A stretch of 64,000 nucleotides of DNA from a virus, in the IMG/VR virus record IMGVR_UViG_3300025128_000015, positions 125,595 through 189,594 of that record, one strand, 5' to 3'. Of the stretch, positions 1 through 64,000 are shown one piece after another. The first letter of the stretch is position 1. Each line of letters starts with the position of its first letter. The notes beneath the pieces are model-generated. The model worked only from the letters and a program-made list of their open reading frames with translations, made no database searches and was not told where the DNA came from. The position numbers and the translations under genes were made by a program.

Positions 1-636
1 TATTTAGAGATAAAAGCTGTTTTAAGTAGCGGTGATTACATAATAAGAAGAGCATTTATGCATTTTTCCTTTTCTTCTTTTATTGTCGACGATATTTCTA
101 GTATAAATATTCATTTTGGTGGAATTACCGGATATGTTGGAGATAAAATCATATTTGTTCAAAGTACAGCGTTTGATGATGCATTAAGTGCTGCAGATTT
201 TGATGCTATAGTAACAACATCGTCAGGTGTCTATTCTGGAGCTACTGGGCATACATTATTAGAAAATGCTAATACTGTTGCTTTAAATTCAAATGCAATA
301 AGAGATGCCAAGGCAAATAAAGTCCTCCAGGTAGCTATTTTAGATTTTACTCATGATCTTTCGAATTCGGCGCCGACAGGAACAAGTTCTGTTTCTAGGA
401 TTGCATCAGCAAACTTTGCTGCTCCCTATCTTGTTGTTAACGGCGCATATACTGTAAAACAATCAGAACCAGCAAAATTTATAAATAAAGATGAATTTGT
501 TGTTGATCGATATAACTCTGATGTATTCGGCCGACAGTTTTCAAAAAACACTGATCAGACCTTGTTTAAAATGGGTATTGCAGGTCCCGCAAACCTTCGT
601 GCAAGAAATACAGCTTATAAGGTAACAAAGGGCTAA
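1..636 (+). CDS. C-terminal fragment of a (probably large, virion-associated) protein; 5' end outside window
   Basis: Frame 1 is open from base 1 (YLEIKAVLSSGDYIIRRAF) into the listed ORF 58..636; no SD before ATG58; S/T/N-rich composition like the structural ORFs in the window. Confidence 0.5.
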   Translation, partial: YLEIKAVLSSGDYIIRRAFMHFSFSSFIVDDISSINIHFGGITGYVGDKIIFVQSTAFDDALSAADFDAIVTTSSGVYSGATGHTLLENANTVALNSNAIRDAKANKVLQVAILDFTHDLSNSAPTGTSSVSRIASANFAAPYLVVNGAYTVKQSEPAKFINKDEFVVDRYNSDVFGRQFSKNTDQTLFKMGIAGPANLRARNTAYKVTKG

Positions 637-641
637 AAACA

Positions 642-650
642 ACTAATTAC
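642..650 (+). promoter_or_regulatory. Putative phage late-promoter motif ACTAATTAC
   Basis: Intergenic. The TA-N-TTA core recurs before ORFs at 4767, 7183, 7719, 8553, 9759, 16965, 38995, 50902 and on the - strand at 16947-16955. Confidence 0.45.
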
Positions 651-678
651 TAATGTTATCAATCATTAAGGAGTATTT

Positions 679-3483
679 ATGGGTGGTGTAGCTGGACATA
701 TGAATCATTTATATGATAACCCTAATCTCACATTTAGAGAGATGAAAAGAGTTATTATCGCTGCTAGTGAAGGTAAGCTTGAAGGTACAGAAAAGACAGA
801 CGGTCAAAATCTATTTATCACCTACGATATTCAAAGCCAAACAGCCAGAGCAGCTAGAAATAAGGGAAACCTTCGTTCAGGAGGTTTAGATGCAGCCGGA
901 TTGTCCGCTAAATTTGCTGGTCGTGGATCTGTAGAAGCAGCTTTTAACGATGCTTTCTCTATTTTTGAAAAAGCGGTTAGTAGTTTATCATTAGAAGAAC
1001 AGCAAAGATTATTCCAGTCAGAAGGTCCTGAATCTCAAGTTTATTATAATGCTGAAATTCAAGATCCTAGAAACGCCAATGTTATCAATTATGATACCAA
1101 AACCTTAAATATTCACAGAGTTGGACATGTTTCTTACAATAGCCAAACCGGTGAGATCAAACAAACTGATTTGTCAAAAGAAGCTAACTATATTGAATCT
1201 GTTCTCAATAGAATGCAAGATGCTGTAAAAGATCAAAACTTTAGAATTCAAATGAATGCAATCCGCAATTTGCAAAGTTTATCTGATAAGAAACCAACAT
1301 ATAAAGCACTGCAATCTTTAGAAAATGCTATTAATGATGCTGGCATTAGTGATGAGCAAACTGTCAGCGATTATTTGGTCGCACGTATTATTCCGTCTAT
1401 TAGAAATACTATCGAACTCTCTCCAGAAAATGAAACCTTGCTTTTGAAAAAGATCTTGGGTTATAAAGGTATCAAAATAAACGATATTAAAAGAAATTTG
1501 GCACCTCAACAAAAACAAGCAGTTTCTGCAATTGCGAAAAGAGCGCCTGAATTGGCCAAGAACGCAATTCAACCAATTGAAGAGATTGTGCATGATTTTA
1601 GTGTAGAAATGTTAAGACATTTTGAAAGTATGTTCGTTCTAGATAACGAAAAAGAAGTTGATCGTTTAAGAGCGGAAGTTGACAGAGCAATTCGCTCAAT
1701 TGAAGCATCTGGTTCTGAAGAAGCAATTTCTATTCTTCAGCAGCAAATGAAGAAACTAAAAGCTCTAGATAACGTCACAACGGCTGCTGAAGGCTTTGTA
1801 TTCGATTATGACGGGGTTACCTATAAGTTTACCGGTAACTTCGCTCCTATCAACCAAATATTGGGGCTATTTAAGTATGGTCGAAAAGGTATCTCAATTG
1901 AACCTGTTGACGAAGATAATATGGACGAAATGTTGCAAAGTTTAAATGAAAACATTTTACAGAAAAAGGTTGCAATTAAGTTTGGAAATATGTCACACTA
2001 TCATACTCTAGAAAAGTGGCTTGGTATGACAAATAATCCAATCAACGAAGATAATGACTTTGTAGAAGTCAGATTATCAAATAATGAAATTGTTCCAGCT
2101 TTTAGTCACATTTTAAGCGAAGGACTTATCGAAAACAATATTTCTTTAGATAACTTACTGGCCGAAGATTTTACTGAAGAAGAAGGTAAAGCTGCTATTG
2201 AAGGAGCTATTAGGTATTATGCAAATGTTCTTTTCGAGCAAGAAATGCAAGCTCAATATGTTGTTATGATTCCTGGTGGATTTAAACCTCCCACTGCTGG
2301 TCATTATAATATGATTAATCAATATGCACAACATCCTTCAGTAAAAGAGGTTATTGTTATTCAAGGTCCAAAAGACAGAGACGGAGTAACAAATACAGAA
2401 TCTAAAGCAATATTCGAACTTTATGGTGGTTTTCCTAATAACGTTAAGTTTATGGTATCTAGATCAGAGGAAAAGACTCCTTTGGCGACAGCTTATGAAC
2501 TAATGAAGGAAGAAAGTTTTGTTTTACAATTTAGCCCAGATACGATATTCTCAATAGGTGCTAGCTCTAAAGGGGGTGACGATAAGAGGGTACGAGAATT
2601 TGTAAGCTATTTTGATAGAACTGGTACTGCTTTGCAAAATATTAATATTGCGCCACCACCCTTTGTCGCTCCTGTATTTGAAAGAGATGGTATTCAATTA
2701 AGTGCTTCTACAATGAGAAAAGCTATGGCCGAAAATGATTTAGATATGGTTAAATTGCACCTTCCAGGTGACGAATATCTAAATGCTGTTTTACAGATTT
2801 TAGACTACGATACAGAACAAAAAAAAACGATGGAAGAAGCACTAAATTTGACGGATTTATTTTCTTTGGTTGAATCTGTTATGAACGAGAAAAAGAAAAC
2901 AAAGAAGAAAAAAGAAAAAGGACCAAAGATAGTGCGAGATAGGAGAATGCCTCTAACGTTTGATAACGACGGAGATGCTGAATTAGCAGTACAATATCAA
3001 AAGACTAAAACAAGAAATCCTAAAAAAGAACTTGTCGAGCAAGCTGAGCCTGGAATTCCTTTTGAGCAGGCAAAAGATGGATTTAAACAAACGTTTGATC
3101 AGGGCGGAATTCCAGCAGTAATGGAATTTTTAGGTGGAGGTGGACAATTCGGTCCAGGAGTAGAAGGTTTGAAAGGTTTTTTTGAACAGCAATCGCCTGC
3201 AGTTGACAAAATTAATGATATATTAAGGTTAGTTGTAGGAGAATCTGAAGTTAACGAGACGTTTAATAAGTTTAGTTCACTTATTGGTAATGAATATGCG
3301 GCGAAGACCGGACCTGTGGAAGAAAATGAAGATATCGATGAAGCATCCTCAATGGGAGGCGGAAATGTTGCAATTGGTGGAGTCGGGGGAAATGTTGACG
3401 AAGACGAGCCAAACGGACTAATTAGAGAAGAAGACGATATTATTGAAAGAATAATACACAAACTATCGACTGGAGAGTTTTAA
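679..3483 (+). CDS. Fusion of ligase/capping-superfamily nucleotidyltransferase (KxDG) and HIGH-class (cytidyltransferase-like) nucleotidyltransferase, with acidic C-tail
   Basis: Motif I EKTDG (790-804), III YNAEI, IV AEGFVF (~1789), V YKFTG; second domain PGGFKPPTAGH (2272-2304) and SASTMRK; SD AAGGAG upstream. Confidence 0.7.
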   Translation: MGGVAGHMNHLYDNPNLTFREMKRVIIAASEGKLEGTEKTDGQNLFITYDIQSQTARAARNKGNLRSGGLDAAGLSAKFAGRGSVEAAFNDAFSIFEKAVSSLSLEEQQRLFQSEGPESQVYYNAEIQDPRNANVINYDTKTLNIHRVGHVSYNSQTGEIKQTDLSKEANYIESVLNRMQDAVKDQNFRIQMNAIRNLQSLSDKKPTYKALQSLENAINDAGISDEQTVSDYLVARIIPSIRNTIELSPENETLLLKKILGYKGIKINDIKRNLAPQQKQAVSAIAKRAPELAKNAIQPIEEIVHDFSVEMLRHFESMFVLDNEKEVDRLRAEVDRAIRSIEASGSEEAISILQQQMKKLKALDNVTTAAEGFVFDYDGVTYKFTGNFAPINQILGLFKYGRKGISIEPVDEDNMDEMLQSLNENILQKKVAIKFGNMSHYHTLEKWLGMTNNPINEDNDFVEVRLSNNEIVPAFSHILSEGLIENNISLDNLLAEDFTEEEGKAAIEGAIRYYANVLFEQEMQAQYVVMIPGGFKPPTAGHYNMINQYAQHPSVKEVIVIQGPKDRDGVTNTESKAIFELYGGFPNNVKFMVSRSEEKTPLATAYELMKEESFVLQFSPDTIFSIGASSKGGDDKRVREFVSYFDRTGTALQNINIAPPPFVAPVFERDGIQLSASTMRKAMAENDLDMVKLHLPGDEYLNAVLQILDYDTEQKKTMEEALNLTDLFSLVESVMNEKKKTKKKKEKGPKIVRDRRMPLTFDNDGDAELAVQYQKTKTRNPKKELVEQAEPGIPFEQAKDGFKQTFDQGGIPAVMEFLGGGGQFGPGVEGLKGFFEQQSPAVDKINDILRLVVGESEVNETFNKFSSLIGNEYAAKTGPVEENEDIDEASSMGGGNVAIGGVGGNVDEDEPNGLIREEDDIIERIIHKLSTGEF

Positions 3484-3484
3484 A

Positions 3485-4375
3485 ATGACGATTGAAAGAG
3501 AACAATTACTCGAAGAAATGAAGCTTCGAAAAATCATTAGAAAAGGCATCAATGTTATCAAAGAACGAAAAGCTGATGAAACATATGCTCAACAAATTAA
3601 TGAATGGAAATTACGTAAACTAGTAAGAAAAATGCTGCTTAATGAAAAGATGGCTCCATCTGGAAATCACAGATCTACTGGTATTGCTAAACTCTCTAAA
3701 TTTCTCCATGGTGCAATTGAAACATTAGAAGATGATTACAAAGAATTAAAAACAGAGCCGGCCCAAAGAGAAGCATTTAGGGTTTATATTCTCCACAACG
3801 TTGAAAAAACACTGGCTCCGGAGAAATTAAATGCTGAAGCTGGTGAAAAAGATTTTGAGTTAAGAGAAGATCTAGAAGAAGATAAAGTCAATATGTCAAT
3901 CGATACGTCTGGAGATGATGAAAAAGACTTAGACGCACCTGAAAATGACCCTATGTTTATCGATATTCCTAGAAAGAGTGATAAGAATAAAGAAGATCCA
4001 AAAAAATCCAAAGAAGATCAAGAAATGGAAGATTTTGGAAGAGGATTAGAAGATCGTGGATTAGATGATACTGGACGTATTGAGGCAAAAGCAACGTTTG
4101 ATCAACTCTTCAAAAATCAATTAGTTTCTGCCTATAATAACCTAGCTAATGAAAGTGATAAGAACATATTTTATGATTATTTAATTGCTAATCTTAAACT
4201 TTATTTTGATAAATTTGAAGCTGAGATGCAAAAAGATATAGAAGAACCAGAGTCGGAAATCTACCAACAACAAAAAGCAGGCGGTGAACCAGCACCATCA
4301 GCAGCTCCGGCCCCTTTAGAAGAAAGTATTAAATTTAAATTAGATATAAGTTCTTTAAAGAATTTAATTAAATAA
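3485..4375 (+). CDS. Hypothetical acidic protein with tandem E-x-KLRK-x-(I/V)R helices; possible prohead core/internal protein
   Basis: LLEEMKLRKIIRKGINVIKE and INEWKLRKLVRKMLLNE at the N-terminus; very D/E-rich. Confidence 0.5.
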   Translation: MTIEREQLLEEMKLRKIIRKGINVIKERKADETYAQQINEWKLRKLVRKMLLNEKMAPSGNHRSTGIAKLSKFLHGAIETLEDDYKELKTEPAQREAFRVYILHNVEKTLAPEKLNAEAGEKDFELREDLEEDKVNMSIDTSGDDEKDLDAPENDPMFIDIPRKSDKNKEDPKKSKEDQEMEDFGRGLEDRGLDDTGRIEAKATFDQLFKNQLVSAYNNLANESDKNIFYDYLIANLKLYFDKFEAEMQKDIEEPESEIYQQQKAGGEPAPSAAPAPLEESIKFKLDISSLKNLIK

Positions 4376-4402
4376 TTTAGTTAATGAAGTTATTATAAGT
4401 TA

Positions 4403-4771
4403 ATGTGGAAAAGAAAAAGAAGAAGATATAATAACGTTAACAACGTTAATGAGTATTATTCTATCATAAATAAATTAAAGAGTCAAGAAAAAATTACAGA
4501 TGAATTTGAAATTATGGTTTCTTCTTTAACTTTCGAGGAGTTAATAGGTCTCAGACTTGAACTGGCCGCTAAATCTGTCAACCATAAATTATTTGGTTTT
4601 AAGATATGGCTCAGTTTACCTAATATTATTAAAGATGCTGTACTTAAATATACCTACTCAGCTGCTAGAACAAATGGTGAAGCCGCTTCTTTTTTAGGAA
4701 TATCAAAAAATGATTATAATCGATATTTGAAAAAGTTCAAGATAAAAGAGTATTTCAGTAAAGAAAACTAA
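4403..4771 (+). CDS. Fis-type helix-turn-helix protein
   Basis: C-terminal AARTNGEAASFLGISKNDYNRYLKKF resembles the Fis/HTH_8 pattern. Confidence 0.55.
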   Translation: MWKRKRRRYNNVNNVNEYYSIINKLKSQEKITDEFEIMVSSLTFEELIGLRLELAAKSVNHKLFGFKIWLSLPNIIKDAVLKYTYSAARTNGEAASFLGISKNDYNRYLKKFKIKEYFSKEN

Positions 4772-4798
4772 TTACTATTATAATATCAGGTACCTAAT

Positions 4799-6289
4799 AT
4801 GAATATTGATGAGATTTTAAAAACTTGGAAAGAGTTCGAAAAGCTGACTGAGCAAAAGTATCAGTCTGTATTTGGAGATGAGTTTAAACTCAAGATGCCA
4901 TCGACAGGTGATAAGCTTAAGTTAGATCTTCCAAAAGAACCAGCCCAAGCGCCGGCAAAACTAGCTATTAAGCCAGAACCAGTCCTTCCAAAAGAACCAA
5001 CGCCAGATTGGAAATCAGATATAAAAGCGGATATGGCAGAGCCTAGAGGCAAAATATCAGACGCTGAAAGGCTCGCAAGAAGAAAAGAAATTTCAGATCT
5101 CCCAGTTAAAGTTTCTGATTATGAATCAAGGGTTAAAGGAAAAGAAAGATTAAAATTTCAATACGCAGATGATCCTATAGATTATGACACTGGAAAGATA
5201 ACAAAAAAAGGAAGAATATCTAGACGCTTTAAGTCTCTAAAAGATACCGGGTTTCGATTTAAAGATTTTTACAATGCAATTGACAATCCAGAAATGAAAG
5301 ATATACGAAAAATTCTTGGCAGAGAAGATAGAAGATTTGGTAGAAGACACGGAAAAGCAATGAAAGCATATGTTAATAAAATTGGCACATTCGAAGCAAG
5401 TCGAAATTTAGGTGTTGATGAATTAACGTTGAAAAAAATGTTTCTTCCAAAAAATAAAAGAAACGACCCAAATTTAAAAAACTGGGCAAGGAATGAAGGC
5501 GGCATGCTAGCAGTTCCTAATAAATTTATTAAAAGAGCAACAAAATTAGGTGTTAAGTATGGCGCTATCACACCAGAGCAAGCTAAAAATTTGATAAGAG
5601 GGGGTATGAATTATGATCCTCGAACAGGGTATTCTAACTATGGTGGGGAACTTAGTGATGAACTTCCCGGCATTGGAACTGATAATTTAGCTCTTAATGC
5701 AGTGGCTAGATTAGCCGCAAGATATGCGGCCAGAGGTTATAATGCATCAAAACATAGAGATAGGACTGGTCATGATTTCCATGCCGCGGCCCCTCAAGTT
5801 GTTAGTGCACAAATTAAATATCTTAAATCAAGAATCAAAGCCGGTAAAGCTTCCGCAATGAAGGCACCTCCGGGAGGCGATTATAAAGGAAAGTATAAAA
5901 GAGATTATAATGTTGCTCGACAACTAATGAAAGATTATGGCTCTTTAACAGCATATTTACGTAGTGAAAGAGAATATGGTAGTACAGCTAGAGAGTCTCT
6001 ACCTCCTAGAGTACGTAAGATGTTTTCTAAAATGTCACTAGATCAGACGCTAGGCAATCGAGCTTTAGAAATAGCAAAAAATCCTAAATACACATTAGAC
6101 CAGTTAGTTGATATGAGGAAAAACAGATCTGGACCTGAAGGCTTAAAAACTTCTAGTAAACTAAGAAGAAGACAAGCGCTATTAGATAGAGCAATTGCGT
6201 TACGTCAAGGGGCCGCAACCGGACAAAGAAGAGTAAAATTACCTGGTGGGTTGATCGATTTTGATTCGAAGGGAATATTAACAAAATAA
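4799..6289 (+). CDS. K/R-rich hypothetical protein with N-terminal helix + L-x-E motif and Pro-rich linker
   Basis: N-terminus MNIDEILKTWKEFEKLTE; preceded by ACTAATTAC at 4767; no confident domain. Confidence 0.5.
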   Translation: MNIDEILKTWKEFEKLTEQKYQSVFGDEFKLKMPSTGDKLKLDLPKEPAQAPAKLAIKPEPVLPKEPTPDWKSDIKADMAEPRGKISDAERLARRKEISDLPVKVSDYESRVKGKERLKFQYADDPIDYDTGKITKKGRISRRFKSLKDTGFRFKDFYNAIDNPEMKDIRKILGREDRRFGRRHGKAMKAYVNKIGTFEASRNLGVDELTLKKMFLPKNKRNDPNLKNWARNEGGMLAVPNKFIKRATKLGVKYGAITPEQAKNLIRGGMNYDPRTGYSNYGGELSDELPGIGTDNLALNAVARLAARYAARGYNASKHRDRTGHDFHAAAPQVVSAQIKYLKSRIKAGKASAMKAPPGGDYKGKYKRDYNVARQLMKDYGSLTAYLRSEREYGSTARESLPPRVRKMFSKMSLDQTLGNRALEIAKNPKYTLDQLVDMRKNRSGPEGLKTSSKLRRRQALLDRAIALRQGAATGQRRVKLPGGLIDFDSKGILTK

Positions 6290-6292
6290 TTA

Positions 6293-6320
6293 TTTACATT
6301 TATAAAAATGTATCTATATT
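6293..6320 (+). promoter_or_regulatory. Sigma70-like promoter upstream of tmRNA
   Basis: TTTACA (6293-6298), 16-nt spacer, TATATT (6315-6320), 23 nt before the tmRNA 5' end. Confidence 0.5.
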
Positions 6321-6343
6321 TACTAATAGGCTCTTTAAAATAT

Positions 6344-6694
6344 GGGGATGAACTGGTATCGACTGAGCATTAATTATATTGTGTGCAAGACAGAGGGCTG
6401 CGAGGCTCTGTATAAAAACGCGGAAATTTTAATTGCCAACAATAACGTTGCATTTGATTACGCACTAGCTGCGTAATCATGGGGTTGTAGTTACCTTATT
6501 AACCAAAACTACAAAAGGTGAATTTGCCGCCTTATAAGAGCAAAACTGTTTAATTTGAGTTTATCTCAAACCGAACAGGTGAACTTTGTATATTAAGTGG
6601 GATTGATAATTGGGCGGGCTTTTATCTTATTCTTGTAAAACACAGAATATCAGAAGTGTTTAGGACCGGGGTTCGACTCCCCGCATCTCCACCA
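6344..6694 (+). ncRNA. ssrA: tmRNA (one-piece)
   Basis: 5' GGGGATG pairs with 3' CATCTCC-ACCA including the G3:U70 alanine determinant; T arm ccggg-gTTCGAct-ccccg; helix 2 (gtgt/acac, gcaaga/tcttgt); PK1 acagag/ctctgt with gcg/cgc; internal tag ORF. Confidence 0.97.
6435..6476 (+). other. tmRNA proteolysis tag frame (A)ANNNVAFDYALAA*
   Basis: Translated from resume codon GCC at 6435 to TAA at 6474-6476; ends in canonical YALAA. Confidence 0.9.
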
Positions 6695-6712
6695 AACATA
6701 ATAGTAGGTTAA

Positions 6713-7183
6713 ATGGATAATTGGTACAATGGAAAAGGAAATACAACAATGTTTAATGATATTGTTGTTGATATTAAAAATCACGCTAATTTAAATGGCA
6801 AGGTGTATGTTGGTACTGACAGCCAGGTAATCAAAAATCAGTGTATATTTTCTACAGCCATATGTCTACACGGCGCCAAAAATCAAGAAGGCGGCCGTTA
6901 TTATATACGAAAGATAAAATTTAATGCAAAAGAGTTTCCTTCGTTATTATCTAGAATATCTTCAGAAGTAGAGAAATCTATTTCAATTGCAATGAAAATA
7001 TTGAAAGATATTCCAAAAGTTAATATTGAATTACATTTGGATGTATCCCCATCAGAAAATAAAGCAAAGTCCAGCAAATTCGCGGATATGTTAATAGGCT
7101 ATGCAAAAGGTGTTGGTTTCGAGTGTAAAGTTAAACCAGACGCATTTGCGGCAACAACTATTGCCGATAAGCACACCAAGTAG
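6713..7183 (+). CDS. RNase H-like YkuK/DUF458 family protein
   Basis: VYVGTDSQ, IELHLDV and KPDAFAATTIADK motifs characteristic of the family. Confidence 0.75.
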   Translation: MDNWYNGKGNTTMFNDIVVDIKNHANLNGKVYVGTDSQVIKNQCIFSTAICLHGAKNQEGGRYYIRKIKFNAKEFPSLLSRISSEVEKSISIAMKILKDIPKVNIELHLDVSPSENKAKSSKFADMLIGYAKGVGFECKVKPDAFAATTIADKHTK

Positions 7184-7195
7184 CTACTTACTAAC

Positions 7196-7363
7196 ATGGA
7201 TATTAAGATTGATATAAAGACACTCATAACTTTATTAACAATCGCTGCAACTCTCGGCGGCTTCTATTATTCTACACAAAGTAGAATTGATGATCTAGAA
7301 AAAGAAATAACTGTCTTGAAAAAACAGATAAAAAGAGTAGCTAAACAAAAAGGTAAAAAATGA
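7196..7363 (+). CDS. 55-aa membrane protein (TM helix + coiled coil), not in ORF track
   Basis: Hand translation MDIKIDIKTLITLLTIAATLGGFYYSTQSRIDDLEKEITVLKKQIKRVAKQKGKK*; ATGA overlap with the next gene; fills the gap exactly. Confidence 0.7.
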   Translation: MDIKIDIKTLITLLTIAATLGGFYYSTQSRIDDLEKEITVLKKQIKRVAKQKGKK

Positions 7364-7770
7364 AATTAATAGCAACACATGTTTGTAAAACACAAAATGT
7401 AGGATTCCATGGTAATTTGTTTGGTGGTGTGATGTTATCTTGGCTTGATGAAGCCGGCGCCGCCTTTGCTGCTGAAGTCTGTGGGTCACCAAGAATGGTA
7501 ACGGTTAAAATATCAGAAGTTATCTTTCGTAAACCAGTCCGACCAGGACAAATAATAAAAATTTATGGAAAGCTTTTAAATTTTGGCAACACCTCAGTTA
7601 CATTTAGATTAGAAGCCCGTCGACACTCTCCTTACAACGGATCACAGAAAGTTGTATGTTCAACTGAGATGACTTTTGTAAGAATTGATGGAGATGGAGA
7701 GCCAGTTCCAATTAACGAACTAATTAAGAATAGATTCGAGGAGATTAAAGATGAAAAAGATATTACATAA
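7360..7770 (+). CDS. Hotdog-fold acyl-CoA thioesterase (YciA-like)
   Basis: HGNLFGGVMLSWLDEAGAAFA, VTVKISEVIFRKPVRPGQ, GNTSVT, TEMTFVRID. Confidence 0.88.
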   Translation: MKLIATHVCKTQNVGFHGNLFGGVMLSWLDEAGAAFAAEVCGSPRMVTVKISEVIFRKPVRPGQIIKIYGKLLNFGNTSVTFRLEARRHSPYNGSQKVVCSTEMTFVRIDGDGEPVPINELIKNRFEEIKDEKDIT

Positions 7771-7855
7771 ATTAGCTAACTTATTTAAAAACCATTGCTG
7801 CTGCTGCTGTGATGTTTGCGAATGTTCCTGCTGTGATTCTTGCAATTGTTGTTGA
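7751..7855 (+). CDS. 34-aa cysteine-rich peptide (metallothionein-like or leader-core precursor), not in ORF track
   Basis: MKKILHKLANLFKNHCCCCCDVCECSCCDSCNCC* (12 Cys); SD GAGGAG at 7738-7743, 7 nt before ATG; ACTAATTAA motif at 7719; stop 18 nt before the next gene. Confidence 0.65.
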   Translation: MKKILHKLANLFKNHCCCCCDVCECSCCDSCNCC

Positions 7856-7873
7856 AAATAAAGGAATTAGAAA

Positions 7874-8332
7874 ATGAAATTATTAATTGAAAATTGGCGC
7901 AAGTTTTTAAATGAAAAAAAGATAGTAATAAAAATTAAAAAAGCCGATGGGCAAGAAATGGATTGCCCTGCTGCAACACAAGACGTAGACCTAAATACTA
8001 AAAATAGAAACGCTACAAGAAAAAACCATATGTATGGACCTTTGAACGTTAACGAGCCTGGCGATTACTGGCAAAAGCTGTCAGAAAAGTGGGACACAAC
8101 TGAAGAGGCGGCCAAAAAGTCTACATGTGGTGTTTGTGTGGCTTTCGATATATCTCCTAGAATGGACGAATGCATGCCAGGACCTGTATCAGATGAATCA
8201 GGTCGTCTAGGATATTGTTGGATGCACCATTTCAAATGTCACTCTGCAAGATCTTGCGATACTTGGGCCATGGGAGGTCCAATAAAAGAAGATTCTAAAT
8301 CTATGGAATGGCAAGAAAAAAATAAAAAATGA
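7874..8332 (+). CDS. Cys-rich putative metal-binding protein with MKLLIENWRKFLNE leader
   Basis: 7 Cys: CPAAT, CGVC, ECM, GYCW, KCH, SCDTW; SD AAGGA upstream. Confidence 0.6.
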   Translation: MKLLIENWRKFLNEKKIVIKIKKADGQEMDCPAATQDVDLNTKNRNATRKNHMYGPLNVNEPGDYWQKLSEKWDTTEEAAKKSTCGVCVAFDISPRMDECMPGPVSDESGRLGYCWMHHFKCHSARSCDTWAMGGPIKEDSKSMEWQEKNKK

Positions 8333-8550
8333 AATCTTTAGATTTGCATAATGTACTTCACAAAGACGTAGAAAGAGAAGTATTGCAGTTTATTAATTGG
8401 GAAGATCCTCCTTTTAAAATAATCACTGGTAAATCTGACAAGATGAGAGCACTTGTCGAAAGAATTTTGAAAAAACGTAATTTACATTGGATTGACGAAA
8501 ACTTCAATAATTACGGATGCATGGTCATACTAGAGAGTAATTTTCCTTAA
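8329..8550 (+). CDS. Stand-alone Smr-domain-like protein
   Basis: SLDLHNV...FKIITGKS matches the Smr DLH...(I/V)I(H/T)GxG pattern, with the last Gly replaced by Ser. Confidence 0.6.
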   Translation: MKSLDLHNVLHKDVEREVLQFINWEDPPFKIITGKSDKMRALVERILKKRNLHWIDENFNNYGCMVILESNFP

Positions 8551-8568
8551 ACACTATTTATAAGTGTT

Positions 8569-9003
8569 ATGAATATAATGAAAAGTATTACATTTGCAGT
8601 AATTTCCTTATGTATTATTACAACCTGCACCACTTCCGAGTGGAAGCCAACTACTTTTTATACACAAGATAATCTTCAATCAACAACATCAGTCAAGGGT
8701 GAACACATTGTGGTTATTTATACTACAAACTGGTGCCACTGGTGCAAAGTTGCTAAAAAATGGATGAGTAAACAAAATATTACATATATTGAACAAGATT
8801 TAGAAAAGCCTTCTGTCCAGAAAAAATTGAAAAATTTCGCTGATAGTATTGGCTATAAAGAAAGATTGAATTCCGTGCCTATATTTGCTATTAATAAAAA
8901 AATATATATAGGGTATAATCCTGAACAAATACTAAAGGCTATCGGCCGAAAAAAAACTAGCGTCAAATTATATACGACGTGGGAAACTCCCTTAAAACAA
9001 TAA
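8569..9003 (+). CDS. Glutaredoxin/NrdH-like redoxin with signal or lipoprotein peptide
   Basis: YTTNWCHWCKVAKKWM, SVPIFAIN, IGYNPE; hydrophobic N-terminus ending ITTC. Confidence 0.75.
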   Translation: MNIMKSITFAVISLCIITTCTTSEWKPTTFYTQDNLQSTTSVKGEHIVVIYTTNWCHWCKVAKKWMSKQNITYIEQDLEKPSVQKKLKNFADSIGYKERLNSVPIFAINKKIYIGYNPEQILKAIGRKKTSVKLYTTWETPLKQ

Positions 9004-9012
9004 AGGTTATAA

Positions 9013-9606
9013 ATGCTAATAACAATATTGATCAGTTCACTATTTGTTACCGCCACCACAGACGAATTGCAGATAAAATATTCTGAAGTGGTGCATCAGG
9101 CAATTAATAACTGTCCTGGTTTATCCGCAGACAAAGTAAACGAAAAATTAATTTGGGATTTGGCTAGGATAGAAAATAAATATAATCCTCCAGAATCACT
9201 AAGAGGAATGCTTCTGGCCGCGGCCTGCCAAGAATCAAAATATAATCCCAATGCCAAGGGTGATAGAAAGTTCAGCAAACGCCGCCGCCCCAAAGCAATT
9301 GGAATCCTACAATTCTGGCCATGGGCTAAAAAGTATATTGATAGAAAAGATCCTCACCAGTCTGCAGATTTTTGGATGAAAAGGATTGTCAAACAACTAG
9401 ATACATCTGTCAAACGAAATTGTAAATTTCGAAATAAAAGACGAAGATGGATTGCTGCATGGGTTACGGCAATCCGATATCCTAAAAAAGGCGGGAGGTG
9501 TTACGAAAAACCAAAACACTATTATCTTCTTAAGAAATGGTATCGTAACATAAAGAAACAAAATGAGTATAGGCGATCTTGTAAAAGACACACAGTCGGA
9601 AGATAA
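9013..9606 (+). CDS. Lytic transglycosylase (SLT/lysozyme-like) with signal peptide
   Basis: LLAAACQESKYNPNAKGD (catalytic Glu in ES) and AIGILQF; hydrophobic N-terminus MLITILISSLFVTA. Confidence 0.72.
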   Translation: MLITILISSLFVTATTDELQIKYSEVVHQAINNCPGLSADKVNEKLIWDLARIENKYNPPESLRGMLLAAACQESKYNPNAKGDRKFSKRRRPKAIGILQFWPWAKKYIDRKDPHQSADFWMKRIVKQLDTSVKRNCKFRNKRRRWIAAWVTAIRYPKKGGRCYEKPKHYYLLKKWYRNIKKQNEYRRSCKRHTVGR

Positions 9607-9754
9607 TTTAGGTATTATTATCGACATTCTTGAAAATAAAATCAAATCTGGTAACGTTTATAAGAGTTATATGATTCACTGGTTTAAAACTGGATTCAAA
9701 TCAACACACGGAACAACGCAACTAATTCTAATAAATAAACATTTTACTAACTAA
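9563..9754 (+). CDS. Small hypothetical protein (KOW/SH3-like start)
   Basis: MSIGDLVK...LGIIIDI pattern; fills the gap between neighbours. Confidence 0.5.
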   Translation: MSIGDLVKDTQSEDNLGIIIDILENKIKSGNVYKSYMIHWFKTGFKSTHGTTQLILINKHFTN

Positions 9755-9774
9755 AAAGACTATTTATATTTGTC

Positions 9775-12700
9775 ATGACAATGAAACATCTACTAGAAAG
9801 TTGGAGATCTTACGAGCGTAAGGTTTTGACCGAAGAAAAAGAGCCTCTCGACGAGATCTCATATAATTATGCAGAAGAGGTTGAGAACTGGCTAGCTGAT
9901 AACGGCGATCAAGTTGCTCTTCCGTTTAATGATCTATTTGACGATAAACTTCGTAAAGTTATTCCTTTAGGAAAGGCGATTGCGCCTAATTCTGAAATTG
10001 CATCTTTAATCAATTGGTTTAAAAGAAATGGCTATGAGCTTGATTTTAAAACCGGCTTGGCATCAAAAGAAGTTGAAGATCGCCAAGGAAATAAAAGATT
10101 AAAGCAGATGAAACCTGGCAAATTATTAGCTCAGGCTCAAAAATATCTCACCAAATATGATAAATTATATGGTGAAATGAATGATATTGTTGTAGGTTTA
10201 GGTTATAAAGTTGATTATCGCGAACATGAACCCTGGCAAAAGAAAAGAGCAGAAAGAATGGATCATCTAGAAAGGGCAGAGCGGGTTTTTCCTGCAATCT
10301 CTCGTGATGTGACACAGACTGTACAAAATCATATACAATTTTGGAACAAGAAGTCTCAATTCTATCGTGAAAACCCAGAAAAAGCATTTATAGAATATTC
10401 AATTATTCTTTCCCGTGCGCCAATCGATGTTTTAAGAATGTCAGATCATAAAAATATTAGGTCATGCCACTCAGAAGGAAGTGATTATTTTAAGTGCGCA
10501 AGAGCAGAAGCGCAAGGACACGGACCAATTGCATATGCTGTTGAAACAAGAGATTTAGAAGATATTGATTTAGATGACGATGAAGTATTTGAAGATCGTG
10601 AGAGGGGAATTGGTGGAATTGAACCTGTTTCTCGTGTACGATTGAGAAGATTTACATCAAGAGAAACAACTTTAGATTTAGCAGTACCAGAGCAAAGAAC
10701 TTATGGCACAAGCATTCCCGGCTTTGTAAAGAAAGTAACAGACTGGGCTAGAGAATCACAAAAACCTGTTTGGGAAGATTTCATAGATGAGAATTCTGGA
10801 AAAATAGATCCAGAGTTTCATGGTATGTTTTTTAGAACGGGTGGATCTTATACAGATACATCTTCTTCGTCCTTATTCAATAAAATGTTCGAAGATTATG
10901 GAGCAAGCTTTCATGGATCAGCTCCACACCGAGGAAGTGAAGAAGAATTTGAAGACGGTGGAGACGAATATGAACAAGACTATGAGCGATTCCACGAAGA
11001 ACTTCGAGATATAAATGTTGCAATAGATGATGCAGAATATAATGTATCTCGCTTTAGAGATGTCGGACCAACCGGTGAATCAGGATTTCAGTTTAGCGCA
11101 GAAATCGATAACGATGAATGGCAAGAAATGGGCGATGAGGTGAGCGCATATTGGAACGGCTCAATGACTTTTACATTTATAGAAGGCGAAGAAAGCTTGC
11201 CATCTCATCATAAAGAACAACAGGATATTGCTGACGAAATTCAAAAATTAATAGCGAGTGAAGTACATTTGGGCATAATGGAAACCCAAATCGACGATGT
11301 TGGAAACACCATAGAAGTAAGAGTGGAATTTGAAACGTACAACGACGGAGTATACTCCATCGCAGAACAAATTCGCTCATTTGTTGAAGATATGGAATCG
11401 ACTTCCGAAGAATACAATGATATGAAAGCCATGATATATACCCATCTTGCAAAAAGTGGTTATGTTAATCCAACTGCAGCAGCAACTTTAACTAATAAAT
11501 TAGCTGCAGGCGAACTAGAATTCAAACATTTCGAGTTAACTCACGACAACGAAGGACATTATATTACTCTTAAAGTTGACGACGAAGACGAAGCCACAGG
11601 AGTTGATTTTCCTAAGAGAGTCGACACCTACAGAGCCCCAAAAACAACTGTCGGTCCTATTAGAAATCGCTTGTTAGAATTAATGAGAGAAGGATATGGC
11701 GGAGCAAGAGGATTATCTGCAACATCTAGCAATCGATATGGATTAGTACAATCGAAACAATTCACAAGACAAGTTTTAGATCTGTTAACTCCAGAAATTG
11801 CCGCAATAGTTAAAGCCAACGCAGATCAACAGAAGCTAGACCTGCAAGAAAACAGCTCTATAACGCCTCAAGCAATAGAAGCCCACCTCTTACAAGGATT
11901 TGTCCTAAAACTGCGTGAAATACAGCGTAGAGAGCCGATGAAGGGACATGGACGAAGGAAGGATGAAGTTCCTGGTAAAACTCCAATATATGTTGACGTA
12001 GAAGAAATGCATTATTCTTTGGATGATGAAGATGAATTTGAAATAGTCGAACCTATTATTGCTTTCTTTGTTCACTTAGATAAGAATATTGACAAGTTAT
12101 TTAAGGCCATTACCGATGTACTTCAAACATTGGATGTTCAATATGGCAATAAAACAGTAGAAGGACAAAGCCAAATTAACGATATCGTACAAATGGCTGA
12201 TGACGTAGCTGAATTTGTAAAAGAAAAGACTGGTGGCGGAGTTATATATGGAGACTCCAGAGACGTCTCATCACCAAAAACTTATCGTGAAAAATTACTT
12301 CAGGGACTAAAAAGAGCAAATTACGTTCTTGCTAAATTAACATCTCCAGGAGATCAATCATATATTTCAATGTTTACAGGTATTGAAACTCAATATCCTT
12401 TAAGAATGAATGATTCAGAAAGATTCATAAAGATTATTACCATGTTGCAACGCGATCATGCCGAAATGAATATATATTGGAAAAAGTTGACACCAGAAGA
12501 TCTCGACAAGTCTTTAGAGCAAGAAGAAGAACCACATAAACCAGCAGATGATAGAGATGATGGTTGGCAACCAGGAATGCCAGTGACAGAATCGTTGGCT
12601 AATAAATTAAGAAGTTATTTGGGTGAGCAGAAAAAAATCAAATTAAAAGATGTTCCCCGCGTCAAACACATTCCAAAAGCATCGTATGGACTGCCCGTCA

Positions 12701-14712
12701 AAGGAATAGGATCTCTAATTAAAGTTCTTGGTCGAAAAACAAAACAAGATGCTCTCGCCGCCACCAACAGGATAGGTGATCTGGTTAACGCGGTGGTCGA
12801 CGAACCGCTTGAAAAAGCGATAACAGATAAAGAAAAAATTAACCCAGCCCACGACACCGGTAAAGCTGCAGCACAATTTGCTCAAAAAGCAATGACTAAG
12901 AAAGCAGCTAGTGATCGTCGTAAGAAATATAAGCATGCTCTTCCAAAAATATTTAAAGAAGAATCACTATCTGAAAAATTAACAAAGTACTTGGATGAGA
13001 ATCTTAAATTGAAAAAAAGAACACCAAGTCGACCGATCGGCTCGCCAAATCTTAAAGATATTGATAGAGCATCCAATCTTGAACGATTTGATAAACACAA
13101 TATGAAAAATTATGATGAAGAAGGATATTATATTGGACGCCCACTCACAGCCAAAGGCGCCCAGCCCTCATTCGGTGACAATATTGAAGATTTACCTTCA
13201 AAATTTACCCAAAATTTTAGCAGACTTTTGAGAAGTAAAAGTCCCAAAAGAAGAGATAAAATTACAAACTATCTGCCAGATTTTGAAATTGGTACTGGAG
13301 ACATATCCTTAGCGCCTAATTTAAAGTTTTATGCTACGGCACGCACCAATTGGGATGAAAGAAGACCAGAAGGACGTTTGAGCAAAAATATGAAATTCGT
13401 GGATGACCCCGGAGATACAAATAAAATTTATGATGATGAAGGATATCATATTGGTTATGAGGATGATGTCAAATCCCAACCACTCGTACCTAGAGCACAA
13501 CCAAAGATAAGCGGACGTCCATACGGACATTACGCCGGCGTTGGGTTAAAAGGAACGTTTGAAGAAAACAACAATCCAGAAGAATCACTATCTGAAAAAT
13601 TAACAAAGTACTTGGATGAAAATGACAAACCAGATTATCAAGCAGCTATAAAGAAAGCGAAAGAACATGAAAAATTAATTAACCCACAAAAAGTTAAAAG
13701 AGAAAAGAAAAAGAAAACTCAGACTAAAAAGGCTAGAGAAACTTATAAACGTTTGAGAAAGTATTTGGAAGAACAATCGCCAACACAAAAAAAAACTAAA
13801 GATGCAACTGGAAAGATATCTAAATCATATGATTCTGGACCAGACGCTTATCGTTGGAAAGAATTATTCAAACGCAAAGGTTTAGATCCATCAAAAGGAT
13901 CTGAGGTTTCTAAAAAAATTGGAAGTCAATTAAAAGGAGTGAAAGCTGTAGAAGCTCCAGCAACAAAAGGAGTTGATTCCGGTGTTGCCCGAGCATTCTA
14001 CGATCCGAAAAAACCTAAACAGATACAATATTTTAAAGGAGCGGATCCAAAAAAATCAACTGTTCGACATGAATTAGGACATGTAGTTTCGAAGTTGGCT
14101 TCTAAAGAGAAACCAGTATCTGATTTAGTTAGAGGAGATAAATCTGCTAAGAAACTGCGAACACAAGAACCAAAAAGATATTCCCGCGGCACTCCATCAG
14201 AACGGATAGGTACGTTAGAACCAGATGCAATGTTACCTTCTCAATTGTACGGTGGAGAAGGAGGAGAATACGAAAAGATTTTTCGATTCCAACACAGACC
14301 TGATGTTAAAATTGGTCGTAGACTCGACCGCGGCCTCGGTAAAGTTGGTTCTAGGACCCAAGCTAGAAAAGGTTATGTAGCAGACGAATTATATGCGCCA
14401 ATCAAAAACACACAATGGTCAATTCAAGATGCGGCCAAAAACAATCCGAAAAAAGGATATATGGATGGAAATCGAATCACTCCAGCTGCTGTGAGTGCTA
14501 TATGTAGCGGAGAAATCAAAGTTTCTTCTAAAGTTCGAAATAATGTTCGAGGATGTAACGAAAGAGATCCTGAAAAAAGAAAGCAAATTTTTCAAGGTGT
14601 ATCCGATGCTCTCAATAGAGTCGCGAAAGGACCACAAAAACGCCAACAAAGAAAAATGGTTGCAGAATCACTATCTGAAAAATTAACAAGGTTTTTGGAT
14701 GAAAATAACTAA
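9775..14712 (+). CDS. 1645-aa modular protein: acidic N-terminal region plus C-terminal repeat-delimited cassettes, one with HExxH
   Basis: Leader MKHLLESWRSYERKVLTE; repeats ESLANKLRSYLGE, EESLSEKLTKYLDE x2, ETYKRLRKYLEE, ESLSEKLTRFLDE; HELGH at 14068-14082. Confidence 0.8.
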   Translation: MTMKHLLESWRSYERKVLTEEKEPLDEISYNYAEEVENWLADNGDQVALPFNDLFDDKLRKVIPLGKAIAPNSEIASLINWFKRNGYELDFKTGLASKEVEDRQGNKRLKQMKPGKLLAQAQKYLTKYDKLYGEMNDIVVGLGYKVDYREHEPWQKKRAERMDHLERAERVFPAISRDVTQTVQNHIQFWNKKSQFYRENPEKAFIEYSIILSRAPIDVLRMSDHKNIRSCHSEGSDYFKCARAEAQGHGPIAYAVETRDLEDIDLDDDEVFEDRERGIGGIEPVSRVRLRRFTSRETTLDLAVPEQRTYGTSIPGFVKKVTDWARESQKPVWEDFIDENSGKIDPEFHGMFFRTGGSYTDTSSSSLFNKMFEDYGASFHGSAPHRGSEEEFEDGGDEYEQDYERFHEELRDINVAIDDAEYNVSRFRDVGPTGESGFQFSAEIDNDEWQEMGDEVSAYWNGSMTFTFIEGEESLPSHHKEQQDIADEIQKLIASEVHLGIMETQIDDVGNTIEVRVEFETYNDGVYSIAEQIRSFVEDMESTSEEYNDMKAMIYTHLAKSGYVNPTAAATLTNKLAAGELEFKHFELTHDNEGHYITLKVDDEDEATGVDFPKRVDTYRAPKTTVGPIRNRLLELMREGYGGARGLSATSSNRYGLVQSKQFTRQVLDLLTPEIAAIVKANADQQKLDLQENSSITPQAIEAHLLQGFVLKLREIQRREPMKGHGRRKDEVPGKTPIYVDVEEMHYSLDDEDEFEIVEPIIAFFVHLDKNIDKLFKAITDVLQTLDVQYGNKTVEGQSQINDIVQMADDVAEFVKEKTGGGVIYGDSRDVSSPKTYREKLLQGLKRANYVLAKLTSPGDQSYISMFTGIETQYPLRMNDSERFIKIITMLQRDHAEMNIYWKKLTPEDLDKSLEQEEEPHKPADDRDDGWQPGMPVTESLANKLRSYLGEQKKIKLKDVPRVKHIPKASYGLPVKGIGSLIKVLGRKTKQDALAATNRIGDLVNAVVDEPLEKAITDKEKINPAHDTGKAAAQFAQKAMTKKAASDRRKKYKHALPKIFKEESLSEKLTKYLDENLKLKKRTPSRPIGSPNLKDIDRASNLERFDKHNMKNYDEEGYYIGRPLTAKGAQPSFGDNIEDLPSKFTQNFSRLLRSKSPKRRDKITNYLPDFEIGTGDISLAPNLKFYATARTNWDERRPEGRLSKNMKFVDDPGDTNKIYDDEGYHIGYEDDVKSQPLVPRAQPKISGRPYGHYAGVGLKGTFEENNNPEESLSEKLTKYLDENDKPDYQAAIKKAKEHEKLINPQKVKREKKKKTQTKKARETYKRLRKYLEEQSPTQKKTKDATGKISKSYDSGPDAYRWKELFKRKGLDPSKGSEVSKKIGSQLKGVKAVEAPATKGVDSGVARAFYDPKKPKQIQYFKGADPKKSTVRHELGHVVSKLASKEKPVSDLVRGDKSAKKLRTQEPKRYSRGTPSERIGTLEPDAMLPSQLYGGEGGEYEKIFRFQHRPDVKIGRRLDRGLGKVGSRTQARKGYVADELYAPIKNTQWSIQDAAKNNPKKGYMDGNRITPAAVSAICSGEIKVSSKVRNNVRGCNERDPEKRKQIFQGVSDALNRVAKGPQKRQQRKMVAESLSEKLTRFLDENN
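12957..12998 (+). repeat. 42-bp direct repeat, copy 1
   Basis: agaagaatcactatctgaaaaattaacaaagtacttggatga, identical to 13578-13619. Confidence 0.95.
13578..13619 (+). repeat. 42-bp direct repeat, copy 2
   Basis: Identical to 12957-12998. Confidence 0.95.
14664..14706 (+). repeat. Direct repeat, copy 3, at the ORF's C-terminus
   Basis: First 26 nt (agaatcactatctgaaaaattaacaa) identical to copies 1 and 2, then ggtttttggatgaaaat versus agtacttggatgaaaat in copy 2. Confidence 0.9.
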
Positions 14713-15190
14713 TCCTCGTTTAAAGAAAGCTGTAACTTTTGTAAAAGACTATCGTGAACTATTTTATATGTATATCATATATGCGGTCGCGCTAACAATC
14801 ATATTTTCACAAACCAATTGCACACCTAGTAAATTAAAATACAAATCATTAATAAAGAACGGAAAAGTGTACGTGACCATACGAGTCACATTATACACAA
14901 CACCTGAATGTTATTATTGTGATGTGGCTAGGGATTTTCTCAAAAGAAATCAAATAAGATTTATCGAAAAGAACTTCGAAGACCCTAAAGATCTTCAAGA
15001 ATTATATAATATTGCAGATAAGATTAACTTCAATAAGAAAAATCTAGACGGAGTACCAACTTTTGTATTTGAATCAAGAGAAGGTGTTAATATTATCGTA
15101 GGATACAGTCGAGCAGAATTGTTGTGGATTTTAAAAAAGAAAGCATCATTAAAGAAAACTTTTTTAAGAAAAAAGACATTTTTTGATTGA
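14699..15190 (+). CDS. Glutaredoxin-like redoxin with N-terminal membrane/lipoprotein segment (paralogue of 8569..9003)
   Basis: LYTTPECYYCDVARDFL, GVPTFVF, VGYS; hydrophobic YMYIIYAVALTIIFSQTNC. Confidence 0.75.
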   Translation: MKITNPRLKKAVTFVKDYRELFYMYIIYAVALTIIFSQTNCTPSKLKYKSLIKNGKVYVTIRVTLYTTPECYYCDVARDFLKRNQIRFIEKNFEDPKDLQELYNIADKINFNKKNLDGVPTFVFESREGVNIIVGYSRAELLWILKKKASLKKTFLRKKTFFD

Positions 15191-15214
15191 CTTTTCTGAA
15201 AAAGTAAGTATAGT
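15187..15214 (+). promoter_or_regulatory. Sigma70-like promoter
   Basis: TTGACT (15187-15192), 16-nt spacer, TATAGT (15209-15214); ATG follows at 15221. Confidence 0.6.
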
Positions 15215-15220
15215 ATACAT

Positions 15221-15400
15221 ATGAAACTAAGCTATAAGACAAAAGATATACTTGCTAAAATTAGCTTTATAATCTTATTAATCGTTTTTGTTATAGGTGT
15301 TGGCTATTCTTATATGGAGTGTCAAACTACATTTGTAGAAACTGTGTTATCTGAGACACCAAAAAATCTAGAACAAGCAATTAAAGCAAAAACAAATTAA
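15221..15400 (+). CDS. 59-aa single-TM protein, not in ORF track
   Basis: MKLSYKTKDILAKISFIILLIVFVIGVGYSYMECQTTFVETVLSETPKNLEQAIKAKTN*. Confidence 0.6.
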   Translation: MKLSYKTKDILAKISFIILLIVFVIGVGYSYMECQTTFVETVLSETPKNLEQAIKAKTN

Positions 15401-15424
15401 ACACTTTGTCTAGTTAGAAATATA

Positions 15425-15580
15425 ATGTATGATGCAATAGAAGAATTAGTAGCAGAAAATGAACGTTTACAAAAACAAGTTGCTTATCTTAAAGACTTTA
15501 TAAAGTCATTAAAACAACAGCTTAGTGAAGCCAAATCCGATTTGGTAGTACAAAAAGCACAAGAAAGAGGAAGACCATGA
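15425..15580 (+). CDS. 51-aa coiled-coil protein, not in ORF track
   Basis: MYDAIEELVAENERLQKQVAYLKDFIKSLKQQLSEAKSDLVVQKAQERGRP*; ATGA overlap with 15577. Confidence 0.6.
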   Translation: MYDAIEELVAENERLQKQVAYLKDFIKSLKQQLSEAKSDLVVQKAQERGRP

Positions 15581-15846
15581 CAGAAAAAAACGAAGGCAGT
15601 CCGTGGACAAACGCCGGATTTTTCAACACGTATGAATTAGCAAAAGAAAAAGTAACAAAAATTCAAGAAAACAATAATTTGCAAACAAAAATTCGTAGAA
15701 GAGCAAATGGAATGTTTCTTGTAAAATATCGAAAAGATCCAGCTCTTATAAAAGAGGAGGAAGTTAAAAATGTCAAAAAAAGTGGAAAATCTCGTAAATC
15801 AAATACAATTAAACGAGAGCCTAAATTCGATGCGTCAAGTATTTGA
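15577..15846 (+). CDS. Hypothetical protein
   Basis: ORF in a coupled + strand run; SD-like GAGGA upstream. Confidence 0.55.
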   Translation: MTEKNEGSPWTNAGFFNTYELAKEKVTKIQENNNLQTKIRRRANGMFLVKYRKDPALIKEEEVKNVKKSGKSRKSNTIKREPKFDASSI

Positions 15847-15958
15847 GCGTTATCCTTATCTAGGTGAATTATATTATAAAGAATTACAAGGTGAAGATGT
15901 AGATCTCACCGAATTTAACAGACAGCTTAAAGAAAAGAAAAATCTATTATTGGGGTAA
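15770..15958 (+). CDS. Hypothetical protein
   Basis: GAGGAG SD about 10 nt upstream of ATG; overlaps the previous ORF by 77 nt. Confidence 0.5.
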   Translation: MSKKVENLVNQIQLNESLNSMRQVFERYPYLGELYYKELQGEDVDLTEFNRQLKEKKNLLLG

Positions 15959-15960
15959 AG

Positions 15961-16209
15961 ATGAGCGCAGTATCAATATTAAATGCAGTTAGACAAAGAT
16001 TTAAAGCCGAAGAATCAACGGCCGCAGCAACACTTGAATTATACGTTAATAAAGCTGCAGCAATTGCTGATCACTCTGATATAATCGGTGAAGTGGAAAA
16101 ACAGATTCGAGTATTGACAGAAGCACGCGAATGCCTAGCTGTAATTGAATCTGTGATGCCTAGCACAGCCCCACAAACGATTAATAACTCTACAGAAGGT
16201 GAAGCTTAG
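15961..16209 (+). CDS. Hypothetical helical protein
   Basis: Helical ORF (…IADHSDIIGEVEKQIRVL…) directly after the previous gene. Confidence 0.55.
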   Translation: MSAVSILNAVRQRFKAEESTAAATLELYVNKAAAIADHSDIIGEVEKQIRVLTEARECLAVIESVMPSTAPQTINNSTEGEA

Positions 16210-16942
16210 GGTCCTCGCCATTATCGCTTACAACGTCTGTTAAGAATATTTTTAGTTGTTCGTGTGTGGCTGAGAAAGAAACGTGGTGAAAGTTTCTGTG
16301 AACTGAGTGTACCATCCCAACTAACTCTCCGCTAGAATTTACTATGGGTGAACCGGAAGAGCCTGGATATACAGGAATTGTATAGAGAGCATATACTCCG
16401 TAAAATACACCCGCATATTTGCCTTCAAACAAAGGTACTACGCCAGGATTAAATACTCCTGCAGGCGCCGCAAAGTTGAAATACTTTTTGTTTTTTTCTG
16501 GAGGGCCGGAAGATAAATGAAGAACTGGTATAGATAATTTCTTTTCTTTGCCTTTTAGCAAGCAAATATCAGCTTCTGCATTCTGTTTTACAACTTCTAA
16601 GATATGTCTTTCACCACTTACATCAACTGCACTTATTTTTATTTCTGGCTTATATCCAAGCTGTATCGCTGGATTAACAACATCAGAATAATCACAAACA
16701 TGATTTGCGGTCAGAATATGAACTTGGCCTCTGTATAATACTCCCGCCCCAGATGCAACAGAACCAGCATTTAATTTTTGGTCTATACCATCGACAGAAC
16801 GAACCAGTGATATCATTACATCCATTTTTACAAAAGTGTTCTTTACTTTTGCAGGATTTGATAGTACATTGTTATGAGCACATGAACTAATGGTTAAGAT
16901 TAAAATTGTTAGTAAACAAACTTTCAATGTTTTCAAAATCAT
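16190..16942 (-). CDS. Trypsin-like serine protease, probable lipoprotein
   Basis: Catalytic triad motifs ILTANHV, ADICLL, PGSSGSP; N-terminal LLTILILTISSC lipobox-like segment. Confidence 0.85.
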   Translation of the reverse strand: MILKTLKVCLLTILILTISSCAHNNVLSNPAKVKNTFVKMDVMISLVRSVDGIDQKLNAGSVASGAGVLYRGQVHILTANHVCDYSDVVNPAIQLGYKPEIKISAVDVSGERHILEVVKQNAEADICLLKGKEKKLSIPVLHLSSGPPEKNKKYFNFAAPAGVFNPGVVPLFEGKYAGVFYGVYALYTIPVYPGSSGSPIVNSSGELVGMVHSVHRNFHHVSFSATHEQLKIFLTDVVSDNGEDPKLHLL

Positions 16943-16994
16943 ATTAGTAACTATGATGCAAATGACTAATTACTGATATTAAGGCTAAAAATTT

Positions 16995-18302
16995 ATGAAA
17001 AGAATATATGTTCTCGATACGAATGTTCTATTAACAGATCATCAATCGATATATGGATACGGTAACAACGACATTATAATCCCTCTTAAGGTGCTTGAAG
17101 AAATTGATAAGCACAAAAAACGTCATGACGGCGTTGGTGCTAATGCCAGAGGCATCATAAGAACTCTAGACGGACTTAGGGCTAGTGGAAATCTGCACAA
17201 AGGTGTGAGGTTAAGAAAAAAACTTGGAATCGTTTCTGTAAAAGGGTTTGATTCGAATCATTTTCCACCAGATTTAGATAGAGAAGACTCAGATAATCAA
17301 ATTATATGTACTGCTCTAACTGAAAAGGCTGCGACCAAAAGAAAGGTTATTGTTGTTTCTAGAGATATCAATATGCGCGTCAAATGTGATTCGTTAGGAA
17401 TGTTGTGTGAAGATTATGCCTCTGAGAAGGTCGTACAAGACACTTCTAAGCTATATACCGGGTTTGCCCTTCACCTCGTCGATGATCAAGTTGTAGACCA
17501 ATTCTACGCTGGTGAAGACGTTTTTATAGATGAGGAAGAGATCAAACTGAGTACTCAACAATTTGTTATGCTTGTCTCTAATCAAAATGAGAAGAAAACT
17601 GCTCTTGCTAAATTTACGGATTATAATACTCCAGTTAGAAAAATTAACGACTACCAGAAAAATGGCATATGGGGATTACGTCCTAGAAATAAAGAACAGC
17701 AGTTCGCTTTAGATTTGCTGATGGATGAGAACATTAATATTGTTACAATTATCGGCAAAGCTGGATCTGGTAAATCTTTGATGGCCATTGCTTCTGGTTT
17801 GGAGCAAGTCGTAGAAACTGGTCGTTATAAAAAGATGGTTGTTTCTCGTCCAGTTGAGCCTATGGGGAAAGATATTGGATTTCTACCTGGAACAATGGAA
17901 GAGAAAATGAGGCCATGGTTGATGCCTATACAAGATAATCTAGAATTCCTGATGAATGGACAGCATGAAAACATGGAACATCTTTTTGAAGACAAGACAA
18001 TAGAAATTGAAGCTCTTACTTATATTAGGGGGCGATCTATATCAAAAGCTTTCATTATTATTGATGAAGCTCAGAATTTAACAACTCATGAACTTAAGAC
18101 TATTATTACAAGAGTTGGAGAAGGAAGTAAAGTTATCCTCACAGGTGATATCGAACAAATTGATAATGTCTATATCGACTCGACGTCAAATGGATTATCT
18201 TATGCAGTTGAAAAATTTAAGACATATGATATATCCGGACATGTAACGCTGCAAAAAGGTGAACGTTCCAAGATCGCTACACTGGCAGCTAAAATTTTGT
18301 GA
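16995..18302 (+). CDS. phoH: PIN-domain PhoH-family ATPase (PhoH2/YlaK type)
   Basis: N-terminal YVLDTNVLL…SRDINMRVK PIN; GKAGSGKS Walker A; GFLPG; YIRGRS; IIIDEAQNLT; LTGDIEQID. Confidence 0.92.
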   Translation: MKRIYVLDTNVLLTDHQSIYGYGNNDIIIPLKVLEEIDKHKKRHDGVGANARGIIRTLDGLRASGNLHKGVRLRKKLGIVSVKGFDSNHFPPDLDREDSDNQIICTALTEKAATKRKVIVVSRDINMRVKCDSLGMLCEDYASEKVVQDTSKLYTGFALHLVDDQVVDQFYAGEDVFIDEEEIKLSTQQFVMLVSNQNEKKTALAKFTDYNTPVRKINDYQKNGIWGLRPRNKEQQFALDLLMDENINIVTIIGKAGSGKSLMAIASGLEQVVETGRYKKMVVSRPVEPMGKDIGFLPGTMEEKMRPWLMPIQDNLEFLMNGQHENMEHLFEDKTIEIEALTYIRGRSISKAFIIIDEAQNLTTHELKTIITRVGEGSKVILTGDIEQIDNVYIDSTSNGLSYAVEKFKTYDISGHVTLQKGERSKIATLAAKIL

Positions 18303-18307
18303 TTAAC

Positions 18308-18335
18308 TTTACTTATTATTTGTTGTTATTATAAT
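18308..18335 (+). promoter_or_regulatory. Sigma70-like promoter
   Basis: TTTACT (18308-18313), 16-nt spacer, TATAAT (18330-18335); SD AAGGAG and ATG at 18353 follow. Confidence 0.6.
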
Positions 18336-18352
18336 ATATAAAAGGAGAAATT

Positions 18353-18670
18353 ATGAGCGTGGACGATAAAACTAACAACTCTTTATTACAAAAAAAAGTA
18401 AATATTTTGTATGGACAAGATGAAACAAATCCACTAAAAAAGATGATTGTCGAATATGTCGGCGGCAAACTTAAGCCTGAAAACGATGAGGTTACACTAG
18501 AGATGGTTGTAAACGAATTGGCTAATGAATTTGAAGAATTAGTATTACCTCTGGCTGAAGAAAATTGGATTCGTGGATATCACCAAGCCATGGAAGATGT
18601 GACAGAAGGGGAAAAGTTATATCAAGAGCAATTAGAGAAACATAATAACGATCAAGATGACAAGGAATAA
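18353..18670 (+). CDS. Hypothetical protein
   Basis: Strong SD; coupled to the next ORF. Confidence 0.6.
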   Translation: MSVDDKTNNSLLQKKVNILYGQDETNPLKKMIVEYVGGKLKPENDEVTLEMVVNELANEFEELVLPLAEENWIRGYHQAMEDVTEGEKLYQEQLEKHNNDQDDKE

Positions 18671-19355
18671 TTTAACTAGATTTATAAAAGACTCTCAAAG
18701 CGAAAGTGTGAGTAAGATAGGCGAGTATAATTTAACAAGAAGTGTTAACATATTCGTTTTAGAAGCATTACCAGAAAATATTGATATACAAAAGATAATG
18801 ACTTATCTAAGAACAAATGTTCCAGATTATTATTTAAATTTAATCGATGTTATATATGTTGGACAGATTCCAGAGTTCAAAGAAAGAAAAATCAATGCAA
18901 TGGTAAAAGATGGGGCTCTGTATATCACTAACGAACAAAGTAATGATCTAGATATGATAGACGATATTATTCATGAAGTCGCTCACTTGGTAGAAGAAAG
19001 ATTTACAGATAGTATATACGGTGACGACGAAATCGAAAATGAGTTTATCAGGAAAAGAACTGTTCTTCGAAGAGTTTTAAAGTATGAAAATTACGTCGTC
19101 GATGAGCACGATTTCGGAAAAATTGAATACGATCAAGAGTTTGATCTTTTCTTAAAAGACAAAGTAGGATACCAAAAATTAAGAATATTTGCACAGAATA
19201 TCTTCGCTTCGCCATATGCGGCCACATCACTACGTGAATACTTTGCAGATGGATTTGAAGATTTCTATTTAGGAAGAAAACTAAATCTAAACAAGATTAG
19301 TCCAGTATTATATAATAAATTGGAGGATTTAAACAATGAAATTCAAAATTACTGA
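18657..19355 (+). CDS. Zincin-like metallopeptidase (HExxH; lethal-factor-like C-terminal motif)
   Basis: IIHEVAHLVE and PYAATSLREYFADGF. Confidence 0.6.
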   Translation: MTRNNLTRFIKDSQSESVSKIGEYNLTRSVNIFVLEALPENIDIQKIMTYLRTNVPDYYLNLIDVIYVGQIPEFKERKINAMVKDGALYITNEQSNDLDMIDDIIHEVAHLVEERFTDSIYGDDEIENEFIRKRTVLRRVLKYENYVVDEHDFGKIEYDQEFDLFLKDKVGYQKLRIFAQNIFASPYAATSLREYFADGFEDFYLGRKLNLNKISPVLYNKLEDLNNEIQNY

Positions 19356-19719
19356 ACAAAAGAAAAATAACACAGTCACCTTAAATGTAAAATTAACTAA
19401 GAGTGAAATTAAAAGCGAGTCAACTGTAAACTATGGATGGCGCTCCGCAAAAGAAAAGTTAAAGCAAGAAGGGTATAATTTAGGAAAAATGCTTGAATAT
19501 ACCACCCTAATGAACAAGTTTGCTGTTTACGAAGGCGATTTTATTTTTGTCGTTGAACCTGTTTTGTCTGAAACAATCACATCTGAAATAAAGGTTGTAG
19601 TTCCACCAACATTAAAAGTTGACAAAAAAGAAACGGTTCCTACGTTAAAAGAGGAAGTTAAAAGTCCTCCTCGGCCAACGACAAAGAGCACAAGAAGGAC
19701 TTCTAGAAAAAAGAAGTAA
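19336..19719 (+). CDS. Hypothetical protein with basic low-complexity tail
   Basis: Coupled ORF. Confidence 0.55.
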   Translation: MKFKITEQKKNNTVTLNVKLTKSEIKSESTVNYGWRSAKEKLKQEGYNLGKMLEYTTLMNKFAVYEGDFIFVVEPVLSETITSEIKVVVPPTLKVDKKETVPTLKEEVKSPPRPTTKSTRRTSRKKK

Positions 19720-19722
19720 AAC

Positions 19723-20490
19723 ATGTCTCACATTTCATTTTCGGAAATTAAAAACTGGAACCAATGCGCCCACTATCATAAGTTAACTTATATTGATAAA
19801 CTCAAAGGTTTTGAAGGTAATCTATATACTGCTTTTGGTTCTGCTTTGCATACTGTTTGTGAGAAGATTATTATTAAAGATATCAAAGACAAAAAGTCTC
19901 TTTTTCAATTATCTTTTTCTAATGAAATCAACAACTTGCCAAAGACCATTCAAGAGAATATCAACACAAAAATGGTGTCTGATATGCGTCGACAAGGTGA
20001 TATGTTAGTTGATTTAATCTTGCCTCAACTAAAGAAGAACTTTGAAAAGTTTGAAGTTGTTTCTGTTGAGGAAAAGATTTACGAACCTATTGAAAACCAT
20101 GACCGTAAATTTAAAGGATTTATCGACTTAGTTATTAAAACTGAAGATGGTAAATATCACGTAATCGATTGGAAATCATGTTCTTGGGGTTGGGACATGA
20201 AAAGAAAGTCTGATCCAATGACTACATACCAGCTTACATTCTATAAGCATTATTTTGCTAAAAAGCATAATATCGACCCTAAAAAGATTGAAACTTACTT
20301 TGCCTTACTTAAAAGAACTGCAAAGAAAGACAACGTTGAAGTATACCGCGTAACCAGCGGAGATCGTAAAACTGAAAATGCGCTTAACTTATTGGACAAA
20401 GTGTTGTATAATATAAAGCGCAAGAACTACTTCAAAAACCGTCTTTCTTGCAAGAGGTGTGAATTCTATAAAACAGAATATTGCACTTAA
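19723..20490 (+). CDS. PD-(D/E)xK exonuclease (RecB/Cas4-like, Fe-S staple)
   Basis: SFSEIKNWNQC, GSALH, GFIDLV…VIDWKS, QLTFY, CKRC…C. Confidence 0.85.
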   Translation: MSHISFSEIKNWNQCAHYHKLTYIDKLKGFEGNLYTAFGSALHTVCEKIIIKDIKDKKSLFQLSFSNEINNLPKTIQENINTKMVSDMRRQGDMLVDLILPQLKKNFEKFEVVSVEEKIYEPIENHDRKFKGFIDLVIKTEDGKYHVIDWKSCSWGWDMKRKSDPMTTYQLTFYKHYFAKKHNIDPKKIETYFALLKRTAKKDNVEVYRVTSGDRKTENALNLLDKVLYNIKRKNYFKNRLSCKRCEFYKTEYCT

Positions 20491-20508
20491 TCTTTTAAGG
20501 AGAAAAAG

Positions 20509-21777
20509 TTGGATAAGAAAATTAAGGTATTGGTCTTGAGTGATCACCCGCTAAGTCCATCCGGAGTTGGCACTCAAACAAAATACATGATTGAAAGCCT
20601 GTTAAAGACAGGTAAATTTAGTTTTTACTGTATCGCTGGTGCGATGAAACATCATGACTACAGTATAACAAAAGTTGATGGATATGGTGATGATTGGGTT
20701 ATTATGCCTGTTGATGGATATGGGACACCAGATCATATGCGCACGCTTTTAAGAAATGAAAAACCAGATATTGTTTGGTTTATGACTGACCCAAGATTTT
20801 GGGGTTGGCTCTGGGAAATGGAAGATGAAATCCGTCCAGTAGCTCCTATGGTCTATTATCATGTTTGGGACAACTATCCTTATCCAACTTTTAATAAGCC
20901 AAACTATTCTTCAAATGATGTTATTGCTTGTATTTCAAAAGTTACTCATGACATTGTACAAAATGTTGCACCGAATGTCGAAAGCCACTATCTTCCACAT
21001 TCAGTAAATACTGACATCTTTAGTAAAATTGAAGAAGATACAGTTAAACAATTTAGAGACAGCCACTTTCCAAGTAACGATGATAAATTTTTGGTTTTTT
21101 GGAATAATAGAAACGCTCGCCGTAAACAAAGTGGATCATTAATTTATTGGTTTAAGGCTTTCTTAGATAAAGTTGGCCATGATAAAGCACAATTATTGAT
21201 GCATACTGATGTAAAAGATCCTCATGGACAAGATCTAGAGGCAATCGTGCACAGTTTAGGGTTGATTAATGGCGAGGTATTATTCTCACAAGCCAAGATT
21301 CCATCAACACATATGGCTATTTTATATAATATGGCTGATTGTACAATCAATGTATCGGATGCTGAAGGCTTTGGTTTATCGACTTTTGAGTCTTTAGCAT
21401 GTGAAACACCTATTATTGTTAATATGACTGGAGGGCTGCAAGAACAAGTTACAGATGGTAAAAACTGGTTTGGTGTTGGTATTGAACCTTCTTCGAAAGC
21501 CATCATCGGATCGCAGGAAATACCATGGATCTATGAAGACAGAGTATCAGAAGAATCTGTAGTTGATGCTTTGACAAAATTATATAACATGTCTAAAGAA
21601 GAACGGAATGAGCTAGGTAAAGCCGGCCGTGAACACGTCATGAATAACTATAACTTTGAACAATACACCAAAAGGTGGGAAGAATTACTGCTGGGAGTAC
21701 ATGAACGTTATGGCTCTTGGGAAAATAGGAAGGGATATAAATCCTGGGAATTAATTGAAATTGGAGTAGCAGCATAA
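20509..21777 (+). CDS. GT-B glycosyltransferase (GT4-like)
   Basis: SGVGTQT, NRNARRKQ, SDAEGFGLSTFESLACETP; TTG start with SD AAGGAG. Confidence 0.85.
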   Translation: MDKKIKVLVLSDHPLSPSGVGTQTKYMIESLLKTGKFSFYCIAGAMKHHDYSITKVDGYGDDWVIMPVDGYGTPDHMRTLLRNEKPDIVWFMTDPRFWGWLWEMEDEIRPVAPMVYYHVWDNYPYPTFNKPNYSSNDVIACISKVTHDIVQNVAPNVESHYLPHSVNTDIFSKIEEDTVKQFRDSHFPSNDDKFLVFWNNRNARRKQSGSLIYWFKAFLDKVGHDKAQLLMHTDVKDPHGQDLEAIVHSLGLINGEVLFSQAKIPSTHMAILYNMADCTINVSDAEGFGLSTFESLACETPIIVNMTGGLQEQVTDGKNWFGVGIEPSSKAIIGSQEIPWIYEDRVSEESVVDALTKLYNMSKEERNELGKAGREHVMNNYNFEQYTKRWEELLLGVHERYGSWENRKGYKSWELIEIGVAA

Positions 21778-23873
21778 TGAAAAAGAAAATATTAATTAGA
21801 GGACCAGTTTTAACACAATCAGGATATGGAGAACATTGTAGATTTCTTTTAAGATCTCTTCGTAAATATGAAGATATATTTGATTTATATCTTATCGCTG
21901 TAAACTGGGGAAGGACAAATTGGCAATTTGAACAGACTGAAGAAAGAGTATGGTTTGACAAGTTAATCAAAAAAACTCACGAACATATCCATAATAAGAA
22001 AGGTCCTGTTGATATATCCATTCAAGTAACAATTCCGAATGAGTGGGAGAAATTAGCTCCCGTCAATATTGGTGTAACTGCCGGTATCGAAACTGACAGA
22101 ATCAGTAAAAACTGGATTCAAAAGTCTCAAATCATGGATAAGATTATTGTGGTATCAGAACACGCAAAAAAAGGTTTTACTAATACAAAATATGATGTTG
22201 TCGATGCAAATACAGGACAAGAAGTTAAAGGCTGGAAATGTCTGGTACCGGTTGATGTCGTACATTATCCGGTTAAAAGTTTGGAGAAAACAGATCTAGA
22301 TCTTAATCTAAAACACAAGTTTAACTTTTTGACAGTTGCGCAATGGGGTCCAAGAAAGAATCTTAAAAACACAATTAAGTGGTTTATGGACGAATTCAGA
22401 AATGATAAGGTTGGACTGGTTGTAAAAACAAACTTAGCTAAAAATTGTGTATTAGATCGACTTGCTATGACAAACAAAATAAAAAGCATAGTAAGCAAAT
22501 TCCCAGATGCAAAATGTTCAGTGCATTTATTACATGGTTATATGTCAGAAAAGGAGATGAATGGGCTTTATACTCACCCAAAAATTAAGGCTTTGGTTTC
22601 CCTAACTCATGGTGAAGGTTTCGGACTTCCCTTATTTGAGGCTGCATATAATGGACTTCCGGTAATTGCTACTAACTGGAGTGGGCATTTAGACTTTTTA
22701 CATATGCCTACAACAAGTAAGAAAGGCAAAACTAAAGTTAAACCAATGTTTTCTAGAATTGCATATGAATTAAAAGAAATTAAAAAGCCGGCAGTCTGGC
22801 CAGGAGTTATTGACACTGATGCCATGTGGGCTTTTGCTGAGAAAGGATCTTATAAAATGAGGCTTCGAGATGCTTTTAAAGATATTGGAAGGCATAAATC
22901 TGAAGCAAAGAAATTGCAGAAGCATATTATAGAAAATTTCACTGAAGAAAAGCAAAACTTAGACTTTGCAACAAAGATTTTAGGAGATGGTGTTACTAAA
23001 GCCGAGAACGCTAAATACGTATTCGTAAGTGATTTCTTTGCAAACCAGCTTCAAGGAGGGGCAGAATTAAGCCTGCAAACTCTAATCGATAAAGCTGCAG
23101 AGGAGAGTATTCAAATTAATTCGTCAGATTTAACAGTAGAATACGTTGAAAGAAACAAAGATAAGACTTGGATTTTTGGTAACTTTACGCAAGTTTCTAA
23201 AGATGCAATTCAGAAGATAGTTAAAGAAAAAATCAATTATAATATAGTTGAATTTGATTATAAATTCTGCAAATATAGAAACTTAGAGTTACATGAAACA
23301 CTAGAAGGAGAGCCGTGTAATTGTGCAAGCGAAGAGCATGGACAAGAAATTGGTAAGTTCCTTTCCAGTGCACAAAATGTTTTCTTTATGTCTTCAGTCC
23401 AGATGGACGCACACTTAAAAAATATTAAGTCTCTTAAAAAATCTAGATGTATTGTGTTGTCATCAATTTTTGATGATAAGTTCTTTGACACAATTAAACG
23501 ATTAAGAGAAGTATACAACAAAAAAGAAGATAAGTGGGTTGTGTCATCGTCACCATCATGGGTTAAGGGCTCTAAAGAAGCAGAACAATGGTGTGTCGAA
23601 AATAACAAAGATTATAATAAGATGCATGGATTATCTTACAAGGACGCATTAGTGACTTTGGCCAAATCAAAAGGATTATGTTTCTTGCCAACCGGAGGAG
23701 ATACTTGCCCTAGATTGGTTATTGAAGCTAAATTATTGAACTGTGAGCTTGAGCTAAACGATAATGTGCAGCATGTTACAGAAGATTGGTTTAGCACAGA
23801 TGATTTACAAGTAACAGAAGAGTATTTGAAAGGACGCCCAGAAGTATTCTGGAAAAAGGTGAGTGGTGTCTGA
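21777..23873 (+). CDS. Two-domain glycosyltransferase (GT4-like + second GT-like domain)
   Basis: SGYGEH, PRKN, THGEGFGLPLFEAAYNGLPVIATNWSGHLDF; second module with GGAE…DTCPRLVIEAKLL. Confidence 0.8.
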   Translation: MKKKILIRGPVLTQSGYGEHCRFLLRSLRKYEDIFDLYLIAVNWGRTNWQFEQTEERVWFDKLIKKTHEHIHNKKGPVDISIQVTIPNEWEKLAPVNIGVTAGIETDRISKNWIQKSQIMDKIIVVSEHAKKGFTNTKYDVVDANTGQEVKGWKCLVPVDVVHYPVKSLEKTDLDLNLKHKFNFLTVAQWGPRKNLKNTIKWFMDEFRNDKVGLVVKTNLAKNCVLDRLAMTNKIKSIVSKFPDAKCSVHLLHGYMSEKEMNGLYTHPKIKALVSLTHGEGFGLPLFEAAYNGLPVIATNWSGHLDFLHMPTTSKKGKTKVKPMFSRIAYELKEIKKPAVWPGVIDTDAMWAFAEKGSYKMRLRDAFKDIGRHKSEAKKLQKHIIENFTEEKQNLDFATKILGDGVTKAENAKYVFVSDFFANQLQGGAELSLQTLIDKAAEESIQINSSDLTVEYVERNKDKTWIFGNFTQVSKDAIQKIVKEKINYNIVEFDYKFCKYRNLELHETLEGEPCNCASEEHGQEIGKFLSSAQNVFFMSSVQMDAHLKNIKSLKKSRCIVLSSIFDDKFFDTIKRLREVYNKKEDKWVVSSSPSWVKGSKEAEQWCVENNKDYNKMHGLSYKDALVTLAKSKGLCFLPTGGDTCPRLVIEAKLLNCELELNDNVQHVTEDWFSTDDLQVTEEYLKGRPEVFWKKVSGV

Positions 23874-24588
23874 TATTATTCAAACAATGTGGGTCGGTAA
23901 TAAACTCTCTACAATGGAAAGGCTAAGCCTTAGTTCTTTTGTTAAGAATGGGCACGATGTACATTTATATACATATTCTGATGTAGAGGGAGTTCCCGAA
24001 GGTGTAGAAATAAAAGATGGAAATACCATCTTGCCTGAAGACATGATTTTTATGTATAAGGATCATAAGAGCTATTCAGCTTTCTCAAATTATTTTAGGT
24101 ATAAATTGTTGTCTGAAAAAGGTGGATACTGGGTTGATACCGATGTTATTTGTTTAAAGAAATTTGATTTCAAAGCACCTTTTGTATTTTGTTCCGAAGA
24201 GGTTCTTCCTCTTAATCAGGGGAACACTCATATTGGCTCATGTATTATTAAGATGCCGGCTGGCAATCCAATTGCCTTAGATGCATTTGAGACTTGCATG
24301 GAGAAAAAAAGAGAAATGCTAGTTTGGGGAGAAATTGGACCTCGACTAGTAAAACAAATGGTAGAGAAATACAGTATGAATTTCTTTGTGAAACCACCAG
24401 AAACATTTTGTCCCATTCCGGGGTGCATGTGGAATCTTGTTTTAAATCCCGAACAGGAGATTAATTTTGGTGAAGAGACTTACGCAATCCATCTTTGGAA
24501 TGAAATGTGGCGCCGTAGTAATGCAGATAAAAATGCAAAATACCCAGAGCGCTCGTACTATGAGAAGTTGAAAGCAAGGTATTTGTAA
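23863..24588 (+). CDS. DxD glycosyltransferase (GT32-like)
   Basis: IIQTMWVG, FSNYFRYKLL, GGYWVDTDVICLK, WGEIGPRL, IHLWNEMW. Confidence 0.82.
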   Translation: MVSDIIQTMWVGNKLSTMERLSLSSFVKNGHDVHLYTYSDVEGVPEGVEIKDGNTILPEDMIFMYKDHKSYSAFSNYFRYKLLSEKGGYWVDTDVICLKKFDFKAPFVFCSEEVLPLNQGNTHIGSCIIKMPAGNPIALDAFETCMEKKREMLVWGEIGPRLVKQMVEKYSMNFFVKPPETFCPIPGCMWNLVLNPEQEINFGEETYAIHLWNEMWRRSNADKNAKYPERSYYEKLKARYL

Positions 24589-25577
24589 TGCTCAATATAT
24601 TGTATTTGTGTGATAAGAATACATACGACACAAAGATGTCTAGGGTTCGATTTCACGGTATGCGAGCCGTAGGGAAAAGAAAAGACGTTAATCTAGTCTG
24701 GTCCGGACCTGGCTGGAAAGGCTTTAATAAAAATAAGTCAGCCAGTAAAAACATTGACAATCTCTATAAAGGTAAAAAACCAGATTTAGTCGTAGCATAT
24801 AAACCCTTGAATTTAATTAAGTTTCGAGATTTAGATATTCCAAAATGTCTTCGCTACAATGAGATGTATGATGTTGATTGGACTAATAAAGAAATACTTG
24901 ATAGTCGATCAAATTTGATTATATGTCATCATGAAAACGATATGAACTATTATAAGAAATCTTATTTTATGAAAAGAATTGATCATAATCTAAGATTTTA
25001 TAACATTCCCCATGCGGCCGAACAGGTTATTTACAGAGATTATGGCATGCCAAAGAAATATGATATTCTTCTTGCTGGTGCTGTTTTCACCAAATCATTA
25101 TTGGGAGATCATTATCCTTTGCGAATCCGGTTGGCTAGAGATATTCTTCCTAAGTTGTCTAAGAATTATAAATGTAATATACTAAAACATCCAGGCGGAA
25201 ACTTGTACAATGCAGCTTCAGATCAGAATAGTTTCTTTTATGCACAGCAACTGAGTTCAGCTAAAATCTGTATTACATGTAGTGGCCAGCCTAGATCTAG
25301 ATTTGGAAAATATATTGAAATTCCGATGTGCGGAACTGCTCTCGCAGCAGATATGCCAGGAGAACAGCAAGATCAATTTAAAGAGTTTATGATTGAGATT
25401 AACATGTCTATGACAGACGAAGAAATAATTAATAAACTTTCTTATTATCTAGATAACGAAGAAGAACTAAATAAGATTACAAATAAAGGCATGGAATATG
25501 CCAAGAATCATACGCAAGAGAAGTATGCAGAAAGCTTTGTTAATATTGTAAAAGAGTTTTTAGAGGAGACCAAATGA
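24588..25577 (+). CDS. Glycosyltransferase-like protein (GT-B, CgeB/Glyco_trans_1_2-like)
   Basis: YPLR…, YAQQLSSAKICIT, KYIEIPMCGTAL, YYLDNEEE…ITNKG. Confidence 0.65.
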   Translation: MLNILYLCDKNTYDTKMSRVRFHGMRAVGKRKDVNLVWSGPGWKGFNKNKSASKNIDNLYKGKKPDLVVAYKPLNLIKFRDLDIPKCLRYNEMYDVDWTNKEILDSRSNLIICHHENDMNYYKKSYFMKRIDHNLRFYNIPHAAEQVIYRDYGMPKKYDILLAGAVFTKSLLGDHYPLRIRLARDILPKLSKNYKCNILKHPGGNLYNAASDQNSFFYAQQLSSAKICITCSGQPRSRFGKYIEIPMCGTALAADMPGEQQDQFKEFMIEINMSMTDEEIINKLSYYLDNEEELNKITNKGMEYAKNHTQEKYAESFVNIVKEFLEETK

Positions 25578-26275
25578 TTGTTATAAGCTCTACAGGAGGA
25601 TCAGGATCTAGCTTCGTCGCAGATCAATTTAAGAATTCACAATGGACAGTTTGTCTACGACCGGATGGAGGAAAACAAAAAGCAACTCATACTCCATCTC
25701 AAATTTTTCATGAAAGAATGGATCATCTTATTGGAGGTAATGCTATCTATGAGAAATCTACTCAAAAAGAAATGTTTGAAACAGCTTATGCTGGTTTAAA
25801 AAAACTAGATCATTCTAAATTGATGCTTTTGTGTATGTCGTGGGGTGGCATGGGCTTCCTTAACGAGATAGAAGAAAAGACGATCTTCCTTATTAGAGAT
25901 CCAGTATTTGCTTTTAACTCATATTCAGGCGGAGGCTGGCGCCTTGAGGGTGGACAACGAAGAATAAAGTATGTTGGCGCAACTGGTCCAAATGATAAAA
26001 AATGGATTGATGCATGGATGGGAGACTTTTCACATTGGATTGATGGTGCGAAATATGCTTTGAAGGCACAAAAAGAAGGCAAAGGATATATTGTTAGATA
26101 TCATAACTTTAGAGAGGATTGGGCTAAGATTCCGGACGTTCCGCCAATTCATTTAAACTTTAATTCTAAAGATGCTTTTGCAAAAATTCAAGATAAAGGT
26201 TATTTACAAATTGAAACCATTGCCTATATTAAGAGTAAAACAAGAGATGTGTGGGATGAAATTAAAGCACTCTAA
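25574..26275 (+). CDS. Sulfotransferase-like protein
   Basis: STGGSGSSFV (5'-PSB-like) and LIRDPVFAFNSY (3'-PB-like). Confidence 0.55.
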   Translation: MIVISSTGGSGSSFVADQFKNSQWTVCLRPDGGKQKATHTPSQIFHERMDHLIGGNAIYEKSTQKEMFETAYAGLKKLDHSKLMLLCMSWGGMGFLNEIEEKTIFLIRDPVFAFNSYSGGGWRLEGGQRRIKYVGATGPNDKKWIDAWMGDFSHWIDGAKYALKAQKEGKGYIVRYHNFREDWAKIPDVPPIHLNFNSKDAFAKIQDKGYLQIETIAYIKSKTRDVWDEIKAL

Positions 26276-26287
26276 GAGATCAACAAC

Positions 26288-27934
26288 ATGCCTAAAAAAA
26301 TTAATTTTCCAATTCACAACGGACCAAAGAAAGTCCGTGGCCGCATCAATAAGACTTTAGGCAATAATGAATTACGTGATTATCTGAGTTCAAAAAAAGA
26401 AACAGGAAAGTCTCAATTTTCTGAAATCATTCCACAACTTATTGATTATAAGAAGATCGATAATCCAAAAGTTCTCTTAATCGGTCCATGTATCACTATT
26501 CCAAAGTACATGCAAAAGAGATGCATTCCACCCCTTGGAATTAGCTATGTGGCGGCTTCTCTAGAGAAAGCGGGCATTGATGTGGATATACTCGATCTAT
26601 GCGTTGAGGGGTGGTCTACGGAGCGATATAACGGCAATCTGGTTACATATGGTAAACCTCCACAAGAAATTGTTGATCAATTGAAAGAAAAACAATACGA
26701 TATCGTTGGATTGTCTGTCTTATTTTCGACTGACTTGCCAAATTTATATGAAACAACACAAGTTGTCAAAGAGGCTTTACCAAATTCTTTAGTTATAGTT
26801 GGAGGATTACATCCAACCATTTATCCAAAAGAAATAGTAGATCTAGATCTTGAATATAATAAAGAGAAAACAGTCGATTTTATTATACGTGGCGAAGGCG
26901 AGTTTAGATTTGTTGATTTTATTAATAATCTAAAAGAAGGCAAACTTGATATAAACGCTGATGGTCTTGTTGGTTTTATAGAAGACGAGTTATTTATTAA
27001 TTCACAAATAGATAACATTGAAGACATTGATGAAATTCCATTCCCGGCGTTTCATATGTTACCAATGGAAAAATACTTTGAGATTAATATTCCTTTCTCA
27101 CCAGTTCCACAAGGAGAAAGAGTCCTTCCAATGTTGACGACGAGAGGGTGTCCAGTCGGATGCTCTTTTTGTGCCAATACAAATACTTGGAAAAAACATA
27201 GAAAGCGATCAATTGAAAACATTATGGAAGAAGTTCGTCTTCTAAAAGAAAGATATAATATTGATGAATTGCAGTTTGCAGATGATAATTTGACTTATGA
27301 TATGGTTTATGCTTCTGAAAAGTTCAAAGCTCTTAAAGAAGAAAACTTGCTTTGGTGTACACCTAATGGTACAATGATTAATAAACTATCTGAGGACATT
27401 ATCGAACTAATGGCTGCTTCTGGGATGTATCAAATTACACTGTCCTTAGATAGCGCCAACACTAGAACATTGAAAGAGCTACATCACAAACCAGTAAACT
27501 TAAACTCAATTCCAGGTCTGATTAAAAAATGCAGAGAGCTTGAAGTATTTACACACGGTACATTAGTTGTTGGTATGCCCTCGGAAACGTTAGAAGAAAT
27601 ATTAGACGGATTTGAATATATTAAGAACGAATTAAGCTTTACCAGTATATCTACATTTATCGCCGCGGCCATTCCAGGATCAGAATTGTATCATGATATG
27701 CTGGAACAAGGGAAAGTAACTAAAAAAGCAGCTAGAGAAATTGATACAACAAAGTCAAAAATCTTGCTATCTAATTTAAATCCAAAACAACTAGAAGCCG
27801 CAATAGAAAAATTTCAAACAGATTTTCTAAATATCGTTAAAAAAAGAGACCCGGAAGAGTATAATAGGAAATATAAAAAACTAATCAAATCTGGCCGTTG
27901 GGATGAGAATCAGTGTGGCGGAAAACTAACTTAA
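26288..27934 (+). CDS. B12-binding radical SAM protein
   Basis: PPLGISYVAASL, VGGLHPT, IIRGEGE (cobalamin domain); TTRGCPVGCSFC; FADDNLT. Confidence 0.9.
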   Translation: MPKKINFPIHNGPKKVRGRINKTLGNNELRDYLSSKKETGKSQFSEIIPQLIDYKKIDNPKVLLIGPCITIPKYMQKRCIPPLGISYVAASLEKAGIDVDILDLCVEGWSTERYNGNLVTYGKPPQEIVDQLKEKQYDIVGLSVLFSTDLPNLYETTQVVKEALPNSLVIVGGLHPTIYPKEIVDLDLEYNKEKTVDFIIRGEGEFRFVDFINNLKEGKLDINADGLVGFIEDELFINSQIDNIEDIDEIPFPAFHMLPMEKYFEINIPFSPVPQGERVLPMLTTRGCPVGCSFCANTNTWKKHRKRSIENIMEEVRLLKERYNIDELQFADDNLTYDMVYASEKFKALKEENLLWCTPNGTMINKLSEDIIELMAASGMYQITLSLDSANTRTLKELHHKPVNLNSIPGLIKKCRELEVFTHGTLVVGMPSETLEEILDGFEYIKNELSFTSISTFIAAAIPGSELYHDMLEQGKVTKKAAREIDTTKSKILLSNLNPKQLEAAIEKFQTDFLNIVKKRDPEEYNRKYKKLIKSGRWDENQCGGKLT

Positions 27935-27943
27935 GGAATAAAA

Positions 27944-28609
27944 ATGACAAAAGATGAAGCAGAAAGATATAAACTTGGCAAGGTGCACAAGCATTTTTGG
28001 GATCAAGTAGTACACGAGTTTTGGGATAAAACTGGAATCGATGAAGATAACGCAACAGAAGCTTTATTTAAAGTTGATGATTGTTTGAAACAAAAAGGGT
28101 TAAAATATTGGCTATGCTATGGAACTGCACTGGGTTTTTACAGAGACGGAAACTTTATTCCTTGGGATGATGATATTGACATTCACACAGTTGCTAGTGA
28201 TTATGAAGCTGTATTTGATGAAATAAAAAAGATCTTTATTGAGAATGGTTTTATCGTCCGTGCAGTAAAAAGAGATTATTCAAGCAAGATGTCGCTTTTC
28301 TATAAAAAAATTAAAATACAAATTCAAGGTATTTACGAAACAGACGATGAGCCAGATATGATTCAAACAAAATTGTTTAAGTATCCAAAAAAGTTTTATT
28401 ATGACAAGGCAGAAAAATACAATTATAAAGGAAGAGACTTTTTATTACCAGGACCTGCTAATGAATATTTAACATTCTGTTATGATGAAAGCTGGAATAA
28501 GCCGCAAAACTTGTCTGATTGGAGAGATTATATGAATATCGATCAAATAAAGGACGCTAATTGGAGAATCTCTCTTGTCAATCATAACGCTAATAAAAAG
28601 AATAAGTAA
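27944..28609 (+). CDS. LicD-family nucleotidyl/phosphotransferase
   Basis: WLCYGTALGFYRDGNFIPWDDDIDI. Confidence 0.85.
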   Translation: MTKDEAERYKLGKVHKHFWDQVVHEFWDKTGIDEDNATEALFKVDDCLKQKGLKYWLCYGTALGFYRDGNFIPWDDDIDIHTVASDYEAVFDEIKKIFIENGFIVRAVKRDYSSKMSLFYKKIKIQIQGIYETDDEPDMIQTKLFKYPKKFYYDKAEKYNYKGRDFLLPGPANEYLTFCYDESWNKPQNLSDWRDYMNIDQIKDANWRISLVNHNANKKNK

Positions 28610-28624
28610 AAGGAAAAAGAAGAA

Positions 28625-29413
28625 ATGACTAAATCTTACCAAAAAGAAGTAGACAGATTAGAGAAAAAATATGGTTTGAAGTTTGTAGCACCGACTGTAA
28701 ACTTAATATCTTATCCTAAATCCGGAAGAACTTGGCTTAGGATGATGCTAGCTAAATTTATGACACTGGGATTTCCAGATGCAAACACAGAAGAAAATGA
28801 GATATTTCCAGCTTTACACGATGATTATAAAAGCTTCAAAAAAAGATACGGAAAAGACTTTAAAGAATTAAATGTTGTTTTTTTACACCGACACCCAGGA
28901 GATGTGGCCATATCTTATTTCTTAGAGAAAAGAACTAGCATCCGCTCTGGACCAGGTTATAATGGCACTATAAGTGATTATATTCGCTCTGAGGAACATG
29001 GAATAAAAAGCATTATTGAGTATAATAACAAGTGGATGGAAAAGGGAGGAAACTTTAATCAATTTGTGAGTATCCCTTATTACATGCTTCACAAGAATCC
29101 TATCATAAGCTTAGGCTTTATATCAAACATGCTTGGCATCAAGCCGTCGAGCGAAAAAGTTATAGAGACGCTAAAAGAAGCTATTGAATATTCTTCATAT
29201 GATAATATGAAAAAGATAGAAGCTGGAGAAGGTGAGAACTTGCTTAAAAAATACAAAGGAAACTTTGGTGTAGGATCTGGCAGAGTCAACATGGGCAAAT
29301 ATAATAACTATGCCAACCTCTTAACAGAAGAAGATACAGAATACGTCAATTCTTGTATGGAAAAATATAGTACAATAAAATACAATTATGACGAGGAAAG
29401 TGAAGATAAATGA
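28625..29413 (+). CDS. PAPS-dependent sulfotransferase
   Basis: LISYPKSGRTWLRMML, LHRHPGDVAISY, YSSYDNMKK. Confidence 0.82.
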   Translation: MTKSYQKEVDRLEKKYGLKFVAPTVNLISYPKSGRTWLRMMLAKFMTLGFPDANTEENEIFPALHDDYKSFKKRYGKDFKELNVVFLHRHPGDVAISYFLEKRTSIRSGPGYNGTISDYIRSEEHGIKSIIEYNNKWMEKGGNFNQFVSIPYYMLHKNPIISLGFISNMLGIKPSSEKVIETLKEAIEYSSYDNMKKIEAGEGENLLKKYKGNFGVGSGRVNMGKYNNYANLLTEEDTEYVNSCMEKYSTIKYNYDEESEDK

Positions 29414-30357
29414 TTTATAGAAAAGAAGTGGACGGCTTTAATTGGATCTTGAACGTTTCTGATGGAGGTATCGGCGCCACACTCTACAATGCCAAATCAC
29501 CAGGCAAAGATTATAATTTTGCCAGAGAATCTGTTTTCATGCAGCTATTAGACACCACAATTAAAGAAGGTATGACTTGTATTGATTTGGGCGCTAACAT
29601 AGGCTATGCAACGATGTTTATGCTAAGAAACGTTGGTGACCCCGGAACGGTTTATGCAATCGAGCCTGATCCTCACAACCTTCGAATGCTTAAAATTAAT
29701 CTGGCCGAAAATGGTTATAATGTTAAGTGCGAGAAAACACAGTGTCTTATATCAGATAAGGACGGTAAGAACGAATTCTGGATTGCTCGACATCCAAATT
29801 TAAACAGTGTGAAGAAAACAAAACACAGTATCCGTCGTGAAATAATCGATTGTTTTACTTTAGAGACTTTCTGTTCTACAAGGAAGTATCCTAATTTTAT
29901 TAAGATGGATATTGAAGGGCACGAAGTAAGTGTCTTTGAGGGCGCTTACAATTACTTTAAAGAAAACGATGGCGAGACACATATCTTATTAGAAGTTCAT
30001 CCTCAATATTATGATGAGAACAACGACTTTGCCGCAATACTAGAAAAGTACTACGACATTGGATTTAAGATTAAATATCTTGTTTCCACACCAGTTCAAT
30101 CGCCGGCACCGTTTATAAATCGAGGATACAAACCTATTACAATGGGAACTCTTTCCGATTCAGGGAAGACTTTCAATGCCGTTCGAACTGATGGGTGGAT
30201 CCGCCAAATATATGAAAATGTTAAAAAGGAAGACGCTATTGAGTTAGCTTGTAAACTTCAGCCTCCTTTTTATAAAGTTCAAAGACCAGGCGCCAACTGG
30301 GAAACAAAAGGTGGAAAAGTTGTTCGAAGTATAATGGTTTCAAGGGAGAAACAATAA
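29410..30357 (+). CDS. FkbM-family SAM methyltransferase
   Basis: CIDLGANIGYAT, VYAIEPD, FIKMDIEGHE. Confidence 0.85.
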   Translation: MIYRKEVDGFNWILNVSDGGIGATLYNAKSPGKDYNFARESVFMQLLDTTIKEGMTCIDLGANIGYATMFMLRNVGDPGTVYAIEPDPHNLRMLKINLAENGYNVKCEKTQCLISDKDGKNEFWIARHPNLNSVKKTKHSIRREIIDCFTLETFCSTRKYPNFIKMDIEGHEVSVFEGAYNYFKENDGETHILLEVHPQYYDENNDFAAILEKYYDIGFKIKYLVSTPVQSPAPFINRGYKPITMGTLSDSGKTFNAVRTDGWIRQIYENVKKEDAIELACKLQPPFYKVQRPGANWETKGGKVVRSIMVSREKQ

Positions 30358-30358
30358 G

Positions 30359-30979
30359 ATGATAAAAGTTAATTTATATTATGGAAATGATCATGGGGGA
30401 GAAGAGGTGGAATTCGAATTTAAAGATGGTTCTGTTGCTATTGACTGTGGCGCTAACGTAGGTCAAGTAACACACTTTCTTTCAGAAGCAGGATTTGAAA
30501 AAGTATACTCATTTGAACCAAATCTTTATGCATTTAATATATTGCAAAAAAGATTTGCAGATAACCCCAAAGTTGAATGCATGCCAAAAGCGGTCACGAA
30601 CTCTTCAAAATCAGGACCAGGAAAATTATATTTTCACAAAAAAGCAAATCAAGATCAGGTAAAATATTCTACAGGAAGTTCGACTGCTTCTGACAAACAC
30701 AATGTTGATGAAAATAATTTTATGGTTGTAGAGATGGTGGGCATTGGTGATTTTATTAAAAGTTTAGATAGACCAGTAGGAATGTTAAAAATTGATGTTG
30801 AAGGTACTGAAGCAGATATTTTAAATGATTTATTTGACTCTGGGCTTGTTAATGAGATCGGTCAAATATTTGTTGAAACTCATGAAAGAAAAGTACCTTC
30901 ATCACAAAACGATATGAAATTGATAAGAGAGAGAATAGAGAAAGAAGGAATTAAAAATATCCATCTAGAATGGGAATAA
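30359..30979 (+). CDS. FkbM-family SAM methyltransferase
   Basis: AIDCGANVG, YSFEPN, MLKIDVEGTE, IFVETH. Confidence 0.85.
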   Translation: MIKVNLYYGNDHGGEEVEFEFKDGSVAIDCGANVGQVTHFLSEAGFEKVYSFEPNLYAFNILQKRFADNPKVECMPKAVTNSSKSGPGKLYFHKKANQDQVKYSTGSSTASDKHNVDENNFMVVEMVGIGDFIKSLDRPVGMLKIDVEGTEADILNDLFDSGLVNEIGQIFVETHERKVPSSQNDMKLIRERIEKEGIKNIHLEWE

Positions 30980-30982
30980 AAT

Positions 30983-31714
30983 ATGATCAACACAAGGAAA
31001 AGAAATATAGCAAAAGCATCCAGTTGGAAAACTTTAGGATTCATCACTCTTTCAGTATTAACGTATTTGATAACTGGCTCTCTAAAACAAATGACATATA
31101 TTGCAATACTATATCATCTTAGTATGTTGGTTGCTTATATATTTCACGAGCGTCTTTGGGATAAGATAAGATGGGGAAAAACTAAAGGACTGGCCATACA
31201 ATTGACAGGTATGTCTGGAGCCGGAAAAAGCACTCTAACAAAGCTAGTATCTCAACGCCTGAAGAAAAGAGGGTTGTTAGTTGAACTAATTGACGGAGAT
31301 GAATACAGAGCAAACTTATGCAATGATCTTGGCTTCTCAAAAGAAGACAGAAACACCAATATTCGTCGTTTGGGGTTCGTAAGCAAAGTATTGTCGAGAA
31401 ATAATGTGATCACAATTATAGCTGCAATTAATCCTTATGAAGAAATTAGGAAAGAATTGATTGCAAAAGATAAGAATCTTAAGACAGTTTACATAAAATG
31501 CGATGTTGAACAATTAATCGAAAGAGATGTAAAGGGACTTTATAAGAAAGCTTTGCTTCCAGATGGACATCCAGATAAGGTTTATAACTTTACTGGTATA
31601 TCAGATCCATTTGAAGAGCCTACAAATCCGGATTTAGTTATAAATACTGCTGAACAAACAGTAGAGAAATCTGTTAAAGTACTAGAACAATATATTTTAA
31701 GAGAGATTTCATGA
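30983..31714 (+). CDS. cysC: Adenylyl-sulfate kinase with N-terminal DUF2061-like membrane domain
   Basis: LTGMSGAGKST, IDGDEYR, LGFSKEDRNTNIRR, RDVKGLY, FTGISDPFEEP; N-terminus KASSWK…YIFHERLWDKIRWG. Confidence 0.88.
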   Translation: MINTRKRNIAKASSWKTLGFITLSVLTYLITGSLKQMTYIAILYHLSMLVAYIFHERLWDKIRWGKTKGLAIQLTGMSGAGKSTLTKLVSQRLKKRGLLVELIDGDEYRANLCNDLGFSKEDRNTNIRRLGFVSKVLSRNNVITIIAAINPYEEIRKELIAKDKNLKTVYIKCDVEQLIERDVKGLYKKALLPDGHPDKVYNFTGISDPFEEPTNPDLVINTAEQTVEKSVKVLEQYILREIS

Positions 31715-32094
31715 AAGAAGTAGATAATCATTATAAAGCGGCCACATTGGCGATTGATTTTGACGGTGTGGTACACAAATATTCCAAAGGATTTCAAGGT
31801 TTACAGGACGCCTACGACGTTCCAAACGAAGGTACAAGGGAAGCCTTGGAAGAGCTTATAAAACGCGGTTTTAGGCTTATTATTGTGTCTTCTAGACCTG
31901 TTCCTGTCATTAATGAGTGGTTAAAAAAGTATGATATGGCTAAATATTTCGAAGAAGTGACGAATATTAAACGTCCAGCTAGCTTTTATATCGATGATCA
32001 CGCTCTATATTTTAATAAAAATCTTGAAAATCCTTGGCAAAAGGTCTTAGATGTGGTAAAAACGCCAAAGAAAAAGGAAGAAAAGAATGGCTAG
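31711..32094 (+). CDS. HAD-superfamily hydrolase
   Basis: AIDFDGVVH, IIVSSR, K…YIDD. Confidence 0.75.
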   Translation: MKEVDNHYKAATLAIDFDGVVHKYSKGFQGLQDAYDVPNEGTREALEELIKRGFRLIIVSSRPVPVINEWLKKYDMAKYFEEVTNIKRPASFYIDDHALYFNKNLENPWQKVLDVVKTPKKKEEKNG

Positions 32095-32980
32095 ATGCTT
32101 AGTAACCGGCCATAAGGGCTATATTGGCGCCCATTTGGTGAAAAAATTAGAAGAATTAGGACACGAAGTTTTAGGTATCGACCTTCAAGGTGAAAATGGT
32201 AAGGATATCAACAGCTTACAAGGTTTAATAGAAGATGAAACCGGCAAATTTCACCCTCATTATTGGAATTTTAAGCCAGAATATGTATTTCATATGGCAT
32301 GTTTTCCAAGAGTTGCGTACAGTGTTGAAAATCCAGTATTAACAATGAAGAACAACGTTATGGTTGGTGCACATGTACTTAATTTTGCCAGAAAAGTTGG
32401 TGCTAAAAGAGTTATTTATTCTAGTTCATCATCAATCTCTGGTAATGGACGAGGACCGGAAAGTCCTTATGCTCTTCAAAAGATGGTTACAGAGCTAGAA
32501 TGTAAGCTATACAATCAATTGTATGGGCTTGATACTGTTTCACTAAGATATTTTAACGTATACTCAGAAGATCAAGAAACTAACGGCTCGTATGGCACAG
32601 CAATTGCCAATTGGATGCAAGCCATACGAGATAATACAGTGCCTTATATTACAGGAGATGGTGAGCAAAGAAGAGATATGGTTCACGTAGATGATGTGGT
32701 GTCTGCAAATATTTTTGCAATGAATTTTGATAGTTATAATTTCTGTGGAGAGATTTACGATATCGGCACCGGTCAAAATATTTCTTTGAATGAAATTAAA
32801 AATATTGTTAATAAACACCACCCAAAAATTACATTTGATTATGTTGAGCCAAGACCTGGAGACGTTGCTAGAACAAAGGCAGGCATTCGCAAACTAAAAA
32901 ACATTGGTTGGTCTGCAGCCATATCTATTGAAGATGGTATTGATAGTTGTTTTAAGGAGCTTAAGAATGAATTATCCTAG
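32087..32980 (+). CDS. NAD-dependent epimerase/dehydratase
   Basis: VTGHKGYIG, YSSSS, SPYALQK (YxxxK), LRYFNVY, RDMVHVDDV, PRPGD. Confidence 0.9.
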   Translation: MARCLVTGHKGYIGAHLVKKLEELGHEVLGIDLQGENGKDINSLQGLIEDETGKFHPHYWNFKPEYVFHMACFPRVAYSVENPVLTMKNNVMVGAHVLNFARKVGAKRVIYSSSSSISGNGRGPESPYALQKMVTELECKLYNQLYGLDTVSLRYFNVYSEDQETNGSYGTAIANWMQAIRDNTVPYITGDGEQRRDMVHVDDVVSANIFAMNFDSYNFCGEIYDIGTGQNISLNEIKNIVNKHHPKITFDYVEPRPGDVARTKAGIRKLKNIGWSAAISIEDGIDSCFKELKNELS

Positions 32981-33827
32981 CTATGGCACAGATAATATAG
33001 GAATAATCGGCCAAGGATTTGTTGGCACCGCTCTACGTGAGGGTCTCAAAAATACATTTGCTGTTGAAACATATGATAGATTTGTAAAAGAAAAATCAAC
33101 TTGCGAATCTTTAGAAGAATTATGTGATAAAACTTTTATCTTATTTTTGTGCCTTCCAACACCTATGAGAAAAGATGGTTCGTGTGATCTATCAATTTTA
33201 GAAGGTGTGGTAGAACAAGTAAATTCAATCTCAACAGGAGATCATATTCTTGTCGTTAAATCCACAGTTCCGCCAGGGACAACTAAAAGCTTTAATGATA
33301 AGTACAAGAATGTAAAAGTTGTGTTCTCACCAGAATTTCTAACAGAAGCAAACAGTATTGATGATTTCAAGAATCAAACTAGAATCATTGTAGGCGGACC
33401 TCGCCCTGCTTCGACGATTGTTAAGAACATGTTTAGAATCGCATTTCCAAAAATACCTATTATTAAAACTGGATCAAACACTGCTGAAATGGTTAAGTAT
33501 TTTACGAATTGCGTCTTGGCAACAAAGGTTAGCTTTGCGAATGAAATGAAACAAATTTGTGACAAAGCAGATATTGATTATGATAAAGTTGTTGAGTACG
33601 CTCTTTATGATGAGAGAGTTGGGAGAACCCATCTTTCATCGCCGGGACCCGATGGACGTTTGGGTTTCGGCGGCTCATGCTTTCCGAAAGATATTAACGC
33701 ACTGATTCATTTTGCCAATGAGGCAGGCGTAGCACCACTAGTATTAGATGCCGTGTGGAAGAAGAATTTAGAAGTCCGACCAGAAAAAGATTGGGAAAAT
33801 CTTAAAGGTCGAGCTGTAAGTGAATAA
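32967..33827 (+). CDS. ugd: UDP-glucose/GDP-mannose 6-dehydrogenase family protein
   Basis: GIIGQGFVG, CLPTP, KSTVPPGT, FSPEFL, AEMVKYFTN, GFGGSCFPKD; start moved from 32904 to ATG 32967 (SD AAGGAG); C-terminal domain short. Confidence 0.85.
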   Translation: MNYPSYGTDNIGIIGQGFVGTALREGLKNTFAVETYDRFVKEKSTCESLEELCDKTFILFLCLPTPMRKDGSCDLSILEGVVEQVNSISTGDHILVVKSTVPPGTTKSFNDKYKNVKVVFSPEFLTEANSIDDFKNQTRIIVGGPRPASTIVKNMFRIAFPKIPIIKTGSNTAEMVKYFTNCVLATKVSFANEMKQICDKADIDYDKVVEYALYDERVGRTHLSSPGPDGRLGFGGSCFPKDINALIHFANEAGVAPLVLDAVWKKNLEVRPEKDWENLKGRAVSE

Positions 33828-33839
33828 AAGGAGAATATA

Positions 33840-34061
33840 ATGACTATAACAAATTTTCAAGAAATGAAATTATCCAATCATGCTGTTGGCACCTTGATGA
33901 TGTGTCTGCAAAAATGTTTATTGGAACAAAGCGATATCACCAATATTTTAGGTGATTTAATATTCCTAGAAAAAGATGGTGAGCTTGTTTGCAAAAATCC
34001 GCCACTAGTAAAATTTGAGCAAAATACAGTCGAAGATGACTACGACGATAACGAGTTTTAA
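33840..34061 (+). CDS. Hypothetical protein
   Basis: SD AAGGAG. Confidence 0.6.
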   Translation: MTITNFQEMKLSNHAVGTLMMCLQKCLLEQSDITNILGDLIFLEKDGELVCKNPPLVKFEQNTVEDDYDDNEF

Positions 34062-34064
34062 AAT

Positions 34065-34334
34065 ATGCCTCGTTATACATATGAATGCGAGACATGCAAA
34101 GAAGTATTTGATTTAGTTCATTCAATGAGTCACAAGCCCGAACAGCGCGATGAATGCAAAGATGAATGTGAGTTAAATAAAGTGCCGGCCAAGTTAACAA
34201 TTTTAAATTCTAAGTCTGACGAAGCCGGCAATAAAGTTGGAACTGTTGTTAAAGACTCGATTGAAGAGTTTCGACAGGACTTAAAGAAAGAAAAGAAGCG
34301 CTTAAAGAGCGCAATGTATAAGGAAAATGATTAG
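34065..34334 (+). CDS. FmdB-type zinc-ribbon protein
   Basis: MPRYTYECETC…ECKDEC. Confidence 0.7.
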   Translation: MPRYTYECETCKEVFDLVHSMSHKPEQRDECKDECELNKVPAKLTILNSKSDEAGNKVGTVVKDSIEEFRQDLKKEKKRLKSAMYKEND

Positions 34335-34734
34335 ATATTTATTAATAGCATCAGCACTTTTTAATTGTGTATTGATAATGACACTTACCGGTATAATACC
34401 ATTTTTATTATTTCTATCGGCGTGTCTTAATATTGTATTCATTTGGTATATTAAAACTTTATTGGACCAAATGAACGACATTAATGATGATATCGAAGAA
34501 ATGTTTAGTACATTCGATGACTTTACGAAGCACGTAGAAAGGGTCTACCAATTAGAATTATTCTATGGCGATGACACACTGGAATCTGTAATCAATCACT
34601 CTAGAGACGTTTTAGACGAGATAAACGAGTATAGACAGAAATTTTATTTAGATGGCGAAATTGTAGATCCAGATTTGTTAGAAGACAATAAGGAAGAAGA
34701 TTTTGACACAGAGGAAAAAGAAGAAGAGCAATAG
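34327..34734 (+). CDS. Membrane-anchored coiled-coil protein
   Basis: About 40 hydrophobic N-terminal residues followed by acidic heptads. Confidence 0.6.
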   Translation: MIRYLLIASALFNCVLIMTLTGIIPFLLFLSACLNIVFIWYIKTLLDQMNDINDDIEEMFSTFDDFTKHVERVYQLELFYGDDTLESVINHSRDVLDEINEYRQKFYLDGEIVDPDLLEDNKEEDFDTEEKEEEQ

Positions 34735-35392
34735 GTATTTTACTCAAGAGCATGAAGATGCGATTGTAAATTACGCTCTAACTGATGATTTAAAAATAAG
34801 AACTGAATTATACGGAAGATGGATCGGACCTGCGTTTGACCAAATGGTCGATAAGATTGTATACACTTATAAGTTTACAAACTTGCCCAATATTGAATCG
34901 CTCAAAGACGAGTGCAAAGTTTGGTTAACAACAATATTGGATAAATTTGAACCATCGAAAGGATCAAAAGCGTTCTCATACTTCAGTGTGATCACCAAGA
35001 ATTGGTTTATTCACAAGGTTAAGAAAAATACAAAAATGCTTCAACGAGAGGTACAATATGATATTTTGCCTGTTGATGTAGAAAAGAAATATATGGTAAC
35101 TTATAATCCATATGAAAAAGACCGTGAAGAATTTGAATTTTGGTTTTTATTAAACAAAGAAATCGATAAGTGGGAAAATCTCAAACTAAAAGAGAAAGAA
35201 CAAAAAGTTTTAAATGCAATTAGGATATTGATGGAAAGTGTTGACGAAATAGAAATTTTTAATAAAAAAGCTATTTACCTATACATGAGAGAAATTACCG
35301 GTCTCAACACAAAACAGATCGTTAATAATCTAAATAAAATAAGGTCTAAGTATAAACAATTTAAGAAAGATTGGGAAAATGGAAAAATCTAA
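34703..35392 (+). CDS. Putative phage sigma-like (late) transcription factor
   Basis: YFTQEHEDAIVNY…KFEPSKGSKAFSYFSVITKNWFI resembles region 2 of gp55-type phage sigma factors (AF-x-YF); C-terminal helix-turn-helix EITGLNTKQI; TTG start. Confidence 0.55.
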   Translation: MTQRKKKKSNRYFTQEHEDAIVNYALTDDLKIRTELYGRWIGPAFDQMVDKIVYTYKFTNLPNIESLKDECKVWLTTILDKFEPSKGSKAFSYFSVITKNWFIHKVKKNTKMLQREVQYDILPVDVEKKYMVTYNPYEKDREEFEFWFLLNKEIDKWENLKLKEKEQKVLNAIRILMESVDEIEIFNKKAIYLYMREITGLNTKQIVNNLNKIRSKYKQFKKDWENGKI

Positions 35393-35687
35393 AAAAGAAA
35401 AAGTCGACGTTAATAACTGCATACAGGATGCAATTGAGAATATCAATAATGATAGAGCAATTGCCATGACTCTTTTGCAAGACTTAATGCAATATTTAAG
35501 AGGTCAAGAAGAAAGGCATCAAACTGTCGGCCACGTAGCTGCAAAATATTTAGAGACACTACAGCGCTCAAATGAGCAATTAGTTAAAATTTCCTCCTTA
35601 GTACACAAAAAAACGAGTGATAATTTTAAATTAACCGGTGGCGACAAAGATGAGATATATTCTTTAATAAGTCAACAAGAGGAGTAA
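35379..35687 (+). CDS. Hypothetical helical protein
   Basis: Coupled ORF. Confidence 0.55.
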   Translation: MEKSKKEKVDVNNCIQDAIENINNDRAIAMTLLQDLMQYLRGQEERHQTVGHVAAKYLETLQRSNEQLVKISSLVHKKTSDNFKLTGGDKDEIYSLISQQEE

Positions 35688-35689
35688 TT

Positions 35690-37969
35690 ATGTCATCAAA
35701 TGATGAGATGAGATCGAAGTTTGCTGCCCTTGTTAGAACACCAGGATCAAACGTTCATCCAAGTGACCACAACAATTTGCCACCGGCAGACTATGGAGCC
35801 GCCAGTGATTTGTTTAAACGCGCAGAACAAACAGCTCATATATTACGCGAGCCTTCACATTTACATTCTGGAAAGAAAGAATATTCTGCCTATGTATCGC
35901 GTGTCATAACAAACAAGTCAAAGTCACAAGACAACTATGTTCCTGGTTCAAATAATGCTGAAAAAGCACAAGAAGGTGATATATTTAATGTTGGTACGGA
36001 AATGCCAAATTATCATATTTCTGTTTTTATACCAGATATACATTCCTCATTATATGGATATAACTTACCAGCAGGACAGTTCCTTCCTGACCTTTATGAA
36101 GATGCATTAGTTATTTGCATCCCAGAAAGCAAAGAAGTAACAAAGACTTATGGAATTCCAAATGTCGGAGATGAGATAATAATATACTATGATCCGCTAG
36201 AAGAAAACTCCTTAGCTTTATATAGAAGGAAGAAAGCAGCAGGCATTGATCTTAGACCAGCACTTGATAAGAATAAGGGAAACGCGACTCCAATATCTCG
36301 CACCAACATGAGAAACGCAAAATCATTCACATCTTTAACTGTTGTTGAGGGATATACATATCCAGAATCAGAAGATGATATGATTGTTGGGCTAACAAAA
36401 TTTGTTAAAAAATCGCCATCGTCATGGCTAAAAACATGCGCACAAAATAATAATTGGGCTGCTTATCTTGTGAGTGAAACACCTCACTCTCCAGAACAAA
36501 AATCGACGATCGTTGAAGCAGGTGAAATTAAAGTAAAACAAATGTTTGAGCCTCGTATATTCAATAATTCAAAAGCTAAAGAAGCAAACGCATCTGCAGA
36601 TAATAAGTTGTTCGGTATTGTATTAAACGATGGTGCACCAAATTTAAAATTAATGTGGAAAGAATTTGAAAAGCAAGGATGTTCTACTCATTATGGTATC
36701 GATCATTATGGTCGTGTACATGAATTTATTGATCCTAATATGACTGCTTATCATGCAACAGCTCCTTCATGTCCAGGAAATAATCTTTTAACAATAGGGA
36801 TTAGTACATGTCAATTTGGATTTAAATATGAGCACGCTTTCAATAATAACGATATCAGTAAAAGACTCAAAGCGCCATTTTTGAACCTGCTTAGAGGTAA
36901 AAATCTATTTGTTGGAAATCCGGATTATGTTGGTTTACCTAATAATATAATGGCAAGATCATCGGTAGGGCTTTCTAACGATACATATTTATTAAGCAGT
37001 AAAGAAGGTATGGAAAGTTGTTGGATGTTGACAAGGTGTTTATCAGATAAGTTTAGTATTCCACTCGACGCCCCGGCCATTGTAAAATATATGAGAGCAA
37101 ATTCTAGCTTGCCTCAGTTTAAAGAAACATCTCGTACTCCTTATGTATACAATTTCAATGATTTATCAACAAGCATAAAGGGCAATATATTGTGCGGTTA
37201 CGACGGTTTAATACAATACCCTGGCATTAGGTCTCGTTCGTGGATAACTGCCGGCAGATCGCACGGAGCGGCAGCTACAGAGTATTATATGTATTGTAGG
37301 ATGCTTAACTTTACTCCGGATGATGCATATTACGCGACTCTAGGTACTTTGGTTCTTCCTGGTACAACACCTAATTCAAAAATACGCGCTTCTGCTTTTA
37401 TTGATGTGGGAAGCTATTTAAACAAATTTGGTTCTTTGTTTGCAACTAAATCATATGTACCGAATCCATTGGAGGCTAGAGATTTGCTTATTGGTGCCGG
37501 CAAAAAAGTTTTTAATGTGGCAGATGCTTTTAGAAGACAGCTTCTATTAGAAAACATACAAGAAGAAGAGTCGGGAGGTCCTGAAGGATCTATTGGCATT
37601 AACTTTGCTGCTACGGCTGGATACCAAATAGAAGACGCATGGAAACAATTTTTGAATGAAAAAGAAGGCTATTTAAATACCAATCTTACAATAGAACATG
37701 GTTTACTTATTGTAGAGTCCGCTCGAAAAAAAGTCTTCGAAGAAATTCGACAAATTAATACGTCGATGTCAGAAGAAAAATATTCAGAATATTCTACTCC
37801 TTTTGGAAAATATTTAACAAGGACAGCTGTCAATATGTTTCATGTTTCAGCTGTTGAATTAGCAGCGTTCGGAACTCCCGATACAATAACGTTGGCGAAC
37901 AAACAAGAATTTAATAATAAATTTTTTGAAAAATATAAAATTTCATTTAAAGAAATACTAGATTTATAG
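35690..37969 (+). CDS. Baseplate hub-associated protein: OB-like N-terminus plus degenerate amidase_2-like domain
   Basis: IPNVGDEIIIYY (gp5/gpV OB-like); STHYGIDHYGRVHEFIDPNMTAYHA…NNLLTIGI (amidase fold); lies upstream of spike and wedge genes. Confidence 0.55.
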   Translation: MSSNDEMRSKFAALVRTPGSNVHPSDHNNLPPADYGAASDLFKRAEQTAHILREPSHLHSGKKEYSAYVSRVITNKSKSQDNYVPGSNNAEKAQEGDIFNVGTEMPNYHISVFIPDIHSSLYGYNLPAGQFLPDLYEDALVICIPESKEVTKTYGIPNVGDEIIIYYDPLEENSLALYRRKKAAGIDLRPALDKNKGNATPISRTNMRNAKSFTSLTVVEGYTYPESEDDMIVGLTKFVKKSPSSWLKTCAQNNNWAAYLVSETPHSPEQKSTIVEAGEIKVKQMFEPRIFNNSKAKEANASADNKLFGIVLNDGAPNLKLMWKEFEKQGCSTHYGIDHYGRVHEFIDPNMTAYHATAPSCPGNNLLTIGISTCQFGFKYEHAFNNNDISKRLKAPFLNLLRGKNLFVGNPDYVGLPNNIMARSSVGLSNDTYLLSSKEGMESCWMLTRCLSDKFSIPLDAPAIVKYMRANSSLPQFKETSRTPYVYNFNDLSTSIKGNILCGYDGLIQYPGIRSRSWITAGRSHGAAATEYYMYCRMLNFTPDDAYYATLGTLVLPGTTPNSKIRASAFIDVGSYLNKFGSLFATKSYVPNPLEARDLLIGAGKKVFNVADAFRRQLLLENIQEEESGGPEGSIGINFAATAGYQIEDAWKQFLNEKEGYLNTNLTIEHGLLIVESARKKVFEEIRQINTSMSEEKYSEYSTPFGKYLTRTAVNMFHVSAVELAAFGTPDTITLANKQEFNNKFFEKYKISFKEILDL

Positions 37970-37997
37970 AATAATTACAAAGTTATAGAGAAAGAAT

Positions 37998-38999
37998 ATG
38001 CCGGTCGGTCAAAAAAAGAAAGACGTAAATTTTAATTTCTGTGAAACAGACAAGAAAGTTGTAGAGAAATTTTCTACTTCTGATATGGCGAAATATCGCG
38101 GATTTAAAAATGAACAATGTTATGAAGGATACTGTGATTATCTTCGTGCACCAAGTGAACATGTCATTAGTCATGATAATAATCAATTTATTGTCCTCGG
38201 CCGGGACCGCGTTGGACCTAGAGATACTGGTTATGGAGGAAAAGGACACACGCAATCTGGCAAGATCGATATTGTTGTAGGATTACTTGGACCTTATGCT
38301 GAAGATTTTCATTGTGATAAAGCTGGAAATCGATTGGAGGTAGATCCTAACTTTGTGGATTCACCAATAAAGAACGAAGCAACAAAGATGTTCCCCGTTG
38401 CAGATTCAGCGAGGATTTATTTAAGCCAAAAAACAAACATTGATGAAGCTTTTGGTTTGAAGAAAACTGGATTAGAGTCTGGCGCGCCTAGTCTTGATCC
38501 TAGATCCGGAATTGGTATTAAAGCAGACACGATTAGAGTTATAGGAAAAGAAGGTGTCAGTATCCGCACTTCTCCTATGGGAGTATATAATTCTCTAGGA
38601 GGATTAATAGAGTCAGTAAAAGGTATCGACTTAATTGCTGGCGATATAACTAAAGAATTAGAGCCAATGGTCAAAGGACATAAGATTATTGAAGCTTTTG
38701 AAAAACTGACAGACAATCTAGATAAGTTATCTGGAGTTGTAGCTGGAATGGCTCAAGACCAAATGAAGCTTAATTTTAAACTTATGAACCATACTCACAA
38801 AGTTCCAATTGGTTCTGGATTTTTAATAGCCATACCATCTATACCTCTCTCGTCCGGATGTGCCCAAGCACAAAAAGATTTAATCAACACTATCGAAAAA
38901 ATAACAAAGTGGAAAATGAATATTAACGGGTGGTTGAAGAACTATACGAGCCGGGATAAACCAGGCTACATTAACAGTAAATTTAACAACGTAAACTAA
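37998..38999 (+). CDS. Baseplate spike protein (gp5-C/gpV-like)
   Basis: Beta-strand-rich (IDIVVG, ARIYLSQKT, GIGIKADTIRVIG); HxH motif NHTH at 38790-38798; position in baseplate module. Confidence 0.6.
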   Translation: MPVGQKKKDVNFNFCETDKKVVEKFSTSDMAKYRGFKNEQCYEGYCDYLRAPSEHVISHDNNQFIVLGRDRVGPRDTGYGGKGHTQSGKIDIVVGLLGPYAEDFHCDKAGNRLEVDPNFVDSPIKNEATKMFPVADSARIYLSQKTNIDEAFGLKKTGLESGAPSLDPRSGIGIKADTIRVIGKEGVSIRTSPMGVYNSLGGLIESVKGIDLIAGDITKELEPMVKGHKIIEAFEKLTDNLDKLSGVVAGMAQDQMKLNFKLMNHTHKVPIGSGFLIAIPSIPLSSGCAQAQKDLINTIEKITKWKMNINGWLKNYTSRDKPGYINSKFNNVN

Positions 39000-39014
39000 T
39001 TAAAGTTATCTAAA

Positions 39015-42000
39015 ATGGCAAACCAAAAAAAATATGAAGTTAGTACCTTATTTAGGGTAACAGAAAGTTCGGCTAAACTAGCGCAAGACGATGACGTCAA
39101 CTGGCCAGGCGTTCCATTCCGTGCTTTCCAGTTGGCTGTCGAAGTAAATAATCCAGTTTATGATCCGGGAACTTACGCGGTCTTAACAAACTTAGACGGA
39201 GCCATCAGAGATTATCTCCTCCCCGGTGCCGTCGTAAAATTTATATCAAATATAGCAACAGTAGATCTGGCTGGAAATCTAAGAATTGATGAAGAATATG
39301 TTCTTGTTAGATTAATTTATGCACGATCAGCAGAAGAGCATATTGTTGCTGGTACAGGAGAGGTTGTATATCCTGAAATACAAACTGGAAAACAAGGATT
39401 TGACGAATTCGCATTCGTAAACGATTATGTTGGGTTAATAAAAAGAAAATATTTAGAAAGCTTTATTATGGATCCATCCTCGATCTATAACGAACTACAG
39501 AAGGCTGTTCAAAAAGAAGAGACAGCTAAAAAGATATCTAAGGTTTTGCTTGAAAAGCCGACCTATACACTAAAAAATCTTAAAGGCTTTTGGTGGCTTC
39601 CAATTACAAAAGAACAAAAACATAGAAACAAATCTGCTTTTAATAGAAATAATTTAGTGAGCCAGTTTCCAGAACAAGGAATTGTTTGGGATTCGACTAA
39701 GACGTACAAAGTAAAAATAATGGAGTACGCAACTTATAATGACGACACAGCTGCTTGCGGCGATAGTCCTTCCTCTAGGTGCCCTCTGGCACTTGTCGCT
39801 GTTATTGATGCTGATAATCCACATAATTTTGCACATAACTGGGCCAACACTGATGATCAGTCAACTCACTTACCGCAAGAAGGAAATGCTGGAGATAAAG
39901 TTACTCCATATGCTAAGTGGGGTTACGTACATTACTCATTTTTAAAAGCGGCCATCGATGCGACAGGGGATTTAGATATCCCCAATGATCCTCCTGCTTC
40001 ATCACCAACAACTCCTTCTTCCGATCCAAACTCGCCTCCAGACGTTGGAACCGTAGAATCAGCTAGTGATTTTATAAGAGATGAAAAAAAATGTAAATAT
40101 TTTGTAAATATAAGAGCAAGATATAAAGGAACTATTGAGCAGTTAAAAAACGATAATCAATTTAACGTAGCTGTAAAGATGGAAGCTTTTTCTAAGTTGT
40201 TGCAAAATTACAGCAAAATTGCAGCTTTCGATCGATTTGTTTGGATGAATAAAGGCTCAGGAAGTACTTTATATGGTGAAAAAGAAAAGAAAATTTTAAA
40301 TCAGACTTATTCTAAGATTCAAATCGTCGATACAAAGAAAGTTGGATCTAATGGAGAATATATTATATCCATTTCTGTCCCTGCCGCTTTGTTTGATCAA
40401 ATCCCTGATGGGCCATCTTTAAAACCTTATGTCTCACAAAACGCTTCTGATAAAAGATGCACATTGTTTATTAAGAAAGAGGGTGCCTCGTTTGAAGATA
40501 TTATCACTAGTGGTAAAGATCCCGGAAATTATATTACTTTAAGATTTTCTTTGAGTGATGTTGAAGAGTTGGGAGATACATTTGTTAATGTTTTCCATAG
40601 AAGATACGTTTCAGAATATAAAAAGTATGTTGATCTTCTTTATGCTGATTTTCAAATGGAATCAGATTATTTACTAAGATTTATAAGTGGACTTAGAAAG
40701 TTAGCCAAAGATAATAATTTAGATATTATTTCTTCGCCTACAAAACACGCTCATTTCGATATTATATTTGATCAAAACTTTCTTATTAAAGATGTAATCT
40801 ATAATAAAAGCACTCCATTCGAAGGTGAATATTATCAATTTAAAGTTGGTGCTGAAGGATTTAAATCTAAAAATAATAATAAGTCAACAAATAAATTGAT
40901 TCATGATTTATGCAGTTCATCAGCTCTTAACGATTCATCTCGACCCAAACCAGAAGGATCAAATGCAGAAAAAGCATCAATAGCAGCAGATACAAGAACA
41001 CGCTTTCTTAATCATATGCAAATTTTGCACCGAACCTGGTCTCGGCCACCTTCAAGCGAGTGTTTAGCAAGATATTCAGGCAAAGACACATTCGACGCAG
41101 TTCCTATTGTATTTAACAACAATGATTTCTTTAATCAATTTTACAATAATCCAAAACCTAAAGTAAAGATGAAGACAAAGCCTTCTACTCCAAGAAGCAA
41201 TGAAAACTTTACAGAGATCGCGACTTTCCGTGTTGGACCAAAATCTCCTGCTGATCGAGCAAAAGAAGATCGATCTATTAATGCGATGGTGCAGAGAGAA
41301 GGAAAAGAATTAAAGAAGACTAGTGGTTCAATATTCTCTGAAGAAACTAACAAATATGTTGGAGACCTTGTTAAATCAAAAAGTGTCTTTACAATGATCT
41401 TGAGGTCGGAAACATTTTTTGGACCAAAAGGATTATATCAGCAACTCCTGAACAAAACAAATTTAAATGTTTGGCTTAAAAGTGTTTTAGAGTGTGCTGG
41501 ATATGATTTAAAAGGCGATGACATGTTTGAGGTCTTGTGTAATATTGTTCTTAAAAATCTTCCGTGGGATAAAATCAGAGATGAAGTATTGATGAATCTT
41601 AACGAAGCAACCGGTGAAGTGACCGACTGGACAACAAAAGCGCTTGAAGATATCTATGCAGAAATGTCGACTGAAGACTTTGATTTAAATAAGGCTACAG
41701 CCGGCTTAGGCGACGTTCTTCGCTTTGCAGATCCAAAATGGTACCCTGGGTTCGATCAGACAACAAAACTCGCTAATTCACTGAATGTGGGCAATACACC
41801 TGTTTCAACTCCCGAATCAGGACAAACACTTGGCGGTTCTGCTCCACCACTTAAATGCGATGATTTAGATGATGATTTGGTATTATCTATGATACCAGGC
41901 GCCGCCTTGGATTCAAATGCAACAGAAGACAACGTACCATATTTAGCCACACCGAATGATGCCGCGGCCAATTCAAAAGTATATTCTTCAGGAGATGCAG

Positions 42001-45000
42001 TATACAAATGGAAAGTATTTTTAAATTACAAACTCAGTACAGCGCCCTCTTATGTTGTAACAGAAACAATAAAATATGCTTTTACAGAAGAAGAATTTGT
42101 TAAAAATGGCTCTTCTTTCAATGAGAAAACAAAATTAGCTACACAAGAATATACTCGACAATATCGATGGTCTGTTTTCGAATCCGGAACAAAAGACGCG
42201 CTAGGTATACAAGGAATTGTTTCGCTAGAAGCTTTCCGAGAAGCCACAAAGTGGTGGGCATTAACGCCTAGAGCAGAACGCGACAAGTATGTTTCAAATA
42301 TCGTTCCTGGCACGATTGAATCAACTAGTAGGATAACAGTTGACAACTTAGAAAAATTGTTAGGAGAGATGCCGATTAAATTTGCTGTATCTCCAGCAAC
42401 AGTGACACAGCTTTTTAACAATCACTATCTTGTTATTAAGAGAATTATTTCACAGCGAGAAATATCTGGTACACCAACAATCACTGGAATGGTTACTTTA
42501 TCCTTAGCTTCTAAATCTAGTATGATACCATCAGTCAATTCATCAAATATTATCATGGCCGAGTTGATGATGGCACCGGTCGCCAATGCACAAGAAGCAA
42601 TATATTCAAAAATAAATGATTTCGTTGGAGTTCTTAAACCAAATTTAGAAGACGCCTTAAACCGATTCGGCATTGTTGATTATTCTATTGAAGAACTTAC
42701 AGAAAGCGAATCGATGAATCCAACAGATTTTGATCAAATGGTAGAGGACACCAATCAAGAAACTGGAGAAATAGTACAATATCAGTCGTTTTTATCACAA
42801 CCTCAAGTACCAACCGACTTTCAAAGTTTTAAAACTCAATTAGATGGATATATTTCTGCTGGAGCTTTCTCTAAAGAAGGTCAAATTAGACTTGTTAATA
42901 ATTTAGTAAACAATTATAACTTAGAAATATCAGCTTTAGTAACTGCGCATTGTAATCCTGAATTTCTGTGTAAGCACTTAGAAAAATATATATTAGATTT
43001 GATGGCGTTTTTTGATACTGGTGATTTATCAAAAATTGGATTGGGTAAAGTATCTGACTTCTTTAAGAACTTCAATATTGAAGATTTCTTGGGCAACATA
43101 GGAAAATTGTGGGTTGCTGCTATTTTAAAACAAATAGATCAATCTCTTTTGATGTCGTTTAAATGGTTAGCTAGATATATTCAATTAAATTGTGAGCTTA
43201 TGATGTCTGAGGCTGGTAAAGCTATCATGGAAGAGGTAAACAAATTAGATGATGGATTCGCTAAAGATGCATCAAAATTTGGTCTGGGTCTCTTTAATTT
43301 AGATACGGAACCAGATCCTGAAGAGGCGGAAAATATAATACAGATTGTATTCCCGGCCCAAGCGATCGGGGATCCCTCTGTTGACGAAAATGATTATGAG
43401 TTTCAAGGAGTTGACAAATTTAGAGTTGATGACGACAAATACGATAAAATTGATGTTAATAAAACAAAAATGTTGAGAGAAGCAAGAAAGTTTATTGAAA
43501 TCATTACGCCAAAAGATAAACAAGTTATTGAACAGGCACTTCAAGAAATTCAATCCTTCTTATATAGAATACTTTTAAGTCATAGTTCTAAAAAACTAGT
43601 TGCTCTCTTTTCTGGTAATGCAAATTCTGCATTGCTTGAAGAAATGTTACTTCTCATACAAAATAAATACCCCTCTTTAAACAAGGTTTTAGATTCAGTT
43701 TCGGCAATTAATTCTTTCTTTAACTTTGTTGGAGCGTCTGTTGATTTAGAATTATTTATAAACTCGGTTGTATCTAGAAAAATTATAGAAGATTCTTGTG
43801 AAATCAAAGAACTATCTGAAGACTTGCAAGTTTTATCTTCAAAAGCAATTCTAGCTTTAGAGGAACAAAATAGAATTAGAAATCAATACATATCTAAAAT
43901 AGCTGATATGGCTATTGATAATGGCGCCCTGTCTGGAGTGCCAAATACTCTTAGCGTTGATCACGATCTTGTCGCATATCCGGATAGTATTCCATTTTTA
44001 GATAATGCTATGGCCACTGCAAGAGATACTATTATGGATTCTATAGAAGAATCATACCGCTCCGACATCCGAAATATCAGATCAATATTTATGAAATTTG
44101 ATATTTCTTTGAAAAATGAAGAAACTGGAGATGTCTTTGATGGATTTAGTGAACTAGCTGGTAGTCTTGCTGCAAATGGAGACTCTGCCGCCGATGTGTT
44201 CGATTCTTATTTGAATGCTTTGGCTGATTATACAAAAGGTGATAGTGAAGTCGTTCAGTTTGGGAACGATAACTATAAAATAGAGATGGGATTTGAAGAA
44301 GAACTTTATCCAGAATTACAAGATTCTCTTCGTGGTAAGAAAGAATTCTTCATAGATAGAGTATATAAAATCGCAGCAGTCAATGGACCTAATTCACCAA
44401 ATGAACAGAGATTAGACATATTTCCGTTTTTAGATTATCTTCCAGAAGAATTTGAAAAATTCTATAATTCTTTCATTGAGCCAAAAGAAAACAATGCAGG
44501 AATTGCTGTTAAACCAAATGCTAATTTTGCATTTGTTATGGGAATCAACACTCAAAACACATTACAGATGAATGAGTATGAATCCGGCTTGGCGACAATA
44601 AATTATGATACTTATGTTGTTTTGGATCCATTTAAAAATCATGCGACAATGACGTCTGTTGTAGCCAATACTGCCGATGGAAAATACACCACTGCAGTTA
44701 TTAATAACGAAAATGTTATGTTTTCGTGGCAATCCGGAATGTATACTAATCCTGCAGAACTGTTTGGAACAGCAAAGGTAAAAACGTTTACATACGGTGA
44801 TCCTTGTTCACTAGATGATCTTACAATACCATATGAAGTATTTGAAGAGATTAATTTTAAAAACCAATCAGATGATGCATTTCCAGAAATTAAAGATCCG
44901 CTACTTGGTAATATAGCAGAAAATCTTCCTTTAGATTTGAAAGATTTTGATTCATTTACAAATACGCTTCCGCAAGCAAGAATGTTTTCGAAATATGTAA

Positions 45001-48000
45001 TGAACATATTTTACAAGAATATTTTTGAACAAAAAAGAGGTGTATACGCTTCAATGCCGGATAACCTAGCGGAGAAAGCAGAAAAGGTCAGATCAATTTT
45101 AGAAACTTATGTGTTCCCAAGAGTGACTAATAATATAATTCGTTCATTTGGAGAATACACTTCGAACTCTAGATATTTTAATACAAAAGAAGTCTATAAA
45201 TTAACAGAAACTTTGTGCGACCCATCGAAAATACCTTTTGATTTAATTGATTTAGGTAAGATCAAAGATGATCTTCTCAAAAGATATACTCAACATCGCA
45301 AGAAGCTTTTAATAGACGAACAAACAACAGAAAATTATGACGCACCCTCAAACGGCGCATTCGAATTGGCTATGATGGAGGGAGCCGTAAGGTTAATTAT
45401 TAGAACATACTTGGCTGAACTTCTTCTTAGGGCCGTCTTTCTATTCGATAGATATATATTCGCAGAAATTATGGACAATGAAATGTTCAAAGAGTTGTTT
45501 GCAAAACAGTTCTTAGCTGGACTACAAACGTATATTGGAAATCAAGATCCTGAAATCTTTAGAGCTATGTTTTTGACTGAGTGTCGCTACATTGTTAAGA
45601 CAACTTGGGATTCCACACCTTCAAACTTAAAAAAATATACAAAAAAACAAGTTTTGAATGATGAGACAACGATGATTAAGCATCTTGTTACGTTGGAAAT
45701 AAATGACATCGGCGCCAAAATAAATTCCTTGTTTAGTTTGGATAATGAAAAAATTAAACCTCTTAAGGAAATCTTCTTTGATGATCTAAAATTTGGATTC
45801 TTAAGAAACTCTGGTATTAGTTACGGCACAGATACAACACCAACAAGCTACTTTATGTTTGATTACTCAAATATATACAATGCAAAGGTTCCCGATCCAA
45901 TTGCTAAGATGTCCAAAAAAGATCAAATGACAATTGACCAAGCATCAAAACAAGGATTTGCTGAGCTACAAGAAGATTCAATATACTTTGATGTCAACGG
46001 TAATGAAATTAGCTATGAGGGACTGCCAGACGGAATATTCCCAGAAGGAATCAGTACAGAGTTTAAACTTGGATTTGGCGATTTTGTTATCGAGCCATAT
46101 GTCAGATTGGTCGATTGGGAAGTTGGCGAGAAAGAAAATATTGATGCTGAGTCTCCAAATATGAGCTTTCCCTTAACAATGTTTGATGAATCTTTTGGCG
46201 AAGGCGGACAGATAGAAAAAGATTTTGGAATTACCGGATACGTAAGAGAAGATAAATATAGGGGAATATTAGCCCTCAGAGATTTACAAGATTTTGCAAT
46301 TGATTTAATGGATCATTTAGTTGTACACGATCAAATAAATCAAGAAGAGAATCCCAATCAAGCGGGAAGTTCTTTACAAAATTTTGGAAAACACGAGCTG
46401 CCTTTATCTACCTTCTATAAAGAATTAAAGTGGGGAATTAGGCTCAATCTAATAATACCTGCAGATCCTTACTCTGGAGAAAACAAGCCTTTTGCTAAAT
46501 TAGAAGAAGTGTTTAATTCGTTTTTTAGCTCCTCGCCTTTTGAAAATCGTTGGGTACCGGGAATCCATAAATCATATCGTATTTGGCGCCAACCCAAAGA
46601 TGTAAAAGGAAAGCCAAGTGGTAAAAAAGTGCCATATTTCGTTATACCTCTAACATACGAAGAGGTTGAGGCCAATCAAGCCGGCGAAGGAAACGGATTA
46701 ATAGGCTTTGCAACAAATTTATATAATCAGAGTTTCAAAAAATTAGCAGCTATTAAGCCAAAAGATTACGACTTACAGCTAGCAAGATACATTAAATATC
46801 CATCTGACGAAGACGTATATAAAATTAAATTTAATATGGGGTACCGCGATGAAGCTTACGAATTATTTGAGGAAGGTACGACTGCTGGAGAAATTTTACC
46901 GATATTAATCCACAGTGAAGATGGCACTTCTATATCGCAAAAGAAATATTATGAAGGACCAAGCTCTGTAGAGAGAGAATTAATAAAGCATTACCATGGA
47001 AAGGATATACTTGAGGATGGCTCTATAGAACAAAAATATTTAGATCTTACGAGTGATATATCTTATGAACAAGCCTTATATGATGATTCCGGCGGTGATG
47101 GAAATTTTGCTGCTATAAAAAACATCGATAAAATCCGACAAGATGTTGAAATCACCTATAAATCATTGCTTACAACAAAATACGCCAGAAACCAATTCGC
47201 TCAATGGATGGGGATTGGTGTAGAATTAGATGAAGAGCCCTACACTAGAACACAAACAAAGATTAATAAAATTGAAAGGGACACCACAAGACCAGACTAC
47301 CACCCTTTAAAAACACCAGAATTAGTTGGACGGCCAGATTTTAATGCAAAGTTTATAATTGACTATGCCTCAAATGATGATCTTTATCCCCATGGCGCTA
47401 TTAATGATATTGGTTGTAAGAAAACTGGCTATAATATGTATCAAAAAATATTTGCTGGCAATGGCACTGGGTATCTTTCATATATAGACAACCTTGAGAC
47501 TATGTATCAGGCACCGGCCGATGATGGAATTGGTGGAGGCTACGGCAGTATAGAATATGAAGATAATGGAAAATATGATTCTCCACCTCTTTATGATACA
47601 AATTTTAGAAATATGTCAATATACAAAATGACACGTTGCCAAAAGTCGCCTTCTTGGAAGCAAGTCGGCGCCGTGTATCCAAATGGAGAACAGATTAAAA
47701 CAATATCTGAACCAAAAACGCTTAATACTACACAAACTCTCTCTCCTCTTAAAATATCAATCAATGACATCTTTCCAGCAGAAAAATATCACTGGAGTCA
47801 AGTGGTCACAGATAATCAAGAAACTTTTGTAAACTCAGTCTTGAGTGCTCTCGGCAGTTTTAATTATAGCTCTGTTGCAATAGATGAGTGTATAGATTTA
47901 CATCTACCTGGTTTTGATCCAGATAAACCGTTTGATTCAAAGCAAGAATATGAATCATGGAAGCAAAATAATGAACAAAATATTACAAACTTTTTTGAAT

Positions 48001-50876
48001 GTGTCAATAATAAATTACAAGACAAAAATTTAAGTTTTGAAAATATTTATAAAGCGATCGAATATAAGCACCCAGGAGGCATGCCCCTCCCAATAAGTGT
48101 TAGGCCCTATAATCAATTAGCTGGATCTGGTCATGATTTTAAGAGCACACCAGATATGGGGAACGCTAGCGGGGACACTGTTTATAAAATGTGTGCATAC
48201 TCTGGAATATTTGCAAATAATATGTTTAAAGATTGTAAAAGCACTCAGTTATATGAAGGCGCCGGCTCCTCATTTAAAAAAATAATTGACGCTACATACG
48301 ATTTTAAAGATGATTTTACAGATATTAAAATTGTTGCCGATGAAGAAGATGAAAACGTTACAACCGCTGGAGATTATTTCAATAAATCTAATGTTAGTGG
48401 CGATAGTGATGTGCATCCTGATAACATAAACTTTCTTCACGGTCAATCGACTTTGGCTAAGTATTACGATGGACCATGGCTGGGCGATTCCGACCACTTC
48501 GAAGAAAGTTTCAAAATGAATTTTTGGGGATACTATCTGGGCTGGTCTCCTGGTTTAGATCCTTTTGACTCAAAAAGCAATAAAACCATTCCAGGAATGG
48601 GTCCAGCTGGAAGTCTAGAGCCTTCTCAAATATGGGTTAAAAATGCTGACAGTATCGATTTTAGAGAGTTGGCGAACAAAAAAACTGATTATCTTCTAGA
48701 GAGAGCCGGCTTTGTGCCCTCTTATTATGCAGGCTATAAGCAGAAAATATCTTTAAATGATTTTGTACAAAAGGAGTTCCCAGTTTTCGATGCGGTTAGT
48801 CATACATATATCGATGAAGATGAAGATAACTTTGGAGTACAATCAAAGTCCTCAATGGTTTCAGTCTTGCGTTCTGATGCTGACGTATATATTGATGACC
48901 TATCAGGAAATTGGCACGATAATGATAATATTAAAGATCTTCCTAAGACACCATCAGATCGCCTTAAATATCCCCGCTCTAAATTAGATGTGTGGAGAGT
49001 CAAAATAAAAAGAAATGATGGTTTAAGTATTTATCATCCGGATTATTCGATAACCGAGCAAGACATATATGACGGAAAAGTTGATGTTATTTACGATAAA
49101 TATTTAAAAGGTCCAAGTGGCGAAGTAACAAAAGAAACAAAAAAAGAATTACTAAACATTAATCAAGATATGCTTATGTCATATGAAAATAGTATGTTTC
49201 GCAAATCAACTGACCCTAATGAGCAAGGAAAGCTAGAAGAACAGCCACCTCTATTTTTGGAAGACGACAGCACTTGGGGTGGAGATCAATATATTGGGTT
49301 GTTTCCGGCCGCAGAAGATTTAGATAATCTAAGAGCTTTAATACAAGCAATTCATATTGGCAAAAATGATAAAGATTCTGGTCAAATTCTAGATATTCTT
49401 AATTTAGGATATAACCCAGATTTTGCAGGAGCTAAGTCTGACTGGGTTCAAGTAAATTCGACAGGAAATAAAAAAATTAATGCTCCAATCTTACACGACG
49501 ACGCTGATAAAACCAGTTACCTCGGCGCCGAAATCATAGATTTATTATCCGGAGGAGGAGACGACAGAGAATTTCGATCACTAATTAATCCTCTCATATT
49601 AAACCAAGGTCCTGGCTTTGGGACCTTCGGAGCCGGCTATAAGTGGACTGAGCATACAAAACAAAAATTGGCTTCCCTGTCGTCAGTTGAGAGTGTGTTG
49701 GAATCGTCTAATATGTATTATATTTCTGCTGGTTTGGGTCAAAAAGACCCATTTGGCTTTCAAACAATAACCACCACCGGGATGGAACTGGGTGATTTAG
49801 CGCCGAGTCCCTCTTACTATGCAGAAGATTACGATGATTTGCCACCAGATCTAAAACAATATTATGTCAAAACAAAATCGGGCGAGCTTGCTGGTAAACC
49901 TGCCATCGAACTAAAAGTTAAGATGAAGAAAAGTAATTATATTGAGTATGCCGGCGGACCAAATGATCCATATTATAATGAATATATTCCAACCCCAGAT
50001 GAGAACGGAGAAATAAATTTTACTATTAAACTCTATCAAGTCCGCCTTCGTTCTGCTAATACGTTGAAATTAGGTGATATTGAATTCGGTGCAAAAATGG
50101 AAATTCAAGAGCTAATTCAAGATAATGACGGATCCGTTTTTATTAGAGAGTTTTTTGTTGGTGATTTAAAAGAAAAACAACAACAAGAAGCGGCCGGGAA
50201 CTTCAACGATATCACTAGTATTTATGAATACTTAAAAGATAAAATGCTATATGGTCCGGATGGAAAAGGATCAAAACAATTCCAGCTTTTATTTAATTAT
50301 ATTTTCCCGCTTAAGCAATATGCTTCCTTTATCGCTGTGTACACATTGTTTTATAGTTTGTATAAAAAAGGATCTGCTTTTGATACAAATGAAAAAATGA
50401 AGCGCCTCTTTACTAATACAAAAATCGACTTGTTTGATCTATTTCAACTCTTGTCAACTGGCGGAGATCCTTATAAAAGATTCGGTATAAGCAATCTAGA
50501 AGAAAATATTGTAAATACTCGAAACGCAGAAGTTTTTAAACAAAATGGAGAAAAAGGTCTGTCGGCATTTGAAGAAAAACAAAACCAAATTTTACAACAG
50601 TTAAGGGCTGAAGGACTAGATCCCGGCTTTTTTGCTCTCTTTGGAGCCCCAACTGACCGAGCGAGCAGCGGCACTGGTGATGACAATATTAGAATTGTTT
50701 TTGAGGTTCTTGCTAGCCTGGTCGACCCTGGCTTTGACACTTTCCCAATAACACCTTTTGGTTGGATTGCACTACTATTGCGACGTCGCGACAGAGAACT
50801 AGCAGGTAAAGCCCCGGAGCCGATCCCAGGTGAATTTATTGATCCAAAGGACGCAGAACTGTGTAAAGATGAATAA
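39015..50876 (+). CDS. 3953-aa giant virion-associated protein with a degenerate peptidoglycan-binding-like domain
   Basis: Single uninterrupted ORF between spike and gp25-like wedge; SSGDAVYKWKVFLN…FNEKTKLATQEY…LGIQGIVSLEAF at ~41980-42245. Confidence 0.7.
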   Translation: MANQKKYEVSTLFRVTESSAKLAQDDDVNWPGVPFRAFQLAVEVNNPVYDPGTYAVLTNLDGAIRDYLLPGAVVKFISNIATVDLAGNLRIDEEYVLVRLIYARSAEEHIVAGTGEVVYPEIQTGKQGFDEFAFVNDYVGLIKRKYLESFIMDPSSIYNELQKAVQKEETAKKISKVLLEKPTYTLKNLKGFWWLPITKEQKHRNKSAFNRNNLVSQFPEQGIVWDSTKTYKVKIMEYATYNDDTAACGDSPSSRCPLALVAVIDADNPHNFAHNWANTDDQSTHLPQEGNAGDKVTPYAKWGYVHYSFLKAAIDATGDLDIPNDPPASSPTTPSSDPNSPPDVGTVESASDFIRDEKKCKYFVNIRARYKGTIEQLKNDNQFNVAVKMEAFSKLLQNYSKIAAFDRFVWMNKGSGSTLYGEKEKKILNQTYSKIQIVDTKKVGSNGEYIISISVPAALFDQIPDGPSLKPYVSQNASDKRCTLFIKKEGASFEDIITSGKDPGNYITLRFSLSDVEELGDTFVNVFHRRYVSEYKKYVDLLYADFQMESDYLLRFISGLRKLAKDNNLDIISSPTKHAHFDIIFDQNFLIKDVIYNKSTPFEGEYYQFKVGAEGFKSKNNNKSTNKLIHDLCSSSALNDSSRPKPEGSNAEKASIAADTRTRFLNHMQILHRTWSRPPSSECLARYSGKDTFDAVPIVFNNNDFFNQFYNNPKPKVKMKTKPSTPRSNENFTEIATFRVGPKSPADRAKEDRSINAMVQREGKELKKTSGSIFSEETNKYVGDLVKSKSVFTMILRSETFFGPKGLYQQLLNKTNLNVWLKSVLECAGYDLKGDDMFEVLCNIVLKNLPWDKIRDEVLMNLNEATGEVTDWTTKALEDIYAEMSTEDFDLNKATAGLGDVLRFADPKWYPGFDQTTKLANSLNVGNTPVSTPESGQTLGGSAPPLKCDDLDDDLVLSMIPGAALDSNATEDNVPYLATPNDAAANSKVYSSGDAVYKWKVFLNYKLSTAPSYVVTETIKYAFTEEEFVKNGSSFNEKTKLATQEYTRQYRWSVFESGTKDALGIQGIVSLEAFREATKWWALTPRAERDKYVSNIVPGTIESTSRITVDNLEKLLGEMPIKFAVSPATVTQLFNNHYLVIKRIISQREISGTPTITGMVTLSLASKSSMIPSVNSSNIIMAELMMAPVANAQEAIYSKINDFVGVLKPNLEDALNRFGIVDYSIEELTESESMNPTDFDQMVEDTNQETGEIVQYQSFLSQPQVPTDFQSFKTQLDGYISAGAFSKEGQIRLVNNLVNNYNLEISALVTAHCNPEFLCKHLEKYILDLMAFFDTGDLSKIGLGKVSDFFKNFNIEDFLGNIGKLWVAAILKQIDQSLLMSFKWLARYIQLNCELMMSEAGKAIMEEVNKLDDGFAKDASKFGLGLFNLDTEPDPEEAENIIQIVFPAQAIGDPSVDENDYEFQGVDKFRVDDDKYDKIDVNKTKMLREARKFIEIITPKDKQVIEQALQEIQSFLYRILLSHSSKKLVALFSGNANSALLEEMLLLIQNKYPSLNKVLDSVSAINSFFNFVGASVDLELFINSVVSRKIIEDSCEIKELSEDLQVLSSKAILALEEQNRIRNQYISKIADMAIDNGALSGVPNTLSVDHDLVAYPDSIPFLDNAMATARDTIMDSIEESYRSDIRNIRSIFMKFDISLKNEETGDVFDGFSELAGSLAANGDSAADVFDSYLNALADYTKGDSEVVQFGNDNYKIEMGFEEELYPELQDSLRGKKEFFIDRVYKIAAVNGPNSPNEQRLDIFPFLDYLPEEFEKFYNSFIEPKENNAGIAVKPNANFAFVMGINTQNTLQMNEYESGLATINYDTYVVLDPFKNHATMTSVVANTADGKYTTAVINNENVMFSWQSGMYTNPAELFGTAKVKTFTYGDPCSLDDLTIPYEVFEEINFKNQSDDAFPEIKDPLLGNIAENLPLDLKDFDSFTNTLPQARMFSKYVMNIFYKNIFEQKRGVYASMPDNLAEKAEKVRSILETYVFPRVTNNIIRSFGEYTSNSRYFNTKEVYKLTETLCDPSKIPFDLIDLGKIKDDLLKRYTQHRKKLLIDEQTTENYDAPSNGAFELAMMEGAVRLIIRTYLAELLLRAVFLFDRYIFAEIMDNEMFKELFAKQFLAGLQTYIGNQDPEIFRAMFLTECRYIVKTTWDSTPSNLKKYTKKQVLNDETTMIKHLVTLEINDIGAKINSLFSLDNEKIKPLKEIFFDDLKFGFLRNSGISYGTDTTPTSYFMFDYSNIYNAKVPDPIAKMSKKDQMTIDQASKQGFAELQEDSIYFDVNGNEISYEGLPDGIFPEGISTEFKLGFGDFVIEPYVRLVDWEVGEKENIDAESPNMSFPLTMFDESFGEGGQIEKDFGITGYVREDKYRGILALRDLQDFAIDLMDHLVVHDQINQEENPNQAGSSLQNFGKHELPLSTFYKELKWGIRLNLIIPADPYSGENKPFAKLEEVFNSFFSSSPFENRWVPGIHKSYRIWRQPKDVKGKPSGKKVPYFVIPLTYEEVEANQAGEGNGLIGFATNLYNQSFKKLAAIKPKDYDLQLARYIKYPSDEDVYKIKFNMGYRDEAYELFEEGTTAGEILPILIHSEDGTSISQKKYYEGPSSVERELIKHYHGKDILEDGSIEQKYLDLTSDISYEQALYDDSGGDGNFAAIKNIDKIRQDVEITYKSLLTTKYARNQFAQWMGIGVELDEEPYTRTQTKINKIERDTTRPDYHPLKTPELVGRPDFNAKFIIDYASNDDLYPHGAINDIGCKKTGYNMYQKIFAGNGTGYLSYIDNLETMYQAPADDGIGGGYGSIEYEDNGKYDSPPLYDTNFRNMSIYKMTRCQKSPSWKQVGAVYPNGEQIKTISEPKTLNTTQTLSPLKISINDIFPAEKYHWSQVVTDNQETFVNSVLSALGSFNYSSVAIDECIDLHLPGFDPDKPFDSKQEYESWKQNNEQNITNFFECVNNKLQDKNLSFENIYKAIEYKHPGGMPLPISVRPYNQLAGSGHDFKSTPDMGNASGDTVYKMCAYSGIFANNMFKDCKSTQLYEGAGSSFKKIIDATYDFKDDFTDIKIVADEEDENVTTAGDYFNKSNVSGDSDVHPDNINFLHGQSTLAKYYDGPWLGDSDHFEESFKMNFWGYYLGWSPGLDPFDSKSNKTIPGMGPAGSLEPSQIWVKNADSIDFRELANKKTDYLLERAGFVPSYYAGYKQKISLNDFVQKEFPVFDAVSHTYIDEDEDNFGVQSKSSMVSVLRSDADVYIDDLSGNWHDNDNIKDLPKTPSDRLKYPRSKLDVWRVKIKRNDGLSIYHPDYSITEQDIYDGKVDVIYDKYLKGPSGEVTKETKKELLNINQDMLMSYENSMFRKSTDPNEQGKLEEQPPLFLEDDSTWGGDQYIGLFPAAEDLDNLRALIQAIHIGKNDKDSGQILDILNLGYNPDFAGAKSDWVQVNSTGNKKINAPILHDDADKTSYLGAEIIDLLSGGGDDREFRSLINPLILNQGPGFGTFGAGYKWTEHTKQKLASLSSVESVLESSNMYYISAGLGQKDPFGFQTITTTGMELGDLAPSPSYYAEDYDDLPPDLKQYYVKTKSGELAGKPAIELKVKMKKSNYIEYAGGPNDPYYNEYIPTPDENGEINFTIKLYQVRLRSANTLKLGDIEFGAKMEIQELIQDNDGSVFIREFFVGDLKEKQQQEAAGNFNDITSIYEYLKDKMLYGPDGKGSKQFQLLFNYIFPLKQYASFIAVYTLFYSLYKKGSAFDTNEKMKRLFTNTKIDLFDLFQLLSTGGDPYKRFGISNLEENIVNTRNAEVFKQNGEKGLSAFEEKQNQILQQLRAEGLDPGFFALFGAPTDRASSGTGDDNIRIVFEVLASLVDPGFDTFPITPFGWIALLLRRRDRELAGKAPEPIPGEFIDPKDAELCKDE

Positions 50877-50926
50877 AAAGTGTCAATATTTGAGTAAAAA
50901 TATAATTAAGTATAAGGAGTTGTGTT

Positions 50927-51355
50927 ATGTCTAAAATTGGTTATTCTCCATCATTGCCGCTAGTTTATGATAATGAAAGTGGTCCGTATGACATGCTGAA
51001 TACACTAGAAGGCATTATTAAACAAAACCTTAAGATGCTCCTTTTAACGTCACCAGGCGAAAGAATTATGATACCAGATTACGGTGTTGGTCTAAAAAAT
51101 TATCTTTTTGAACATAATACTTTGGTGACCAGGGACGATATTAGAAGTAGAATTATAGAACAAGTTAATATTTTCATGCCTTTTTTGGAAGACATTGATA
51201 TTGCTGTAGCTGATACTTCTCCAGAAGGATCAAATAACATTTCGGTGATGGTTTCTTATTTTATTGGACCAATAGAAAAACAAGGATTTGTTCAGTTAGT
51301 TCTAAGTCCAAGCATCAATGAATCAGGTGAAATAGATTCAATTTTAGATCAATAA
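50927..51355 (+). CDS. Baseplate wedge protein, T4 gp25-like
   Basis: IKQNLKMLLLTSPGERIMIPDYGVGLKNYLFE; SD AAGGAG. Confidence 0.9.
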   Translation: MSKIGYSPSLPLVYDNESGPYDMLNTLEGIIKQNLKMLLLTSPGERIMIPDYGVGLKNYLFEHNTLVTRDDIRSRIIEQVNIFMPFLEDIDIAVADTSPEGSNNISVMVSYFIGPIEKQGFVQLVLSPSINESGEIDSILDQ

Positions 51356-51374
51356 CTTTAGGTGGGATTAAAAA

Positions 51375-53174
51375 ATGCCAAGTGGAAAAAATTTAAGTAT
51401 AAAATATACTAATCGCGACTTTGATTCAATTAAGAGTGATATGATTAGTTACGCAAAAAAATATTACCCTGATCAGTTTAAGGACTTTAACGAAGGATCG
51501 TTTGGATCATTGATGGTTGATTTGGTTTCTTATATTGGCGACTCGCTTTCTTTTGCTTTGGATTATCATGTTAATGAAAGTTTCTTGGAAAATTCCTTTG
51601 AGCTTAAAAACGTTCTTAGACATGCCAGAAGCTTAGGATACAAACATAAACCAGTGGCCAACTCATTTGGTGTTGTTGATTTATACGTCCTTGTTAGAGC
51701 AAATACCGCCACACACACACCTATCGTAGACTATTTGCCAACAATTAAAAAAGGGACCACCTTTTCTACTCCTGCCGGCAAGAATTATACTCTGGCAGAA
51801 GATGTTAGTTTTGCTTCTTCGGATACAATTTACAAAGTTGCAAGAACAGATGCCAATAAGATTCCAACTCATTTTGTGTTAAAGAATTCAGGACAAGTAA
51901 TTTCTGGTAACGTCGTCGAAGAAAAATTTGAAATAGAAGATTTTGTTAGATTTCAAAAAATATCTTTAGGTGATCAAAACATAACAGAGATAATCTCAGT
52001 TATAGATTCAGAAGGTAATGAATATTTTGAAGTTGATTACTTATCCCAAGATGTTATATATCGAACGGCCTCCAATACAGATCCTGCAACAGAAGCTGAT
52101 GTACCCTCTGTTCTTAAACCTATGGCTATTCCACGACGATTTGTTATTGAAAGAGACGAGTTTAATATTCCTTATATGCAATTTGGAACTGTATCCAATA
52201 ACGATGTTTTAAATAAAGATTTCGTTGATCCAAGCGAAGTTGTGATGCAACTTCACGCAAAAGACTATATATCAGATAATTCATTTGATCCAAATAATAT
52301 GTTTTCTAATGATAAGTTTGGAATTGGACCAGCAAACACAACATTGACAATCGCCTATAGAACAACAAACGTTGATAATGTTAACGCATCGGCAAACTCA
52401 ATTACACAAATTTTAGATGCTGACATAACATTTAAGAATGAGGTATCGATTCCAGCCACAACAAGAACAGAAATTATTAATAGTTTAGAAGTAAACAACC
52501 CTGCGCCTATTACTGGTGACGTATCAAACATAGAAATATCTGAAGCAAAAACATTAGCTTACGATAGTTACGCAACACAAAACAGAGCAGTTACAAAAAA
52601 TGATTATATCAGTATAATTTACAGAATGCCTCGCGGACTAGGAGCCATCAAAAGAGCGAACGTATTTCAAGACAACGATGCGTTCAAGAGAAATATCAAT
52701 GTGTATGTTTTATCAGAGGATAAATCAAATAATTTAATTCGAACATCCGCAATTATTAAAAATAACTTAAAATCTTATCTAAATTTGAATAAAATGATTA
52801 ACGATTCGATTGATATTTTGGATGCACACGTAGTAAATATTGGTATAGATTTTACAATCTTAGCACAAGAAAATGTTGACAAGCACGATGCTCTTGTCGC
52901 TGCCTTATCTTATTTGAAAAAAGAAATATTGGTACCAAAGATGAATATTGGCGAGCCATTTTATGTAACAGAAGTATATAGAATATTAAAAGAGGTTGAT
53001 GAAGTGTTAGATGTTGTGGACGTAAAAATTAATAATAAAACATCTGCAAATCATTCTGGTGTATATTACAATGTTAAACAAAACACTAGTTCTGATGGTA
53101 GAATTGTAAACTCAAAAGAAAATATATGTTTCGAAATTAAGTTTGGTGATGACATCCAAGGAGCGGTCATATAA
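51375..53174 (+). CDS. Baseplate wedge protein, T4 gp6/baseplate J-like
   Basis: YTNRDFDSIK…DFNEGS…SYIGD…, QNRAVTKNDY. Confidence 0.88.
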   Translation: MPSGKNLSIKYTNRDFDSIKSDMISYAKKYYPDQFKDFNEGSFGSLMVDLVSYIGDSLSFALDYHVNESFLENSFELKNVLRHARSLGYKHKPVANSFGVVDLYVLVRANTATHTPIVDYLPTIKKGTTFSTPAGKNYTLAEDVSFASSDTIYKVARTDANKIPTHFVLKNSGQVISGNVVEEKFEIEDFVRFQKISLGDQNITEIISVIDSEGNEYFEVDYLSQDVIYRTASNTDPATEADVPSVLKPMAIPRRFVIERDEFNIPYMQFGTVSNNDVLNKDFVDPSEVVMQLHAKDYISDNSFDPNNMFSNDKFGIGPANTTLTIAYRTTNVDNVNASANSITQILDADITFKNEVSIPATTRTEIINSLEVNNPAPITGDVSNIEISEAKTLAYDSYATQNRAVTKNDYISIIYRMPRGLGAIKRANVFQDNDAFKRNINVYVLSEDKSNNLIRTSAIIKNNLKSYLNLNKMINDSIDILDAHVVNIGIDFTILAQENVDKHDALVAALSYLKKEILVPKMNIGEPFYVTEVYRILKEVDEVLDVVDVKINNKTSANHSGVYYNVKQNTSSDGRIVNSKENICFEIKFGDDIQGAVI

Positions 53175-54754
53175 TGGGGATCAAGAGATACGTAGCGTCA
53201 GAAGATAATACTATTACAAATGCTTTCAAGCATAGTTTGACTTCTCGTGGTTATGATGCAAATATGGGAGCATCAGATATATTAGAAGTGTTTTCTATTT
53301 ACGGACAAGCCACAACAAGCTCGGCCGAAGCATCAAGGATGTTAGTTCGATTTCCCGTCACAGATATTACAGCAGATAGAACAGCCGGCACGGTACCAGC
53401 ATCAGGTAATGTTAATTTTTATTTAAGAATATACAACGCCAAACATTCGCAAACACTTCCACGCGATTATAAGCTAGTCTTTCTTCCCATATCTCAATCG
53501 TGGAACGAAGGTGGCGGAGTTGATATGGACGAGTATAAGGACAAAGGTTTTCCAACAATTACTGGTTCAACATGGATGACAGCATCGTACACAAATCGAT
53601 GGCACACTCCTGGCGGAGATTTCTATGTAAAGCCAGTTTATACTCAAACCTTTAAAGACGGACCAGAAGATATAGAAGTTAATATTACATCAATGGTAGA
53701 AGAATGGATGGCCGGTACAAAACCTAACTATGGAGTTGGTATATTCTTAACTGGATCACAAGAAGCTTATGTTGAAGTGGTCGACAAGTCAGATAAAAGC
53801 CCAGCACCTTCGGTTCCCGTTAATGCAGCCGGCGCCAAACGATCTTACTACACTAAAAAATTCCATGGAAGAACGAGCGAATTCTTCTTTAAGCGACCTG
53901 TTATTGAAGCTCGTTGGGACGGACATCTTACAGATGACAGATCTAATTTCTACTACAGCAGTTCCTTGGGAGACATTGAAGATAATAGAAACACGTTATA
54001 CTTATACAATTTCGTGAGAGGAAGATTAAAAAATATTAAAGGAATTGGTAAAAAAGTAGCGATCTACGTGAGTTTATACTCCGGAAGTGTTGATAATAGC
54101 GCACCAACAGGCAGCAAATTATCAGCTTCAGGTGATACCAAGAATATTAATCAGACAATTATGACAAATATTACTGGAGGATACGCTTGGCAAGGTACCG
54201 GTATATACACCGCTAGCTTCGCTCTCACAGGCAACACAGAAGGAATCCTTACAAAGGTATTCGATGTGTGGCATAATGCGTCAGGATCGGTATTAAACGC
54301 TGGTACGGTGCAATATGCTACAGGCACGTTTAATCCAATGTTCTTGTCAGCCTCTTTAGCTAGTCCAAATACAAAATACATTGTTTCGATGCCAGACTTG
54401 CAGAGTTCATATGACGCAAATGAAACAGTTAGATTTAGAGTTAGTAGCAGAATGAAATACTGGCAACCAAATAATTACACTGTTGCATCTTCTCCAGCGC
54501 AAAACATGATTATTGAAAGTGGTTCTTACAAAATTTATAGAGTTAAAGACGATTTAGAAATTATTAAACATTGTACAGGCTCCTCAGATGGTGAAACACT
54601 TATGTCATATGATCGCGATGGTAACTTTTTTGACTTGGATATGAAATTACTCAAGCCAGATGTAGCATATGGAATTGAATACGCTTATTATGATGGCGAT
54701 AAATGGGCGGTTCAAAAAGATAGATTTAAATTTAGGGTCGAAAAGAAAGAATAA
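53174..54754 (+). CDS. Virion structural protein (DNRLRE-like beta-sandwich plus Ig-like tail)
   Basis: EDNTI…NMGASDILEV…SRMLVRF…WNEG…NYG…KFHGR…PVIEARWD pattern; baseplate context. Confidence 0.55.
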   Translation: MGIKRYVASEDNTITNAFKHSLTSRGYDANMGASDILEVFSIYGQATTSSAEASRMLVRFPVTDITADRTAGTVPASGNVNFYLRIYNAKHSQTLPRDYKLVFLPISQSWNEGGGVDMDEYKDKGFPTITGSTWMTASYTNRWHTPGGDFYVKPVYTQTFKDGPEDIEVNITSMVEEWMAGTKPNYGVGIFLTGSQEAYVEVVDKSDKSPAPSVPVNAAGAKRSYYTKKFHGRTSEFFFKRPVIEARWDGHLTDDRSNFYYSSSLGDIEDNRNTLYLYNFVRGRLKNIKGIGKKVAIYVSLYSGSVDNSAPTGSKLSASGDTKNINQTIMTNITGGYAWQGTGIYTASFALTGNTEGILTKVFDVWHNASGSVLNAGTVQYATGTFNPMFLSASLASPNTKYIVSMPDLQSSYDANETVRFRVSSRMKYWQPNNYTVASSPAQNMIIESGSYKIYRVKDDLEIIKHCTGSSDGETLMSYDRDGNFFDLDMKLLKPDVAYGIEYAYYDGDKWAVQKDRFKFRVEKKE

Positions 54755-54766
54755 TTGGTTTGATGA

Positions 54767-57700
54767 ATGTCTTACAATAGTTTAAAAAATTTGTTTGAGA
54801 AGGATTCGCAGAAAATAATCGCGCAGACTTCTAGTTTAGGTACGTTGGGCAATAAAACAGAGTCCGAGGGATACCTAAAGGCTTATAAAGTATACAAAGA
54901 GAGAGTAACGCCTCAAATTGATTTTTCTAAGCCTAAGAACTGGGTACGCTATGGCTCTGCAGAACAGTATTATGTCGACGCAACTGCCAATATATATGAT
55001 TCTTATCCTTATGATGGATCTGAAAAAGAAAAAATAGAGTGGCACAACAGCTCGTCGTACTTTGAAAATTATGTTTTTGAAAATGAGTATCCTAGAACAA
55101 ATGGACATATTGTTTTAAACAATATACGACCGTCTCCGGGCTCTGGAAGCTACGGTTCAGGTGGAGATCCACAATATATTCTAACAACTGGCTCAATGGC
55201 CAAAGACAATGTATATGATTTGTCTAAGAACAGAGCAGAAAATCTTTTTGTTGACCTGTCAAAAGACGGAGCAACAGTAGAATTCTGGTTAAAAAAGAAC
55301 GGATTTCTTGGCTCTCTGAAAACAAAAAGAGAAGTTATCTATGATTTATGGAATAACGAGCTAGTTTCAAGTACAGCATACGGCCGATTACGAATCGAAA
55401 TGGATTCAACAAGAGCAGACACAGTTTTTCTGCTAACAGCAGCTTCTGGCTCAGCCGGCGTAAAATTAGCCACAATTGGAACAACAGGTTCTCACGGAGC
55501 TGGTTTTACAACTTCTAAAGTTGGCGATGATAAATGGCAGCACTATGCATTCACTTTTAAGAATACTACAACAAACAATATTGAATGTGAGATGTATCAC
55601 AATGGTAAATACATAGAAACAATTGTTACTGGTTCAAACATAAATGCTATTTCCGGCGCCATATCTTGGTCACAAAATAAACCAATAGTTTCTACAATTG
55701 GTGCTCTTGCCCATAGAACTTCTTATGCCTTAGACTCGATTGCAAAATTAGGTCACGGATCTTTAAGTGCATCGATAGATGAGTTTAGATTTTGGAAAAC
55801 ACGCAGAACTGCAAAAGAAATTGGAACTAACTGGTTTGGACAAGTTGGTGGCGGGTCAAACACTGATGACGCAAACACAAAATTGGGCTTGTATTATAAG
55901 TTTAATGAAGGGATAACTACTACATCAACCATCGATGAAATCATATTAGACTATTCTGGTCGTGTATCAAATGGTAAGTTTGTTGGGTACAGCGCAGCTA
56001 GCAAACATAGAGCAACCGGATCTGCCATGTTGAATTCTGGATATGCTAAATTTGAGTTTAAAGACCCGATTATTTATGATGAACACCCAGATGTAGGCGC
56101 GTATATAGCTCAGAAAAAACTTACAGGCTCGATGTATGATGATACGAATCCTTCATACTTGTATTACACATTCCCTCAATGGGTTATTGAAGATGATGAA
56201 AAGGGACAACTTCATAAACTAACTCAGATCATGGCCAGTTATTTTGACTCTCTTCATTTGCAAATTGCTCAAATACACAAACTTAAGAGCGTCAACTATC
56301 CAAGCGGAACACAAAAGCCTTATCCGTTTATGAATCAACTTCTGCAGGATAAGGGTTTTTATATATCTGAGTTATTTAACAATTCTGATTTGATAGAGAC
56401 TTATAGTAATCAAACAGAAGATTTTGTTATCAAAGATAAGCTTCATGACATTAAGAATAGAATTTATCAAAACATATATAATAACTTGACATATATCTAC
56501 AAAACAAAAGGTACTGAGCAGTCTATTACTGCTCTCTTACGATGCCTTGGACTAGGTGATGACCTAGTAAAAGTAAATTATTATGGCAACAACAATGAAT
56601 ATCTTTTCAGAGAGAATTTTAGAAATGCAACTGTAAAGAAAAGATTCCTTAATATGTCTGATTCTAGTTTTACTGGAACTGTATATCAGAGCACGGGCTC
56701 GGGTGATTCTGTGGCATCGTCTTTTTATAATCGACTTGCAGTTTCTCATCTTCAAGGTGGAGAAAGCTTGTATGATATACCAATGACTTTGGAAACTAAT
56801 GTATTTTTTCCAAAGAACGTGGAAGGTTCAAATAATGTTAACACCGAAATGACGTCCTCTATTATTGGTATGCATACAATCGATACTTCAGGTGATTTTG
56901 GTTTGCATTCAAATACATGGTCAAAAGAGGGATTTAATACACCAGCTTCATTTGAAGATGCAGCAAATCTACACATTCTTGCTGAAAAACATCCACAATT
57001 CAAACACCATGTACGTTTTCACATATCGGGCTCTTATCGTGGAACAATTGCTATGTCCAGTTCATGGGTTAAAAACGTTTATGATAACGAACATTGGAAT
57101 TTAAGTGCCCGTATTCGTCCCAAGAATCATGAACAATTTTATACTTATACAAACTTAGGCAAGGTTGGTGCGGCCGCAACAGCTATGTATACTAGCGCCT
57201 CATACGAATTAATTTTTCATGGTGCACATGCTAATTTAGGTACAATAGAGAAAGAATTTACTTTAAGCAAGGACTTAACATTCAATCAAGCTACGGCTTT
57301 CTTAACAAGTTCTAAGAAAATTTATGTTGGTTCACACAGAATCAATTATACGGGTAGTGTTATTAATAAAAGTGACGTCGATGTAACTTCTGTAAGGTTT
57401 TGGCACAATAACTTAACTGATCAAGAACTTCAGTCTCACATAAAAGATATAACAAATTATGGTGTTGAATCGCCTTATGGCAATTCACTTATATCTCTAT
57501 CAGGAAATTCTCCTCACAATGATCAGAAATATATGAACACTTTATCAGGAGCTTACGTCCCTAACTATAAGACGCTAGCTCTTCACTGGAATTTCGAAAA
57601 TATCTCTGGTTCTGGACCGATTGGTGGTTTTGACGTCTTTGACTTTTCTTCGGCCTCAATGCCTTCACCAACCAACGCATACAACGACTTTACACCGTTT

Positions 57701-60700
57701 ATTGAGAAATATAATTCTGGTGTTGGTCTAGGATTTAAGCCAAATAGCACTAGGGCTGTTGTTGAGAACTTCGTTTTCACTTCTAAACTACAACCTCCAG
57801 AGGTTATGAATAGTTCTGATCAGATTGAGATTAGGAATTTTGATCAAGATATCTTTTCAAAAACACAAAGACCAACAACTTATTTTGCAGCCATTGAAAA
57901 AAGCCCGTATCAAATTGTTTCAGATCAAATGCTGAATATGTTCTCTACAATACTAGAATTTAATAGTATTATTGGTCATCCTGTTCATAGATATCGTCTA
58001 GAATACAAGCAACTAAATAAATTAAGAAACTTATTCTTCCAGAGAGTTGGAAAGTCCGTTGATTTTGATAGATTTTTAGAATTCTATAAATGGGTTGACT
58101 TTACAATTAACAAAATGCTAGAAAGTATTGTACCTGTTTCGGCCAATATTTCTGGCGATATCAGAACGGTTGTTGAAAGTCATATACTTGAAAGAAATAA
58201 ATATAAACATCCGTTTGTTAGATACATTGATATTGAGTTTGAGCCAGAGTTTAAGCCTCTGCCACCTCATCATGGTCTAAATTCTATTGTTGGCGACTTG
58301 CCTCCAGGATATCAAAAATATTCTAAACAAACTCAAGGTGGTTCTTCCGACCCGACGACAGAAACTACGAAACACGCTATGTTAGCTCCTCCTGACGGAC
58401 CAATCAATCAAACAACAAGCTATTATGTCAATCCTGAAAAGGGAGCTAAGACACTTAGAAACCACGAAATTAGCGCATTAAATAGAAATACAATAGGCAA
58501 CACAATTGTTGATACTAATAGGGAAGTCCTAAGAAAGAGCATAATGTCGACTCTTTATAATAGAAGGTTATCCCCTGGACTCTCTGCCGGAGTAGAATTT
58601 TCTATTGAGCAAGGAAATAACCAACACAAGAACAAGAAAATTAATTTTGAGAAAGATGTCCTGCCATTTAGAAGTAGAGTAGAAGCCAATAGTGATTATG
58701 TTAGTATTGCGGCCGCAGACTTAAATCCGGATTACGGACTTCAAGATGTTGTCATACATCGTCAAGAAAAGGAAAGATACAGTGGAAAAGCTCAAGTCTT
58801 GCAAAATGATGGGGCTGGTAATTTTTCTGAAGAAGAGTCAGTATCTAAATTAGATATCGTTGCTCCTTTTACAATTTATAAACATAATAACAATACAAAT
58901 AGTGTCGTTAGCACCAACTTTAAAGCAAATCACGAGTTTACCAATCTGCATCGCGATACATATACCACAGAAGTACCGTTGCAAAGTCCATTTACTAATG
59001 AACATGTTGGTGGTTTAAATTATCGCCACACTCCAATTAACGTTATTAATACAACAAAATCTGAAGCAGATAATGAATTGAATAGAGCAGAGGGCTGGAG
59101 AATACGTTTTAGTAGTAATACTGCAAAAATATACGGACCAGGTGGTGATGGTCCTCATAAGCCAAGGTCTTCTTTCTATCGTGAAGAAATGGTTAAGCGA
59201 CCTGTCAATATTAAGAATATTAAAACAGTCACTTCTTCATTTAACGGACAAAGAATACTTGGAAACTACCATCACAATTATGAGCTTGTACAAACTGTTG
59301 GCTCTGATGTTAACAATCTTTGGTTTGTACATCATACAGGTAATTTGCCAAGCTCCGGTTCTGATTCAAAGTCTATTGTTTTCAGTGATTTACAAGATTA
59401 TAAAGTCGACGAGAGAACTACATTAAGAGATCTTTCGACAAGACAAAAAACTGTTATCAATGATAGATTCTCAGCCCCAGGTGGACCAGAAGTTAATTCT
59501 CTTGGCTTCTTAGATGAGGCTTCTAGAACATACAGTGTATACAATAATCTAAACTACAGAAACTTATCGGTCAGGCAACCTCTAAAAACGCTTCTAAGCG
59601 AAGCTGAAGGCAAATACATAGGAAACCCTGGGTTTAACCTTCGAAGAGCAGGAACAGCGTCTTTCCATGATATACACAATAATCATATGTCGGTGTTAAA
59701 GAGGCCAGGATCAACAGTATTAACATCATCAGTTTACAATAACGGTTTTGTAATTACACCGATTCCTTCTTCTGATCGCCAATATTCATGGATAACATCA
59801 TCACTAAATACACATCCTATAGGTGATTCTGCTCCGTTAAGGTATGCAAATCGTAGTGGAGAAGAGAGAAAGGTTAAATCAAGCGGGTTTATCTATACTC
59901 CATCGATCATAAACGTTAGCTCTAGTGAAATAAGCAGTTACCTGGCAGGAGGCGCACGTCGAATCGGCGGACTTGATCAAAATAAAAAGCCCACTGGCTT
60001 CCTCGCTGGTTCAAGATTATCCAGCGATTTCGTTGGGTTAAATTATCATTTAGTATCTGCGGTTACTGCAAGTGAAAATTACTTAAGCAGTTCCGGTTTT
60101 AATACAAAATTCTTGACTCCTAATGCTAGCGCAGCAAGAGATACGTTAAATACGTGGCTGCTTTCGCATAATGGACCTTATCATTATCCTTCCTTCAAAC
60201 AAATTAGGACAGGTGAACATCCTGTAGCTCGACATATGCGACAAAACAATAGGATCGCAATTCAGAAGCCTGCAAGAACATTTACAGATGATCAAGGCAA
60301 CTACTATAAAGAAATGCGTCATCCACATTTTCGCTCTTTCACAGAGCCTGTTGTAACAACGCGCTACAAACCTTTGAGACATAGATTCTTATATAAGCCG
60401 GATGATTTAAACGCACTAGAAGATAGTCGTGAAGGGCAAGGATTAAAGAACGAAGTAAAAAGAGATCCAAATCAGTTAGTCGCTGACCTAATAACATTAG
60501 AGCACACATATGGAAACAAGCTAGCTGGATTCAGTCGTAACGAAATTGATAAATTAATTGACGTCAAAGTAAATACAGAAGATTTACCATATGATGATTT
60601 AACTGCAATTTACTTATACAACGGATTAACTGGAGACACAACACCAGTTGAGAAGTTTGTTTCATTAAACTATAAAGAAAGAGTTTGGCCAAGAGAAAAG

Positions 60701-63700
60701 AATGAGTATCTTTCAAAAACCTTCATGAGAAAGAATTACTTTGTTTCGTTTTGGCGAGAAAACAGAAATGATCGAGTAGTAACAAATCCAGTTCCACACG
60801 AATCATGGACTAACGGAAGCGCAAAAGGTTTTTTAAACTCATTTGGAAAGTCGTGGACAGTAAAAGATCAAGGAGGCGGCACCACTGCTCCAAGACCTTG
60901 TATCGGTGACACAGGCAGCATGTGGCCATTAGACGCCAGAACATCCGACAATCTAGGCAATACATCTTTCGAGACTTCTATTACAATTAATGGACTTGGC
61001 TCAGCTGGAACAACGCATGGCACAGGAGCCATCGCCCCGATGATATCAGGTGGGCTTGGCGAATTATGGAGCATGTATCCACAGTGGAATACTATCGATA
61101 ATGCAAAAGCTTCTGGAGGTACTCCGAAATCCTTCGGTGCGCAAATGAGTCCAATTTATGCCCGCCGAACGCTCGAAAATGTTTGGATTCCATCTGGTGG
61201 AAGTAATACTTTGACATATATGTTGGCCGGTGATACAAAGTGGGAAGCTGGCGAACAAGCAGGAAAACAACCGTTCCCACAAGGAACATATGAAGATTGG
61301 GCCGAAGATTTACGACGTCAAGGCAAGGACTTCTCGTTAATACCAGAGTTTAGAATTAGTGAGCATATGGATTATTATGTCAACACAAAAGCCTCTGATT
61401 TCTTAGCAGATAATGAAGGATTCCTAACATTGACAGGTACTGCAGAAACAAACAGTGCAAACGAAAACTTTTATAAAGAATACGCTCATAGTGATTTTCT
61501 TAAGCATTTTAATATAGTAGAAGAGCACCGAAACACAACATTTGGCAACGGCAACAAAATTCAAAGAGCGGAAGACACGTCGCTTACTTTAAAATGTAAG
61601 GCGTTGATGAAATTTTTGCCTTATAGTGGTTTCTATCCTGTGTTGAGAACGCTAAATTTAGCTAGCCTATTTTCAGCATCGTTTTTCGAAGGCGCCTTCG
61701 TTACTGCTCAAGTTAATGGAGAGATTGCAAACAATCATTTAGGACACAAAAGATCAATTATTACTCCTTATTTTGCACCAGGTATTATGTATAATACAAT
61801 AAAATCTGGTATTGCGGTAGACTATCCAGTATATACTGCAGAAAATGGTTCTATTTCTACTGTTACTGCTAGCTACGAATCTACAGCGTCTTTTAAAACT
61901 ACTCAAGGAATAAATAATTATGGACTTCGCCTGAACGAAGACTTCTCAAAAAGGTTGGAATTCGAAAGTATATTAGACCCCTCAGAATTTTATCGTGGTT
62001 TATTAATTTTGGATCAAGAGTTACATTCCTCTGCCTCTGCATCTCCCTCTTTTGGTGCCTCTAACGCTTCTTTCAGTGAAGCAAAAGACAAGAGATATAA
62101 ATTGGCAATGCACAATTTCTTAGCAGAATCAATGCAGTTCTTTGTCGACAAGACAGCGATTAAATCAGAATACGGTGATTTAGATCCAAGGTTCGGCGCT
62201 ATGTCAGGTACTGTTCCTTACGAAATGTTCATTATTTTAAAGAAAACAGGTTCTTTTTCAATGTATGATAGACCTCATGCTTTTGGACCACCAGTTGCGA
62301 ATGCATTCACATCATCAACCTCGTTGCAACCTTCACTTTTTACAAATGAAGTTTACGGAACTCCTAGCAATGCCGGCATAGGAAAAGCTTCAGGTTACGC
62401 TCCTTTTACGCCTCCTTACTTTGATTTAGACCAAGATTACAACTATGCACATCCTCATAGTGGCTCTCTTATTAAAATAGAGTTTGATCCTGTTAAACAT
62501 GAGCCTACATTAGATAATTCTAGATTTGATTTGTTAACAATTCTTTCGGCTTCAGCAATAACATACGCAAGAAACGGCGCCATTCCGGATACAAATAGAA
62601 TTGGTATGTCAGGTCGAACAATAGCTGTTCGGAATGCCATGCAAGCCAGTGCTTCAATTAACTTTACAGAAACGCTATTCGAGTTTGAAAGGACAGCCAA
62701 GGAAACTAGAGATGGCTTAAAATTCGGCGCACCAAATCTAGATTTTGATAAATCCAGTCGAAAATTAGTTATTGAAACAAAATTTGAAACACCTATGCTT
62801 AATTTTAAGAATGTCTCGGCTACATTGCCCAAATATGGCTCTGGGTCTATTGCTAAAGGAATGTGGCACCAGTATGGTGTCCTACCTTCAAATCCGGAAG
62901 AAGGTGTTGTTATCGAGATTGCAGACGGATTTAATAAGCCTTCATTAGCTGATGCGTTGGGGATCAAAAAAGGTAACCATAAGATAGGTAAAGTGCCAAG
63001 CAAAAAGAAAGTAAAAGAAGCTATTATCGCAGTACCGTTTAGAGTGGTTAATAACAAGAAAGTTCTTTTCTCAATCAACAGAGAAAGAGTCGATGCAGCA
63101 ATTGCTTTCGACAGAGAACCTAATGAATCAGAACGTGAGAAGTTATTGACAATTGCAGGACAAGATGTTATCGATATGATTAAAAAGATGAGAACTTATG
63201 TAGTTCCTCCTAAATTTGATTTCTTAACTTTCCACGGAAAATTCAATACACCAGAAGTAAAACCTTTTGCGATGTATATATTTGAATTTGAGCATGAATT
63301 CAGTCAACAAGATTTGGTTGATATGTGGCAAAACCTCCCACCAGAATTGGGTATGAATGTAAAAGAACCTAGAGAAAGTGTTTCAACCATAACACATCCG
63401 CTATTATCCCAAGCTCTCAGAGAAGAATCTGAAGAGGCAAGTGAAAATAATGATAAGTTTGGATTTGTATCCCTGCACAAAGATTTACGATGGATGGTTT
63501 TCAAAGTAAAGCAGAAAGCCGAGTGGAACTATTACAAATCACTAAGAAAAACTAGAGGCGACTTATTATTGCAGATTGAAGAAAACCAGAAGCTAGATGT
63601 CGCTTCCGGAAAATTAGATCCGAAAGAAGCGGTACAATTAAGTTCGAGAGAAGTTGAGCCATTATATAGTTATAATTGGCCATATGATTTCTTTTCTATG

Positions 63701-63922
63701 GTCGAATTAGCACAGCTTGAGGCAGACGTGAAGATAACACCACATACGGTTGAAGAAACAGAGGATGAACTTCCAGAACCAGCACGATTAATAGGCGAAG
63801 CACTCGCCCGCTCTGCAGAAAAAGAAGATAACGATCGTCCGAATACTAAAAGACGTCGAAGTCCAAAAACTCCGTCTGTTAAAAAGCTAAACGAAAGAGG
63901 CAATAAAAGGACAAAAAGGTAA
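54767..63922 (+). CDS. 3051-aa baseplate/tail protein with LamG-like domain and gp7/P2-I-like wedge motif
   Basis: TVEFWLK…WQHYAFTF…IDEFRFWK (~55277-55798); IYKTKGTEQSITALLRCLG (~56493-56550); second LamG-like VTSVRFWH segment. Confidence 0.7.
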   Translation: MSYNSLKNLFEKDSQKIIAQTSSLGTLGNKTESEGYLKAYKVYKERVTPQIDFSKPKNWVRYGSAEQYYVDATANIYDSYPYDGSEKEKIEWHNSSSYFENYVFENEYPRTNGHIVLNNIRPSPGSGSYGSGGDPQYILTTGSMAKDNVYDLSKNRAENLFVDLSKDGATVEFWLKKNGFLGSLKTKREVIYDLWNNELVSSTAYGRLRIEMDSTRADTVFLLTAASGSAGVKLATIGTTGSHGAGFTTSKVGDDKWQHYAFTFKNTTTNNIECEMYHNGKYIETIVTGSNINAISGAISWSQNKPIVSTIGALAHRTSYALDSIAKLGHGSLSASIDEFRFWKTRRTAKEIGTNWFGQVGGGSNTDDANTKLGLYYKFNEGITTTSTIDEIILDYSGRVSNGKFVGYSAASKHRATGSAMLNSGYAKFEFKDPIIYDEHPDVGAYIAQKKLTGSMYDDTNPSYLYYTFPQWVIEDDEKGQLHKLTQIMASYFDSLHLQIAQIHKLKSVNYPSGTQKPYPFMNQLLQDKGFYISELFNNSDLIETYSNQTEDFVIKDKLHDIKNRIYQNIYNNLTYIYKTKGTEQSITALLRCLGLGDDLVKVNYYGNNNEYLFRENFRNATVKKRFLNMSDSSFTGTVYQSTGSGDSVASSFYNRLAVSHLQGGESLYDIPMTLETNVFFPKNVEGSNNVNTEMTSSIIGMHTIDTSGDFGLHSNTWSKEGFNTPASFEDAANLHILAEKHPQFKHHVRFHISGSYRGTIAMSSSWVKNVYDNEHWNLSARIRPKNHEQFYTYTNLGKVGAAATAMYTSASYELIFHGAHANLGTIEKEFTLSKDLTFNQATAFLTSSKKIYVGSHRINYTGSVINKSDVDVTSVRFWHNNLTDQELQSHIKDITNYGVESPYGNSLISLSGNSPHNDQKYMNTLSGAYVPNYKTLALHWNFENISGSGPIGGFDVFDFSSASMPSPTNAYNDFTPFIEKYNSGVGLGFKPNSTRAVVENFVFTSKLQPPEVMNSSDQIEIRNFDQDIFSKTQRPTTYFAAIEKSPYQIVSDQMLNMFSTILEFNSIIGHPVHRYRLEYKQLNKLRNLFFQRVGKSVDFDRFLEFYKWVDFTINKMLESIVPVSANISGDIRTVVESHILERNKYKHPFVRYIDIEFEPEFKPLPPHHGLNSIVGDLPPGYQKYSKQTQGGSSDPTTETTKHAMLAPPDGPINQTTSYYVNPEKGAKTLRNHEISALNRNTIGNTIVDTNREVLRKSIMSTLYNRRLSPGLSAGVEFSIEQGNNQHKNKKINFEKDVLPFRSRVEANSDYVSIAAADLNPDYGLQDVVIHRQEKERYSGKAQVLQNDGAGNFSEEESVSKLDIVAPFTIYKHNNNTNSVVSTNFKANHEFTNLHRDTYTTEVPLQSPFTNEHVGGLNYRHTPINVINTTKSEADNELNRAEGWRIRFSSNTAKIYGPGGDGPHKPRSSFYREEMVKRPVNIKNIKTVTSSFNGQRILGNYHHNYELVQTVGSDVNNLWFVHHTGNLPSSGSDSKSIVFSDLQDYKVDERTTLRDLSTRQKTVINDRFSAPGGPEVNSLGFLDEASRTYSVYNNLNYRNLSVRQPLKTLLSEAEGKYIGNPGFNLRRAGTASFHDIHNNHMSVLKRPGSTVLTSSVYNNGFVITPIPSSDRQYSWITSSLNTHPIGDSAPLRYANRSGEERKVKSSGFIYTPSIINVSSSEISSYLAGGARRIGGLDQNKKPTGFLAGSRLSSDFVGLNYHLVSAVTASENYLSSSGFNTKFLTPNASAARDTLNTWLLSHNGPYHYPSFKQIRTGEHPVARHMRQNNRIAIQKPARTFTDDQGNYYKEMRHPHFRSFTEPVVTTRYKPLRHRFLYKPDDLNALEDSREGQGLKNEVKRDPNQLVADLITLEHTYGNKLAGFSRNEIDKLIDVKVNTEDLPYDDLTAIYLYNGLTGDTTPVEKFVSLNYKERVWPREKNEYLSKTFMRKNYFVSFWRENRNDRVVTNPVPHESWTNGSAKGFLNSFGKSWTVKDQGGGTTAPRPCIGDTGSMWPLDARTSDNLGNTSFETSITINGLGSAGTTHGTGAIAPMISGGLGELWSMYPQWNTIDNAKASGGTPKSFGAQMSPIYARRTLENVWIPSGGSNTLTYMLAGDTKWEAGEQAGKQPFPQGTYEDWAEDLRRQGKDFSLIPEFRISEHMDYYVNTKASDFLADNEGFLTLTGTAETNSANENFYKEYAHSDFLKHFNIVEEHRNTTFGNGNKIQRAEDTSLTLKCKALMKFLPYSGFYPVLRTLNLASLFSASFFEGAFVTAQVNGEIANNHLGHKRSIITPYFAPGIMYNTIKSGIAVDYPVYTAENGSISTVTASYESTASFKTTQGINNYGLRLNEDFSKRLEFESILDPSEFYRGLLILDQELHSSASASPSFGASNASFSEAKDKRYKLAMHNFLAESMQFFVDKTAIKSEYGDLDPRFGAMSGTVPYEMFIILKKTGSFSMYDRPHAFGPPVANAFTSSTSLQPSLFTNEVYGTPSNAGIGKASGYAPFTPPYFDLDQDYNYAHPHSGSLIKIEFDPVKHEPTLDNSRFDLLTILSASAITYARNGAIPDTNRIGMSGRTIAVRNAMQASASINFTETLFEFERTAKETRDGLKFGAPNLDFDKSSRKLVIETKFETPMLNFKNVSATLPKYGSGSIAKGMWHQYGVLPSNPEEGVVIEIADGFNKPSLADALGIKKGNHKIGKVPSKKKVKEAIIAVPFRVVNNKKVLFSINRERVDAAIAFDREPNESEREKLLTIAGQDVIDMIKKMRTYVVPPKFDFLTFHGKFNTPEVKPFAMYIFEFEHEFSQQDLVDMWQNLPPELGMNVKEPRESVSTITHPLLSQALREESEEASENNDKFGFVSLHKDLRWMVFKVKQKAEWNYYKSLRKTRGDLLLQIEENQKLDVASGKLDPKEAVQLSSREVEPLYSYNWPYDFFSMVELAQLEADVKITPHTVEETEDELPEPARLIGEALARSAEKEDNDRPNTKRRRSPKTPSVKKLNERGNKRTKR

Positions 63923-63927
63923 TATAA

Positions 63928-64000
63928 ATGTCATTTTTTGATCAAAAACAAGAAGTATTTGATATTCAACTAACTTCTCATGGTAAAAAGCTCCTAGCTC
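63928..64000 (+). CDS. 5' fragment of the next structural gene (truncated by window end)
   Basis: MSFFDQKQEVFDIQLTSHGKKLLA…, open to the window end. Confidence 0.6.
   Translation, partial: MSFFDQKQEVFDIQLTSHGKKLLA

Follow-up and report, generated by a model that had tools for sequence, protein, structure and literature searches.

Internal proteins of phage T4 (IPI, IPII, and IPIII) carry a capsid-targeting sequence, a 10-aa leader that is processed by gp21 (PMC9026906, PMC3012670, PMC12373910), and these proteins are basic (PMC9026906). The gp21 protease cuts after L/I-X-E with few other requirements, and it also cuts Alt, a packaged ADP-ribosyltransferase, at both ends (PMC9026906). In phiKZ and SPN3US, the sites at which the prohead protease cuts head and ejection proteins are S/A-X-E or A-X-E (PMC10052503, PMC9026906). 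Polyvalent proteins have been described in phages and conjugative elements (Iyer et al. 2017, PMC5512222), and PeSL mobile regulatory cassettes are reported to mediate modular shuffling in T4-type genomes (PMC2839356).

Here, we analyzed a locus of an uncultured marine T4-like phage that an initial annotation had singled out as an in-frame array of cassettes delimited by repeated L-x-E peptides. This locus is a polymorphic cargo array, in which a core of ~940 aa is followed by in-frame cassettes that each end in a 13-aa amphipathic tag. The remark in the annotation that no such system was known to have been described went too far, as T4 internal proteins (PMC9026906, PMC12373910) and polyvalent proteins (PMC5512222) are close precedents. 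What this locus contributes is a set of clean breakpoints between near-identical genomes, together with a motif-depletion test.

Genome, Assembly, and Gene Neighborhood

The window, i.e., the whole stretch of 64,000 nucleotides that was analyzed, corresponds to bases 125595–189594 of a 189.6-kb IMG/VR virus record (38% G+C) and encodes T4-type baseplate wedge proteins. A gp23-type major capsid protein is present in the genome and shares at most 52% identity with that of any cultured phage, the nearest cultured capsids being those of Flavobacterium phage immuto, Microcystis phage Mel-JY01, and Rhodothermus RM378. This low identity indicates that the source is a distant, uncultured T4-like myovirus.

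An exact repeat of 42 nt, as found within the ORF, could mislead a short-k assembly, and cassettes of several strains might then have been chained by the assembler through the shared repeat. That the 42-bp repeats might be an assembly artefact was an objection that the initial annotation had raised against its own proposal. We consider such chaining extremely improbable. A Logan contig produced by another assembler (run SRR5467097) matches window positions 12983–14759 at 100% and thereby covers most of the array; this k=31-based contig contains two tags and the next gene and starts with read adapter inside tag R1. Arrays with several cassettes occur in other samples too (L007, P0018, and P0031), and the terminal tag is unlike the others at 6 of 46 positions. 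Fragments of the ORF protein were also found on other contigs. An assembly artefact is thus an unlikely source of the array.

The gene order is the same at all loci and comprises a glutaredoxin, an SLT-like gene, a 63-aa gene, the large ORF, an overlapping thioredoxin-like gene, a trypsin-like gene, and PhoH. The downstream gene, which encodes a 163-aa membrane-anchored glutaredoxin/thioredoxin-like protein (14699..15190, + strand), is syntenic in all orthologous loci, and so is a Trypsin_2 serine peptidase with a lipoprotein signal (16190..16942, − strand). A cognate immunity gene was not found; irrespective of which cassettes are present, the gene 3′ of the array is this one conserved thioredoxin-like gene. 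The large ORF and the head module are ~100 kb apart. Auxiliary genes and genes for exported lipoproteins surround the ORF, and a T4-type late promoter (TATAAATA) is absent upstream of it on the + strand.

The Conserved Core and Its N-Terminal Leader

The 1645-aa ORF (P0001; 9775..14712, + strand) consists of a conserved core and a C-terminal cassette array. Neither the whole protein nor any of its cassettes has a Pfam or PHROGs match above the cutoff, and P0001 has no signal peptide. The acidic core (aa 1–938, pI 4.8; 9775..12588, + strand) is 74–87% identical across orthologues and includes a nearly invariant block at aa 207–371. A profile search of the core against the PDB found nothing, and comparison of its AF2 model (pLDDT 67) by Foldseek and VIA-align gave no convincing solved fold, with a best Z of 7.7 that is within the noise range. 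The only fold matches of the model are uncharacterized proteins of large myoviruses, e.g., Atu_ph07 and Dickeya JA29. Sequence and fold searches with the core matched no known head or ejection protein, and the fold searches matched no ADP-ribosyltransferase fold. Searches with tblastn against cultured phages gave no match for the ORF protein, for the conserved block within it, or for P0013, a distant homologue.

The N-terminus of the ORF protein, which reads MTMKHLLESW..., forms a leader (MTMKHLLESWRSY...; 9775..9834, + strand) with L-L-E at residues 6–8. Five occurrences of the leader motif (L/I)-x-E-[NS]-W-[RK]-x-[FY] were found in the six-frame translation of the genome, all at ORF residues 4–12, and the motif is retained by the distant core homologues P0008, P0009, and P0011. 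A second leader family, MKITK.QLKQIIKEEL, stands at the head of other proteins; in the two families together, residue 14 is the last residue of an (L/I)-x-E in 10 of 11 cases. This pattern resembles T4-type N-terminal propeptides, and the leader might conceivably have a role in loading. Proteins that bear a leader show no depletion of (L/I)-x-E, with 35 sites observed vs 22.5 expected.

Tags and leaders have an amphipathic (L/I)-x-E pattern in common. The idea that the tag is an internalized copy of an MKLL.ENW.KF.NE leader was dropped, as scoring with a leader matrix failed to rank the tags, and the leaders in turn received no score from the tag profile.

The 13-Residue Tag

Four true copies of a 13-aa tag with the consensus ESL[SA][EN]KL[TR]xYLxE are present in the ORF. 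Tag R0 (ESLANKLRSYLGE; 12589..12627, + strand) forms the end of the core itself. R1 (12961–12999, + strand) and R2 (13582–13620, + strand), both with the peptide ESLSEKLTKYLDE, end cassettes c1 and c2, and the terminal tag (ESLSEKLTRFLDE; 14665–14703, + strand) ends c4 and is followed by NN and the stop codon. The corresponding DNA is a 46-nt direct-repeat family with copies at 12585, 12957, 13578, and 14661. The copies at 12957 and 13578 are identical at 45 of 46 nt, with a 42-nt exact run, and the terminal copy is 87% identical, differing at 6 of 46 positions. Inter-tag gaps amount to ~111, 194, and 348 aa. The repeat search and the ORF translation therefore reproduce what had initially been reported, namely the places of the repeat peptides, the gaps between them, and the identity of two copies over 42 bp.

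The strict tag motif has five matches in the ORF and none elsewhere in six frames of the 189.6-kb genome. A profile of 20 tag peptides scores 16–26 bits at five places in the ORF, and the highest score anywhere else in the six-frame genome is 5.5 bits, indicating that the recurrence is far beyond chance. All 17 tags end in L-x-E, in which x is variable (D, G, N, or S), and every R tag has a second site, L-S-E. AF2 models predict the tags as helices behind low-confidence linkers.

At the DNA level, the tags fall into two classes, R0 (TCG TTG GCT AAT..., then Q) and R (TCA CTA TCT GAA..., then N). Rare codons are fixed in the tags: Leu is encoded by CTA in 12 of 12 cases and Arg by AGG in 10 of 10, codons with 14% usage in the core and 7% usage, respectively. 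Tag DNA is also 86–91% identical to that of the L009 lineage, whose core is only 68–73% identical. The fixed rare codons and the high identity of tag DNA point to concerted evolution or exchange rather than peptide constraint alone. A DNA-pattern scan of viral contigs returned only two loci, both already known, and no RNA structure was found at the tags (z-scores of 0.2 to 1.1).

The terminal tag contains AAGG and ATG (14686..14701, + strand), which serve as the RBS and start (14699) of the next gene in another frame, and the same AAGG-N7-ATG overlap is present in L005 and L007. The nucleotide conservation of the terminal tag is thus partly attributable to the overlapping start of the next gene, an explanation that does not extend to the internal and R0 copies.

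Cassettes c1–c4

The cassettes are 51–310 aa in length and are all basic (pI 8.6–10.1), as opposed to the acidic core. They are unrelated, poorly ordered modules. Cassette c1 (12628..12999, + strand) has 124 aa and a pI of 10.0 and ends in R1. Cassette c2 (13000..13620, + strand; 207 aa) contains an internally duplicated YD[DE]EGY.IG motif, ends in R2, and is 32% identical to the L014 cassette. Cassette c3 (13621..13773, + strand) is 51 aa long with 37% K+R and is homologous to the second L007 cassette. The sequence at its end, ETYKRLRKYLEE (13738–13773, + strand), had been read as a degenerate copy of the repeat. It aligns to L007 cassette sequence that precedes a true tag and is therefore cassette sequence, the end of c3, rather than a true tag; the tag between c3 and c4 has been lost, and these cassettes are now fused.

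Cassette c4 (13774..14703, + strand; 310 aa, pI 10.1) ends in the terminal tag and has a HELGH (HExxH) motif at 14068–14082 on the + strand. Its relative P0017, which is 70% identical, is terminal in another lineage. A language-model search (Atlas) gave a weak lead from c4 to zincin families with a score of 0.81; c4 has no Pfam match, and its AF2 model has a pLDDT of 48. The L009-type cassette, which resembles an SGNH/GDSL hydrolase, contains a GDS motif and matches Lipase_GDSL_2 at E 4.6e-5, below the cutoff. In P0010, a distant homologue, an M23 peptidoglycan peptidase module is flanked by copies of a different amphipathic repeat peptide of its own, one of them C-terminal. Together, the M23 module of P0010, the GDSL-like cassette, and the HELGH motif are sequence hints that would fit proteins acting on the host at entry. 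With aa 940–1645 as the query, exhaustive HMMER searching yielded only four fragments of orthologous arrays and no stand-alone cassette homologue.

Cassette Exchange between Related Phages

Orthologous loci contain between 0 and at least 3 cassettes, yet their flanks are up to 96% identical. No cassette is present in L005, L013, P0004, and P0029, which have only two tags in tandem. A single cassette is found in L008 (151 aa), L006 (192 aa), L014 (199 aa), P0028 (279 aa), and L009, L016, and L017 (283 aa), two are found in L007, and at least two or three in P0018 and P0031. Every array closes with a tag plus two residues. With the tags trimmed, BLASTP links only c2 with the L014 and P0018 cassettes, c3 with the second L007 cassette, and c4 with P0017, and at least 11 cassette families that are unrelated by BLASTP have the tag in common.

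Alignment of the window with L007 DNA shows 95.8% identity from 9000 to 12629, no similarity beyond this point except in c3, and 89.6% identity again from 14664. Because homology with L007 stops and restarts at tags, the tags are the breakpoints. Orthologue alignment had been named beforehand as a check on the initial proposal that cassettes are added, lost, and swapped by recombination, and it bore this proposal out: cassette content varies, tag DNA is conserved, and orthologous loci hold different sets with homology breaking exactly at the tags. Cassettes are thus very probably gained, lost, and exchanged at the 39-nt tag DNA by homologous recombination between related phages.

Prohead Protease and Distribution of (L/I)-x-E Sites

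The genome encodes a prohead protease of the gp21 type (Peptidase_S77, PF03420; 116.7 bits at genome positions 31777–32220) in a gene at 31684–32337. This gp21 homologue keeps the ELDHP and SSRGLGS blocks, its catalytic His and Ser blocks align with those of T4 gp21, and its N-terminal L-T-E is aligned with L-I-E of T4. The gp23 of this phage has L-R-E followed by A near residue 60; the T4 counterpart is L-T-E followed by A at 65.

All seven (L/I)-x-E sites of the array are located in tags or at the c3 end. We compared the frequency of this tripeptide in cassette bodies, with the tags trimmed, to an expectation from 5000 shuffles. Twelve cassette bodies (1821 aa) contain 1 (L/I)-x-E, compared to 9.75 ± 2.9 expected, and addition of two new bodies (14 in total, 2167 aa) gave 1 observed vs 11.0 ± 3.1; in both cases, 0 of 5000 shuffles were as low. 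For 11 nonredundant families (1791 aa), 1 site was observed vs 7.7 expected (P 0.002). The control tripeptides [LI]xD, [VA]xE, [LI]xK, [LI]xQ, [FYW]xE, and [LI]E are at expectation in the cassette bodies. Among 147 long ORFs of the genome, the observed/expected ratio of (L/I)-x-E is 1.23, a slight enrichment, and no ORF is significantly depleted, nor is the core (10 observed vs 12.7 expected).

Cargo that avoids the gp21 motif and joints that all carry it form the pattern that selection under an L/I-x-E protease would give. The depletion would not be expected for an uncleaved protein or a purely DNA-level repeat; as evidence, it is indirect. The claim that the repeats are cleavage tags, as initially made, thus finds indirect support in the presence of a gp21-type protease and in the specific depletion of (L/I)-x-E from the cassette bodies.

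Proposed Mechanism and Alternative Explanations

In the mechanism that we propose, the protein would be loaded into the prohead, possibly via its N-terminal (L/I)-x-E-[NS]-W leader, and the T4 gp21-type prohead protease would cut after L-x-E of each tag (at L-S-E and/or Y-L-D-E). Cutting would turn the cassettes into small, basic internal proteins that exit the capsid together with the DNA, and the array would be the in-frame counterpart of T4 internal-protein genes, which have nothing but a capsid-targeting sequence in common. On the sequence patterns described above, we lean toward the view that the prohead protease cuts the array and releases packaged cargo. This view is weakened by the distance of the gene from the head module, the absence of TATAAATA upstream, and a core that has no known head or ejection relative and shows no depletion of (L/I)-x-E itself. 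Further points against it are that the tag has no detectable relation to the N-terminal leaders and that the overlapping start of the next gene accounts for part of the nucleotide conservation of the terminal tag. Nor does the placement of the tag fit: the T4 targeting sequence is N-terminal, but here each cargo precedes its tag, and a tag also closes the polypeptide.

A 13-aa invariant peptide far exceeds what gp21 needs, so the tag must serve something else besides. We tentatively suggest that the tag may be a dual-purpose joint, acting as a DNA homology arm for in-frame cargo and as a peptide release site, possibly also a loading signal, for the prohead protease, and that the gene may be a magazine, open to expansion, of proteins that are injected for host takeover or anti-defence. 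As part of this same tentative suggestion, the DNA arm would allow far-T4 marine phages to plug cassettes into a loaded protein and to share them between lineages.

Several features of the locus could also be explained by an uncleaved polymorphic multidomain protein, comparable to polymorphic toxins or certain polyvalent proteins, in which the tag is an inter-module helix and recombination joint, perhaps with a role as a C-terminal docking helix. Cleavage is not required for cassettes to be exchanged at the tags, a protease site would be much shorter than the tag, and the tag always also forms the extreme C-terminus, as a docking peptide would; in addition, some polyvalent proteins are delivered full length (PMC5512222). 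We nevertheless regard an uncleaved protein as unlikely, since it leaves unexplained both the roughly ten-fold depletion of (L/I)-x-E alongside normal frequencies of related tripeptides and why unrelated, poorly ordered basic modules work as one chain. The depletion is equally unaccounted for if the repeat is selected mainly as DNA, i.e., as a gene-end/gene-start junction that is copied inward with each insertion and encodes a functionless peptide. The AAGG-N7-ATG of the next gene within the terminal tag (window, L005, and L007) and the fixed rare codons would agree with selection of this kind. However, the internal copies weaken AAGG to AAAG and keep the peptide, these copies and the R0 class with its different codons keep the peptide pattern and the L-x-E end, and no RNA structure was found, which together make a repeat without a peptide function quite improbable.

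Cleavage could alternatively be performed by another protease, such as the HExxH cassette c4 acting on its own chain, the neighboring trypsin-like peptidase, or a host enzyme. The HELGH motif at 14068–14082 and the language-model lead of c4 to zincins (0.81) point in this direction, autoprocessing by zincin-like domains of polyvalent proteins has been predicted (PMC5512222), and the Trypsin_2 gene is syntenic in all loci. Against these candidates, the tags are kept in orthologues, most of which are without c4, and c4 itself has no Pfam support and an AF2 model that is unusable. The trypsin-like protein is predicted to be exported by its lipoprotein signal, unlike P0001, which is without a signal peptide, and the depleted tripeptide is exactly that of the gp21 rule. 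We therefore give little weight to a protease other than the prohead protease.

Comparison with Known Systems

The cassettes are like T4 internal proteins in being small, basic, unrelated cargos that have only a short amphipathic peptide ending in (L/I)-x-E in common, in having a repertoire that varies between related phages, and in occurring together with a gp21-family protease. Each T4 cargo, however, is a separate gene with an N-terminal tag, whereas the cargos here are fused in frame behind a 940-aa core, and the tag follows each cargo, closes the protein, and has no similarity to the T4 tag sequence. In place of N-terminal propeptides of ~10 aa on separate genes, we found tags that are internal or C-terminal in one ORF, in which a leader with L-L-E is present solely at the N-terminus of the entire protein. 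Alt is likewise a large injected head protein with short terminal propeptides and shows that gp21 trims C-terminal pieces; unlike the array, it is a single enzyme without cassettes. The phiKZ and SPN3US proteins provide a parallel in that a relative of gp21 cuts a single head protein several times after Glu, but there propeptides are removed, and there is no exchangeable cargo array with a repeated tag.

Polyvalent proteins also unite unrelated effector modules in one long phage polypeptide that is predicted to be packaged, codelivered with DNA, and in many cases processed, and they commonly include an HExxH module. They are defined by recognizable domains and have no standard linker, whereas the present array consists mostly of orphan basic modules with one conserved tag as the joint, and the predicted cutter is a prohead protease. 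Recognizable effector domains are limited here to weak signals, namely the sub-threshold Lipase_GDSL_2 match in the L009 cassette, the HExxH motif of c4, and M23 in P0010. The array is not fileable as a polyvalent protein on the basis of recognizable domains.

In polymorphic toxins such as CdiA (VENN) and Rhs (PxxxxDPxGL), variable C-terminal modules are swapped by recombination at a conserved motif, and in MARTX toxins several effectors are released from one chain. A conserved N-terminal body with swapped C-terminal modules is a feature of the array as well. Those proteins, however, are toxins that bacteria secrete and that come with immunity genes or a cysteine protease domain; these features are all absent here. 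PeSL elements similarly flank exchangeable genes of T4-type phages with short conserved DNA joints; they are intergenic promoter/stem-loop elements, whereas the joint here lies in frame within coding sequence.

If the tags are cut, phages outside the T-even group would diversify their injected cargo by in-frame cassette swaps at a standard joint, not by added genes. The same model, if true, would provide a rule for finding injected proteins in uncultured phages, consisting of tag-bounded modules, loss of (L/I)-x-E in the cargo, and a gp21-type protease. In that case, the orphan basic cassettes would become candidates for roles in anti-defence or host takeover like those of T4 Ip1–3 (PMC12373910), and the tag and protease pair could offer a naturally occurring design by which several proteins are loaded into a capsid. 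On the comparisons made here, the array appears closest to T4 internal proteins in function, to polyvalent proteins in architecture, and to polymorphic C-terminal cassette exchange in evolution.

Genes Surrounding the Cassette Array

The 1645-aa ORF that carries the cassette array (the big ORF; window 9775-14712, + strand) is directly preceded on the same strand by a 63-aa ORF (window 9563-9754) with the N-terminus MSIGDLVKD. This small ORF is a member of a family of mini-genes of 50-70 aa that start with MK(V/I)GDLVK and form a tandem array near 100-105 kb of the genome (100421-105486; genome coordinates refer to the whole 189.6-kb record). The second gene upstream of this ORF (window 9013-9606, + strand) encodes a 197-aa SLT-like protein that combines a hydrophobic signal at its N-terminus with the SLT lytic-transglycosylase motif E-S...N-P-N-A...G-I-L-Q, and its Pfam SLT match scores 21.0 bits, just below the 21.3 cut-off. 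Lipoprotein-type or membrane-anchor N-termini are present in two glutaredoxin/thioredoxin-like proteins (window 8569-9003 and 14699-15190, both + strand) and a Trypsin_2 peptidase (window 16190-16942, - strand), which together resemble a group of envelope-directed phage proteins that surrounds the array in conserved synteny. Elsewhere in the window, the baseplate wedge genes are flanked by two very long + strand ORFs of 3953 aa (39015-50876) and 3051 aa (54767-63922).

N-Terminal Leaders on Other Genes

Otherwise unrelated proteins in locus L018 (genome 101715-118544) and at window 7874-8332 begin with N-terminal leaders of two families. The leader MKITK.QLKQIIKEEL begins ORFs at genome 101715, 107829, 109460, 110889, and 112565, with looser forms at 115223 and 115878. 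The leader MKLL.ENW[RK]K[FY][IL]NE occurs at genome 111147, 111512, and 133468, and a weaker form heads a NUDIX hydrolase at 118101. Across both families, residue 14 is the end of an (L/I)-x-E, the cleavage rule of the T4 gp21 prohead protease, in 10 of the 11 leader-bearing proteins; the bodies of these proteins show no (L/I)-x-E depletion.

Internal Duplication and Architectures of Homologues

The second cassette of the array, c2 (window 13000-13620, + strand), contains an internal 32-nt duplication with 91% identity (window 13105-13136 and 13423-13454), and the duplicated peptides are MKNYDEEGYYIG and NKIYDDEGYHIG.

In P0006, a 930-aa orthologue of the big ORF, the core departs exactly within the first tag, the L-x-E-ending peptide that closes the core, reading …PVTES and then unrelated acidic sequence up to a C-terminal end without any tag. 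P0006 either arose by a further recombination at this joint or comes from a chimeric contig. In P0010, a 1732-aa distant homologue, a different amphipathic peptide, L[KRE]E[AS]IR.AI, recurs at positions 697, 1156, 1182, and 1715; copies flank an M23 peptidase module, and the copy at 1715 lies near the C-terminus. The architecture of P0010 is parallel to that of the big ORF, with a different tag.
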